Positions 1 to 64,000 of a DNA stretch of 64,000 nucleotides are shown piece by piece. The translations under genes and the position numbers were made by a program. This DNA is from Takakia lepidozioides (Eukaryota; Plantae; Bryophyta), in contig CM060732.1 in the NCBI GenBank assembly GCA_030704615.1, positions 82,336,001 through 82,400,000 on the forward strand, given 5' to 3'. The notes under the pieces are model-generated. The model worked only from the letters and a program-made list of their open reading frames with translations, was not told the origin of the DNA and did not search any database. The first letter of the stretch is position 1. The number at the start of each line of letters is the position of its first letter.

Positions 1-368
1 AGGCGGGTAATTACCAGGCGCTCCCGAAAAGCGAAACGTTTGTTGCAGCCCTCAAATGTGCACTTGTGAGAGCGCTCGTGCTTCTTCATGTGCCGACATA
101 GTAGCTGCTTACTTGGGAAGCAGAGGCTGCACCCTTCAAATGTGCAAATATAGGGACGCTCCCCACTGCATCTCCACAACACCTCAACACCTCCTCTTAG
201 ATTTAAGGAAGACACAAAGAATACCATATGAAATTCTGTCTAATCCTTTCAAACTGGAAGTGGTCTCACCGTGCAAATAAATGGTAAGAAGTCTCCAAAA
301 ACATGTATGAGTCAATCCTGTCCAACAGGTCCTAATAAGAAAACTGCGCTATGATCCAGACTATGACC

Positions 369-3300
369 TCATGACCATGGATGGTACCTGTGCTCATTCA
401 AATGGTCTCGAAGATTGCCAGGTGTGGCAAACCGACGACCACATCCTGGATGTGTACAATCATGCACTTTCTCAGTCAATGCCAGCATCTTCTTAGTCTC
501 ATCCAACATCTGCACACACCCATGATGCTGAAAGTGAGGGGCAAAGTAGAGAAGCGGAGTCTGCAATGTCTACAACTTACTCAAAGTGTGGAATACAACT
601 TAGTTTATATCCCATGTGGTGTTTATGACCCATTGAGGAAGTTCAGATGACATGCAGCTTAAGGCATAGACGACTTCAACAATTTGCCAGTGCTTGTGTA
701 AGAGAGAGAGTTGCAAACCCAAGTAAGGCCCCACCTTCTCCATCTGTGCCATGGTCAGATCTTGCCATGGAGTTTCAAGCAATGAAGGTGACACGTCTAC
801 CCCTGGATTAGACTCAGCCAGAGCGCGGAAAGCCATTGCCAGCTCTTGTGTCTCCTGCCCCTTCAAAGTGTCGAACCTTTTTAATACCATCCCCGGTTTG
901 TTAGACTCTGGATCCAAAGTTGTTGGCATGCAAGGAGCTGAGTAAGTATACAATCTTGTCAACAAAGGAATGTGAACCAACTTCAACCCTGAAAAAGTTG
1001 GTCATAATCAGGACTACAATGTGTAACACATATATAACAACCTTCTTACAGCAGATCCATAACAGACTGATCATACAAATCATAGCAGATCAAAACAGAC
1101 CGATACCACCAAACTTTCATCACCATCCGTTCCTCGATCCTTGCCGACTCTTCCAGGCCCAACCAGCAGACCTCAGGGTGTGAACTTCAGACTTTCAAGA
1201 CGAGAGAAAGGGGAAGTGCATGGGAGGTGATTTGAGCTTTCTACTAATCAGACTTCTCTATGAAGCATAGCTGAGCCCCTGGGTGCAGCCACAAGGATGC
1301 AAGCGTACTGGACAAAATCACTGAGGACTGAAGACCAAAGCAAAAATCAATGGTCTACAAGTTAATTGTACAGCAAGTTGCACCTTGAAAGTGATAACAG
1401 TACACTAGTGCTTTGCCATTCTTTAGTTGCAACAATCTGACGAAGTAAAGAGTTAGCTCAAAACAATTCTTAGCTGAGGGAAAGAACAAAAGGAATCCCA
1501 CCTCCAATTATCACAGGATATACGACGATCATATTCAAGCTACCGACCTCAAACTTTGATACAATCAACCATTATAGTGTACGATCCAGAGTTCTGGTGA
1601 TACATCAAAGCTGCATGATTTCAAATGTGACTAATGAGCGAGGCACTCACTTTGTACGTTTCCACTTGTTGAGGGCGGGTTTGCGGATCGCACTTCTTTT
1701 GCCGTGCATGTCAAAAACCCCATTGGCACTAACAGTGGCATTCACAAACCTCTCCAGGCTTCCCGCATGTCTCTCACTTACCAGCTTCATTAACTTCTGA
1801 TGTGCTGTTATCACACACGCAGAAATGTAAGAGTCATGAGTGGTGGTGCATTGCCTCAAACGAGCCAGCCATTGCAGGAGAATCCAACATTGTCTTAAGG
1901 TTTTGTCTTCCTCTCATCACACTGCGTGTGACCAACTTCTGTCAGACAGAACCAATCATTTGAGAAAAACTTCATCGACGACCTTGCACTCATTCAGCTT
2001 CCAAAGCCTGTAGGAAATTCTCCCACTGTCTTCTGGTGCATACACTACCACTTTAGAGGTAACCAGCTGTCTCTGCCTCACACTTCACTACGAGCAATTC
2101 TGATTGATCTGTCGACCATAACGTAAGGTTTTACACACAGCCCAACCCTAGCGATATTGCAGAGGCAGGCCAAAAGACTACACGAAAAGAATTCCAAGCA
2201 ATAGGATTGACCTTTTGCACTTCAGCAGAAGCATCCACCTTCTGCAGTAGCATCAAAGCAGACAAAACAAGTGCTGCATAAAACACCCATGATGCAGGCC
2301 ACAAGCCTGACATACTGAATATGAATACATGCAACCCATGCCACACTACTGCGATCAGTAAATGAAATCCCACAATTATGTGGGTTGTTTATCACATGTC
2401 CACAAACCTAGAGTTCTGGAACTTGAAAAGTAACTTCCACCAGTTGACAAGGGGGCTTATCTCCCACAATGGTGCATCCCCATCTTCCTTACAGCTTATA
2501 AAAGTGAATTGTGGATAATGTGGCAGATCCTACTTTTAAGCTAGCGAAAAATATACGGGTAAGGACAACAGCTCACCAAGCGGATCTAAGTGGAGCTGCA
2601 CGTGCTTCATCTTCTTCTTCTTCTTCTTCGTCTTGGTCTGCTGTGAAGGGGACAAGGACAGTGATGGATTGATGGATACTTGCATCACGCTCCCTGAGGT
2701 GGGTGCCAGAGGTCTTATGTCATGTTGCATTGGTGGCTGCACCATTAGTATGTCCCCCCCAATGTGCACTCCCGGTGTAACTGCCACTGATGGGTCCATT
2801 TTCTGTGTCTCTATTGGTCGTGATTGGCCAGGAGGAGACTGCAGGGCAGCCGGTGTGCCAACAGCCTCAGTAGAGACCGGTGGATAGGGTCCCAAACCTA
2901 CAGAACAGGACAACATTTCCTCAGTAAGACTTGCTTGATTGACATTTGTCACCTCATTATCATCATTTCCTTCAACAGTCAAACAGGCTTGAGTTTTGAA
3001 TATCATGTAGCTAAAATTAGTACTCACTTTTGGAAAGAACCTTTTGGGCCTCTGGAGAATAATATGCACCTTGAACAGCATTAAGGATATCACCTTTCAG
3101 CTTAGGTTCTCAACATGAATTATTCTACCCAGAAAACCCCCATATACACTAGACCATAATAAGAATGAGCTTTTCCAAGAAAACCCAAGATCTGACCTGT
3201 TGCTTGCAAGAGAGGCTCACCACTGGGGCCCTCAACTTCTCCCCCTAGGTGGCCATGGCCACTGCTGTCAGCAGACATCTCATCTGGGTCACGTTCACCC

Positions 3301-3930
3301 ACATCATTAGTTGCCCCACTGTCATTCTCACTCTGTTCTGAACCGTTTTCTTCGCCACTGGCCCCTGACGTGCCACATTCATCACCACCTTGTTCTTCTG
3401 TGTCTTGTTGTTCCTGCTTACGTGCAACCTGCGGATGCTGGTCATAGTGCTTGTGAGCCACCTGAACTTCCATGACAATTACATTTGGACTTGAACATAC
3501 AACTGAGAAAAGGCTAAAAAGACTACTTGTGCGAGGTACTTCTACTTTGCTGGGTTTTGATCCACATCGCACACATTGTGGTAGTCCTCAGCCTGAGTTG
3601 TAGTTGACTGTCATACATGTTTTCCAGAGGAAACACAACCACTTTGGAGGCGAATGTCAAGGTGGCTGCAGCTTTGCTGTATAATCCTGCTGCACTTCCT
3701 GGGCAGGAAAAATAATCCGGCCCGCTTTTGGGTGTGTCCTGGGGAATGGCCCCAATGAGTAAAGCAAAGAATGCAACAGCCTTCACATGTATGCACTTTT
3801 GCTTGAACATAATTTGGTGGCAGTGAGGGTTTTCACCCTTTGGGTAACCCCTAATTAGATTTGAATCATGTCCAAGCTTTGGTGAGATGAGTGAAGAAAA
3901 GAAAGGAGGGTTTTGGAAACCTCTGCCCAT
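369..3930 (-). pseudogene. Fragmented, Cys/His-rich ORF relic ending in a C2H2 zinc finger (probably transposon-derived)
   Basis: Chain of minus-strand ORF pieces (3523-3930, 3120-3572, 2536-3093, 1647-1859, 600-986, 369-566) broken by stops and frameshifts. The last piece has a canonical C2H2 finger, CTHPGCGRRFATPGNLRDHLNEH. Family not identified. Confidence 0.4.
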
Positions 3931-4353
3931 CGTACCCTGTTTTAGGGATCTGGTACACAGCGACTGGCGTGTAAATTCAGGGCTTGTAAGGCACGGTTAG
4001 TCTACACCTGAGAGCATAAGGCTTTCCAGTAGGTGGTTGTTCGCCTCACCCCCAACTTAAAGACCCAACAATCTTTCAGCCTGATATCTCGCCTGCCCCT
4101 TTGTGTAATTTTCTGTGAGCTGTCTAGTTCCGTATCTTATGTCGGAGTCATGCTCATACCACGTCTGAATTTCAGCTGTCAATCACTTGAAGCATAACCA
4201 CGAAAAAACTCAAGCGGGCCGCAGGGAAGCTCAAATTGTTTTCCATGTACAGACGGTAGATTGAATGCAAGAAGAAACAGAAGCTACAAAAAGAAAACAG
4301 CGGACACAAGAAAGAGATTAAACCACACCCAAACGGAACAAAAAATGCGCTAC

Positions 4354-4674
4354 CTGCTGCTGCGGCGTATCATGCTGCAGCTGGTGCTGGCAACGCTGGC
4401 TACTGCGGCCTTCGGTCTGCCGCGGCTGCGCTTCTCGCGAGTCCGGCTGCTGCACGACGAGCTGCTCCGGCCTGGAGGAGATCCGGGATTGCAGATGCTG
4501 GAGCTGGATGGACAAATGCGGGTAGGATGCGTGATTGGGCAGACGAACAGGCTGAGCTTGCACGTCTTGCACGTCCGCAGGTGGGGAGGTCGATGGTCGC
4601 CGCATCACATCGGGTGGACTGTGGGCACTCGGTTGATCGCTCCGCTGCTTCTGTCTCACATTTTTCTCGGCATC
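4354..4674 (-). CDS. Putative first coding exon (Gln-rich, MDAEKNVRQKQ...TPQQQ) of an unidentified minus-strand gene
   Basis: GC-rich open frame from ATG at about 4674 ending at a CAG|GTAGCG donor-like site at 4353. It is preceded by a (GA)n tract and a G-box. Confidence 0.35.
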
Positions 4675-4751
4675 CATGGCCTCCCCCGAGGCTGATGGAG
4701 CAAGGATGCCAACAGACTTGCGAGAGCGAGAAAGAGACAAGGCGCAGGCCT

Positions 4752-4772
4752 TCTCTCTCTCTCTCTCTCTCT
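4752..4772. repeat. (CT)n/(GA)n microsatellite
   Basis: tctctctctctctctctctc seen directly. Confidence 0.9.
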
Positions 4773-4882
4773 CGCTCCCTTCCTTCCTTCCTTCGGCAGC
4801 ACCCAAAGAGGAACGCCCTCCGTTTCTTCGGGCGCGCCCTCAGTAATATTGTTGTATATTACTGTTACCGGTTTTTTAAGAA

Positions 4883-4894
4883 GGCCACGTGGCC
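4883..4894. promoter_or_regulatory. Palindromic G-box (GGCCACGTGGCC)
   Basis: Perfect 12-bp palindrome containing CACGTG, about 200 bp upstream of the putative exon. Function is inferred. Confidence 0.4.
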
Positions 4895-5124
4895 CGTGTT
4901 TGGCTGAAGAGTCTGGCAGGTCAAACCTTTCCCACATAACACACTCTCCCCAATTTTTGGTCTGCTCTACCTTACAATGTTCCGGCCGGCGCGGGCGATG
5001 GAAACATGAGAATTTTGGGATGGAAGCCCATTTGTTTTTTAAAAATGGGTTGATTTTTGTTACCTTCCAATAGAGAAATGATACATGTTTGCTATTTCCG
5101 ACATTGGGAAGCAAAATTGTGAAT

Positions 5125-5262
5125 TATATATATATATATATGAATGACGCCAACCTGAGTTAGCATATATATATATATATATATATATATGACGCCAACC
5201 GAAGCTAGTGTAAATAAGAGCCTCTTCCTGTTGCAGTCTTTGCGGGGGTGGGCTCTGTACTG
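5125..5262 (-). mobile_element. 3' end of a SINE-like element with (TA)n tail (type B), tail partly duplicated
   Basis: Homologous to 58618-58710. The minus strand ends ACACTAGC-TTCG-GTTGGCGT-CA-(TA)n. Confidence 0.55.
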
Positions 5263-5749
5263 TGAATAATACTCATCAGAATCAAATTGAATCTGTTTGC
5301 TCAACATTCAGCAACGTACCAATGTTAGTTATATTTGGATGCGCTAATGAAAGTTCGTCATTGTCATCATGTCGCTAGGTTTTGAGGACAAGGATTGTTA
5401 TGTTTTAGCGTGTTAACGCCATCTGGTATGGAGTCCGGTTTTGGTTTCTTGCTCCCTAGCAGATTCTCATAACATCTTACTAGTCTTGATTTTGCAGCTT
5501 GTCTTTGTCAGCTTTCCTGTTGTTTTTTGAGACGTCCAAGTGCAGAACCAAGGCTGTCTTGCTTTAAAGCGCTTCCTTGCACATCGGAAGTGCACAATGT
5601 GTTGCCTTGGTGGTTCGAGGTTCAAACCCGCTGCCCTGCCCTTGTGTGGATTGTTCGTAGTTTGGATGTTATCGTCCGTGTCCTCCATGGCCCGTAAATG
5701 AAAGGGGGTTATTTTTCCCCCTCCTCAAGGGCCTGAATTGTGGGCTGTC

Positions 5750-6560
5750 GCTCCGACCAAGTGCAATTTCCTATATATCCGTGCATCTCATATGTAGAGG
5801 CCCAAGTGTCCATTGTCATTTAAGCCCAAGTGCAATCTCTTATGTATCCAATGACATCTCTCATGTGCGTCTCCTATGTCGAGGCCCATTTAAGCCCAAT
5901 GTGCAATCTTTTATGTATCCAAGTGCATCTCCCATGTAGATGCCCAAGTGTCCACTAACGTTTAAAACCAAGTGCAATTTCTTATGTATCCCAGTGCGTC
6001 TCTTATGTTGAGGCCCAAGTGCGACCTCTAGTGTAGCCTATGCCGTTGGCCTATGTGTGAAAAATTGAAATCACAGCCCAAGTGTAATCTTCTATTCATG
6101 TATCCAAGTGCATCTCCCATGTAGAGGCCCAAGTGTGACCTCCAGTGCCCAGTGCAATCCCCAATGTATCCAAAGACCTACAATTTGGGAGATCTCTATG
6201 TCATTGCCCACAATGCTATTTTTGCAATCTCCCCTGTCGAGGCTTCATATATTTGAAATACTGCATATAATTTCAAAAGTATTTGAAATTCCAAATCTCC
6301 CACATGAAGAGCCGATCATTGCTCCAAGAAAGCCCACTTTGTTATTTTTCTCGAATTTCCTACGACCCAAAGCACTTGAAATTCCAGATCTCCCACACCG
6401 CTGGTCCAAAAATCATGAGACCAAGCCGGTGCACCCCTCCTCACCGAGGGCTTTCCAACGACACCAAGCACCCGCGTTGGGGCCCCGCGGTTTGGGAGAT
6501 CTCAACGACGCTACAAAACAAAACAAAAATAAACGTCTCGCTTCATAGATTGATAACATA
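5750..6560 (+). repeat. Complex satellite-like array, forward arm (GCCCAAGTGCAAT..ATGTATCCAAGTGC subunits plus a longer unit)
   Basis: Repeated gcccaagtg/tgcaatct/atgtatcc motifs. The long unit ends ...GGGAGATCTCAACGACGCTACAAAACAAAAC. Confidence 0.8.
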
Positions 6561-6679
6561 CCAATGTCTAGCAGCGGAAAGAGTGACTGCTTGTCAACTT
6601 ACTTCCCACCTCAAAAATCACGAATGCAATATTTCACCAGAATTCTATTAATGTTATTTATTAATTCAAATGTATATAT

Positions 6680-8420
6680 CAATATATGAATTAAGACGAT
6701 TTGTTTGTTTGTTTGTTTGTTTGTAGCGTCCGTTGAGATCTCCCAACCGCGGGGCCCAGCCCTGGTGCTTGATACCGTTGGAAAGCCCTCGATGAGGAGG
6801 GGTGCACCGGCTTGGTCTCATAAGTTTTGGACCCGCAGTGTGGGAGATATCGAATTTCAAGTACTTTTGGTTGCTGGAAATTCGTGGAAAATAGCAAAGT
6901 GGGCTTTCTTGGAGCAATGATTGGCCCTTCATGTGGGAGATTTGGAATTTTAAGTACTTTTGGTCGCTGAAAATTTGTGAAAAATAGCAAAGTGGATATA
7001 TCAATATATAAAGCCTCGACAGGGGATATTGCAAAAATAACAAAGTGGGCATTGGGATTGCACTTGGACTTAGATGACATTGGACACTGGAGGTCGCACT
7101 TAGGCCTCTACATGGGAGAAGCACATGGATATATAGGAGATTGCGCTTGGGTTTAGATTTCAATTCTTCACACATGTTACCCTAGATCTCCGAAACATTG
7201 GGGTCGCTGAATTACACTGGGACATAGATGACATTGGACACTTGGGCCAACGGCACAGGCTACCCTAGTATTATCAATATAAGAAGCGAGACGTTCGTTT
7301 TGTTTTGTAGCGTCGTTGATATCTCCCAAACCGCGGGGCCCGGCGCGGGTGCTTGGTGCCGTTGGAAAGCCCTCAATGAGGAGGGGTGCACCGACTTGGG
7401 TCTCAGGATTTTTGGACAAGCGGTGAGGTAGATGGGGAGTTCCAAGTATTTTTGGTCGCTGGAAATTCACAAAAAATAGCAAAATTGGCAAAGTGGGCAT
7501 TCTTGGGACAATGGTTGGAGCCTCGACGGGAGAGATATCAAGGGAAAGGTCTCTGGTTCAAATCTGGTTGTAGGCTCTGTGGAAAAAAACTTACTCAGAT
7601 GACATTGGGACGTTGGAAATTCGGGAAAAATAGCAAAGTGGGCATTCCTGGGAGAGTGGTTGGAGCCTTGACGGGAGAGACAACAAGGGAGAGGTCTCCG
7701 GTTCAAATTTTGTCGTAGGCTTTGTTGGACAAAAATGATCAGATATGGCTTCATATATTGATGCACTTGGACTTAGATGACATTGGACACTTGGGCCAAC
7801 GGCATAGGCTACCCTCGAGGTCGCACTTTGGCCTCGACATAGGAGACCCACTTGGATACATAAGAAATTGCACTTGGGCTTAGATTTCAATTCTTCACAC
7901 ATGGTCCTTGACATAGGAGACGCTACTTGAATACATAGGGGATTGCACTTGGACTTAGATGACACTGGATACTTGGCCTCAACGACACAGGCTACCAGCG
8001 GTGTGGGAGATGTCGAATTTCAAGTACTTTGGGTCGCTGGAAATTCGTGAAAAATAGCAAAGTGGGCTTTCCTGGAACAATGATTGGCCCTTCATATTTG
8101 GTCGTTGGAAATTTGTGAAAAATAACAAAGTGGATATATCAATATATGAAGCCTCGACAGGGGAGATTGCAAAAATAGCAAAATGGGCTTTGGGATTGCA
8201 CTTAGATGACATTGGACATTGAAGGTCATACTTGGGCCTTTACATAGGAAACGCACATGGATACATAGGAAATTGCACTTGGGCTTAGATTTCAATTCTT
8301 CACACATGGGCCAATGGCACATGCTACCCTAGATCTCCCAAACAGTGGGGTCTCTCGATACATAGTAGATTGCACTTAAACATAGATGACATTGGACACT
8401 TGGGCCAATGGCACAGGCTA
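6680..8420 (-). repeat. Complex satellite-like array, reverse arm (about 3-4 diverged units)
   Basis: Reverse-complement copies of the 5750-6560 units, e.g. attgcacttgggc, aaaatagcaaagtgggc, gaggaggggtgcaccggcttgg. Confidence 0.8.
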
Positions 8421-8809
8421 CCCTACTTATTTATAAATGGAAAGGGGAGGTGCCCCATAAATGTTTTCTTAGATTTTTATTTTTATTTAATTATTATAAA
8501 GGGCTACAACAATTACAACCCTGAAGATTGCGATCATATGGAAGTAAGCCGCTTGATAAGGAACACATGAGTTACACAAAGTTATGATTCTATGATATGT
8601 ACATACTTACAATTCAGTTATGATGCTATTGTGTTTAATTTGACAATTCTATTGAAATATTCCTTCGTCATGTGTCTTTGAACAAATGGCTACTGTGTTG
8701 AATGTGAGAGTAGTGAGACATTTCTCATCTTCGTGTCTTGCTTGTGGTTCAACTTGTCATGATTCCACCAACCGTGCAAACCTTCCACCTCTTCTAGCTC
8801 TCGTCAGGC

Positions 8810-9780
8810 TGCATCAATGCATGAAAGTAGTGAGATCAAAGCTAGAGCAAGTTAGTACCCTTGATGTAGTTGGAATGGGTGGAATTGGTACCTAATTGAT
8901 AAGACAACATTGACAAAATATGTTTACAATATCATCCATGACGATTTTGAGGCGCATAGCTTTCTGAAAGCTGGAAAAGGAAAAGAAGTCATTGAGTTCC
9001 AAATGCAACTACTTTAGGAATTGTGTCAACTCAAGGGCAACCACATTGGATGTCCGAATTATCAGGGTGGGAGCTTATAAAGTAACAACTATCAACCAAG
9101 AAACTTCTGATTGTTGTTGATGATCATATTGAAGGACAACTAAGTGAGCTGTTAGGTCCACGCGAGGATTTGAGATGTGGCAACACCTCACATGATAGAA
9201 CACACAAACGCTATCAAACTATGTGGATGAAAGTAGCACATTTCCCATGGAGACTCTCAACCACGAGCAAACAATGGAGTTGTTCTTTAATCAAGCTTTT
9301 AAAGATCGAAAGCAATTCAAGAATTTATTCACAGATTTCTCATCCTGCAATTTTATATGCTTGTTCTTAAAGTTCCATATCATGTTTCCGACAAAGGAAG
9401 CTACCCATAATTTCAAGGCTCAACGGAAGCCCATCACAAGCAGTTACCACCTTATTTGCAAAGTCTTTGGGAGGTGGCCAAGATGAGAAGCTCTGGAGGC
9501 GGTTAAGGATAAGCTATGACGACCTCAAGGAGGACGAGCAAGAGATATTTTGGACATTGGTTTTTTTTTTTTTTTGTGACTATATGTGTGCTGATACCAC
9601 GGGAAATGATTGTCTGCCCAAACAACAATACGAGTATGGAGTGATGAATCACCAACTACACAACTCTCGTTGGACAACTTGAAGGATAGATCACTTGTAA
9701 AAGTGGGGAAAAACAGTAATTTACGTATGCTTGATCAACTGCGGGAATTGGGTCGAAAGATTACTCCAAAGATTATTGCA
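8810..9780 (+). pseudogene. NB-ARC (NLR resistance-gene) relic
   Basis: P-loop VVGMGGIG..KTTLTKYVYN split by a small insertion; kinase-2 KLLIVVDD at about 9100; LWRRLRISYDDLKEDEQEIF; LDNLKDRSLVK; MHD-like LRMLDQLRELGRKI. Multiple frameshifts and no LRR downstream. Confidence 0.8.
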
Positions 9781-11674
9781 ACACAATTTATACGTTTGAA
9801 CAATGGATTGGTTGCTCATTAGTTGCTGGAAGCCGATTGTGGAAAGTGAAAAGAACGGTCACGGGACAGCCATTCATTCGACTTCATGATGTTTTTTTAT
9901 TCAAGGTTATTTTTTCCTTGATTCTTTATATAAAGCTTCATCCCCTTCTCTTAGAAGAAGAAAAGGAAAAAAACTTTACATATTCCAATTAGACTATACT
10001 TTTATTTTTTATACTTTATTTTTATTATATTTTTATGTTTTTTCACTTCACTTCCATTATAAGTTTAAAACTAACACATTTATTCCTCCTTGAAGCTACC
10101 GTACCTTGAAGTAAAAGTGGAATAAAACTGTTAATTCTCAATAGATATAGAAGTGAAATTAGAGTAAAAAATAAGAATGAATTAAAAAATGGATTTGTTT
10201 ATGGAATAATAAAATTGTACCTACTGATGAAAGTGTTAGTTCTAAAAATATACTTAAAGTGACAGTAAAAAGTAAAAATGGAATTGGACTCATTATCTTT
10301 TGGTTTTTTTCGTCAATTCTAAGGTTAGCATTATCTTTAGCTTTTACATTAAATTGAAAGATGATATTTTTTTCGTATATAATATATATTGTTAATTTTT
10401 CAGAAAATTTCAACATAATTCTTCTTCTCTCTCAACTCCACTTGTTAAACTCCGATAAGTTTGTTCATTTACTTTTCAAATATATCATTGCACACCTATA
10501 CGTTTTAAATGCCTGCCAAAGTCAGACTTAGTTTCTACAAATGAAATGAATACGTTGGTGGGTATGGAAACTTGTCTCTGTTTATGTCCAGAAAAATATG
10601 TCTTTTAGACTAGCTATATAGACATAATCTGGTAGTACATGGTTGAATGGTTTTTTCAAACACTTTTAAAAACTTTCAATTTACCGGAGTCACTTTCAAT
10701 CAATTAACTGTTAATGTCCACCAGGAGCCAATGAACTATGTGCTCCCATCCTGAATCCGCTTAGGCGAGTCTCTTGTAGAATGACCAAAAATTGCAATAG
10801 TGGATGTATCCAGCAAGGATGATACATGTTTCAATGAGATATCAGTGAATTGACAAGATTAATGGAAGTTGTTCGTTTTTTGAGCACGTTTGTTAATAAG
10901 AACTGACTTGTTTGATGAGAAATATGTTGGAAGATGGATTGACACTTTTTCTCTTACTTTTACTTCTAAGTTAACAAGGTTTATTGTCCCAAGTTGTCTC
11001 TATCACAGCCTAATGGATTAGCAAAAATCAGTTATGGGCTTAAGCAAGCCATAAATGGTAAAAGTATAAGAAAGGCTTTAAGCAAAGCCATATACAGAAA
11101 GTACATTTATGGACTTCAGCAAAGCCAGAATTGGCAAAAGTCTAAATTAAAGGAAGGCTAGAGCCAAGTAAAGCAAAGAGTAAGCAAGGAAAAATATCAT
11201 GAATAGCTAAAGCCTGGATATCTTAAGAAGAAAGGGGTGAGACCTCAAGGAGTACTTAAAAGGGATGTGGTGCTGAGTTACACAGAGAAATGGAAACTGC
11301 AGGGGGCTCAGGGGAAGGGGGCTCAAGAGGCTCATGAGGAGATGCAAATGATGGCGGTCCAAAAGCGATGCTCATTTTTTTCGAGCATTGAGAGTTGATG
11401 GGACTATTTGTGTCCCAAATCCCTCTGCGGTGGGAGGAGGATCGGGGGCAGAAAGATTAGCTCGAGCTTTGATGGAAGAGGATGAAAGTGAGTTGATCGA
11501 GGGAGATCATACCAACCTTCCAGCACCGTCTGCTTCCTCCAACCATTGACCATAAAGTCTTTAGAGTTATTAGATTCTTTGTAGCTCTCGCTTTAGTTTA
11601 GAGAAGGTCACGTCACTTTAGTTCAAAGAAGGTCAGGAACGGTTAAGACTGAAGAAAAAGAGGGTTAGGTATCG

Positions 11675-12168
11675 ATCGGGGGATAATTCTTGATTGAATT
11701 TCATACCTCGCATCACAGTCCGCGCTCATACTTTCATTGTTATTGCAAGGCTGGGCATTGTTAGGTTAGGGTATTGATTTGAGTTGGGGACCATCTTGTG
11801 ATGGAATACTCTAGTGTGTTTCAATGGATTTGACAATGTCAACCGGCCTTTTTTTTTTAAGGCAAAAATCGGGGGATAATTCTTGATTCATCCACACTGA
11901 ATTTCAAACTCGCATCAAAAATCGGGGGATAATTCTTGATTCATCCACACTGCTGGGCTCGTTAGGTTAGGGTATTGATTTGAGTCGGGGACCATCATCA
12001 TGGAATACTGTAGTGTGTTTCAAAGGATTTGACAATGTCAACCGGCCTCATACTTTCATTGTGATTGCAAGGCTGGGCGTTGTTAGGTTAGGGTATTGAT
12101 TTGAGTCGGGGACCATTTTGTGATCATGGAATACTGTAGTGTGTTTCAAAGGATTTGACAATGTCAAC
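11675..12168. repeat. Local tandem duplications (3 copies of a ~95-125-bp unit) that include a LINE-derived segment
   Basis: The unit gttaggttagggtattgatttgag...ggaatactgtagtgtgtttcaaaggatttgacaatgtcaaccgg recurs at about 11760, 11960 and 12080. Its distal part matches LINE sequence at 16263-16305. Confidence 0.75.
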
Positions 12169-13247
12169 CGGCCTTTTTTTTTAAGGCAAAAAATAGCCAA
12201 AAAGCTACAAATAAAATATGGAGTTGACATAGTTATATAAAAATATGGGATGAAAATACTTTGTTGGAACCAGCTACAACTCTGTACATAGGGGACAGAG
12301 CCAAAACGCTTCATTATCTACATCGCTTGGCGCCTTCATGGATCTCAATTTTGTAACTATAGCCAGATCTATACATGTACACCACTGGATATCGTAGAGT
12401 CTGCACTACGATGCCTGCCTGTATAAGTTTCCATGTAGTGCGTACATGTACTGCCCAGCTCGTCTTATCATTTATTCCATGGGCTGCTGCCTTGGTCATT
12501 GTGCAAGTAGTGTTCACAATCTGAACCAGTGTTGGTCTGGTATGGGTATCAGACCCGAGTATCAATGCTGGTATCAACCCTCGTATCAAGGACCAGACCA
12601 GCCTGGTCTTTAAGTTCTACATACCAGATCATATACCAGACCAGGCTGGTATCCGATTCTCATACCAGCCACAATACCCCCCCCCCCCCCTCCTTCCTCA
12701 TTTACTCTGGTATGTACTGTACTAATTTTTGTGTATATACATGTAATTGTTTATATTTACTTTATGTTTGTTGTATTTGTTTTCACTTGATATGTGATAA
12801 ACCTGTAATTCAAGATGACTTTGGAATGATACCAGAATTGATACTCATACCAGCTGGTATTGTGGTCATGATACTCATACTCATACCAGTATCTGGAAAA
12901 AAATACATCCACCATTATATAGACCAGACTGGTATGAAAGTTTTGTGATGGGGCTGAAACCAGGACCAGTCTGGAATGTCCTAAACCTAATACCAGACCA
13001 ACACTGGTCTGAACCAACCCTTTTTTTCTCATATTCCAATATTGGAGCCACAAATTTTGTATCCTAAAAATCAGTCCCCGTCACAAATTTTTATTTGGTT
13101 TCACACTTCCCCAAAACTCAACCTGAATTCAAGTATTGTTGCCAGCCGTTGCACCAATTTTTTTGAGTATAATTGCCAATTCAGTTCCAAGGAGCCTGCT
13201 TACTGTAGCCATGTCTGTGAAACTTCAGAATGAAAAAAAAGGGGCTA
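12169..13247. mobile_element. Non-autonomous hAT-like element inserted into an old LINE
   Basis: 8-bp direct repeat ATGTCAAC at 12161-12168 and 13248-13255; imperfect ends CGGCCTTTTTTT / AAAAAAAGGGGCTA. LINE sequence is colinear on both sides. Confidence 0.6.
12527..13006. mobile_element. hAT-type MITE (480 bp)
   Basis: Perfect 17-bp TIR CAGTGTTGGTCTGGTAT / ATACCAGACCAACACTG; 8-bp TSD ATCTGAAC/GTCTGAAC; internal ATACCAG repeats. Confidence 0.85.
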
Positions 13248-14307
13248 ATGTCAACCGTTGAGCACCCTGAGTAGTCCTCTGCGCTTGTACTTGCTGACAA
13301 ATTTTCGGCTTGCACAGTTGAAGGCTAACTATCTCTTGTCATAAGTAGTTTTGCGTTTATTTCCTATATAACTTCTCCCAACATAATTTCTTCTCAGACC
13401 CTACAAGCATAATGATGTCGTGGCGGATCTGGTAGTTACGAGCCTACATTTCTTTGTTGGCTTTCAAAATGCACTCTTTATAGAGGACTCGTCTCTTGGC
13501 TAGCTTGAGTTTGATCTCAACTCTACTGCAGACAATTAGTTCCTCCCATGCACAAGGAGGAGACGAAACTCTCCCAAGAATCCTCCCAAGAATCCACTGA
13601 TCTTTTGACTACATTTCTGCATTGCCAGTTTTTTCTTTTTCCGCTGAGCGAGACTGAAGATCTTGGAGTGATTGGATTAAGTGGGGGAGCCTCTTGCAAG
13701 GCCTGGACATACTCAGCCTTGGACCTCTTCATTTTGGAATTTTTCTATGCGCCACTTCTGAATCGAACGTTTCACAGATCCTTAGGTTGGAGGAAGGAGG
13801 AAGGGGAAACACCTTTCGATCTCAGTCCAAGCCACGAAAGTGTAGAGTGGTACCGACATCAGTTCTGTCGATCGACACAGCGGCAGGCACACTGGGGAAA
13901 CAAAATCTTGTCCACCATGATATAATCAGCAGTGGACCGTTCCCCAGTTTGGGCTTTCTTACGAGTCCACTGCACTTGCTCTTCTTTGGACCAATAATAC
14001 AAGGGTCAAAAGATGAAGTTCTTCCAGACAGTTGAATAAAACGTCTTCCATCAGAAATCAGCTTGTCCTTGCCAAAAGGCCCATCAGTTCTGTCGATCGA
14101 CACAGCGGCAGGCACACTGGGGAAACAAAATCTTGTCCACCATGATATAATCAGCAGTGGACCGTTCCCCCAGTTTGGGCTTTCTTACGAGTTCCACTGC
14201 ACTTGCTCTTCTTTGGACCAATAATACAAGGGTCAAAAGATGAAGTTCTTCCAGACAGTTGAATAAAACGTCTTCCATCAGAAATCAGCTTGTCCTTGCC
14301 AAAAGGC
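13248..14307 (-). mobile_element. Degenerate LINE fragment (end of endonuclease domain plus linker) with a ~225-bp tandem duplication
   Basis: Homologous to about 30600-31450 of the intronic LINE ([18 protein letters not shown]). The block at 13857-14081 is repeated at 14082-14307. Confidence 0.8.
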
Positions 14308-16817
14308 CTCCCTTAATAGATTTGAAAGAGAGCGTCTTTTGCTGAGAGAACCCCGGACAGTTGTATCAGAAAATGAATACTGTCTTCAGATTCCCACACA
14401 ACGGGCAATTGCACTCTCCCTTTCCTCTCTGCTTCTGTTTGCTGTTCAAAGGTAGGCTTCCTGCCTGAGTTTAAATTTCAGTCTAGTGCCGAGAGTGGGT
14501 AGACCCTTGAGGTCATCCAAGAAGATGTCCTCCCCATGTCACAGACTGGAAACAAGTTCAGGGAAGTTTTTCGCCTAACTTCATTTTCATCAGACAATCT
14601 CATGGCAACAGACATGGCTGAGGACACTACAGCTCTAAGTCGGATTTATCCAGCAGGGTCAAGACTTGCGGATCCAGGTCCAGGTCCTTGAGGATCTCTT
14701 CTACTCTCTTCTGCCAGGACTTAGCCTGTTTGACAGGGCGTCCTGTTTCCAAGATATAGAGTCGATTAATTTAGGATACTGGTGTTGGGCATATGTTGCA
14801 GCTGACCCACCATCTGACCTTGAATTCATCTCGTCGGGAGCTTAAGGACGGAATGCCAAACTCCCCCCGAACAGCCACATTGGCTGTTTGGAGCATGCTG
14901 ACATACACTCCTTAAGCACCCCCACTTGAATGGATTCTAGAGACTTAGCCTGGTTGGAGTTATCAACCCATACAGCAGATCCGTACTCCAAGGCAGGTCT
15001 AATAACGCGACAAAGCATGGTTTTCTTAACCTCAGAGTTGACCCTCTGCAGTGGAAAAATTTAGTGAGCCCCAGAGCTTTGCCTTGCCAGTTTGAACAAC
15101 TTTCCGGATATGTGCATCCCAATTACAATTGGAGGAGAACTCAACGCCCAGGTAAGTGTTAGGAAGGGAGGACCGGGATCTCTTGGCTACCCCACTGCCA
15201 CTTAAGATCACCTCCCTCTCCTCTGTCGTTGAATGCTACCACTGCACTTTGCTGACATTAGCCTCTAGCCCCCAAAGATCCAAGTATCTCTTTGCGCAAT
15301 CAATCAACTCCTGGAGATTGGTTGGAGTCTCTTGCGCAATCAATCAACTCCTGGAGATTGGTTGGAGTCTCCCCTATGCCTGCGAAGTCATCCGCAAACA
15401 TAAGGGCTGGTATGGTGGTATCACCCACCCTTAACCCAAATCCCTCACTTTCCACATCCTCGAGGAGTTGATTGATGAAACATTGAAGAGCAGAGGGGAG
15501 TGAGTACATCCTTGAGCTACACCTTGGTCTATGTCAAAGAAGTTGGACTTCTGTCCGTTAACAGTGACACAGCTTTTGGTGTGAGCATACAAGTTGTGGA
15601 CAACTCTCCACATCTTTCCCTTGATCCCACAAGACCAGAGGCGGAACCATAGGCCATCTCTCCACACTGTGTCATAAGCCTTTTTGACATCCAGGAAAAA
15701 GACATAAGTGGGTTTCCCTTCTTTTTTCCTTCCCTGGATAATCTGGCTTAGAGTGAAGATATGATCCACACAGCCCCTGTTTCGCCGAAAGCCAGCTTGG
15801 CCTTCGTGGAAACAACCTCTAGACTCCAGATCAACCTCGAGACGAGTACTTATAACTCTGCAGAATGTCTTGCCAACAGCATTGAGGAGCGTGATGCCAC
15901 GGTAGTTCCCCGGTTCTTCTCTGTCACCCTTCTTGTACAGATTGACAATGACCCCCTGTCGCCAGCGAAAGGGGATCATTTCAGTCTTCCAGATAAGGTT
16001 AAAGAGGAGAACTAGGGCCTCTATCATGGGATTGCCACCGTGCTTGATAAGCTCGTTGACAATACCATCAGGTCCACCAGCTTTATATCCATTTAAATGT
16101 TCAATTGCTTCCACAATCTCAGAAGAACTAATGGGAGCATTATAAGCCATTGAAATATACTCCAGTTCATCAGGGCTGTTTTGAATCATAGGAACAGTTT
16201 TTCCAACTGTGTCCCTCCATTCAGCAGAAGACCCCTCACTGTTAGACCTAGAAGTTCTGCCAAGGATACTGTAGTGAGTTTCAAAGGTTTTGACAATGTC
16301 AACCGATGAAGTCACCACTGCACCTTTAGTAGTCTTCAGTGCTTGTACTTGCTGACCGTTTTTCGGTTTGTACAAACGTTGAAGGGCCAACCAGAATTTC
16401 TTGTCATTACCACCATGGTGGTTTGAGTTTATTTCACTGTATAACTTGTCCCAGTATAATTTCTTCTGAGACCTAACAAGCTGATTGATATCTTTACGGA
16501 GCTGGTAGTACCTCGCCCACAATTCTCTGTAGGTTTCCAAATTGCAGCACTCTTTATAGAGGGCTCGTCTCTCAGCTATCTTGAGTTTAATCTCATTAGT
16601 CCACCAATTAACTGCTCTACCGCAGACAATTAGTTTCCTCCCAATGATCTTGTCAGCCACGGAGGAAACGAAACTCTCCCAAGAGTCCACTGCTCTTTCA
16701 ACTTCATTTCTTGCGTTAACAGAGCGTGACTGAAGTTCTTGGAGCGATTGGACAAAATGAGGGAGAGCCTCTTGCAAGGCCTGGACGTACTCAGCCTTGA
16801 CCTCCTCATTGTGGAAT

Positions 16818-16820
<3 letters not shown>
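14308..16820 (-). mobile_element. 5'-truncated LINE copy (RT domain plus C-terminal CPLC..H..C region), frameshifted
   Basis: ORF 15431-16885 has the RT motifs [29 protein letters not shown] and QGVAQGC; MFADD lies in 15300-15509. There is a ~41-bp tandem duplication near 15290-15370. The 5' junction abuts (GA)n at 16821-16852. Confidence 0.9.
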
Positions 16821-16855
<35 letters not shown>

Positions 16856-18473
16856 AAACGCACATACGCAAAGTCCTGCACACAAGGTCCGAGTTTACTG
16901 AACCCAGTCTCCAAAACATCAATGACATTCTGAGGTGGAGCAATACACTGCTTAAATGAATTGGCTAAAATACACAAACGCACTCTCCAACAGCCTGCAT
17001 AATTGCAGGTTGGGCTGAATCCAAAGTATGTCGATATGTGACAGTAACAAGGGCATGCCAAGATAGAGCTTGGGGGAAGGCAATTCAGTGAGCTCTGAAA
17101 GCTATATCTACTTCATAACGCTGAACCAGTTGCAGGAAGCTAACAACCTAATAATGGAAAGCTCCGTTTCAGGCATGAAAGCCAAGCTACACATTCTGGC
17201 CACATGGTTCTTGGCACACCCAATCTTCTCAATAGATTACAAGTAACTTTGTGAAGCCCTGTAAAACTGTGTGGTGGCAAAGAGAATGGGCCACCACTGG
17301 CAGGGCCGCAAAACCAACCATCAGTAAATCCGATGATGCTCAACTTTTGTTAGCTCACAGATTGAACAATGCTAAATGATGGTGAAATTCAGAGCTAGTC
17401 TTCCGGCATTTAGAATTGGTAAATCTGAGAGAAGGGATATTCCCAACAAAGCCACAAGACTTTCCTGTAGGAACGAGCGCCTGGTCCTTCCCAAGTTTTC
17501 AGCATTATTTGTGAAGCCTGCTTGCAAGCATCCATTTCCCCATTCTGTGTGGGCAACTTAGTTACTCCAATTTGTCGAGTCGTTCTTTGTTGCTGTTGTC
17601 ATGTCGCCTCTAGACGGCCTTCATCTCCCGAGATTCATACACAGCTGTTTGGGTCTTTCCATCTCTGACACTATACATCCTCTCTGCAAAACCACCATCC
17701 TTAGAATCAAAAGACGACATAATCGCTGGCATTACGATTCTACTCTACTTCCTTAACAGCACATATTTCCAATCCCACAACGACAGGTTTGCAAAACACA
17801 TTATAATACTGAATGATAACTCAAAACTGAATAGGGTGGCCGTGGTGCCAGTCTTCAAAATTTTCACAACTTTCCCCAACAACTTCCCATAAGTGCTTGC
17901 TCTTGTACCTCTCTTTACTCTCCTCACTGTAGAATAGAGATCTCAGGAGCATACTAGCTGTATGTCACCACAAGTTGTTGGTTCTCAGGGTTGTGGAGGC
18001 CATGGTGCCTTGTATTGTGCAGCCCTACCCCGGCCTTTAACCTCCTGCCCAGTCATTGAACCACCAACTTGCATGTGAGTACACTGTTGGACACTGTGAT
18101 GCAGTCTTCCTTTCAGAGGAACTGGCATGCACGACTGTGACAAGATCTCCCTACAACTCTGCATAGAGATAACAAGGTGCACAATCTTCTGGACCTTCCT
18201 GTGGGCACTACATGTGTGCAACAACTATGTGCAACAAGGCCACAACTGGCACAGAAAGCTCGCTGAAGTAATGAACTGACCTGTACTATAGGGTTGGGTC
18301 TGGTAATTGAGATTCCTTCCAGAAAGCTCTTTATTTATCAAATTCACCCCAGCTTTTAAGGTGAAGTAGAGACACATATTTAGAGCTTAGCAAATGAAAT
18401 TCCTATGTCCAACATTTTCCAAGAATTCATGGTACAGGAGAAAAGAGATAACAATACAGGAAAACAAGAAAGG

Positions 18474-18590
18474 AAGAAATGAAATGACACTTCATAACAT
18501 CTGTGGAAAGCTTGAGCTTAGCTTACGGAACGAGAAAGCAGGAAACAAGAAAGAGTGGGCCCCACAATAAGCGGCGCAAGAACTAGAAGA
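18474..18590 (-). repeat. Short interspersed repeat with (CATTT)n tail, copy 1
   Basis: gaaatgaaatg..tctgtggaaagc..gaaagca.gaaacaagaaagagtggg, homologous to 26478-26640 and 33320-33400. Confidence 0.6.
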
Positions 18591-18791
18591 TGATTTCTTC
18601 ATCAATAGGTGTCCAAAAGTCCCATGGAGCTATTTGAAAGGAACAGGAAGGAAGGACGATAGCAGGAAAAGGAAGAAAGGGACAAGAAGAGCACAATTGG
18701 ACTACAGGTAGGTCTACTAATGGACTTCCATTGCCAGTCACTGTAAGAATAAACGGGTAGGAAGGGAGCCTCACAGGTGTAGGTAAGATCA

Positions 18792-21700
18792 TTACCGTTG
18801 CACACTGGGCACAAGCTTTTCTCCATCAACGTTGACACTGGGTAGTAGGGTACCCTCAGATTGGGCTTCAGATTCCACGACACTCTCACCACTTAATCCA
18901 ATCTTATCCTCTGACAGGCGGTCTTCCAAGTACCGAGTCTCGGCAGACAATGTTCCCTCTTCATCTTGCTGAGATCTCTGGCCCTCTGTCGCTGCCCCAC
19001 TTACTGTTTCCTGAACACTTTCTAGCTCAGATTCAAGCTCACATCTTTCATTTGTCTGAATTTCTCTACCTTGCTCCTCATCTTTATCTGCTAAATCCTC
19101 TCCACTGACAGACTCAGCTTTCTCTGTAACTCTGACTGCCTCTGTAGTAGTTGGCTGTGACTCTGTTACAGTCTCCATTAGTGACGTCAATGGGGTTGGG
19201 ATATATGGTACAGGGACTGGCAAGATAGGGAGAACTTCCTGGGGCAAGGGTTGCCACCTCTTAGTTGACCCATATTCAGCTGCTTGGGGGTTCATAAACC
19301 GAGGGATGAACTCTGCTGCATTTGGGTTCATCTGCAGAGAGCGCACTGGTGGGGGTGTTGTATTAAAGTGGGGAGGGCCACCCATTTGAGGACCATTCCC
19401 TAGCAAAGACTTTTGAGGGCCATCCATCATGAGAGAGCTGAAATGATGAGGGGGTGGTGGGGGTAGAGCATGGAGAGACATTCCTGGTGGGGGAGACACA
19501 AAATGAGGGCCTGGAACAAATGGTGCAATGTAACCGAGCTGCGGTAGAGGAGCCAGATAGGGTATCGGTCTGCGAATGGGGGTCACTGCAATGGCAGTGG
19601 GACCCTGTGGTGCAGGGAGGGGAAGGCGAGGCACAACACAACCTGGTGGGAGAGGCTTCCCATCCTTGAAAGGTGTGACTGCCACTGTACTGCTAACTGT
19701 GGACCACTGGTTGCCACTGACAGCAGCAGTTGGGTTGAAAGGAGGTGCTGTGGCTGAAAGTTTCTTGGGAGGACCATCAGGTATACTCGGCGACAATCGT
19801 CCCTCAGAGCCCACAGCAGGCGGTGTTCCGAAAGATTCCATGTTACTGTCTTTAATCCTGATTTCTGTCCCAGTCTCTTCATCCACTGAAGATGTGGTAT
19901 CTATACCCTCTGTTACAACAGCCTCCTCCATGAATGTTGTGTCTGGAGATGGAGCCTCTTCTACGAGTGGGGATTCACTCAGGCCTACTGAAGGAGGCAC
20001 CTCCTCCACCATTGCACCATTAGTCGGAGGAAGCCCCACATCACTATGAGGGACATGGGGGGAAGCTGTGTCTACTGTCTCTGGCACCTGAACAGGCAAT
20101 GGAGCTGCCTCAGCCAGATCTTCTCTCTCAGATCCATAGATCTCCTCTGTCTGAGGTTCTTCAGAAGCAGGAGGGACTTTGTCTAATTGAGTTTTTCCAG
20201 AAGCAGAAGGAACCTTCTTTGGTTGGACTTCTTCAGAAGTAGCAGGGACTTCTTCAGAAGTAGCAGGGACTTCTTCAGCCTCTTCAGCTATGTCGTTCAC
20301 CGTCGCCACCGCCGCCTCGGGCAAGGTGGCAGGAGTGGAACTCAGGTCCGCAGGGTTGGCGCTCTCAGAAGCAGATAAAGACAATGAAGAAGAAGATGGA
20401 GGGAGGGATGGAGGGAGGGACGTTAAATGGGCAAGAGACAAGGTTGGGGAAAGGACTGGAGAGTCTTGCTCCACAAGCGGAAACTCCTGCTTTGGTTTCT
20501 CAGGGGCAGCAGCGGTAGCTGGAACTTCAAACACAGGTCGCACAGATGTGCAGGTGCCCGGGGGTGCAAGAGCCACCTCCTTGTATGAAGGTCCTGTCCT
20601 TCCTGAAGAAACTGAACTGGCAGATGTCATTACAAGTGTAGAGAGGTTTCCTGATGGGCTGCGCTTTGGCAGAGATTGTGAAACCAGCTGGGCAACTGGA
20701 ACTCCAGCAGTCACACTTGCACTGTCCTCTCCCTTAGCTTTTTCGAGTACAGATTCCATTGCAGGGGATGCCGTGGGGCTTGGGGCTGTCTCGGTCGCAG
20801 TAATTGAAGGCTGAGACATGGTTTGAGTTTCTTTCGTGGCGGGAGACAGTGGCCTTCCAGAATTGGGGGGGGTCAGAGGCCTTCCGGCAAATGATCGTCC
20901 CTGCTTCTTCCCGCCTGGTATTTGTTGCTCAGCAGGGTCCACAGACGTCCCACTTGGTAGAGGTAGAATGGCCCCCTTTGGCCCAACTACTGGGTTATTC
21001 CTCTTCTGGATCTGGGAGGCATTTCCTCTCTCTCTGAGAACCCCAGCACTGTGTCTGTGGTGGCTGCCAACGTTGGCAGAACTTCCAGCAGTCAGTGGAG
21101 CCCAATTGGCACCCTTATGACCACCCAGTCGCTTGTTGCCGCTCCCAAAGGACCGTCCTCGAGGAACAGCCTCTTGCCACCCTTCCTCCTCCTCAGAATT
21201 GTCAACAACATCCACCCTGCCTGGTTTGGCAGGCACAATAGGAGATGGACTTTGTGCAGATTTCTCCTGTTGAGCTCCAGGCATCACAGTTGCGGATTCA
21301 AACAGCATTGTAGGCACAACTCCTCTCGCTGGTATCCTGTTGGCTGAATCCAACAGACTCTTCTCCTCATCCGAAACAAGGAACATTGCTGCTTCCTTGT
21401 TGAAGTCGTCAGGAGTGGTAGGTGTTGATGGCGATGATGAGACTTGGATGGGTCCTTTGCCTTTAGACTGCCATTCGACCCACAAACAAATTCTTCATTG
21501 AGATTCCCCAGATTGCAAACATCTATTAAAACATCTCTTTATCTATTGTGTAACCCTGACACCCAATCTTCTAGTCCCCTGCATGAAGTTTGATCGTCAT
21601 TTGACATGCAAAAGCCTAGAAGACAGTACCTTGACGCGACGAGGCTTCCGCCTGTTGATCTCCATCTCCTTGCCCTTTTCCACATCAGCATTGATGTACT

Positions 21701-24700
21701 CCAGGAGATCTGATACGCTGCATTATATGCACGCAACCGCACAAATGCAGTTTTCAAACCAAGTTCAGTGAGACATAGTCCCTCACATTTGATGAGCTGG
21801 TGACTTATGCACTCATTAACCCCAACTACCATCCCAAGTTGAGGCTGGCTTCTCAGATGCTCCAGAGAACGTTTGGGCCACATACACAAGGAAGGCTGCT
21901 ATTTCACAAGTCCAAAGTTCACACTTGGAAAACTATGTTTGGCCCGTAGCATTGCTACAGTCAGGAGCCATTCATTCCCCATATAACCTTGAGGTAGCAA
22001 GAATACCTGAGATGACCCTTGCTAGCAATAGAAGCATCAGGCTTGGGGGTGCCTGTCCGTGCAGCTTCTTGCTGCTCCACTGCCTTGGAGTCAAAATACT
22101 CCAACCATGCTGCAGCATCCTGATTTGTAACATCCACCCACCACCCTCTTTTGTCAGTGTGAGGAAGCATCTCTCCAGAAATTTGACCTATTGGCACTGC
22201 AACATCAACCTTGGCTCAGAACTTCCATTCAAAATTTGAGACATAACGGCCCTAGCCAATGGAGCAAGCATCCTACCCCATCGAAGGACAGAAAATCACA
22301 TATTACAACTCCCAGAAAGCCGATACTTACTTTTCCAAGGCTAATATGAGTCTCGCTTCTGCAAACTTACGAATATTTCCTTCGTATTCTGGCGAACATA
22401 TGACAAATCAATGACAACCTCAATGACGGAACATTTGAATGCACCTGTGTCCGAAGATCGTCTGGGCCAAGTTTGGCCTGCAAGATTTGCAGAGTAGTCT
22501 GCTCATGCTGGACACTCAAAGAGTATGCCTCCATCAACGAGAGTGCAATTGCAATTGCGTGGTAGCTTGCTGCAGTCTGCACAGCAAATGAGTCACCCAT
22601 GCACACCAAAACTCCTAAGACTCTTTCCAAATCCAGAAATTCCACAGCTTTTCAAGAATGAGATTGCACTGTCAAAAACACAATAGGCAATTCTAGAAAT
22701 TAGGCTGATAACAGAGGCTACGGAATAACAGGGGGGGGGAGAAAATGACCTGGATATGATCAGCACCAAGAAGCCGCTGATTGCATTTCAGAGCCTCATG
22801 GAGATATCGTAGGGCGACATGGATGTTACCCAACCCCTCCTCCATCATTGCCACATTGATATAGGTAGCTGCTGTGTTTGGGTGTGAAGGTCCACATGTC
22901 AAGTGCAGCAAGTACAGAGCTCGGTTTACATAACTACACATACACCACCATTCCCAAGGCCCCCTAAGTTTAGTGTACATTGCCTGCGATGATCAGCATG
23001 TACAGTGAAATCATTCAAAAATATGGTATTAATATATATCAATGATGATGGAGTTTCACCCTCAAGTACAGAAGCATATCATAGCACACGATGGGACATC
23101 TTCATCACAACTCAGGAATCAGACCTCTTGGCACTGGCAGAGGCTACAGGTTTGCATGAGAGAAAAAGTTGGAGGACAGACAACAGAATTTAGAATACTA
23201 ATCTACGCACTTGAGAGCCAACTCAGTGTGCTGCAGTCGGTAGTAAAACACAGCCAAGTCACCGTAGCTCTTCATTGTGTCTGGATGATCTAGTCCAAGT
23301 TCCCGCTCATTGATATCCAGTGCCTTTTGCTGATAGATTGTAGCCTGCAATCAATCCATCCCCACATGCCAGGTCAAATACCACCTTATGGAGAATTAAG
23401 GGAGATTGCATGTATTGGAAACGTAAACAGGACAGAGTCCTTTGAAGGTGAAGAGGACATCCTATTGAAAAAACAAAGCTGAAAATTACTGGGAAGCCCT
23501 GAACTTCATTATCGTACATGAGTTATTAGAAGTGTCTTAAGGAACAAATCCAACAGTCTTCAAGAATTCTCATTAACTTCAGCAAGTAGACCAAATATTT
23601 CAACTTATGAAGCTCTCTGATTTCTGCAACCTAAGAGCTGTCTAACCTGATTGAAGTCCCCTGTGTGGTATAACACAACAGCCAAAAGGCTGTATGCGCC
23701 TGCTGTCATACGATGATAGGGACCACACACTGCCACCAGCTTTGCCAGAGCCTGCAAGCAAACAAATGTAATACTACTGCTTTACAACTGAAAATGTGCA
23801 GCTTCTAAGATGCATGACCTCCAAAAAACTTACAATGGAAATTAAACCAAACAAACGGCTCAAGGGTAAATTAGAGATTGACAGAACTACACCATGCCAA
23901 AGCTAAACCGAAATACAGAAGCAGATGTACTCGAGCAAACCTGCTATTTCATGATTGATCGTCAAAACTTTAGAGAATAGCTTGATAGCATAACTCTTTA
24001 CTCCTCTTCCAACATCTTAGGCCCAACTCACTGAAGAGAACATGCCGAGAAGCTCACCTTGGTTCCGTAATTCACTGCATCATCAAGCTTGCCCTTGTCT
24101 AATGCTGTTTTGGAGGACTCTAACAATGTCCGCCCATCTGCCGATGAACATGCAACTTGCTGCACCCCAAATAGTGAACCCATCCTAATAGTGAGATTTC
24201 TGTTGAAAACTAATCCTCTAATGAGCGAATTTGCCGGAGTCATGGAGACTCTGAATTCTGGAGAATCTGCCTTGATTGCAAGATTGAGATTAAACCCCTG
24301 ATGAGTGGAAGTCCAGGAAACCAGACAGGACAAAGTATAGCAGATTAGGAATATTCCTAGCTTTGTATTTTAATCCTAGCGTGACCTGTCTAGAAGTCTT
24401 TTAGACTTCAAAATCATGGCTGCAGTCAATTATGTGGAACACCATCCTTTTGCTTCCAGCCATAGTGTGCCCCTCAGCATTTCTGCGAGCATGGACACTA
24501 GAATTGTGTTCTTTGATGCATTGGAAGGTAGTCACTGATCTCACAAGACACCTCAAATTATGACTGACAAGGAGATGCGCGGAAAGTTTACCTAGAGAGT
24601 TGCTTATGAGAAGATTATTATACCTTGTAAACAGGCACCATGCTGATGATGTCAGTTCTGTTGAAGGGAACGAGTGTGTCAAATTTGTAGTCCCGAGGAG

Positions 24701-27700
24701 CAATCTCGATCCCCACCTGCTAGTAGGAAACTTCCCGTTATATGGACCACATCCAGACAGCAGGAACAAGGAATTCAAACACCGCACTTTGGCTTTATGC
24801 TAGAGAGTGCAAAGAAGGTTTTGTGTGTTGAAAAAAGTAACCTTACCTTGTGGCATAGACCGCGAAGTATAGCATATTTGCGGAGTTCAGAACGTGTCAC
24901 CTCACCAGCCAGCTTCCAGCCAAAGCGCTTGGTAACAAATGATTCCACCCATCTCCAGATGAGGGATACTGAGGTGCCTGACTTCTCCACATCCTCAGGA
25001 AATGTCCCCAACATCACATTTAGAGCCGCAGATATATTAACTGGCAAATCAGCCGTACTCTTGGACGCACCGACCACAGCTTGAAGAACGTGCTTGAAGG
25101 CACGCACCACCATCTCATGGACACACAAAGATTGGACATGAGGCAGCTTCATGGCGAGCTCTGCCTGTCATATCAAGGAACCATCACTGATTGAGAATTG
25201 AATTCCAGTTTCCTGACTCTAACCAAGGTCTTGGGCTGGTTCTACAGAGGATTTCACCCAGCAGGAATTCAAGCTTGGTCCATATGGAAATGTTCATGCA
25301 GGGTCCATCAATAACTGCCAGCCGCTCAACCAGATGAAGCTATGAAGGCAGCAGGTCTACATTCACTGAGGCCTGTGAGATTTGGTTTTTCCCAAAAAGA
25401 GACACCGTATGACACTCATGAAAAGCCTAAAGAGAGCTATAAGAGACTCAATAGAATAAGCGTAAGCAAGTGGCAAAGGTTATGGAGAGAACACTCTTGT
25501 AAACAGGTCTGCTCATGTAACAAGCACAAGACGGTACTGCTTCTACCAAGGAAATGCTTACCACACGTCCCAGGGAACGCATTCGAAGACCCCGAGTGTG
25601 CATAAAATCTGTCAAGGTACGGCCATCAACCGGTGACAGCTCTAAGGAGCCAAAATCTGCTACCTGTAATTACAAATTCAGATAGAGAAATCAGTGAGTA
25701 AATGTCTGGACCATAATATGACCTACAATTTGCTCTCATACCATACCCCTTCCAACCTTGTTACGTTTGTCCTAACCGAATGCAACCCAGGGAAGCATAC
25801 AAGTACATCGTTTACTGTTATACTCAACAGTCTGGAAAAGAGTTGATTCGACACACCAGCTTAGGCAGTGCAACCTCGTCGTAATATTGCTGAGCTCCAT
25901 CCACAAGCTCTTCAATAGACTGGGCACAATCATTTCATCCAAATACAGGTTACGAAAAGGGAAACACAGGGACCTCCTTGCATCTCTAACTACCTCAATC
26001 ATAGGAAATGGAAAATTCTTCCTCGACCGCTATACAGATCTAGATTGGCGACATCATTCAGCAAAAACTAATCTGCGTGCATCTGATTCGTCAGATGAAT
26101 TAAATTGGCAAGGAGAGACTGGAAGTGATAGACAACCTTGCAATGAAGGCGAGTACCAGACTCTTTGAGCCGACTGAAGGCACTCTCGGGAAGGTGCACC
26201 CTCAATTGTGCCTGTGCCTCCTGCTCCTTCTGTTCGCACTCATCTTCTTCGGCAATACTCTCTGCGATCTGCTTACCCTCTTGAGTGTTCTTCTTATCCA
26301 CATTATCACCTGTCATCAGAAATTTTATATTACAAAACATGATCTAAAGGCCCTCTGATTTCAAAGTGGATAGACAAGGTCTAAGCTGGTCACTCTGAGG
26401 GTGCAAAAGGATGTGGAAAGGAATTTTGGATTTCCTGTATGGCTTATCTTCCTGTTAGAGACATGTTTATCTGCAGAAAGAATGAAATGAAATGACCCTT
26501 CATGACGTCTGTGGAAAGCGGACTAAGAAATGAAATGGTACCTCATAATTTCTGGGGAAAGCTCAAAGATCTAACTGGACAAAAGAAAGCATGAAACAAG
26601 AAAGAGAGTGGGCTGCATTGCAGCCCGAAAAAAACTAATGATTCGAAATCTCGAGGCTGAGCCTAAATCCTTGGTCATGTTGGGGTCTAATTGCTGGGCG
26701 CCCACACACAGAACATTGATGCTTGTGTGGAGGTCTTTCTTTCAAGAGCAAATCTGGAAGGCCCAAATGAATTATATATCAAGGTAAGTCCCATGACTGG
26801 AGTGATCCCTCACCAAGGTAGTATCTGTTTCCTCTTGTTCCGCCCACACTGGGCTTGGGATCTATGGCCACAAGTCTATGGCAAACAAAGTCTTATGACT
26901 GCAGACTGTGGGAGCCCACTCTAAACCTTCCCAATGCCCTTAGACGTGAGAGAAACAGGGCTGCAGGTAATTGGGCTGTAAGATTCTATCATTGCGGAGG
27001 GCTGCGACCTTCTCCTAATAGAACTGCAGCTTCTGATAGTACAAAAGAAAGAAAGAAGAAAGAAACTTTATAACTAGTGAGAGGGAAACAGAAAGATGGA
27101 AAATTGAAATTCATAACATCAACAGAAAACCAAAAAACCAGTGAACTAGAACATGCATCAAACAAAGTGGGAGACGAGAGAGGACTAACCCCCTTTCAGT
27201 ACACCTGCTTCCTTCTTCTTACTGGAAGGTAACACGGTTTTCGCTGAGCCACTCTCGGCTGTGGCATCACTTTTTGATTCAGACTTTTCCTTCTCAGCTG
27301 CTGCCTGAGTTTGCAGATGTTGCACCCAGCATGCCCCGAGCTCCCACCGGATGCATAAGTCATTTCTGCCCTCGTCTTCCTGCTGAAGCCTAGCAAGACT
27401 CTCTTCCATTACTGTACTGACCAACCCCCCTGCATTCTGTAGCTCTTCTGAATCAGAGGAGGAACGTGCAGGCCCATTGGACCTTCTGTGCAAAAGAGTT
27501 CGAAGACTGCACATATGTAAAGTAACCATCGTTAGAATGTACTGTTAGTAGTTGGGCAGGTTAAACTACTAAACACACTGGGACAGAAGTGACCTCTGGA
27601 AAATGGCTTAAAAGAAAAAGTTAGAGACATCCTTTCATAAGTGTGTACTCCACAAGCACCAAAGCTTGTGATGGAAGCAAAACTAACATTGACAAATACC

Positions 27701-30700
27701 TTTTCCATGCAAAAATCTTGTGCCTAGGTGACTGCAAATCAGAGGCCTAGACAACGAGCAGTTACAGTTTATGCACCAATTAGAAAGGCTGAGGGTCAAT
27801 TGATTAGAAAACTAGTGAAAGCTTTGAAGAGGAAGAAGACTTATGTATTTCTATGGTCACATTTATTGTGAGGACAGTGCTAGAAACAATGGTCTTCAGA
27901 TGTCCAAGAATCCTCACCTGTTCACATTCAGGGCATTGGCACCCCCTTCAGGCTGGTCTTCAATATCCACTTCTATTGAAAATTCTTCGGCATTCTGAGC
28001 CTTAGAGCCAATAAGAATGGCTTCAATAAGAATAGTGTACCCTCTATGGCGAACAATGACAGCACCCAAAGTTGCTGTGTCCTGAATATCACCCAGCCAC
28101 CACTTTGTCATTACCTGTGACTTTGAAGTCTCACTGCAGGAGCCCTTCCCTTCTTTACGATGGGTGTGCTCACATCACTCCTCAAGCACTGCAATCCTGG
28201 TCGGAGTATATTGGCATCTTACATATCCCAAAGATGGTCTAACGATCAAATTTAATGAGGACTTGAGAGAAACAAAAAGAGAGATTGTACTCATAAGACA
28301 TTGTTTGCCGTAGCCTTGTGGCCATTGTCCTCGCGCCCAGTTTGAACGGAACATAAAGGGACAGAAACTACCTTTGTCAGGGGCTGAGGCCGGTAGTATG
28401 ATTTACCTTGGAATAAACAGTTGATCCGAGATTTCCATATATCCTCCAGAAATCCCTTCACACAAGCATCAATCTGATGTGTGTGATTTGCCCAATAGCT
28501 AGACCCCAAAAGGGCCTGGGCTTTTGGCTCAGCCTCAAGATTTTCAAAGTTGTTAAACAGAGGTACAGGCACAATTTCCTTGATGGAATGGAAGAGGGTT
28601 TCCCGTTGGTGAGAGTACCCAGGACAATGAATCAGGAAGTGAATATTGTCTTCAGGTTGCCCACACAACGGGCACTTACAATCCCCCTTTCCTCTCTGCG
28701 ACAGTTTGTTGTTCAAAGGTAGGCTACCCGCCCTGAGTTGGACCTCAAACCCTATATCAAAGTCTATATATAGATATTATAGAGATTGCATTCAAATGTT
28801 CTTGTATATTTAAATGCAGTCTAGTGCCGAGGGTGGGTAGACCCTTGAGGTCATCCATGATGGCCTCACCCATGTCACAGACTGGAAACAGGTTGAGGGA
28901 AGTTTTCTGCCTAACTTCATTTTCTTCAGACAATTTCCTGGCAATAGACATGGCTTCGGAAACTTCAGCTTCTAAGCCAGATTTATCCAGCAGGGTCATG
29001 GCTAGTGGACTAAGATTCAGATCCTTGAAAATCTCTTCTACCCTTTTCCGCCAGGATTTAGCCTGTTTGACAGGGCGGTCCTGCTTCCAAGATATAGAGT
29101 CGATTAACTTAGGATATCTGGTATTAGCCATACATTGCAGCTGACCCCACCATCTGATTTTGAATTCATCGTGTCGGGAGCTTAAGGGAGGAATGCCAAA
29201 CCCACCCCGAACAGCCACATTAGTTGTTTTGGAGCATGCTGACATGCACTCCTTGAGCACCCTGACTTGGATGGATTCAAGAGACTTAGGCTGGTTGGAG
29301 TTATCAACCCATACAGCAGATGCATACTCCAAGGCCGGCCTGATAACGCGGCAAAGCATGGTTTTTTTGACTTCAGAGTTGATCCCTCTGCAGTGGAAAA
29401 ATTTAGTGAGACCCAGCGCTTTGCGTTTGCCAGATTGAACCACTCTTTGAATATGTGCTTCCCAATTACAGTTGGAGGAAAACTCAGCGCCAAGATAGGT
29501 GTAGGAGGGGAGAACAGGGATCTCTTGGCTTCCCCACTGCCACTTGAGATCGCCTCCTCCTTCCCCCCGGTCGTTGAATGCCACGACTGCGCATTTACTG
29601 ACATTGGCCTCTAGCCCCCAAAGATCAAAGTATCTCTTCGCGCAATATATCAGCCCCTGGAGGTTGGAAGGAGTCTCCCCTATGCCTGCGAAGTCATCCG
29701 CAAACATAAGGGCTGGTATGGTGGCATCTCCCACCCTTAACCCAAATCCATCACTTTCCACATCCTCCAGTAGTTGATTGATGAAAACATTGAAGAGCCG
29801 AGGGGAGAGGGTACATCCTTGAGCTACACCTTGGTCTATGTCAAAGAAATTAGACTTCTGTCCATTTACAGTGACACAGCTTTTAGTGTGAGCATACAAG
29901 TTATGGACCACTCTCCACATCTTTCCCTTGATCCCGGAAGACCAGAGTCGGAGCCATAGACCGTCTCTCCACACAGTGTCATAGGCCTTTTTGACATCCA
30001 AGAAAAAGACAAAAGTAGGTTTCCCTTCTTTTTTCCTTCCCGGGATAATCTGGCTGTGTGTGAAGATATGATCCACGCAGCCCCTGTTTCGCCAAAAACC
30101 AGCTTGGCCTTCATGGAAACAACCTCTGGACTCCAGATCAACCTCGAGACGAGTACTTATAACTCTGCAGAATATCTTGCCAACTGCATCAAGAAGCGTG
30201 ACGCCCCGATAGTTACCCGGCTCTTCTTTGTCACCTTTCTTATATAAATTGACAATGACCCCCTGCCGCCAGCGAAAGGGGGTAATTTCAGTCCTCCATA
30301 TAAGGTTAAAGAGAAGAACAAGGGCCTCTATCATAGGGTCACCACCATGCTTGATAAGCTCATTGACAATACCATCAGGGCCACCAGCTTTGTATCCGTT
30401 TAGATGCTCAATTGCTTCCGCAATCTCAGAGGAACTAATGGGAGCATTATAACCCTTTGAAATATACTCCAGTTCATCAGGGCTGTCTTGAATCATAGAC
30501 ACAGTTCTTTCTACTGTGTCATTCCATTCTTCAGAAAACCCCTCGCTGCTAGAACTAGAATTTCTGCCAAGTGTACTGTAGTGGGTTTCAAAGGTGTTGA
30601 CAATGTCAGCCGTTGAAGTCACCACTGCACCCTTAGGGGTCCTCAGCGATTGTACTTGCTGACAATTTTTCGGCTTGTACAGATGTTGAAGGGCCAACCA

Positions 30701-32303
30701 GAATTTCTTGTCATTACCACCGTGGTGGTTTGAGTTTATTTCCCCGTATAACTTATCCCAATATAGTTTCTTCTGAGACCTTACAAGCTGATTGATATCT
30801 TTGCGGAGCTGGTAGTACCTAACCCAATGGTCATTATAAGCTTTCATTCTGCAGCATTCTTTATAGAGGGCTCGTCTCTCGGCAATCTTGAGTTTGATCT
30901 CATTGGTCCACCAATTAACAGCTCTACCGCAGACAATTAGTTTCCTCCCAATGATCTTTTCAGCCACAGAAGAGACGAAACTCTCCCAAGAGTCCACCGC
31001 TCTTTCGACTTCATTTCTTGCATTGCCAGCGCGAGATTGAAGGTCTTGGAGCGAATGGACAAAGTTGGGCAGAGCCTCTTGCAAGGCCTGGACATACTCA
31101 GCCATGACCTCTTCATTTCGGAATTTTTCAATGCGCCACTTCTGGATCGAATGTTTCACAGATCTCTTGGTGTTGGGGAAACACCTTTTGATCTCAGTCC
31201 AAACCAGAAAGTGGTCAGAGGTACCAATATCAGTTCTGTCAATTAACACATTGGCACACTGGGGAAACAGATTCTTGTCCACTATGATATAATCCACAAT
31301 GGATAGTTCCCCAGTTTGGGCTTTCTCATGGGTCCACTGCATCGGGTCACCTTTTGACCTATTGTTCAGGGTCGAAAGCTGAAGCTCTTCCAGACAGTTA
31401 ATTAACTGTCTTCCATTAGAGTTCAGCTCGTCCTCACGAAAAGGTCCGATGATATCATCCTGGTGAAGACCTTTACCCACCCGGGCATTGAAGTCACCCA
31501 ATAAGACCACCTGACCCTTGGCAAGGAACTTAGCACAGTCCAGCTTTACGTCTTCGAAGGCTTTATCTGCGTCAGCACTAAGGGTCCCCTCTGTGGGCAT
31601 GTAAACACATCCCACAAAGAGGTCCTTCCTACTCACGCTGCCCTTCAATTTCAGTTTCAGCCAGATACTGTGCTCATACCGCAAATCCTTGTTGATAATT
31701 TCACAATTGTCACACAAGAAATCTCGGACAAAGAAGCCAACACCTTTTTGCCCACACTTGGCAGAGGTCACCCTAAGCACACACATCTTGCCAAACCAAC
31801 GGTAGCCGTTGACATCTCCAACCAGTTTGTCCGAAGTTTCCCATGTCTCTTGCCCAGCACAAATATGAATACCATTTGACTGAAGAACTTGTCCCACTTC
31901 AAATTGTTTCCTTTGGTTAGTCAACCCCGAGAAGTTGAGAGTGCCCAGCCGCAAACCGGCCTTTTGCATATGGATTGTTTGCCGTCTAGGGAGCCTATGA
32001 TTGCTCCTGGACGACCAACCACTCTGCAAAGGGGGATCAGTTGCCCCATGTGTAGATTTTGGGCGTCTAGAGTAAACCTTAAGGATTGGCAAACCATGTA
32101 GAGTGCCAAATCCTTCAGGCGAAGATTTAATTCTTCTAGAGTAAACCTTAAGGATTGGCAATATATTCAGAGTGCCAAATCCTTCAGGTTCCTGACGCTC
32201 AGCCTCAGCACACATAGGGCCAACTAACCTGTCTGGCTGCTTGGTATCAATCTCTTCCAGGGCTTCAAACCGGTTAGAAACTTTCAAGTTGAAGTCCCCA
32301 AAC

Positions 32304-32340
<37 letters not shown>

Positions 32341-35300
32341 TTACAACTTCCATGAGAAGCTTGGAGACTTATAGGAAAAAGCCAGAGAGAACACTTGAGG
32401 GGTGGTGTCTGAAGATCGGATGTCATACATGTACAGTGGTGCTCTCATCAGCAGTGATTCCCTTGAGCAGATTCTTCTCTGCAAGTTCACGAGCACTCAG
32501 TCCAAGAGCCTGACTGGCATCAATCTTTATCTCCAGCTTCTTACTCGCATCCGCAATGTCACGCCGCACCGTAAACTTTAAATTACCTATAACTTCTATT
32601 TTAAGAGCTCCCTCAACATTTGGAACTGGTAATTCTCCTTGAACTTCGCCCTCATCGAAATGGCGAATAACTTCCGTTGCCTGCATAGGAAATTTGCAAC
32701 ATGTGCAGGAGAGGTTACTACAGTGCGCCTTCCCTTGACTTCTCTTTAGGCTTGCTGGTCCAAAAATCATACATTATTGAACATTCATGGCAAGCCTGTA
32801 AGTGTGTTCTTCAAAAACCCAGCTCTCAGATCAAAATAGATTGCAGCATACTCACCAATCTGAGTCCAGCTTGGTAAAATTCTACATTCTCTTCACAAAG
32901 GGCTCTACTGAGATGATACTGAGCCACCTGCCCTCGAAACATCCTTGCAGTATCTGGGACTGAACTGAATTACGCAGCTGATGATGTGGAGTACAATCTT
33001 ACCTGGGTGACAGCTATGTCCACAAACATACTATGAAGCAAGAAGGCCTTGCGGTCGCGAACTTGGCGTTCCTCTGGAGTCTTACAAGGCATTGCAGCAA
33101 GGATAGCAAATTCCTGTGCCCAAGGCCTGGCTGTGCCTTGCTTGTCTCTCCCCTGTCCTCCCCCGTTGCCTCCCCACGCCTCATCCTCGACAGGTAGGGG
33201 TGGGAACACTGAGGGGGAATCAGCTGCTGCAGTTGGGACCACCCATGTGTTTGCTCGAATCCCATGTGGAATATTGCCAAACTGCAAGGGACGTTAGAGT
33301 TGTGAGATGCCTACTACAGAAATGAAATGAAATGGTGCTTTATTACGTCTGCGGAAAGCTCATAGAGCTCACAGAGAAAGAGAGAGGCGCAGCAGAAAGG
33401 AACCAAATTTTGATAGCCAAGAAGTTATTTTACTGACAACAGGACTCCAGTACCTTGTTACGCTCAGAGAACGCTTTCATCAGATCGTCATAAGCCTGCA
33501 ACACATACTTCATACATGAATTAGAACTCTCTTGGTGCCCCCTGCTTCAGACAAAATTTAATCAAATTATCACAGAAATGTCCTGGACAAGCAAGCAATT
33601 GGGAAAGGTGGAAAACCCTATGTTGTAACTCCATTTACATGTTCCTCCACAGTTTTTGAGGCACTCAATATACTCTTCCCCCTGATCTAAGCAAATAATA
33701 CAGTGACTAATAGTAGTTCAAATAATGCGTCATGCTCTTTGGAGGTTGATGTATTGCCCGAAGTAACTGAGGATACAAACTCTTCAGCCCTCATGACAGC
33801 CAACAAGCTTCCCTATCTCACTCTCATGAATTGTCCTCTCCCTTGCTTCCTTGACCCTTACCCCCTCTCACACAATTGCAGATGGGGACGGTTGGAAATG
33901 GAACACACATTGGCAAACGCCTTGCTGAGGCGGCACAACAAAGCTACCAACGAGGTACCCTGGATCGGCTGTTTGGTGGAACTGTAGAAGCCTTTCTCAC
34001 ACACTGTTACTGCCACAAGCTTTCCATTACACAGCCTCACCTGCAACGACCATAATCACAATTCAAACTGAAGTAAATGGTCTGTAACAACTTCAAAAAA
34101 CATTGAAGGGCGATCTCATTTTTTGCAGCTGCTCGTGGAAAAAAAAGACATAATCTATTTCTTCATATCGAGGTCACAAACATTCCCCAACAGCCTCATG
34201 CATTACCATATGGTGGTAAAAAAGGATGGAGGGACTCACATCAAGAGTAAAGAAAACACCCTCAGCTCGCTTTAGATCCAGTGACTGCTTCAATGACCGC
34301 CGCAAAACTGCTGCCATTAAACATGGTTTCAGCCACACAATCATCCTCACAACTTAACAGGGCAGACTAGCCAAAGCAGAAGAATATGTGACTCGTATTA
34401 ACAAGCATTCAAAGGCAAAGTCTGTCTTCAGAGAAGCAAAATGGACGACGCTGTTTCCCCAATCATTGTTGAAAAAATCATCTGCCATCCAAGTGGACAG
34501 AGTTTAGACCAGAAGAATGCATGACAGTACCAAGTCATGTATGTCCTCAGACAAAGCTATATATGTGTCTGCATTTTCATACTCTCTAGGGATTTGAAAT
34601 AGCATCCGAAACACTTAGGTGATGAATAGAGAACCAAATTCCCCAAAACTGGCCACTCTCCGACGTACACCACTGCGGATTTCTAAGAATATACCTATCC
34701 AAAATGACCAGACAAAGGAAGCACTTCAGTTTCATGGATATCCAGACCATAACAGTGCGGATTATGTTATCTACTTAACACGAGTCCCACTATGAAAGCG
34801 AGCCTGAATTGTTATGCCTTCATCCCAAAAATCTCTTTACACATGAGACGTTGGAGCACATACACAATGAATGCACCAAAAACAAGAGTTTGACAGGAGG
34901 AGGGTTGTGATAATATCATACTAACATTGCAATGGGGGAGTCAGATGTGAAAGTGACAGAAACGTATAGAACTGCCCCAGCTTCGAAGGTGGGCACATCC
35001 CTGTCATATCACCCTTCTCTGTAGCTTCTCTTGCTGCCGCCATCGCAGCTGCAGCCTCTGGCTTGCCTTTGAGTAACCCCCTATCACCCTTTGCTGCTTC
35101 ACTACTTTCTGCACTAGTGGATGGCTTCCTAATCTCCCCATCTTGAATATCCCTGACAACTTCAACCGTATCCTTATTCAAATGGGAATCACCCTCCTCG
35201 GTTTTTGACCTATCCTCTCCAGCTGAATAATTGCTGTCCAAGTCCTTGGTTCTGCTCTCTCCATTACTTGTACTCAACAACCCTGAGTTTACATTGGCTT

Positions 35301-37569
35301 GATCATCCACTGCATCATTGGCTTGGCTGCTCATTGATTGTTTAGCAGATGCTTGGGAGGGTTTGGTGCCAGCTTGCTTGCCAGATGCACCAAAACAGGT
35401 CGTGCATGCAACAATATCAAGCAGCCTTCTGATATGTGCCACTGCCAGATCCTCTGTGTAGTTCTCTGTGAAACACAGACAAACGTAACAACTCTGAGAC
35501 CAGACAGTTTTTGGCTTCGCTTCACAAGCCATAGGTTGACATTGTCAAGGTGAAGATAGACATTGGAGCTTGTGGCCAGTCATTTGAAACACTATTCAGA
35601 ACCTAGGTATTCAAAACAAACAGAAGTCTCCTGTTAGCTTTCCACCTGGGGATTCCCCCAAACGAAATGAGGTCAAAATTTCAGTCAGTAGTAAAACCAG
35701 AAACCCAATATTGCTGTGAGGAGACAACGGGATTCGAAGACAGAATAAACTAGTATGGTATTGGGCAGCAGCATACTAGGTCAGAACCTCCAAGCTTAAA
35801 ACCTTTCAAATATTTTAGGATCAATCTGTTCAGGCTACACAGGCACAAAACTGCAGTTGACAGTTTCATTCCATGTGATAAAAAGTTATCACCTTCAACT
35901 AGCGTGAGAACACAAGGTTTCAAGATGGCAACCTCCAGAGAGTCACGAAGCCTACTTCCCCGCACCTGCTTTCAGCCCCCACCGCACTGACTGTTAGAGA
36001 AAATCTGAAGAACGGTGGAGGGTGTACAATAGGTCTACCTATTGAAGATTCCTCTGGGGACACTGCCACGGAATATCAATATCACCGTGTCTTTGGATCA
36101 TCCAGCTTCCAAGTAGAGGTCCACTTGGAGGAACAAAAAAAACTTAAAAAGCATGGCGTAATGTAGACATGGATCATGCATGCATAAAGAACTATTCCTA
36201 CCCGACACAAATCTCTCGACAAAATCGCTGGGGAGAAGGGGCAGCCTGGTTAGCGCTGGTAGGTCAACTAAACCCTGTTCGGGGTTTAACAGCAAAAGAC
36301 CAAGAGTTGAGCTGGCCATGTGATATCAACTATAAGTACCGTGATCAAGACACAAGCGTTCTGCAATTCATACACACGGGCTGGTGATAAACTTAAACCC
36401 AGAAACCAAGAGATCACACATGGCTTGCCTCGTGATGGAAGGAAATGTTGGTCAGATGGCAAGTTTCCACATTCACTGCAAGCAGCCGGCGTACGTCAAG
36501 TATCCGGTCTGTAGTGATCCCCTGCACATTACGAGGCTGTTCATTTCCTAATACCCTTTCTTCCTCGTCAGGCCGTTGTAAGGTTCATTTCATTCTTCTC
36601 TAAAAAAATCTCTCACACACCTCCAAAAAATGTATACAGAGACAATTTCTATCTACGTGATTTTTTAGGTGAGACCACAGATTGATTGTCATGCATTATT
36701 CCCACAATTTCACATCTCTCAACTCCTTCCTGACTCGCGCAGACTCGCGTACAGTGTCCTGACACATGATAAATTCTGATTGCCTCTAATCCACCTCCTG
36801 TAATGCCTTGAATCTTCCCCCATCACTACCCATTTAACGAAACCTCTTAACTCCCTAAAGATCCTTCATTTCTATTAGCGACTAAATCTTCACCCAGAAA
36901 TGCTAAACCCCACATTTCCACTTTTGTGCTCAAGCTTTCCGTCGAATGCTAGAGAGTGCAGAACACACACTGAGTACCTTCAAAATGATTTGATTTCCAC
37001 CAGGGAGGACAACCACGATATCGAGAACAGCTGGCAGAACTGCGCGAGCAGATTCCACGGTATGTAAGTACAACAAAAACGATTATTTCCTGCCCTTTAA
37101 CTGCATACCGACACTACAAAAACCTGAAATGCTGGACTTCACATGTAAGTCAAGTGATCCAGATTGCCAAATCTGTCTGACAAAGGGGGAACTCTGCTTG
37201 AAGGTTCAAGGTCCCTCCGCCATAACCACATCAGTGCGAATCTACTTGATCTAAGTAAAAGGGGATGCAAAACCGTTGGTCTGCCAGGTATACCAATATG
37301 GTCAGAATGACATATAGAAGCAATATTGGATTACTACCAGAGTCAGTTACTGATGTGTAGCCAAGCGTGCAGAAAAAATCGACACTGCTCAAACAGACTT
37401 GGGGAACTCAAGACAAGACAACTTCACTTGCGCTCTCATTTCTTCTGTGGTCAGTATGCAACGTCCGCCAGATAGAGAAGCTTAAGTCAGAAACCTCACT
37501 CTTTTCCTCTTTTTTCTTCTTCTCGCCTTTGGGCTTGTGCGCCTTAGCTCGTGCGGTCCGTGGAGCCAT
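18792..37569 (-). CDS. REC2: CLU-domain/TPR protein, REDUCED CHLOROPLAST COVERAGE / TSS family (REC2-like), 25 exons
   Basis: Exons read by eye with frame-consistent splice sites: 37500-37569 ([23 protein letters not shown]), 36978-37039, 36429-36521 ([14 protein letters not shown]), 35893-35965, 34926-35465 ([13 protein letters not shown]), 34240-34307, 33909-34040, 33454-33495, 33003-33281 ([13 protein letters not shown]), 32429-32680, 27918-28081 ([12 protein letters not shown]), 27190-27506, 26137-26309, 25857-25919, 25562-25663 ([16 protein letters not shown]), 24847-25164, 24624-24716, 24058-24159, 23647-23751, 23211-23344, 22750-22933 ([20 protein letters not shown]), 22445-22576, 22007-22119, 21630-21717, 18792-21467. 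The 3' end is uncertain (possible extra exon 17821-17926), and the REC paralogue assignment is tentative. Confidence 0.93.
26478..26640 (-). repeat. Short interspersed repeat with (CATTT)n tail, copy 2 (two tail units), intronic
   Basis: aatgaaatgaaatgacccttcatgacgtctgtggaaagc followed by a second unit. Confidence 0.6.
28285..32299 (-). mobile_element. Near full-length LINE (APE endonuclease + RT + C-terminal Cys/His), RTE/RTEX-like, in intron 10 of the REC gene
   Basis: 15-bp TSD AAACAAAAAGAGAGA at 28270-28284 and 32300-32314. EN motifs [33 protein letters not shown]; RT motifs [17 protein letters not shown]; C-terminus [20 protein letters not shown]. No poly(A) tail. Confidence 0.95.
28291..32299 (-). 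pseudogene. LINE EN-RT polyprotein ORF interrupted by a ~69-bp AT-rich insertion (about 28740-28808)
   Basis: ORFs 28757-32353 and 28291-28716 join when compared with the uninterrupted copy near 14460-14490 (ctgagtttaaatttcagtctagtgccgag). Confidence 0.85.
32309..32336. repeat. (GA)n microsatellite at the LINE 5' junction
   Basis: Seen directly; overlaps the TSD. Confidence 0.9.
33320..33400 (-). repeat. Short interspersed repeat with (CATTT)n tail, copy 3, intronic
   Basis: Minus strand reads ...gagctttccgcagacgtaataaagcaccatttcatttcatttc. Confidence 0.55.
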
Positions 37570-39057
37570 TCACGCTAGTGCACCACTTGTTGTCCTTCCC
37601 CCGCCAACGATATCTTTATACAGATATACTCATGGTCCTCTTGCGCCACTCTACCTGTAACAGTTCCTGCCAGCTGCCTCAAAAAATCTGCAGCATTGCT
37701 TGCCAAACCTTGAACTACTTTGCCATCAGCAGCCCGCGGTGCAGATTATTCAAAAGACACCTTGCACAATCGTTGAGCCTCTACTGTTCGTGCAGCAGCA
37801 CCGATAGATTAGCATACCAGGTGAATCCAGGCACTTCGGATGGAAAACGCAACGCCCATAACTTATGGAAAAATTCTGGACCACAAATCCAGCTAGATTT
37901 CTGGTTCACAGACGCGTCCTCTCAGCGGATTCTCTCGCCTGGAAGCATTCAAGCCCTTCCAATTCGACACAGCTAGTTAGAGTCAGTGACCTCTCCAATT
38001 GAATGTGGCAGATTATTGCGACTGGGGTCTATGTAATTTGATTCCCCCTAAGCCAATTCGAACGAAAGTCGAGTGGAGACTCACAAATCCAGATACACCC
38101 ACAAGACACTTGCGTTCAAAATGATTGACCATTCATGAAAATTGAGGACCCGCTTAAAATGCAGGTTTGTTAAGCTGTCAACAGATACAATTGTTATGGT
38201 GAAACCAAGATTTCGGCGCACTCAAGATTCTATATGTTATATTCACAGCATCAGAGTTCACTGCGGTTATTGTTATAACCACGACTGAAGGCGATTCGGC
38301 CTTTAAAGTCTGCTGGTTTCAGCAGAACCCGACACAAACGAAACAAAAGGATTTTTTTCAAATCAGCCCAACTTGGCAGCACACGCAACAGCTGCAAAGG
38401 TCCCAAAGAGAGACAGACAAGTACAGCTCGCTGCTGCTGTAACAACTTCACAATACAATCTGAGCAGAAGCGAAAGGAAAAAAAAAAACTGCTTCAAATG
38501 AGCTGCTGCTGTTGGGACCCAGCTCCCCAGCAGGGTTTGATTTGAGGAGGGCAGAAGAGCGATGAGATTGGGCGGTGGGTCCAGAAGGCATGCGGAGCAG
38601 ACACACGGGCAGGATATGGTGGGGAGCAAGCTGCTGCAGCACAAGAGAGTGGGTGGCGGAGCTCGCCCCTCCTCTCCCGTGATTCCACCCCGGTTTCCGT
38701 CGGGCCTCACCCGGCCCACGCATGCCACATGCATGCATGCATACCCACACTTTTTGCTTTTATCTCCCACACCCACGTCATCGTGTGTGTCATCTGACGG
38801 CCCACACTCCACAACTGAAGACCAATGATGAGAAGCCACGTAAGAACACATTCTTAAGAAAAGATGGAGCACCTGAAATTTTATTGCATATAGTTTAAGC
38901 TGACTTTAAGCTGGTGTCCGGAGCCAGAGTTTTTTTTTAATAAATTATTAGGGCCCTGTCCCCTGTTTCTGAAAACAAAAGAAAACATTCCAAACACAAA
39001 AAACAATTCTATTATTCAATCTACCAAAAATATGTTGTTGTCGTCCTACTGTGTGTA

Positions 39058-39236
39058 AGAAAAATAAAGTATGACGCCTCCGAAGGGAGCGTAACTTATG
39101 GTATCACTTCACCACAAGGGCTACTACCTTCCACCTGAAAGGTGGACACCTTCATGACGCACCAGACCATGGTTTGAACTCACAACCACATCCAACGTGG
39201 TATGTGCCCATTACCACTGGGCTACATGCTGTTTGT
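39058..39236 (-). mobile_element. tRNA-derived SINE (type A)
   Basis: Minus strand has A-box TAGCCCAGTGG, B-box GAGTTCAAACC, a 3' ACGCTCCC-TTCG-GAGGCGT hairpin and a T-rich tail. 12-bp TSD CTACTGTGTGTA at 39046-39057 and 39237-39248. Confidence 0.85.
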
Positions 39237-39287
39237 CTACTGTGTGTACATAAAGGTCGGGGTTGTTGCCGGGTCAATTGTTCAAAC

Positions 39288-39712
39288 CAGTGTTGGGCGG
39301 TTATTGTATTTCTTTCATAACGTCCAGTTCCGGTTTTTACAAAAACTTAGAATCAAAGAACCTCCCGATCCGGTTTATTCATATTTTTTCTGTGGAAAGA
39401 ACCAAAAAAACAAAAACAAAAAAAAACCACTGGTTACTTTTACCATCTCTTATTCTTACTCTTACTCTTACCTTTTACCTTACTCTTAACCCAAGATTAC
39501 TCAAAGAACCGGTGGTTTTCATCAAACAGCCGGTGGGTCTTTAGCGGATCTTTGACGGATTTCAGGCTGGTTATTTCAAAACTATGTAAATGGCGATTAC
39601 CTATGAGCCTTTGGCTGTTCTTTGTTTTTTTTCAGAACTGCGGTTATATATCCACATAATTTTCTTGATAACCTCAGGGGTGTGTAGCTGAATCAAAGAA
39701 TCTCCCAACACT
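39288..39712. mobile_element. hAT-like MITE
   Basis: Ends CAGTGTTGGG / CCCAACACTA with many internal AACCGG/CCGGTT motifs; TSD not preserved. Confidence 0.5.
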
Positions 39713-42700
39713 AGAAATGACCTAATGCCCGTGCTATTTGTACTGGTCATCACATCTGCCTTGATGTGACCCCATGGACATCAATTATTCAATCGACTTG
39801 TGGACAAGAACACCGGATATAATTATTCTGCCCGCATTGTGAGCCGTCTGTCCGTCCGAGGTTGCCTTTTACATTCCCCATAGGACTTATGCCCTCTATG
39901 GACCACTCTTGGGCTTTTGTGGTTATGTACCCCCCAGAACTAGCAGGTACGAAAAAAAAAAAAACCCGATAACCTCCGGTTATTCGGAAAGTAGTATTAG
40001 AGAACCAGCTAATCGGATTGATACCAGACAGATAATAGCTAATGAGGTGGGATTTGTGAGGAGGGTCCACTATACGGATTGCAGATGCGCATAATCTGTT
40101 GGTTAACTTATCATCCAATGGCGAAATTTTCGACCTGGAAAATGAGTCAGCTACTTGTACAAAGGAAGTAGAGCATGACCAGCGGTGGCGCGGTGAACAG
40201 ACACGCCAACGGGGGCATTATACTAGCCCATTTTTGGCCGGAGCCCATATAGTAGTGTGGCAGCTGGTGTGAAGGCCAGCAGCCTAGCAGCCTCCCACGA
40301 ACCCCCCCCCACCAGTAGCTGAGAATTTGGAGCCTAATTTTGAAGGCGTGAGCCAGTTAAAAATTACCACCTGGAATATAGCCACGTTTCTAGGCCTGCC
40401 ACCTCCTTATTCTCGCCACATGGGCACTGCATAGAATTCACATGTGGCCCCGCCAGCAATTAAAAAAAAAACACTGCTTGGTAGTAAGAAGAATACTTTT
40501 AAAGAGAAAGGAATATTCTTTTTCAAATATTCTTTTGTTTTCAAAAATATTTTTGGCTTGCAGGTAACTAAGGTACTACTAAGGTACTAAGGAGTTTGTC
40601 AAAGGCTTAAAAAAGCAATTGGGATTGATTGCATAGCAAGAGGCTAAGAGCAGATCAGGAGTGTGAGTAGCCTCATGGCCATCCAGTTCAGTATGGGGTT
40701 CCTCCAGATGACATTGCCTCACAGTAGCAAGCAGTAAATGGGTGGTCTTTAGTTGTGATTATGAGCAGAGTGCTGGGATAAGTGCATGGCAATCCCCAAG
40801 TTTGCTATCTTGGCCGAGTCTCATGATGATCATACTTATTAAGGTCCAGGGAAACACCAGCACCATCATTGGTCTTGAGGGTCCGTCAGAGTCTCTCTCA
40901 CGCATTTTTGGCTGCCTCGGTACAATGTGTGAACTCAGGTGCCATGAATCCTGTAAGTAAGCAGCTGTGGGCAGCTGGAGCTGTCACAACAAACTTGCAA
41001 GGTTCAGGAAAAGTGACCATCTGGATGAGTCACCTTGTCGATCAGCTGGGTTCAGCTCAAGCAATGATTAGACAGGACCGAAGTGAGTTGCCTTTCTCGG
41101 TGGCTTGATGTGGTTGAAGATGGGAGATTCTGCAGGTAGGAAATGCGCACAGAAGCACATGAAAGATATTAAAATCTGTGGAAGGTACAGACTGTTGGTC
41201 TTCATAGCAAGGCCTAACTACTGTCCGATTTTCCTTCATGCTGACAGTAAGCAAAAGACTCCTCACCCTTCTTTTAAGCTTGGCTAACGTGTCCGGCCGC
41301 AACCTGCATATAAGTTAGTCGCCGCTTGGTCAGCAGAAGGGCCACAATTTTTGAAGTTCCCAAACTCTGACACTGCCAAGTCTGACTTCCCAACGCATGC
41401 CATGATATGACTGCAATAATGGTGCATGTACAGAAGGGAATGAGCTCGGCCAATCCGATGGAACATTTCATCCACCCGCTGACTGGCACAGCATTGCCTA
41501 CTCCAGACAGGAGAGAGTTACATCTGAACAAGCCTATAAAAAGAGCTCTCGCTCTATGGGGACGGCTAGATTGTCGCAAATACGAGGAGGTTTTGGACTG
41601 TAGAGGTTGCTAATCTCACGTTTGGGGCCCACCGTCAATGATTTTGGATGGTGCTAATATAAGCCTTGCAGCTGAAAGAGCGGATTAGGTAATTCTTAGA
41701 GCTAAGGTGGCTGAAGGGGCCCACCGGAGAGCAACGCTGCAAAAGTGCAGGCGACGGCCTCGTCGACATAAGCCATGCACTCAACGTGCTTCAAGATGAA
41801 GAAGACGATGGGCAGCATTGCACATGTGAGAGATATTTTTTGTGTGGGTTCCGCGTGCGCAACTGCGGTGGGTGATCATCCGCTGCGACCTGGGTAGGCC
41901 ACGTTGCTCAACTTCTGCCCTTGAGTTCCGCATCTGAGATAAGCTCGTGAGCTCGCTCGCTGCTGCATCCATCCATTGCTCATCTAGAAGCATGCATACC
42001 AAGTCTGTGAGCAGTGTGAGGTCCTTTGATCCGCCTGCAGGTCATGGGTTCTCAGGGAATTCCATTTCTTCCTTGAAATCGTCCATTGTTTGCAGGTGAT
42101 AACATCTGCCTGTTGCAAAATCTAGAAAACTCAGTTCTACAAATCACACTACAAGATTTTTCTCTTATTACGTTCATTCTCCTGTCAAAGCATATTTGCT
42201 AGATTTGTGTTAGATGCTGCAACTCTGATTAGAGCCCAGTTCAACTTGTATGATTGCGATGATGTGTCCGATGACATACTGTAACCTGTTCTCAGTAAAT
42301 CCATCATTAAAGAGCCTCAGTCTGACATAGCATCTCCATACAAAAAGTGCAATACCCTAAAAGAAAAAACAAGTTCCAAATTCTAATTATATTTGTGGGC
42401 ATTACCTATGTGTACTAGAATCACTCTAACATTTGGATAGGATCTGTCAGAAATCCCTAGTCTCATGGCCTTGGCCCTTTGAGGTCATCAACCCATCTGC
42501 ACATTTCAGAACTCTCAAGAGATATTTTGAGCTTGCAAGCTAGATAACATTTGCAGCTACCTAGCAGGGACAGGACACATAACCTCAACCATCCATGTGG
42601 GTGGGAAATGACCACACGCCTGGCCTTCAAGGTATGCTTGCCTGGTGGAAATTCGGCCAGAGGTAGAGAAAGGCAGGATATGCTGCAGCGAGCGTTAGTG

Positions 42701-45088
42701 GCAAGTTGTAACTCACCACCTGGGCTGTCCTTTCCATCTGTCCACCATCAACCCGTTCCAATCACATAGCTCACGTTGCCCACCTGTGGTCATCAGAGTT
42801 AACATTAACGCCTTCGTTGGCATGCTGGGAATTCAAGAGCCGAAAGCAATGATAATCGAAGTTCTTACGTACTGACTCGTACGTGCACGGGAAACTGCAA
42901 CCAAAAGTTTCCTACCTAGAGTTACATATACAGGTGATACTTAGCTACCGGAGGTCTTCTCAAAGTTCACACTCTGGGTCGCTCATTGTGCACTGTACAT
43001 GTGTTCTTGGTGACGAGACAGAGGGCGTGGTAAGAACTGTGTTGTCCGGGTCACTGAACTTGTCTATATAAATGACCAGAAAATGGTAAGAACGTAAGAA
43101 CATTCTTACTAAGAACCTCTATGAACACATGAAATGAAGGCCTGTCTAACCTATACACAGGGCGTGCACGCGATCTAGAGCTACTTTTTCGACTTGACTA
43201 GGGTCGTCCATGTATCCTCTTTGGAATTGTACCAACTGTCCTGCCATCAGGTGAGAGCATGGGGAGGGTTGCTGCTGTTGGAGCTTGAATTTGGTAGGAA
43301 GTTGCATTGCAAATTATGACACTTGGTGCCCGGCCCGGCAACTCCAAGCACCACTTTCTTTGCCAGGAGTATGTAGCTGTATCCTGTTATCGGCCGGGGT
43401 AGAAGTGCCCCAATCTAGCCCAAACCACTCCGGACACTTCTCTCAGATGTTTTCAGATTGGAACATGCCCTGACCACATAGCGTAAAGGTGAGGGGCAAA
43501 ATGAAGCAGTCAAACAGCCTGTACTATGCTTAGTTTGAGCTTCGGCCTAGTGTCCGGTGTGCCGAGTATGTCCTACAGGTCTTAGCAGTAGTGCTTGAGA
43601 ACCACTTCTCATTGAAACCTGGAGAAAGAACGAAGAAAGGTCCAACTCCCTACAATTTGCGCATCGAGAGACCTCCTATTTGAGATCAGGGTTCTGGCAT
43701 CCCATGTCGTGTATGGTAGACAGCTCAGGTTGTTTCGAGGCACGCTGAATTGGCCAGAGATGCGACGAGGTCCTGTTTTCCGAAGTCAATTTGTACCAGT
43801 TGAGGTCTAATGCGAGCTCCAGCTATGGACAGGAAGCTTTAAATCCCCACGCATCTTCCAAGTTCGTGCAGGAAAAGATGGATTGTACACATAAGCTGGA
43901 AAGAGGCAATGAGCTGCACATGATCACTGTAATAACTCGAGCATAACACTGCCCAGTTTTGCGAAAAGGGGCCCCTTACTCAGTGTAGCTCGAGATTATA
44001 CGCGCACATTTGCTGTTCGGTCGAATCAGTGTACTTTGTGTGCAAGTACATCCATATATATGTGTATAAGCTTCCGGGGGTCAATCCAATGTTCAGAAAA
44101 CGAAGCGACTGGGTACTGGATCAGACTGCAGCACAGCGAAAAGTTGCCATGCATACTATTCGAGAGAGTCCAGCATCAAGAGACTGTACATGTGTGCAAA
44201 AACATGTGTACACCAAGTTGTCTTCTAGACTCTGGTGTCACTGAAGAAGTCTGGAGTTCAAATGCCAAAGGCAGGTTGAACGATATTTCTTCTGTCACAT
44301 TGAGTGTCTTACTTGAAAAATCGAGGATGCGTTTATGCTCCAATAGGGGAGTGTGGGTCGCTGACAACCTGCTGTTTTGTCCAGATCCAGACCAGCTGAG
44401 GTTAGATTCTGAACGCGATCATGGGATCTGCAAATTATGTTAAATGCCCAATGACCCCTTTTGTAGGATGTCACTTTAAAACTTCTCTTATTTAGCTATA
44501 CTCTAAAAGCTCAGTTGGATGTTTAGTTTTGAACACCAACTTTAGCAGGATCAGGCTGTTACTATAACTACCCACCTCTTCGTGTTCTCTTTCTACATTA
44601 TTTGAACATATAGTTCTACCTGTTCGAATCTACTCTTCAAATTCTCCATCTGCCTTTTCAAATCTAGAAGCCACATCCAAATGGGTTAAGGAAATTACTC
44701 TAAAACTAGGCTAATTCTAGTTAAAATGTCTGTCATGTACATCAAATTGTTAAGCTGGCGCCTTCCCATGACTTCGTGGGAAACGGCGCAGTGCCATGCG
44801 CACCCTTCACCTTCACTCCTCCACCTCGTTACTCTTTAGCAGCTCCCGTTCTCTCTCTGCCTTCCATCTTCCCTTCCCGGTGATGCTCAAGAGCAGAAAG
44901 AATACATACTCGAGAACCTTCCCTTCAATTGCTGGGGAGGAGCATCCTACTGAATTTTGAAATCTATACATATCTGCCTATTTATATCCCTTCATGTACA
45001 AACTGATCAGGATCCTTCCTAGTACTTAAGCTCATCGATCACAGTCCTTCCTGCAAAGCAAGTCTATTTCTTGTCACTGCTTACGAGG

Positions 45089-47913
45089 ATGTCAGCCTAT
45101 TGGGGAAAGTACGCGGGTAATGCATATGAACTCAAACTTCATTTAAGCTTGCCTTTTTTTCTAGTGCTATCTTCACTAAATTCTGGTCTAGAGATTGACT
45201 TGAAATGCAGGACTAGAAATCAGCAAGGAGGGATTAATAATTACCTAGGAATACTACCCATTGTGCCAGTACCGTCCAGTAAGTTGGTGCTATAGTCTCA
45301 GCATTCCCCGCAATCGTTTTTCTGATGGCCGCCTTTGCCAGTTGGTTTCAGGCACGATCTAGGAAGCATGTGCGCACAACAGCGTCTAGACACTGAGAAA
45401 TGGTCAGACCCTCGGAACAACGTCTTCTCGCGGAACAAGATAATCTGCTATGAGATTATAGCACCAACTTACTTGAGGGTACTGGCATTATGGGCATGAT
45501 CCCTAGCTGCATTGCTTTTATCCCTCCTTGCTGATTTCTGGTGTAGTGATTGATTAGATGTCAGGCCTGCGGAATCAGCAAGGAAGGATCAAAGCAAAGC
45601 TGCTAGAAAATTGCCCATGTGCCAGACTTAGTGCCCTCCAGTACTATGCTGGCTATAGTCTCATAGTAAAACTTGTTGCGACTATTCTATTCCGAGGGTC
45701 TAATGACCAGTGTTTCATTAAAGCCCCTTCTTTGTGTGTGATTGCTATCGTGTAGGAAACCAAAATGGCAAAGGCGCCCATCAGAAACACGCTTGCTGGA
45801 AATGCGGTTGAGTCCCAAACACTAATCCTCCTCTTTCTTTCCACGTCTCCTTTTTACTTGATTCGTGAGTCGGTTTTTGTATGTGATCAAGTGTAGTCAC
45901 AACCCATTGTAACCACCTCTCATGATCATCCACGGTTCCACACAATCTCAAGTAAATCTGGGACTGGAGAGATCAAAAGTGGCTTCCAACGTGCAAGTGC
46001 TACATGATGTTTGTAACCTGTTGAGAGAGTTAGCAAGCTAGAGCTTCACTTAACCATGATAGAGACATCCACTCTAGAGAGACATGTATGTATGTTGCAC
46101 GATGATTATATATTGCTCGGTTTAAACGCTGATTGAAGCTGAAACTCACTGCACAAAATGCTGGGTCAGTGTCCGGTATAATTGTCCAGACATCTTGGTA
46201 AAGAACCAAGTTTGATAATGGAGATTTTTCTTAGGATTGCACCCTGCAATCGTTCGAACAGTGACCCTGAAAATGGACTAAAGTGCTTAGTTATATAGGT
46301 GTCAATTTTGCGTCCGTTGGGCACTAGTCCATATGTAAGTATGTACCTGCAGTCTATACTCATGAAACACTTCACTGCAGAGCTAGTGATGTGTTGTTGT
46401 CGATTACGAGGTCCCTCAACATGGTCCCTTTCTGATTTTCTGATCTTGAGCAGTGACAAAGGAAATTCGACTATACATTAGTTGATCCTTGCTGGTCACT
46501 GGTACTGTTTAAAGTCTCTAGACTTTGTGCACTGTTTTCAGTCAGGACTGCATGTATAGCTGTCTAGTCACAGTCCAGAGGCCTGAGCAGATTTTTCAGC
46601 CTTGCCGTTGATTGAATTATGTATATGGTAAAGTTTCTCATGTTGGTAGCATACAGCTCGCATAGATAGTTGATTGTCACCTACTGAAACAAGTGATCTA
46701 CGTTCAATGGGGTGAATCCCATGTAAGCTTAAGCGGCCAATGTACTCATTCCTGAATCGAGTCAAGACAGAAGCGAGGAAGTTCCAGGAAACAGAAAGTG
46801 TGGCCTTCTTCGAATTCATGTACAGCACACAGTGCATGCTCAAACAAGAGACTGTGTGCTTTTTTCGCTACAGATGAGCTGATCAGGACCGCCAAGTACG
46901 TCGCCACACCAGGGAAGGGGATTCTGGCGGCCGACGAGAGCACATCAACGATCGGAAAGCGGCTGGCGAGCATTAATGTGGAGAACACCGAGAGCAACAG
47001 GCAGGCGCTGCGCGAGCTGCTCTTCACAGCTCCCGGAACCCACCAATATCTCAGCGGCGTGCTCCTCTACGAAGAAACGTTGTACCAGAAGACCATCGCC
47101 GGCAAGCCCTTCGTCAAGCTCTTGGAAGAAGGCGGGGTGATGACGGGCATCAAAGTCGACACTGGCACCGTGGACCTCGCAGGCACCAACGGTGAGAGCA
47201 CCACCCAAGGCCACGACAATCTCGCAGCGCGCTGCAAGAAGTACTACGATGCAGGCGCCCGCTTCGCCAAATGGAGAGCCGTCCTCAAGATTGGGCACAC
47301 CGAGCCCTCGCAGCTGTCCATTGACCAAAACTCCCAAGGACTTGCTCGCTACGCGATCATCTGCCAGGAGAATGGGCTGGTTCCTATTGTGGAGCCTGAA
47401 ATTCTGGTAGACGGAAGCCATGACATTCGCAAGTGCGCTGAGGTGACCGAGCGCGTGCTTGCTGCCTGCTACAAAGCTCTCAATGATCAGCATGTGCTGC
47501 TGGAGGGCACTCTGTTGAAGCCCAACATGGTGACACCGGGCTCGGATGCCCCCAAGGTGTCCCCCGAGATCATTGCCAAGTTCACAGTGCGAGCGCTGCA
47601 GAGAACGGTGCCCCCCGCTGTGCCTGGCGTCATGTTTCTCTCTGGCGGCCAGAGCGAAGAGGAGGCCACCATCAACTTGAACGCCATGAATGCTCTCCAG
47701 ACGCTCAAGCCATGGACGCTCAGCTTCAGCTATGGGCGTGCTCTGCAGCAGAGCGTGCTCAAAACTTGGTGTGGTGAGAAGAAGAACTGGACTGCTGCCC
47801 AGAGGGTGCTCTACAACCGTGCCAAGGCTAACTCTGAGGCCGTCCTGGGCAGATACAAGGGAGACTCCGGAGGAGACGCTGGGAGTCTCCATGTGAGAGA
47901 CTATAGGTACTGA
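45089..47913 (+). CDS. FBA: Fructose-bisphosphate aldolase, class I, cytosolic (355 aa, 2 exons)
   Basis: Exon 1 45089-45116 ([10 protein letters not shown]|GTAAT donor) joins exon 2 46874-47913 (CAG|ATGAG...). Motifs [44 protein letters not shown] and a C-terminal Tyr. No transit peptide. Confidence 0.96.
45290..45820. repeat. Long imperfect inverted repeat (foldback) inside the aldolase intron, with an extra partial arm at 45213-45300
   Basis: 45301-45541 is the diverged reverse complement of 45571-45806, e.g. ctgatggccgcctttgcca / tggcaaaggcgcccatcag; tggtcagaccctcggaa / ttccgagggtctaatgacca; ccctccttgctgatt / aatcagcaaggaagg. Confidence 0.8.
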
Positions 47914-50142
47914 TCAATTCACCTTGCCAGAGCTCACACTGGGTGCTTGAAAGAGGTCGATGATGATGACGATGATCCAGCACCCAGCTTGGCAAGACCA
48001 ACTGTACTACTACTCCATTAACTTCATTTTTCACCTCTAGAAGTATCTCCAAGCTCTCAGTCATCATAGATCTGTATGCACACCCATTTTTTTGAAGTGG
48101 AGGGACTGCTTAGAAAAGTGCAACTCTTCTCAAGTATATTGTATCGTTTCATGTTCAATGTAGGATCCTGTGTATATTTGACACACTTAAGTGATCATGT
48201 AATAAAGTTCTGTGGAGTCTCAATCTGGAGCAGGAAGTGATACAAACCTTTGGGGCCCCATCTACCACAAATTGCCATTGAGCTTGAGGGGGCTCAACTC
48301 ACTAGAGTCAAGACCACTGGCTGGTTCTATGGTTATCGTTCCCTTCAGAGTTGAATAATTGCATTGATGTTAGAAGCCCACCAGCAAAACATACCCCTTG
48401 TCTGTTGATTAGCTTGTCCTGGGTGGCTGGTCTGGATGTTTCCCCATCTTTTGATGTGTGCGCCTCCCCACTCTCAGAGGTTACTTTCCTTGGAACCTTC
48501 TTAATAAGCTATCACCTTACTTGAAAGAAAACAAAACAAAAGAAAACATTCATGGGAGTCTAGGTGATGGTATGAATGGAAATGTTATCCTTCAAAATGA
48601 CTTGAACGTTGGAACATTGGGACTTTTTGCACCCTCATTTTCCCAAGTCGACCTGGCAAAGTCATCCCCCTGTTCTCCTGTCTTCCAAAAAGTGCTTCAC
48701 TGCTGGTTGAGGCTGACCAGTAAACCCCACTTTTAAGAAGCTCCTCCGTCTGCACAAAACTCCTATTGCCACCAAAAGAACGAGTCACCTGCACTCCAAT
48801 CATGACCCAATTGGGGTGTGTCAATCCAACCACCTGTCCAATGAAAAGATGGGGCCCGGTGTTCCCCATAGCTGATCCTATGTATTCTCCAACGTGTTTT
48901 AGAGAGACCCGGTTTAGACATGCTAGGCCCCCTTCTACTGTCTGCAAAACAAGCCTCAATATGATATGAAAAAATTCTAAGTAATCTCCAGTGGACTCCA
49001 CATAGCCATTGTTTCTGAACTGTTTGTTGTAATTCTGAGCAAGATATTGTAGAGCCAATCGGCAAAGCCCTGACTGTAGCTCAATTGCAGCTGTTTACCC
49101 AGAGCCCACTGCAGTAAAAGGATGATCATGGGGCTTTTACGACCCAGCTGATTCGTCAACACACCACCTTTGGACATGTGTACGACTAGGCTCTTTGACT
49201 TTGTAAATCAAAACAGTCCACTTTGATATATCACAATCTTTCCGCAAAACACTCCCATCTCCGTTGAGCTCTACAATCAAATCAACTGTTCCTGGTACAA
49301 TGTCAGAAAATTTGAAGAGCCTTGGTTCCAGCTAAACTGCAGTTCCCCCACAGACTCATGAACAGACTCAACAGGTAACCTGGCAAGTACAGGATCTTCT
49401 ACCTACCTCCATACTGAACAGACGTATTTGGAGGACTCATCAAACGATTGACACTTGTCATGAAGACTCACACTTGTCAGGGCACTGAACTAAATACCAA
49501 AACCAGGTTGGTCGAACAGAAGGGAAAGGGCAGTCATCAGACTGACGCATCAGAGGTGACGGACCACCCTGAACGTACTCACGAGGGAAATAATGGTTGA
49601 AAGGCGACAACCAAGTTGATGAGTGTGTGCAAGGGATAACAGGATTAGTGCTTAAAGTGACCATGAAAGTGACAATTTTCAATAGGAACAGGAGGGGCTG
49701 AGAGGGGAGTAGAGAAGAGTAGAGAAGCTTAATACAAAGCTATGTTTGATAAGAAGGAGCTTACTACACTTCTGGAAAACTGAAGTAAGACTCAAATCTG
49801 TAAGAGAAGAATGTCCTCAGCCAAGCCCTAGCTACTTTTGGCCTTCCAAAAAATCCTTAAACTCATAGGGGGTGCCTAGATCTGCCAGACATTTGGGTAT
49901 GGAGTAACAGGCTGATTGTGGAATCTTAATACACTATTGCAGAAGAGATATGAGACTTGCATGTCTAGATAATCATGATGCCAAGCTCTAGCATGACCAT
50001 ATGACACAGATGAGTATTACCATATGTACAGTGAAGACTCTAGGCTACCAACCAAAACTTTCAGTGCAAGTCACATCTCACCTCATGAGTTTGATGCGCA
50101 TGTATACACATATTCTTCCATGCAGATTCTCCACTGTCAGTA

Positions 50143-52328
50143 TCAGTATAGCCTGCCACTACATTTGGCTGAGCGGCACTCACAAGCCTTGGTGGCTATT
50201 TTCCCATTTGCATCTAACACACCATTCACAGTGTAGCCGTAGTCATAGGTGAGCTCCTTAAATGCCGGGATATTCTCTGTTGCAAACAACATCACATGTG
50301 GAAACCTGAAGTCATGGTGGTCGTAAAGAACACATTGTACAAATAAATTGGGGTTGCAGCTGTGATTGATGAAGCGAGCAAGGCTGCCAGATTTTCTGGC
50401 ATCTATCACAAACTCAGCAGAATCAGGCAAAGGGCAAGTTGGCGAATCCATGGTACTCTCATCGATCACATCTGAGACGTCCCCCCAGCGCTCTGCGTTC
50501 CCCTTCTTGAAATCGAGATTAAAGAGGTACTCATCATTCTCCAGCTCATTGGCTGTGCTGGCGGCTAGCATATCCCCTGTGTACTCTGCAACAAAGCTAC
50601 CCGACGGAATAATATCCCACGACCGCACACCCCAGCCAGTATTTGCTGTCTTGAAGACTTCCAGCCGGTGTTTCATACCCTTCTGACTCACTCTGTTATA
50701 GCAGTTTTCGTTGCACTTGCAGTTGGGACCACATTCATATACAACCTTCCGTGCCCTTACAAGATGTCCATTGTAATTGTAAGCCAGTTGGCCACCATGG
50801 TTTCTGGCCAGACAGGAGCAAGACTTTGCGTCATCGCATCCATCCTCACAATCACAGCACTGAGGGGCAGCAGGCCTTGGTATACTCAGTGGAAACCTCA
50901 CTGTTGTGGTGTACTCATAAGGCTCTGGAAGCCTCCTGTCTACATCCACTGTGTTGACGACGTACACGGGCAACCGTTCCATCTTGTAAGAGATGTCCTC
51001 TAAAACCACACCCTCGCGGAGAGATGAATTGTGGCTCAACCTGCCCATGAACTTCACAACATTTGACCCTAGCTCAGGCTGACCAGGCAGGCGGCGCAGG
51101 AAAAATTTAAATACCATGTATTTCTCTTTCCCCGAGTCTTCCATCCAGTACCTCTCAATCTTGTACAATCCATCATAGGAGTATATTTTACCGGAAGGAC
51201 TGCTCCCGGGCATCTTACATCCACGAATCACTCGAACAGGCAAATTTAGCTTGCAGCTGTTCTGCAGTGCTAAATTTCCTCTCTCGGCCTTTTGATCATA
51301 CCCCTCCCGCTTGTCAGCAAAGTAATTGTTTCCGCCCTGCCCTGTGTATACTAACGTTTCCCCGTTATCCTCATCATCATAGCCCCCAGAGACAATGACA
51401 CTGCATGCTACATGTTTCCCCCATTCAGATTCGGTACCAAGCCAGGCGATACCTCCTTGCGATTGGTTATGCAAACCAACCAAAAGAAGCTCGAACCTGT
51501 AGAAAAACTGGTCTCCCACCCTCACCCCTGGATGTATGCCCACACCTTTGAAACTGAACCGTTCCCCCCTGTTCAGAATCTCTTTTCCTGCCCTCTGTTC
51601 TGGTCTTGCCCCACTCGGACGGACTCCTGACTTGTGTAGAGTTTCTCGCTGATGCAGGAAAGACCGTCTGAGAGCATCAAAACGTTTCAGAATACCTTTC
51701 ACCTTGGTCCTGGCCTCCTCCTCATCTGCCTCTTCCAATTCCTCGCCGATAAATGTGACTGGCTCTGAAGGCGCTGTCTCCACACAAAATTGCGTGCTCT
51801 CTTCCTTGGCTGGTCCCTTCGCCTTACCCTTACCCTTCACAGCTTGCACCGTCACTGTCGACTTTTTTACTTCCCGTGGGTAGCACTCTGGTGGCCAGTC
51901 TCGTAAAGCGACAGGCTTAGGCTTCTTCACTACTGGGACGAAGGTAGACATGTCGATCTGCCTCCGTTTTCCAGCCTGCATTTACACACACCATTCAGCT
52001 CGCTGCTCAACATTCTAGTCAAACATCAACTCTCAAAACTACATCCCAGCGTCAGATACATCAACAATTTCTTTCACCGCTGCATGATTCAAATGCTCGT
52101 TGTACAGAAGACCCCCAGCAACCCTCGACTGACAGTTCCTCCACTTACGTCAGGAGAAAGCTCCATGCAGTCATCGTCCGAAAGGTTCGAATCGGAGAGG
52201 TGTTCCACAATCGCCAGATCGTTGTATGTGTCCATGATTTCCTTGTCAGCAACCTCGGAGCCGCATTCGGTTGCTACTGAAGGACCCTCCCTCGTACCCG
52301 AACCCTGAGGATCCAACCCCACTTCCAT
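50143..52328 (-). CDS. SUVH: SUVH-family histone H3K9 methyltransferase (SRA/YDG, pre-SET, SET, post-SET), about 670 aa, 2 exons
   Basis: Exon 1 52149-52328 (GAC|GTAAGT donor, phase 0) joins exon 2 50143-51975 (TGCAG|GCT). SRA motifs GVRVGDQF, SGGYDDED, YTGQGG, YSYDGLY; pre-SET Cys cluster; SET motifs GWGVRS, RFINHSCNPN, ELTYDYG; post-SET CECRSAKCSGRLY. Confidence 0.95.
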
Positions 52329-53008
52329 AGAATCTGCAGAATGTCTATCGCTGACAGCTCCTTGGAATGTGAGAGACAGATTCCCGCGAGTCCTAAGGCC
52401 TGATTGTAATTTGTGGGGCTCACATCAAAACATTTGCAATCGTCATATCTGACGGTTCCGACTGAAATAGTCACTGACAGTTACCTGAAAAAGTCTAACC
52501 TAAAGCCAATGCCCCAGCACTGAGCTCTTTGGCTTACGTGCGCTCTGTTTCTGAAGCCTTCCCTTCCCTTCCCTTCCCTCAGCGTTGTAAAGTGTCTTTC
52601 CTTATGCACCTTAGATACAGGGAGATGGGTTTGACAAATTTAGCACAAAATCCTCCCGACTCTGTTTGCCAGTGAACAAACATGCTTCTCCGCAGTGCAG
52701 GACGCGGATGTAGCAGCTGGTGTCGGTGACATGGGTTTACAAAGACGAGTATGGAGTGTTGGGTATGGGCATACTTCCTTCTCTCTTGTAATTCATTTGA
52801 ATTGGGTGTGAGGGTCCTTTTTGAACTTCAACAAGGCACGAAAACTCAACCTTGGGCAAGATGTAACTGGTGTTGCTCGGTGTAATGCTCACCAAGACGA
52901 ATCTGGAGTGTTGGGTATGGGCCTACTTCCCTGGAATGCCTTGAGAATACAGAAGGAGTAGTTAACAAATCTGTGTAGATGTAGCTGAATGCTGGTCTCT
53001 GTGAAGAG

Positions 53009-55027
53009 GTGACATTGAAGAGCCGAGAATGCTACTTGTATGATCCGTTGGATTCTGTGTCACGCAGGGCGGTCTGTAATCAAGCACAGGGGTTTATTGG
53101 GCAGCAAAGAGGGGGCAAGGGCGTGGATTTTGGTCTGGCCACAGACTCCAGTGCTTCTAACGGATGGAGAAGACAGAGACGAGTTTGGGAGGAAAACAAC
53201 AGTCACACTTGTGGAAGCAGAGGGTATGTCGGCACAGTTTACCATGAGAGACGATTGGAGGAGACAGTCCACAGGTTGGATGTGATGGAGCAACGAGGCT
53301 TTCGGCCATATTTTGAGACATGTGTGAGTCTCTTGCAGGAATGCGCAAAGACGAAGAACTTGGCTAAGGGCAAGGGGGTGCATGCTCACATCATCAAAAG
53401 TGGGTTCGAGCCAGACATCTTTCTGGGAAACACACTTGTCAGCATGTATTTCAAGTGTGGTAGTGTAATGGATGCACGCCAAGTTTTCACCAAAATGCCT
53501 AAGCGAGATGTCATCTCCTGGAATGCCATGATTGCAGGATTAGCTCAGCATGGTCATGGCGACGAGGCATTCCAACTTTTTTCTCACATGCAAAGAGAAG
53601 GCATGAGAACAGACAAGGTCACCTTCATAAGTATCCTCAAGGCATGTGTCACCCCAGCAGCTCTGGAACAGGGTAAGCGGCTCCATGCGGGCATCACCGA
53701 AGCTGGATTTGAATCAGATGTCCGAGTGGGGACCGCACTTGTCAGTATGTATTGCAAGTGCGGAAGTTTAGGGGATGCGCGCCAAGTGTTCTTCAAACTG
53801 CCTCAACGGAATGTGATCTCATGGAATGTGATGATTGCAGGATTAGCTCAGCATGGTCATGGCGAGGATGCTTTCCAACTCTTTTGGGAAATGCAAAGAG
53901 AAGGTATGAATGCAGACAAGATCACTTTCAATACCCTTCTCAAGGCATGTTTCTGTCCAGCTGCTCTGGAACAAGGCAAGCTGGTTCATGCAGGCATCAT
54001 CAAAGCTGGATTTGAGTCAGATGTCCGAGTGGGGACAGCACTTGTTAGCATGTACTGCAAGTGTGGTAGTGTGGAGGATGCGTGCCAAGTGTTCTTCAAA
54101 ATGCCTGAACGGAACTTGATCTCATGGAATACCATGATTGCAGGATTAGCACATTATGGTTCTAGTGAGGAGGCATTCCAACTCTTCTGGCAAATGGAAA
54201 GGGAAGGCATGAAGGCAGACAATGTCACTTTCATTAGCATTCTTGATGCATGTTCAATGCTAGCAGATGGCAAGCGAGTCCATGCCTGCATTATTAAAGC
54301 TGGGTTTGAGTCAGATGTCCGAGTGGGGACTTCACTTGTGAGCATGTATTGCAAGTGCCAGAGTCTGGAGGATGCTCGACAAGTGTTTGAGAAGATGCCT
54401 CAGAGAGATGTGATTTCATGGACTGCTATGATTGCAGGATTGGCTCAGGAAGGGCATGGTGCAGAGGCATTGCAACTCTTTCAGCAAATGCAACAAGAAG
54501 GTGTGCAGCCAGATAAGGTTACTTTCATTTGCATCCTGAACATATGCTCCAGCCTAGCAGCTCTGGAGGAAGGCAAGAAGGTCCACATCAACATCATAAA
54601 ATCTGGATGTGATTCAGATGCCCGAGTATGTAAGGCCCTTGTCGACATGTATGCCAAGTGTGGGAGTCTGGCAGATGCACAGCAAGTGTTTGACAATAAC
54701 CGGGAACGAGACATTGATGCATGGAATGCGATGATTGTAGGTTGTGTCCAGCATGGGCAAGGTAAGGAGGCCCTCCAACTCTTTGCACAAATGCAAGAGG
54801 AAAGTGTGAAGCCAGATGCCGTCACTTTCGATGGTGTTCTCTCTGCATGCAACAAAATGGGCCTAGCGGATGCGGGTCATCGTTACTTCCTCTCCATGAG
54901 CCAAGATTACGGCATCACACCAACAGCAAAGCATAATAGCTGCATGGTTGACCTTCTTGGTCATGCAGGAGGCTTGGAAGAAGCAAAGGAATTCAGCAAC
55001 AAATTGGCAACTGAGCCAGGTGCTTAG
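53009..55027 (+). CDS. PLS-class pentatricopeptide repeat protein, truncated at the start of the E domain
   Basis: About five P-L-S triplets (DVISWNAMIAGLAQHG; DKVTFISILKAC; DVRVGTALVSMYCKCGS). Start is uncertain (first in-frame ATG about 53285). The TAG falls in EPGA*MWGALL. Confidence 0.9.
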   Translation: MTLKSRECYLYDPLDSVSRRAVCNQAQGFIGQQRGGKGVDFGLATDSSASNGWRRQRRVWEENNSHTCGSRGYVGTVYHERRLEETVHRLDVMEQRGFRPYFETCVSLLQECAKTKNLAKGKGVHAHIIKSGFEPDIFLGNTLVSMYFKCGSVMDARQVFTKMPKRDVISWNAMIAGLAQHGHGDEAFQLFSHMQREGMRTDKVTFISILKACVTPAALEQGKRLHAGITEAGFESDVRVGTALVSMYCKCGSLGDARQVFFKLPQRNVISWNVMIAGLAQHGHGEDAFQLFWEMQREGMNADKITFNTLLKACFCPAALEQGKLVHAGIIKAGFESDVRVGTALVSMYCKCGSVEDACQVFFKMPERNLISWNTMIAGLAHYGSSEEAFQLFWQMEREGMKADNVTFISILDACSMLADGKRVHACIIKAGFESDVRVGTSLVSMYCKCQSLEDARQVFEKMPQRDVISWTAMIAGLAQEGHGAEALQLFQQMQQEGVQPDKVTFICILNICSSLAALEEGKKVHINIIKSGCDSDARVCKALVDMYAKCGSLADAQQVFDNNRERDIDAWNAMIVGCVQHGQGKEALQLFAQMQEESVKPDAVTFDGVLSACNKMGLADAGHRYFLSMSQDYGITPTAKHNSCMVDLLGHAGGLEEAKEFSNKLATEPGA

Positions 55028-55165
55028 ATGTGGGGTGCCTTGCTTGTACAGAGCCTGCAGATTACTTGGGAATGTGGAACTACCAGAAACGCAGCAGATT
55101 GTATCCTCAAGTTGAAACCACAATTTGCAGCAGGGCATGTGCTGGCTTCAAACATCCATTCTGGG
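55028..55165 (+). pseudogene. Decayed PPR E-domain sequence downstream of the stop
   Basis: MWGALL-[+4 nt]-RACRLLGNVELPE-[frameshift]-AADCILKLKPQFAAGHVLASNIHS matches the E1/E2 consensus WGALLGACRIHGNVELAE..A...LxLEP..AA.YVLLSNIYA. Confidence 0.8.
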
Positions 55166-56304
55166 CTAGCGAGTGGGATAAGCAGTAAGACTAAAGAAAT
55201 AGATTGATCAATAAGGACAGCATACACATCACACCAGCAAAGAGGTGGCCATTTCTTTGGGGCTTATCAACACCCCCCCTGGACCCAAACTGCATAAGAA
55301 AGAACCTTCGGGTATTTGGAGATCGCCACACAGCCACCAAATTGTTCTCCAAGATTGTTGGGTAAGAAGTCGCCGAAGGAATGCGAACTGTTCCAACTCA
55401 AAGAACGGGTTTTGTTCTTTTTGGGATTCGTGGTGATGAGGACACAAGTGCTCGGTCAAAGTCTTGTAAGCTGTCTGGCTAGGGACACTCCAGTTCTCAT
55501 GGATAAAGACTTTCTTGCCCTCTGTGGACTAAAGGACTGCCAAAGGGCCTCCTGACGATGGGCACTGAGAGGAAGTTCAAGCCTCAAGAGTAAGTTGCAT
55601 ACCTCTCGACAGTCCGGGTCAATCCAATGTTCAGAAAATGAAGCACTTGGTACTCTGTCAGACTGCACAGTGTAAAAGCTAAATCAATTTTCTAGAGCAG
55701 AACCGTGACAAAAGAGTGTGGTTGTACAATATGTACAACTAGGCACATAAACCTACTCCACAAAAATTGAAAATAAATCTAAGAGAGTGTGTGTGGGACA
55801 AAAACATACCATAGGTGGCAGTGATCGCCCACATAAACCTAAGTACACAAGTACTTCAAATTAAATTTGAGAGAGAGAGAGAGAAAAGTAGCATATGTGT
55901 GTATGCTTCTACTTGCCAAACCCTAAGACATTAAAATTAAAATTAAATATACAGCATAGAGATATATATAGAGAAAGATCATTTATGCTTGTCAAATCCC
56001 ATAACATATATGTGGAAGTGCTAAAGTCTCTCTAAAACCTTGTCACTAGGAGAGTATCTAGCAATGAAAGATATTTCAAAACGCATCTTATATTGCGGAA
56101 TGCTTGCATGTAATCTGATGAACAATCGGTCAAAAATTCAAAAATGAATGGCTATGGTCGGTCATCGTTATAATGACACTTTATAACTATAGTTGTTTGT
56201 TTTATTAGTTTATCATAATAATAATGCACACACAAATCAATGCGTATTAATGATATCTCATCCACTTAATATACAATGCATAATCATTTACCATCCAAAA
56301 TTCA

Positions 56305-56810
56305 ACGGCCGTTCCATTCCGTCCAACGGTGCATGTCCCTTACCAACCAACGGGAAAAACCGGCAGCTAGTTACATGCTAGCCGACTGATTATGAGGATT
56401 TCCGAGTGAAAATTGAAACCTTCGGAAATTTATCGAGTATATTCACATAGGAAATTGACTATTGCAGTTACCATTAAGGGGAAGCAACCGACTCCCCAAC
56501 CCACTTAGCCGGTTGGTTTTCAGAATGAGGGGCCATTGGCTGGTTCAACTGAAATTATTTCCCGGACGCTGTCCCTTACCATCCAAAGTCCAACGGTTAC
56601 ACAACCATTTACCATCCAAAACTCAATGGCCGTTCCATTCCGTCCAACGGTGCATGTCCCTTACCATCCAAAGTTCAACGGTTGCACAACCATTTACCAT
56701 CCAAAACTCAATGGCCGTTCCCTTCCGTCCAACGGTGCATGTCCTTACCATCCAAAGTTCAACGGTGGTTTGCGTCCAACGGATGGTGGTTTGCGTCCAA
56801 CGGATGGTAG
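56305..56810 (+). repeat. Tandem repeat array built on CCATCCAAA(A/G)TTCAACGG / CGTCCAACGG motifs
   Basis: ~89-bp unit at about 56575-56660 and 56665-56750, a further copy at 56305-56345, and 21-bp subrepeats at 56765-56810. Confidence 0.8.
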
Positions 56811-57524
56811 TCTTTATCCAATGGACGATAAATTTTAATAGATCTTTCATAGCATTAATTGCTAGGGGATAATTGCACACTATAAGAATTACAAGCCCTC
56901 ATTTGAACGTGCACTTCTTCCACGAGCTCTCAAGGTAAGCCTCCACTATGCCTCCTTGTTGTATTGCAATGTTTTTTCATTTTATTCTTTTATTTTGTAC
57001 TTTGGTGTTTATTTTTTGTTTTTATTTTGTGATCTTAAGTCTAAGGGTGGAGTGTTTGTTGCAGGAAGGACATACGTTGCAAATACGGATCGGCCCGTCG
57101 GCGAGAATCGCAGTACGAACGTGTCGTCATTATACTTGTCGGGTATGATGTTTCTACCATCTACGATATTATGATTTTGACATTCATAAGTAATGTAACT
57201 TTGGGATTATACAATTGTGTAAAATACAATTGAATATGCTTGAATATATATACATATATATTTATATATAGAATATACCATCTTCGAATGAATAAATATT
57301 ACAAGTGTAAATATTTGTTATCCGATATTATTTTTGGATAACATGAAGATGAGATCTCACATACAAATATTTACGTGGATTTTGGATCCTACTAAGAATT
57401 TGGATGCCGCACTTTTTTATTGACTTAAAAATGTCGGTTTTTCAATGCATCGCGTACTACTTTATCAAGATGGGATATTATTTTCAATCAGTAAGTGACA
57501 TATTATTAAAGCATTATGAATCAA

Positions 57525-57706
57525 GACACCAAGTTGTAGCCCGGTGATAATGGGCACATACCACCTACGGAAGTGGTTGTGGGTTCAATCCGCCCTTGGT
57601 GTCACAAAGGTGTCCACCTTCCTAGCGGAAGGCAATAATCCTTCGGGATGAAGAAACGCCATAATTTACGCTTCCTTCGGGAGGCGTCAAATATTTAATA
57701 TTAAAT
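57525..57706 (+). mobile_element. tRNA-derived SINE (type A)
   Basis: A-box TAGCCCGGTGA, B-box GGTTCAATCC, 3' hairpin ACGCTTCC-TTCG-GGAGGCGT and an AT-rich tail. 12-bp TSD ATTATGAATCAA at 57513-57524 and 57707-57718. Confidence 0.85.
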
Positions 57707-57955
57707 ATTATGAATCAAACAATACTTTTAGGGTTTAGGCGATACTATGGATCAACCCTTTCATTACTTTATTACTGATTGTATTGAGTCCATATACCTC
57801 CAATGATATGTGAACGACTTAAATTATATATTATCAATTGATTGGGCATTATTATGGTCGGTGCACCTATTCAATAGCTGCTTGAATATGTAAATTGTTA
57901 CATATTCAATGTTGGATGGGACACGATGAATCTCATTCATTATTCTGGTTCAAAC

Positions 57956-58563
57956 CAGTATTGTACTGTTATGTCCATTTTAACATATCAGACTGGTCAT
58001 GGTATGCCTAATGGACCTTTAATGCCAAGCTGATAGTGCCTAGTGTAGATCCACAGTGGCCGTGTGGGTAGGGTACATGGCTGGTATGAGTATTCATATG
58101 TAGGACATACCCTGATCCTAGGCATGAGTAAGTCAAATTTTAAATGGAGATACTAGGTCTATATGTGCAACTGTATGGTATGTACATATTAGAAGTATAT
58201 ATTGTGTATAGATAGGATATGTAGAGAATGATTTCTTCATTTTTTTTTAATAAAATTTGCAAAGATATAGTGCTATTTTCTACATTAATGCACAAATGTG
58301 AATAAGGATAAGCACAAAAAAAATGTATCGTTACACATACCTATGCTAGCTTGGGTTCATCAATCCTCACTACATGTTTCAAGCCGAGTATGAAAATAGT
58401 CCATACTTAGACTGGTATGGTAGGTAGGGAGTAGGTCCAATGTTCAAAACCTGGGGGTCCAGGGTATAGTCGGGGTATAAGCCCCAAGACATACCCAACC
58501 GGTCTGTTCTACAATACCATTTACTCATACTTAGGCGCAAAGTAATATATCAGTACAACACTG
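57956..58563. mobile_element. hAT-type MITE
   Basis: 13-bp TIR CAGTATTGTACTG / CAGTACAACACTG (1 mismatch); decayed 8-bp TSD GTTCAAAC/TTTCGAAC. Confidence 0.65.
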
Positions 58564-58617
58564 TTTCGAACATGAAAGAATATTATTTATGCAAATTACA
58601 TTAGAACAAACGGAATC

Positions 58618-58710
58618 ATATATATATATATAACGCCAACCAAAGCTAGCATAAATAAGAACCTCTTCCCCTTGCGGGTACTGCCTCATTTCAGGGGTGG
58701 GCTCTATCCG
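58618..58710 (-). mobile_element. 3' end of SINE-like element type B with (TA)n tail
   Basis: Homologous to 5170-5262 (acgccaacc.aagctag..taaataaga.cctcttcc..ggggtgggctct). Confidence 0.55.
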
Positions 58711-58787
58711 ACGGAGTCACTGATTACATGGGACTATCATAACAATGTTAATTCAGTAGGTGGTGGATAAAAATATTATGTCACAAT

Positions 58788-58939
58788 GACAACCAAGTTG
58801 TAGCCCAGTTGTAATGGATACATACCATCTCGGAAATGGTTGTGAGTTGAATCCACCGATTGGTGTCACAAAAGTGTTCACCTTCATACTGGAAGGCAGT
58901 AGCCCTTCGTGTCAAGAAACACCATTATTTTACGCTTCA
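58788..58939 (+). mobile_element. tRNA-derived SINE (type A), 3'-truncated
   Basis: gacaaccaagttgtagcccagttgtaatgg...gagttgaatcc...ttacgcttc, aligned by eye to 57525-57680. Confidence 0.75.
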
Positions 58940-59116
58940 CTAACCCGCATATTGAATAGGAATATAATAGGTCTAATCATGTAATAGTTAAAATTTTGCA
59001 AACCTACTATTTTGATATACATAAGATTTTTGTTTGTTTGCTATTGTGTGTTGGCGGATCAATATGTAAAATTGTGATGGGTTCAACATGATTATTACTG
59101 TCAAATAAAGTATGGA

Positions 59117-62100
59117 ATGCGACTCTTCCGGTTTGCTCCTCGGTTTGAGCCAGATCGTAGACCTCCACCAAGACCTCCACCAAGACCTCCACGTCGTCGA
59201 GCCCCTGACATTGTTCCGACCCTGGCCACCCCATGGACATGACAATTACATTTCAGTGGATCTGGTAGTCGACTGATACATCAGACAGTTGCATTAGAGT
59301 TGCATCAAGATATCGCTGGTCCTTCGATCATACCTATTGGAGCCTCCATTCCATGTCGCATTATTATTGATGATGATGATGATGATGAGGTTCTTCATCG
59401 TGAAGACACGTATCCCGTTCCTGACCCAAATGTTCACCCCCCTCTTACTGAGAATGAGTTTGGTGCGGCATTGGAGAGTATTGAGCTAGTAATTCATGGT
59501 CACAGTGATATACCCAAGATGACTCCAGCTCATAGTATAGTCTCTATGACTGTTGATGTCGATGTGAATATTGCCCATACTATATAGTCAGGTCATGTTG
59601 ACATGCATGCACCCATACGTGTCCCTATTGACCCGCATTCATACGTCAGATGGTTTGTTACTCCGGTGCCGAGCTCTCGTCAGAGATTGTCCATATGTGA
59701 TTTAGAGGCGGGTTCTGGTGCATATGACCGTCGTAGGTGACAGTACTGGTGGGGCATGACCTATCTGGCATCTGTTGTCAATTGGTGTACCGATGGCTGA
59801 ATGTCATGATAGTGAGATCTCTAGGGTCATTCAATACATTGGCCAGAGTACATAGCACCGTCATTTGGCACACGTCGACATTGTTCAGACTTGGGATGTA
59901 TGGCATATTATTCGTGACTGTGAGGCAGAGCGTGTATTGACAAAGATACGACAATGTTTTGACCCTACACGGATTGCGGCATTGATGGTTGATACTGGGA
60001 CGACTCACAACACTTTGAGATTTCTTAAGTCGTTTGACGTGTATGACGTTTTCAAGAACGTTAATTCCACAAATGTCGTACAACGGATGAAGGTTAGTTT
60101 TAATTTATTGGTTTGTGCATACATATTTATATTACGTTTGTGAGTTTATTGTTGTTATATTTAGGAGTTCTATACCGAGGCTTCAGCATCAGGGCTTGGT
60201 TGGGGCCGCACGGATGGTGTTACATGTGGTGTGCAAATTGATAGCATTGAGGCATGGGTCACATATATGATATTGTGTTATCAGAAGCGCTATGGTTGCC
60301 GAGTTGGTGATGAAGTAGTTGTCAAACTTGGTATCGACTCGCGACTCCACTATGGCGAAGGCGGACATGTTTATTCAATTCCAAACATTTGGTTGCAGTA
60401 ACGTAATCTTTATAACCATTGTAAGATACACGTCACTCCATTCATGTTAATTATTAATGTGATTATTTTTCTTTCAAGTATGTGATGTTGCATTGGAGTT
60501 GCTTTTTGACCGCGGGTTGTTATAATGTATATCCATTGCCAAGTGGGAGGGTAAGGATGCTGGCCCTGAGGTTATCGCTCATATTGCCAACACGGAGGCG
60601 TTTCCGGTTGGAGGTCATCTCTTCGACCAGTTGGGGCAATTTATGACACATGGGCTGAGCATGTCACATGGACGTCATGTACGCTTCACTCTTGTGGAGT
60701 GTCATGATCTACATTGTATATATGCTCTCGTTTGCAGAGGTGGAGTGTCCGCCACTGGCACATCGTTTTGCCCTTGGTACCGTTACCAAAGCCACTTCCA
60801 GCTACATCACTCACCTACATGTGGTTGAGCCTTTTGATATCATTTTGTCCGTGTCAACTCGGTATGCTACTCGAATTGACATCATTATGGTACGTGTTGA
60901 TAAATTCATCATACAATTTATATATATATAATTTTGTTCAAAATATCAATGATAAGTTCTGTATAAATCAATGAAGTCTCATTGGTCATTTTCATGTTAC
61001 TAATATGTAAGTTGATGCGATGTGTCAGGAATTGAACCCATGGTTTGAAGGGATGTCATACGATGAGCCCATTAGCTGTTGTACAGAGGCATACCGTGAA
61101 AAGGCCACACATATGAAGGTATTGCGAAATTGGCCCATGGATCGTGCTAACTCGAGCAAGGTAATTTGTCTACCCAATGTTTAAATGATATTCAATGTTT
61201 GTAAATTATATTATTTTATTTTATAAATCGTTATTTGTATGATGTATATGATAAGCAGACACTACAGTGTCACTGTTTTATTATATTACTAATTTGTGTT
61301 GTAAATACATTCAAATTTAGGTGAACCCCCCCCCCCCCCGCCCATGAGTGCATTATCATATTGCGCCAAGCATGCCATCATCCGCACCGTGCTTAAGATA
61401 ATGCGATACTTGCAGAGGATGGCACATGAGGCAGACAAGATCCATCATGTTCCAACAGACGTCCCAAGTCGGTTCCGACAGATACATAACCTCCTCATGG
61501 TAATTTATTTTTCAGAACTATATATAATTATTAATTTAGTAATGTACCATAATATAATTATACTAGATATTACATGCTCATATCATATGGATTTAATTAT
61601 TTTTCATTGCATACCATAACAATATTTTAATACGAGTTTGTGGTGAAATGATATGCATGTAGGGGCCAGAATTTCAAGTTTCATGTCGGGTGGATACTCA
61701 TACTTACAAAGGCACCAAGTACACGGATATCTTGTATGGGCAATCGGATGGTGTGATCTCCGATAGGATATTGGCGCAACATCGATTGTTTCTTTCGGTA
61801 AAATCGAAAACTATATATTGTCTTTGATAATTTTCATGTTTATGGAACGTCCATTATATATATTATGTTATTGTTTTATATATAATATGATTGTGGTGTG
61901 TGTAGATCATCGCAGGCTTTCCTACCCCCGACCGCTTTGAGTACACTCAAAAAATGTGGGATTGTTATCAGCGATTTGACTACATACAACAACATTATGA
62001 TGCATTGGAAGCAGGCACTGAGCCTACTGGCGAAGATTTGTTCGTAAATTTTCACATGCATTGGTTCATACAAATTGGTTTATTGGTATCCACAAATATT

Positions 62101-62520
62101 TTATACCATCACTAAAAATAAAATTGATATGTATAGCATTGCATATTTGACAAAGGAGTGGCATGCAACTATGGCCATTGGGGATATTGTTACACCTTAT
62201 ATCCATATACAAGGAGCACATGCTGGACAGATTGCTGCTTTGTTGCATGTCGGTGTGACTATTGGCCGCATGAAGAACGAGGTGCTTGAGAGAAACACAG
62301 AGAGATGAAAAACTTGCGTACAGCACAAGGGACCGGTCGAGGTGGTCCGGATGCTCATGTCCGACAGGTACAAAATGCAAGTTTATTTTCAGGTTGCATC
62401 AGCTTTGTACTATACATATGATATAATGAATACGTAATTATAATTTTGTTGTGGTCATATATAAACTGCAGAGTGGGATCGTATGTGCTTTGACGCAAAG
62501 ATGAGAACGTTATACATCAA
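59117..62520 (+). mobile_element. Decayed intron-containing DDE transposase gene with a RAG1/Transib/Chapaev-type core
   Basis: GT-AG bounded exons 59117-60092, 60165-60402, 60479-60889, 61029-61160, 61321-61499, 61663-61797, 61906-62043, 62137-62367. Motifs VVVKLGIDSR, IAKWEGKD, FTLVECHDLH, TGTSFCPW, YCAKHAIIR, SDGVISDRIL, TPYIHIQGAH, IGRMKNEVLER. Several stops and indels. Confidence 0.7.
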
Positions 62521-62764
62521 GTTACACTTGATTCTGGATGATCTCATATCGGTGAGTACATATCATTTGCACCCGGTTATCAGCGTCACGTCCGTCAGTC
62601 AGCGTCAGATCACGTCAGACGCTGACGCTGACGGGACCTCCTTCACGTCAGGTTTCGGGAATATTCTAGTAAAAAAAGTATCAGGTAAAATATTGTCACT
62701 TAAGCAGCCACGTCGCCGACACGGTGGCGGTGGCAAATACATTTTGAAAAATAATAAAATGAAA

Positions 62765-63935
62765 GCGACCGCCAATTATGGCGGTCGCTTTATATTTCAA
62801 AAATTTAGAAATAAGAGCAACTGCCAATTCTGGCGGTCGCTTTATATTTCAGAATTTTAGAAATAAGAGCGACCGCCAACAAGGCGTTCGCTTAAAAAAT
62901 ATTTATAAAAAAACAAAATTGGCGGTCGCCTAATTCTTAAAAAAGAAATAGCAACCTCCGTACTGGCGGTCGCATAATTTTAAGAATATATAAAAAACAA
63001 GCGACCGCCAGAATTGGCAATCGCTTGTTTTCAATAATATATAAAAAACAAGCAACCGCCATAATATGGCGGTCCCTTTATCTTACAAATATATTAAAAA
63101 AACTAGCAACCACCTTACTATGGCGGTAGCTTTATTTTAAAAATGTATTAAAAAAAACCAGCGACTGCCATAATATGGCGGTCGCTATATTTTAAATATA
63201 TTAAAAAAACCAGGCGGTCACTTTAATTTAAAAAAAAAACAAAACAAAACAAAACAGCGACTGCCATAATATGGTGGTCGCTTTTTTTTTTAAAAAATTA
63301 GAATATTTTAAAAATAACTATTTTAAACTTTTTTAAACTTTTTAAACAACTAAAAAATAATATTAATTTCAGAAAATGCAGCGGCCGCCAGTAATATCGG
63401 TCGCTGCATTTTATTCATTTATTCACTTCATTTATTCATTTTGTTTTTCTTTTTTTTTCTTCTTTTTTCTTCTTTTTATAAGGGATAAGGGGCCCTGAAA
63501 ATTTAAAATAGAGCGACCGCCAGTAATGACGATCGCTTTTATTTTTTATTTATTTAAATAGAGTGACCGCCATTATTGGTGGTCATTTTTTTAAAAACAA
63601 AATAAACCGGCCGCCATTATTGGCGGTCGCTTCTATATTTTTAATTTCTGAAAATACAGCGACCGCCAGTAATGGCGGTCGCATTTTTTTTTAAAACAAT
63701 AATAGAGCGACCACCATTATTGGCGGGCGCTTTTGTTTTTTATTTATTTTTAAATAGAGCGACGACCATTACTGGCGGTCGCTTGTATATTTTTAATTTC
63801 TGAAAATGTTGCGACCGCCTGTTTCGGTGATCACTTTTATTTTTCTTTTTTTAAAATAAAACGACCGTCAATACTAGTGGTCGCTTGTATATTTTTAATT
63901 TCTGAAAACATTGCGACGGCCAGTAATTGCGTTCG
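62765..63935. repeat. Array of mini-palindromes GCGACCGCCA-N(3-6)-TGGCGGTCGC in AT-rich spacers (transposon subterminal-type repeats)
   Basis: More than 20 gcgaccgcc/ggcggtcgc motifs, mostly in inverted pairs; the array probably continues past the window end. Confidence 0.85.
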
Positions 63936-64000
63936 CTTTTATTTTTTTTGTTTTTTTAATTGAGTCATTACTGGCTTTTTTGTTGTTTTTTTAAAATGTA

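Follow-up and report, generated by a model that had tools for sequence, protein, structure and literature searches.

The window, a 64,000-nucleotide stretch of Takakia lepidozioides DNA, contains on its forward strand (59603-62551) nine collinear exons with GT-AG introns that belong to one decayed gene. The interval holds a disrupted and truncated copy of a transposase-type gene that has introns and occurs in multiple copies in this land plant. The copy is probably what is left of the transposase of a dead cut-and-paste DNA transposon, whose family would be a divergent, undescribed lineage within the RAG1/Transib assemblage in its broad sense (Chapaev included). The assignment of the gene to a particular superfamily is provisional, and among the relatives that could be detected the Transib/RAG1 enzymes come nearest.

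The first-pass annotation had joined GT-AG exons into a single decayed gene, which we confirmed, but it had listed eight exons where we count nine. The nine exons and their eight GT-AG introns, all on the forward strand, span 59865-62551, and an extra coding block lies upstream at 59603-59800. This block belongs to a broken region (59603-59864) with a TGA stop at 59738-59740 and a frame break at ∼59780-59865; its segment 59684-59779 matches positions 1976-2071 of the related locus L008 in tblastx, and indels occur among paralogues at 59781-59814. Farther upstream, positions 59117-59602 form part of the repeated unit and are covered by paralogous DNA contigs, and homologues of the ORFs of this region were sought in other loci and not found. 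The recognizable part of exon 1 (59865-60092; ...FDVYDVFKNVNSTNVVQRMK) ends at a donor GT at 60093. In the uninterrupted homologous ORF P0011 (VDKYRVLKGAPTSSITRHLERWAVEA...), exon 1 runs on into exon 2, and this contiguity confirms the junction across the 72-nt intron 1 (60093-60164). Exon 2 (60165-60368; GLGW...) is homologous to loci L001, L003, L006, and L008 and is followed by intron 2 (60369-60478, 110 nt), which the clade of P0011 lacks. Exon 3 (60479-60889) reads VCDVALELL, IAKWEGKD, FTLVECHD, and GGVSATGTSFCPW[C], and precedes intron 3 (60890-61028).

In the second half of the gene, exon 4 (61029-61160; ELNPWFEG...RNWPMDRANSSK) matches L006 weakly at RDWPMDRPNEHK, and intron 4 (61161-61320) leads to exon 5 (61321-61499), in which a run of 14 C residues (61326-61339) is followed by ...YCAKHAIIRTVLKIM. 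The junction of exons 4 and 5 is out of frame beside this run, and the mismatch is probably an indel within the run. Exon 5 is homologous to L001, L002, L006, L008, L012, and L014, and intron 5 (61500-61662) is absent from both the P0011 clade and L015. Exon 6 (61663-61797; ...YGQSDGVISDRILAQHRLFLS, with the counterpart YGQSDGIISDRFL in L006), intron 6 (61798-61905), and exon 7 (61906-62039; IIAGFPTPDRFEYTQKMWDCYQRFDY..., homologous to L001 and L006) follow, and the end of exon 7 at 62039 preserves the frame across intron 7 (62040-62136) into exon 8. Exon 8 (62137-62367), which is uninterrupted in L006, reads AYLTKEW..TPYIHIQGAH and TIGRMKNEVLER, continuing as HREMKNLRTAQGTGRGGPDAHVRQ past a 1-nt deletion after 62292. 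Intron 8 (62368-62473) uses the second AG of gcagag as its acceptor, and exon 9 (62474-62551; WDRMCFDAKMRTLYIKLHLILDDLIS, with the counterpart VDWDRMDLDKEMLVQYIRLRMSFNDMIP in L006) ends at a donor GTGAGT at 62552. The exons beyond exon 9 are missing from the window copy. Scans of 55000-64000 for tRNA genes and Rfam families were empty, and a second copy of the gene was sought within the window and not found.

The lesions of the window copy comprise at least two stops and at least four frameshifts, several of which can be read against paralogues from the same organism. The first-pass annotation had restored 2 nt in exon 3 and repaired LER[K]H in exon 8, and both proposals are borne out: paralogues carry GT behind 60776, which undoes a 2-nt deletion, yields FCPWCTVTKA, and restores the second Cys of FCPW[C], and they carry A behind 62292, which yields EVLERKHREMKNL. 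They also have an extra base behind 60367/60369, and exon 2 of the window copy lacks 1 nt at its end (∼60367). At the upstream stop, all paralogous contigs have G at 59740, and thus TGG was changed to TGA by a G-to-A transition; at the TAA stop of exon 3 (60523-60525), paralogues have C at 60524 (TCA, Ser), and the change of TCA to TAA is a transversion. The proposed C-to-T decay also agrees with the 454 differences seen in the comparison with DNA contigs, 204 of which are C to T (n = 92) or G to A (n = 112), a bias that would be expected of methylated, silenced DNA.

All eight motifs on which the first-pass annotation had based its reading were found where it had placed them, and their block order is the same in other loci, where they fall in the blocks best conserved among homologues. 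They are VVVKLGID (60315-60338, first Asp at 60336-60338), IAKWEGKD (60535-60558), FTLVECHDLH (60685-60714, with the Glu of ECHD at 60700-60702 and its Asp at 60706-60708), GGVSATGTSFCPW (60739-60777, after ECHD), CAKHAIIR (61362-61385), SDGVISDRIL (61744-61773), TPYIHIQGAH (62192-62221, His at 62204-62206 and 62219-62221), and IGRMKNEVLER (62261-62293, Glu at 62279-62281 and 62288-62290). The catalytic Glu had been placed at 62288; the residue with RAG1-like spacing, 20 residues past the second His, is instead the Glu at 62279-62281, and the Glu in exon 8 is conserved. The sequence contains a split C2H2 zinc-site pattern, in which a CxxC pair follows the ECHD Asp by 21 residues (D-x20-CxxC) and an H-x4-H pair stands ∼20 residues before the Glu. 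The intact protein would have been an RNase H-fold DDE enzyme with its first Asp on beta-1 (KLGID), its second carboxylate at or just past beta-4 (ECHD), a CxxC pair ∼20 residues beyond, an insertion of ∼300 residues, and then the H-x4-H pair and the catalytic Glu 20 residues past its second His. This is how RAG1/Transib proteins are laid out, and there both Cys and both His residues are expected to bind a common zinc ion. An enzyme of this kind would, by analogy, nick the transposon ends and release the element via hairpins on the flanking DNA.

Transib genes are usually intron-less and encode ∼700 amino acids, whereas the window gene has at least nine exons, and its family has no significant sequence similarity to Transib. 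In addition, S/A-R comes after the first Asp in the window family, where Transib has G. A canonical Transib protein contains, in order, K-x-G-x-D, FTMID...SAQRCFLC, HAWIR, NDGNTARR (NDGNTARRYF), IH-x4-H, and IG...SE (PMC9435367 supplement); compared with it, the window gene has KLGID, FTLVE.., HAIIR, SDGVISDR, IH-x4-H, and IG....E in the same order. Both the window gene and Transib (HzTransib, PDB 6PQN/6PQR; EbaTransib_0044, PMC9435367) have the CxxC soon after the second carboxylate, and the predicted product of the window gene would, like Transib, have an RNase H-fold DDE core after a pre-RNase H-like segment. In mouse RAG1, the catalytic residues are Asp600, Asp708, and Glu962, and the zinc ligands are Cys727, Cys730, His937, and His942 (PMC4914335). 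RAG1 has D-x18-CxxC in place of the D-x20-CxxC of the window gene, and the two have in common the IGxxxxE block and an H-x4-H pair whose second His precedes the Glu by exactly 20 residues. The distance from the second carboxylate to the Glu is ∼300 residues in the window gene compared with 206-214 in Transib and 253 in RAG1 (PMC1131882). In contrast to RAG1, a host recombinase, the window gene is a repeated element, gave no RAG1 hit in Pfam, and shows neither a RING nor an N-terminal zinc domain; no RAG2-like partner was noticed in the window.

In one sequencing run of DNA from this organism, 235 contigs align to the stretch with at least 80% identity, and the family is therefore multi-copy; the same comparison found no RNA contigs on the stretch. 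The host genome would contain between several and about a dozen copies of the transposon family. Homologues also extend beyond this organism: exon 3 as the sole query retrieved 28 proteins at E ≤0.001 among 1.84 billion, homologues of one exon had E values as low as 5e-21, and the exon order recurs in unrelated metagenome contigs at 40-55% amino acid identity. Exons are collinear at 15 or more loci; L006 and L007 have exons 2, 3, 5, 6, 7, and 8 in identical order, and L001-L005, L008-L014, and L015 have subsets of them. Overall, dozens of dispersed, diverged copies were found in varied contexts and several organisms. Nine or more exons separated by GT-AG introns of plant type indicate that the family would be a long-standing resident of plant genomes.

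The suggestion that this is a plant lineage of the RAG1 superfamily holds up in that the gene is intron-rich and multi-copy with RAG1 and HzTransib as the nearest structures, but a sequence-profile link was not found and the structural scores are weak. The searches worked from single exons or natural ORFs. Scanned exon by exon, the gene matched nothing in Pfam or NCBIfam, and a Pfam scan of all members of the family alignment at E ≤10 was also empty, in a copy of Pfam that may lack RAG1 domain models. Sequence searches of the PDB gave no match, whether run with phmmer (exons 2, 3, and 8) or from two family profiles, and when 5.8 billion proteins were searched with a profile at E ≤10, the window family itself and nothing else was returned. 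Among language-model features, the top clusters were those of the RAG1 pre-RNase H, RNase H, and ZnC2 domains (0.97, 200 of 256 features shared), with DUF1280 clusters at 0.97 and Transposase_21 at 0.92 (141 of 256); with exon 8, DUF4218 (0.80) and RAG1_ZnH2 (0.78) were the named clusters that came closest, both under the level of trust.

Structure searches used two AlphaFold models of P0011, a natural homologue, rather than of the window copy. The models show a beta1-beta2-(beta3)-alpha1-beta4 arrangement, with a predicted beta-1 strand in the region of exon 2 and with KLGID and ECH at strand ends. With model 1, RAG1 and HzTransib accounted for the top eight and most of the top 50 Foldseek matches in the PDB (E 0.009-0.1), and VIA gave Z scores of 6.0-7.4 for 34 RAG1, HzTransib, and BbRAGL entries compared with 3.3-3.8 for Hermes. 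With model 2, RAG1-family representatives took ranks 1-5 and 7 of 48,161 chains (Z 3.8-4.7), and in a second look the RAG1 family filled the first 32 rows, the Z score of this model being at most 5.0. RAG1, HzTransib, and BbRAGL thus came first in four structure searches with weak scores (E ≥0.009, Z 3.8-7.4), which fell with the better-supported second model and lie where the models may share no more than a common arrangement with these proteins. The models weakly suggest that, of the solved structures, those of RAG1, HzTransib, and BbRAGL lie closest. The family is unlike ordinary CACTA, hAT, and MULE transposases: no Pfam family matches any member, the transposase domains of hAT, MULE, and P included, and Hermes, a hAT transposase, scores well below RAG1 and HzTransib.

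A different assignment has to be weighed, namely that the family belongs to the CMC group (CACTA/Mirage/Chapaev) as a very divergent member, and that its likeness to RAG1 and HzTransib arises from the general D..D-CxxC...HxnH..E layout that CMC transposases share and from the structures available for comparison. We know of no solved CMC-type transposase structure, and none was among the PDB matches; because of this, the PDB comparison does not separate Transib from Chapaev, Mirage, or CACTA. CACTA-type elements are common plant relatives, CMC proteins are weak shape and feature neighbors of the window family, and the CPxC and ExxERxH patterns of the gene are CACTA/Chapaev-like. A shape search of predicted structures in the ESM-Atlas gave weak rows of DUF1280/DUF1258 and Transposase_21 (TM 0.33-0.45) and no RAG1 cluster, those carrying PF02992 Transposase_21 being from Arthropoda and Rotifera; yet all of these TM values are below 0.5 and come from a model with pLDDT 54. 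Likewise, Transposase_21, DUF1280, and, for exon 8, DUF4218 appear among the feature clusters, but the RAG1 clusters score above Transposase_21 in both similarity and features shared, and PF02992 and PF13960 remain unmatched even at E = 10 in 20 members and the window exons. The CACTA signature consists of H-x3-H and a GP..WMY..ER block that precedes or includes the catalytic Glu, whereas the His pair here is H-x4-H as in RAG1/Transib, the GP..WMY..ER block is absent, and the window and its homologues have IGR(M/L)KNEVLERKH. Furthermore, the HAxIR and xDGxxxxR blocks agree with the canonical Transib protein. A CMC assignment in place of Transib/RAG1 kinship is on this evidence unlikely, although still to be reckoned with. 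Kapitonov and Koonin placed Chapaev inside a broad Transib superfamily (PMC4411706), and the boundary between Transib and CMC is therefore blurred.

The copies could also be decayed segmental duplicates of a conserved host gene and no mobile element at all. Such a relative exists outside the window: a sister clade (P0011, P0037-P0042, P0023, and P0028) has conserved synteny and a core dN/dS of 0.08-0.21, and looks domesticated under purifying selection. In this clade, the ECHD Asp is replaced (ECHH) and the KNE Glu is lost (KNA|AMG); a Pfam scan of the neighbors of the syntenic gene in L001 was empty. Neither terminal repeats nor a target-site duplication was found for the window copy, as such duplicates would predict. 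However, the dispersed copies, the window copy among them, share only 35-42% identity with the host-gene clade, retain the ECHD Asp and the KNEVLER Glu, and carry introns 2 and 5, which the host gene lacks, and there are dozens of them, diverged, in differing contexts and several organisms. We consider an origin by host-gene duplication very improbable. As with domesticated transposases (RAG1, or plant FHY3/FAR1 from MULEs), the sister clade is syntenic and selected, in its case without the ECHD Asp and KNE Glu, whereas the window copy represents the mobile-type, decayed form. The syntenic derived gene has saturated synonymous divergence, which argues for long residence in the host lineage, and the horizontal acquisition that the first-pass annotation had offered as an option is disfavored, if it is meant to be recent. 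Finally, the absence of Pfam and PDB sequence matches is all that speaks for a chance pattern of motifs in non-coding DNA, a reading refuted by the single-exon homologues, by the collinear exons, by the same-organism paralogues, and by the purifying selection on the related clade.

The transposase gene copy stops at ∼62572, where it abuts a repeat of very high copy number (62572-64000) that lies outside the gene and cuts or interrupts it; the 3' end of the copy would thus be interrupted or truncated. Loose contig ends fall at 62572 in 19 cases, and the summed contig depth there is 6395 compared with 80-880 over the gene. The repeat contains ∼25 palindromes of the type AGCGACCGCCA-N4-TGGCGGTCGCT, arrayed at 62740-63950. 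We considered this array as subterminal repeats of the transposase element and rejected it: it starts past the 62572 junction, it belongs to another repeat whose summed contig depth is far higher, and none of the 11 related loci searched (L001-L011) contains its motif. A comparison of 55000-59900 with 62300-64000 found no pairing terminal inverted repeats, and CACAATG, CACAGTG, and CACTA ends sought around the copy did not pair across it. Transib elements are marked by 5-bp target-site duplications and CACAATG-like terminal inverted repeats, and CMC elements by duplications of 2-4 bp, with CACTA termini and subterminal repeats. The 5' end of the window copy was not located, and none of the other loci contains both ends.

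Transib is among the rarest eukaryotic DDE superfamilies (a broad screen recovered 35 Transib transposases; bioRxiv 10.1101/2021.09.26.461848), and its importance lies chiefly in being the source of RAG1. In the searchable literature, plants are represented only by Transib-like proteins found in their assemblies (PMC9435367). The supplement of that study lists six plant species, all flowering plants, with one record on a 3.6-kb scaffold, and a search of it for the hallmark motifs of the window family found none. Within the searchable literature, the Transib/RAG1 group is thus not documented as resident elements in plants. It is possible, and we propose it tentatively, that bryophyte-type land plants harbor an old, vertically inherited, intron-bearing, and still multi-copy sister lineage of Transib/RAG1, from which a fixed, catalytically disabled host gene arose independently. 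If so, that host gene would mark a second domestication, this time in plants, of the family behind RAG1, and both the resident intron-containing lineage and its selected host-gene derivative would widen the host range and age of RAG1-related enzymes; the family may also bridge Transib and Chapaev/CMC. The window copy itself is a relic, of value because it adds another dated, decayed member and is evidence of past mobility of the family in the host genome.

Three-frame translation of positions 59100-62700, combined with motif mapping and guided by homologues, located every motif listed in the first-pass annotation at its stated coordinates; that observation is confirmed apart from minor corrections. 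The GT-AG splicing described there was upheld, but nine exons rather than eight were read on the + strand: E1 (59865-60092), E2 (60165-60368), E3 (60479-60889), E4 (61029-61160), E5 (61321-61499), E6 (61663-61797), E7 (61906-62039), E8 (62137-62367), and E9 (62474-62551). All eight introns start with GT and end with AG, and a ninth donor, GTGAGT, lies at 62552, directly after E9. P0011, a natural homologue, reads through both the E1/E2 and the E2/E3 junction in one uninterrupted ORF, which confirms introns 1 and 2. An upstream coding block on the same strand (59603-59800) contains a tblastx match to the related locus L008 (59684-59779); no stretch of 59117-59602 could be linked to any homologue. 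The E4/E5 junction is out of frame beside a 14-C run at the start of E5 (61326-61339), the sole such junction without a documented indel, and the run may reflect either a change in homopolymer length or misassembly.

The window copy is one among many, and it is decayed. When Logan contigs from a DNA sequencing run of this organism were placed on 59117-62620 at an identity of at least 80%, 235 contigs matched (54 at ≥99%, 47 at 95-99%, 98 at 90-95%, and 36 lower), and these paralogues carry bases that are missing or altered in the window. Thus, they contain the GT behind 60776 that turns FCPW/YRY into FCPWCTVTKA, as well as the A behind 62292 that yields NEVLERKHREMKNLRTAQGTGRGGP, as in the related locus L006; both restorations had been proposed from the window sequence alone. 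They also have one base more at 60367/60369, at the end of E2, and read TCA (Ser) with C at 60524 and TGG (Trp) with G at 59740, where the window copy has the stops TAA and TGA. Among 454 differences, 92 were C>T and 112 were G>A, and in the best-supported rows the window had A/T against paralogue G/C 20 times and the opposite 7 times. This bias fits deamination of methylated cytosines in the window copy, the mode of decay suggested previously. No contigs of two putative RNA runs fell on 59117-62620, which is not proof of silence.

Loose ends of 19 contigs coincide at 62572, where the summed depth, 80-880 over the gene, jumps to 6395; this indicates that a separate repeat of very high abundance, beginning with CACCCGGTTATCAGCGTCACG, truncates or interrupts the gene copy at this point. 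Past this point lies an array of ∼25 GCGACCGCCA-N4-TGGCGGTCGC palindromes; these palindromes, of the type AGCGACCGCCA-N4-TGGCGGTCGCT and spaced ∼50 bp apart, continue to the window end (64000). The array belongs to the high-copy repeat and not to the gene copy, and its motif was not found in the 11 related loci L001-L011. No inverted repeats pairing both flanks of the gene copy, and no CACAATG, CACAGTG, or CACTA ends around it, were found. Elsewhere in the window, two ∼150-nt repeat copies (57528-57674 and 58792-58938; 1264 nt apart, 75-85% identical) resemble a tRNA-derived SINE by eye only, and ARAGORN and Rfam gave no match to them. Units of 85 nt, tandem and dispersed (TTACCATCCAAAACTCAATGGCCGTTCC...CAACGGTGCA), occupy 56249-56810 and include a perfect 21-nt tandem at 56764-56805. 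Two related LINE-type ORFs on the minus strand, of 1198 aa (28757-32353) and 484 aa (15431-16885, truncated), have an endonuclease/reverse-transcriptase look by eye. Three long uninterrupted ORFs, also judged by eye, resemble a fructose-bisphosphate aldolase (46798-47913, +), a SET-domain (SUVH-like) histone methyltransferase (50143-51981, -), and a pentatricopeptide-repeat protein (53009-55027, +), consistent with land-plant nuclear DNA.

With E3 as the sole phmmer query, 28 of 1.84 billion representative proteins matched at E ≤ 0.001 (best 4.7e-21), most of them short ORFs predicted from metagenome or Logan contigs. On the homologue contigs the window exons reappear with order and strand kept: E2, E3, and E5 to E8 in L006/L007; E2, E3, and E5 in L008-L011; E2 and E3 in L003-L005; E2+E3, E5+E6, E7, and E8 in L001, L002, and L012-L014; and decayed E3, E5, and E6 in L015. 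The best-conserved blocks of the homologue alignments are the eight motifs of the first reading, and the motif series in the window is not a product of chance.

We next consider the family to which these motifs belong. Sequence profiles were silent: Pfam and NCBIfam did not match the window exons, Pfam matched neither the longer homologues nor, with E values up to 10 admitted, any of the 20 members of the family alignment, the PDB gave no match to the family by phmmer or by profile, and a profile run against 5.8 billion proteins returned nothing beyond the family's own members. In mouse RAG1, the catalytic residues are D600, D708, and E962 and the zinc ligands C727, C730, H937, and H942 (PMC4914335). 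The D-to-C spacing is 19 in RAG1 and 21 in the window copy, and from His 62219-62221 to Glu 62279-62281 there are exactly 20 residues, as between the second His and Glu of mouse RAG1; this Glu is therefore a better catalytic candidate than the Glu at 62288 chosen initially. One canonical Transib protein reads, in order, K-x-G-x-D, FTMID...SAQRCFLC, HAWIR, NDGNTARR, IHKLLIH, and PIGQLSE (supplement, PMC9435367), for which the window copy has KLGID, FTLVECHD...SATGTSFCPW[C], HAIIR, SDGVISDR, IHIQGAH, and TIGRMKNE. Transib-like proteins from plant assemblies have been reported (PMC9435367); they differ from the window family, because none of its hallmark pentapeptides was found in that supplement.

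Feature and fold comparisons were made with P0011, the longest natural family ORF (462 aa, E1 to E3). By language-model features, residues 225-462 ranked RAG1 fragments carrying PF26025 pre-RNase H, PF26100 RNase H, and PF26101 ZnC2 at the top (score 0.97, 200/256 features in common); DUF1280 clusters and unannotated cnidarian and sponge clusters also reached 0.97, and a Transposase_21 cluster reached 0.92. For AlphaFold model 1 (residues 150-462, pLDDT 54), RAG1/HzTransib made up the top 8 and most of the top 50 Foldseek matches (E 0.009-0.1), and VIA-align placed 34 RAG1, HzTransib, and BbRAGL entries at Z 6.0-7.4 (109-154 residues, 2.7-5.3 Å), compared with 3.3-3.8 for Hermes and 3.4 for HIV RT RNase H. 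Model 2 (residues 240-462, 35-row alignment, pLDDT 66.6, pTM 0.61) gave weaker Foldseek E values (≥0.16); an unbiased scan of 48,161 representative chains ranked RAG1, HzTransib, and BbRAGL 1-5 and 7 (Z 3.8-4.7), and in a second comparison they filled the first 32 rows (Z 3.9-5.0), followed by Prp8 RNase H-like domains (3.2-3.6). The ranking was consistent across these P0011 models, but the absolute scores are weak and in a range where a shared general arrangement alone may suffice. In the models, KLGID closes beta-1 and ...VEC closes beta-4, with H/D two residues further on, so that two residues are candidates for the second catalytic carboxylate: the Glu of ECH (60700-60702) and the Asp at 60706-60708. 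The Asp, originally proposed, is present, but alignment to the FTMID block of a canonical Transib favors the Glu position as the candidate.

An affinity with the CACTA/Mirage/Chapaev (CMC) group instead of RAG1/Transib is a less likely alternative. We know of no solved CMC-type structure, and no CMC-type entry occurs among the PDB matches of the P0011 models, so the PDB does not separate Transib from CMC. In an ESM-Atlas shape search, model 1 gave only weak rows (TM 0.33-0.45), namely one DUF1280, one IS4-like, and one ZBED1 cluster plus two clusters bearing Transposase_21, and no RAG1 cluster. By features, E8 (from an L006 ORF) lay nearest to unannotated sponge, Mucoromycota, and nematode clusters (0.92-0.95), its nearest named clusters being DUF4218 (0.80) and RAG1_ZnH2 (0.78), both below trust level. 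Some authors group Chapaev with CACTA and Mirage. Kapitonov and Koonin place it within a broad Transib superfamily (PMC4411706). We conclude that the family is a member of the RAG1/Transib-Chapaev assemblage, with RAG1/Transib closest on present evidence as a provisional placement. Identity as an ordinary plant CACTA, which the first reading had already argued against, or as an ordinary hAT or MULE is clearly excluded.

A second clade (P0011, P0037-P0042, P0023, and P0028; 59-94% identical to P0011) is related to the window gene and lies on metagenome contigs (L001:9635-13806, L012:10001-13834, L013:3046-5968, L014:1478-5217, and L002:587-2605). On L001, L012, L013, and L014 synteny is conserved, in the order DNAJC11, clade gene, and a long ORF of ∼880-1190 aa, which is split in L012, with an ORF of ∼260 aa between DNAJC11 and the clade gene in L001 and L012. 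The clade core has dN/dS of 0.08-0.21, with synonymous sites saturated between deeper pairs. KLGID, ECH, CxxC, and H-x4-H are retained, the Asp of ECHD is replaced by His (ECHH), and the Glu region KNEVLERKH has become KNA|AMGRKH, split by an intron. This is the pattern of a putatively domesticated, catalytically altered derivative, and it argues that the family has long resided in the host lineage and speaks against a recent horizontal arrival, horizontal acquisition having been one option raised initially. On L015, a Tara Oceans marine metagenome scaffold, decayed family exons (3866-4806) read FECHDLV...FCPWC, with E5 and E6 fused and containing stops; the family is therefore not restricted to land plants.

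Overall, the proposal of an intron-rich, RAG1-related lineage is partly supported: the locus holds one copy, decayed and cut at its 3' end, of a DDE transposase gene that is multi-copy, bears introns, and has the RAG1/Transib architecture, and its superfamily assignment is provisional. The family represents a lineage undescribed in the literature searched.
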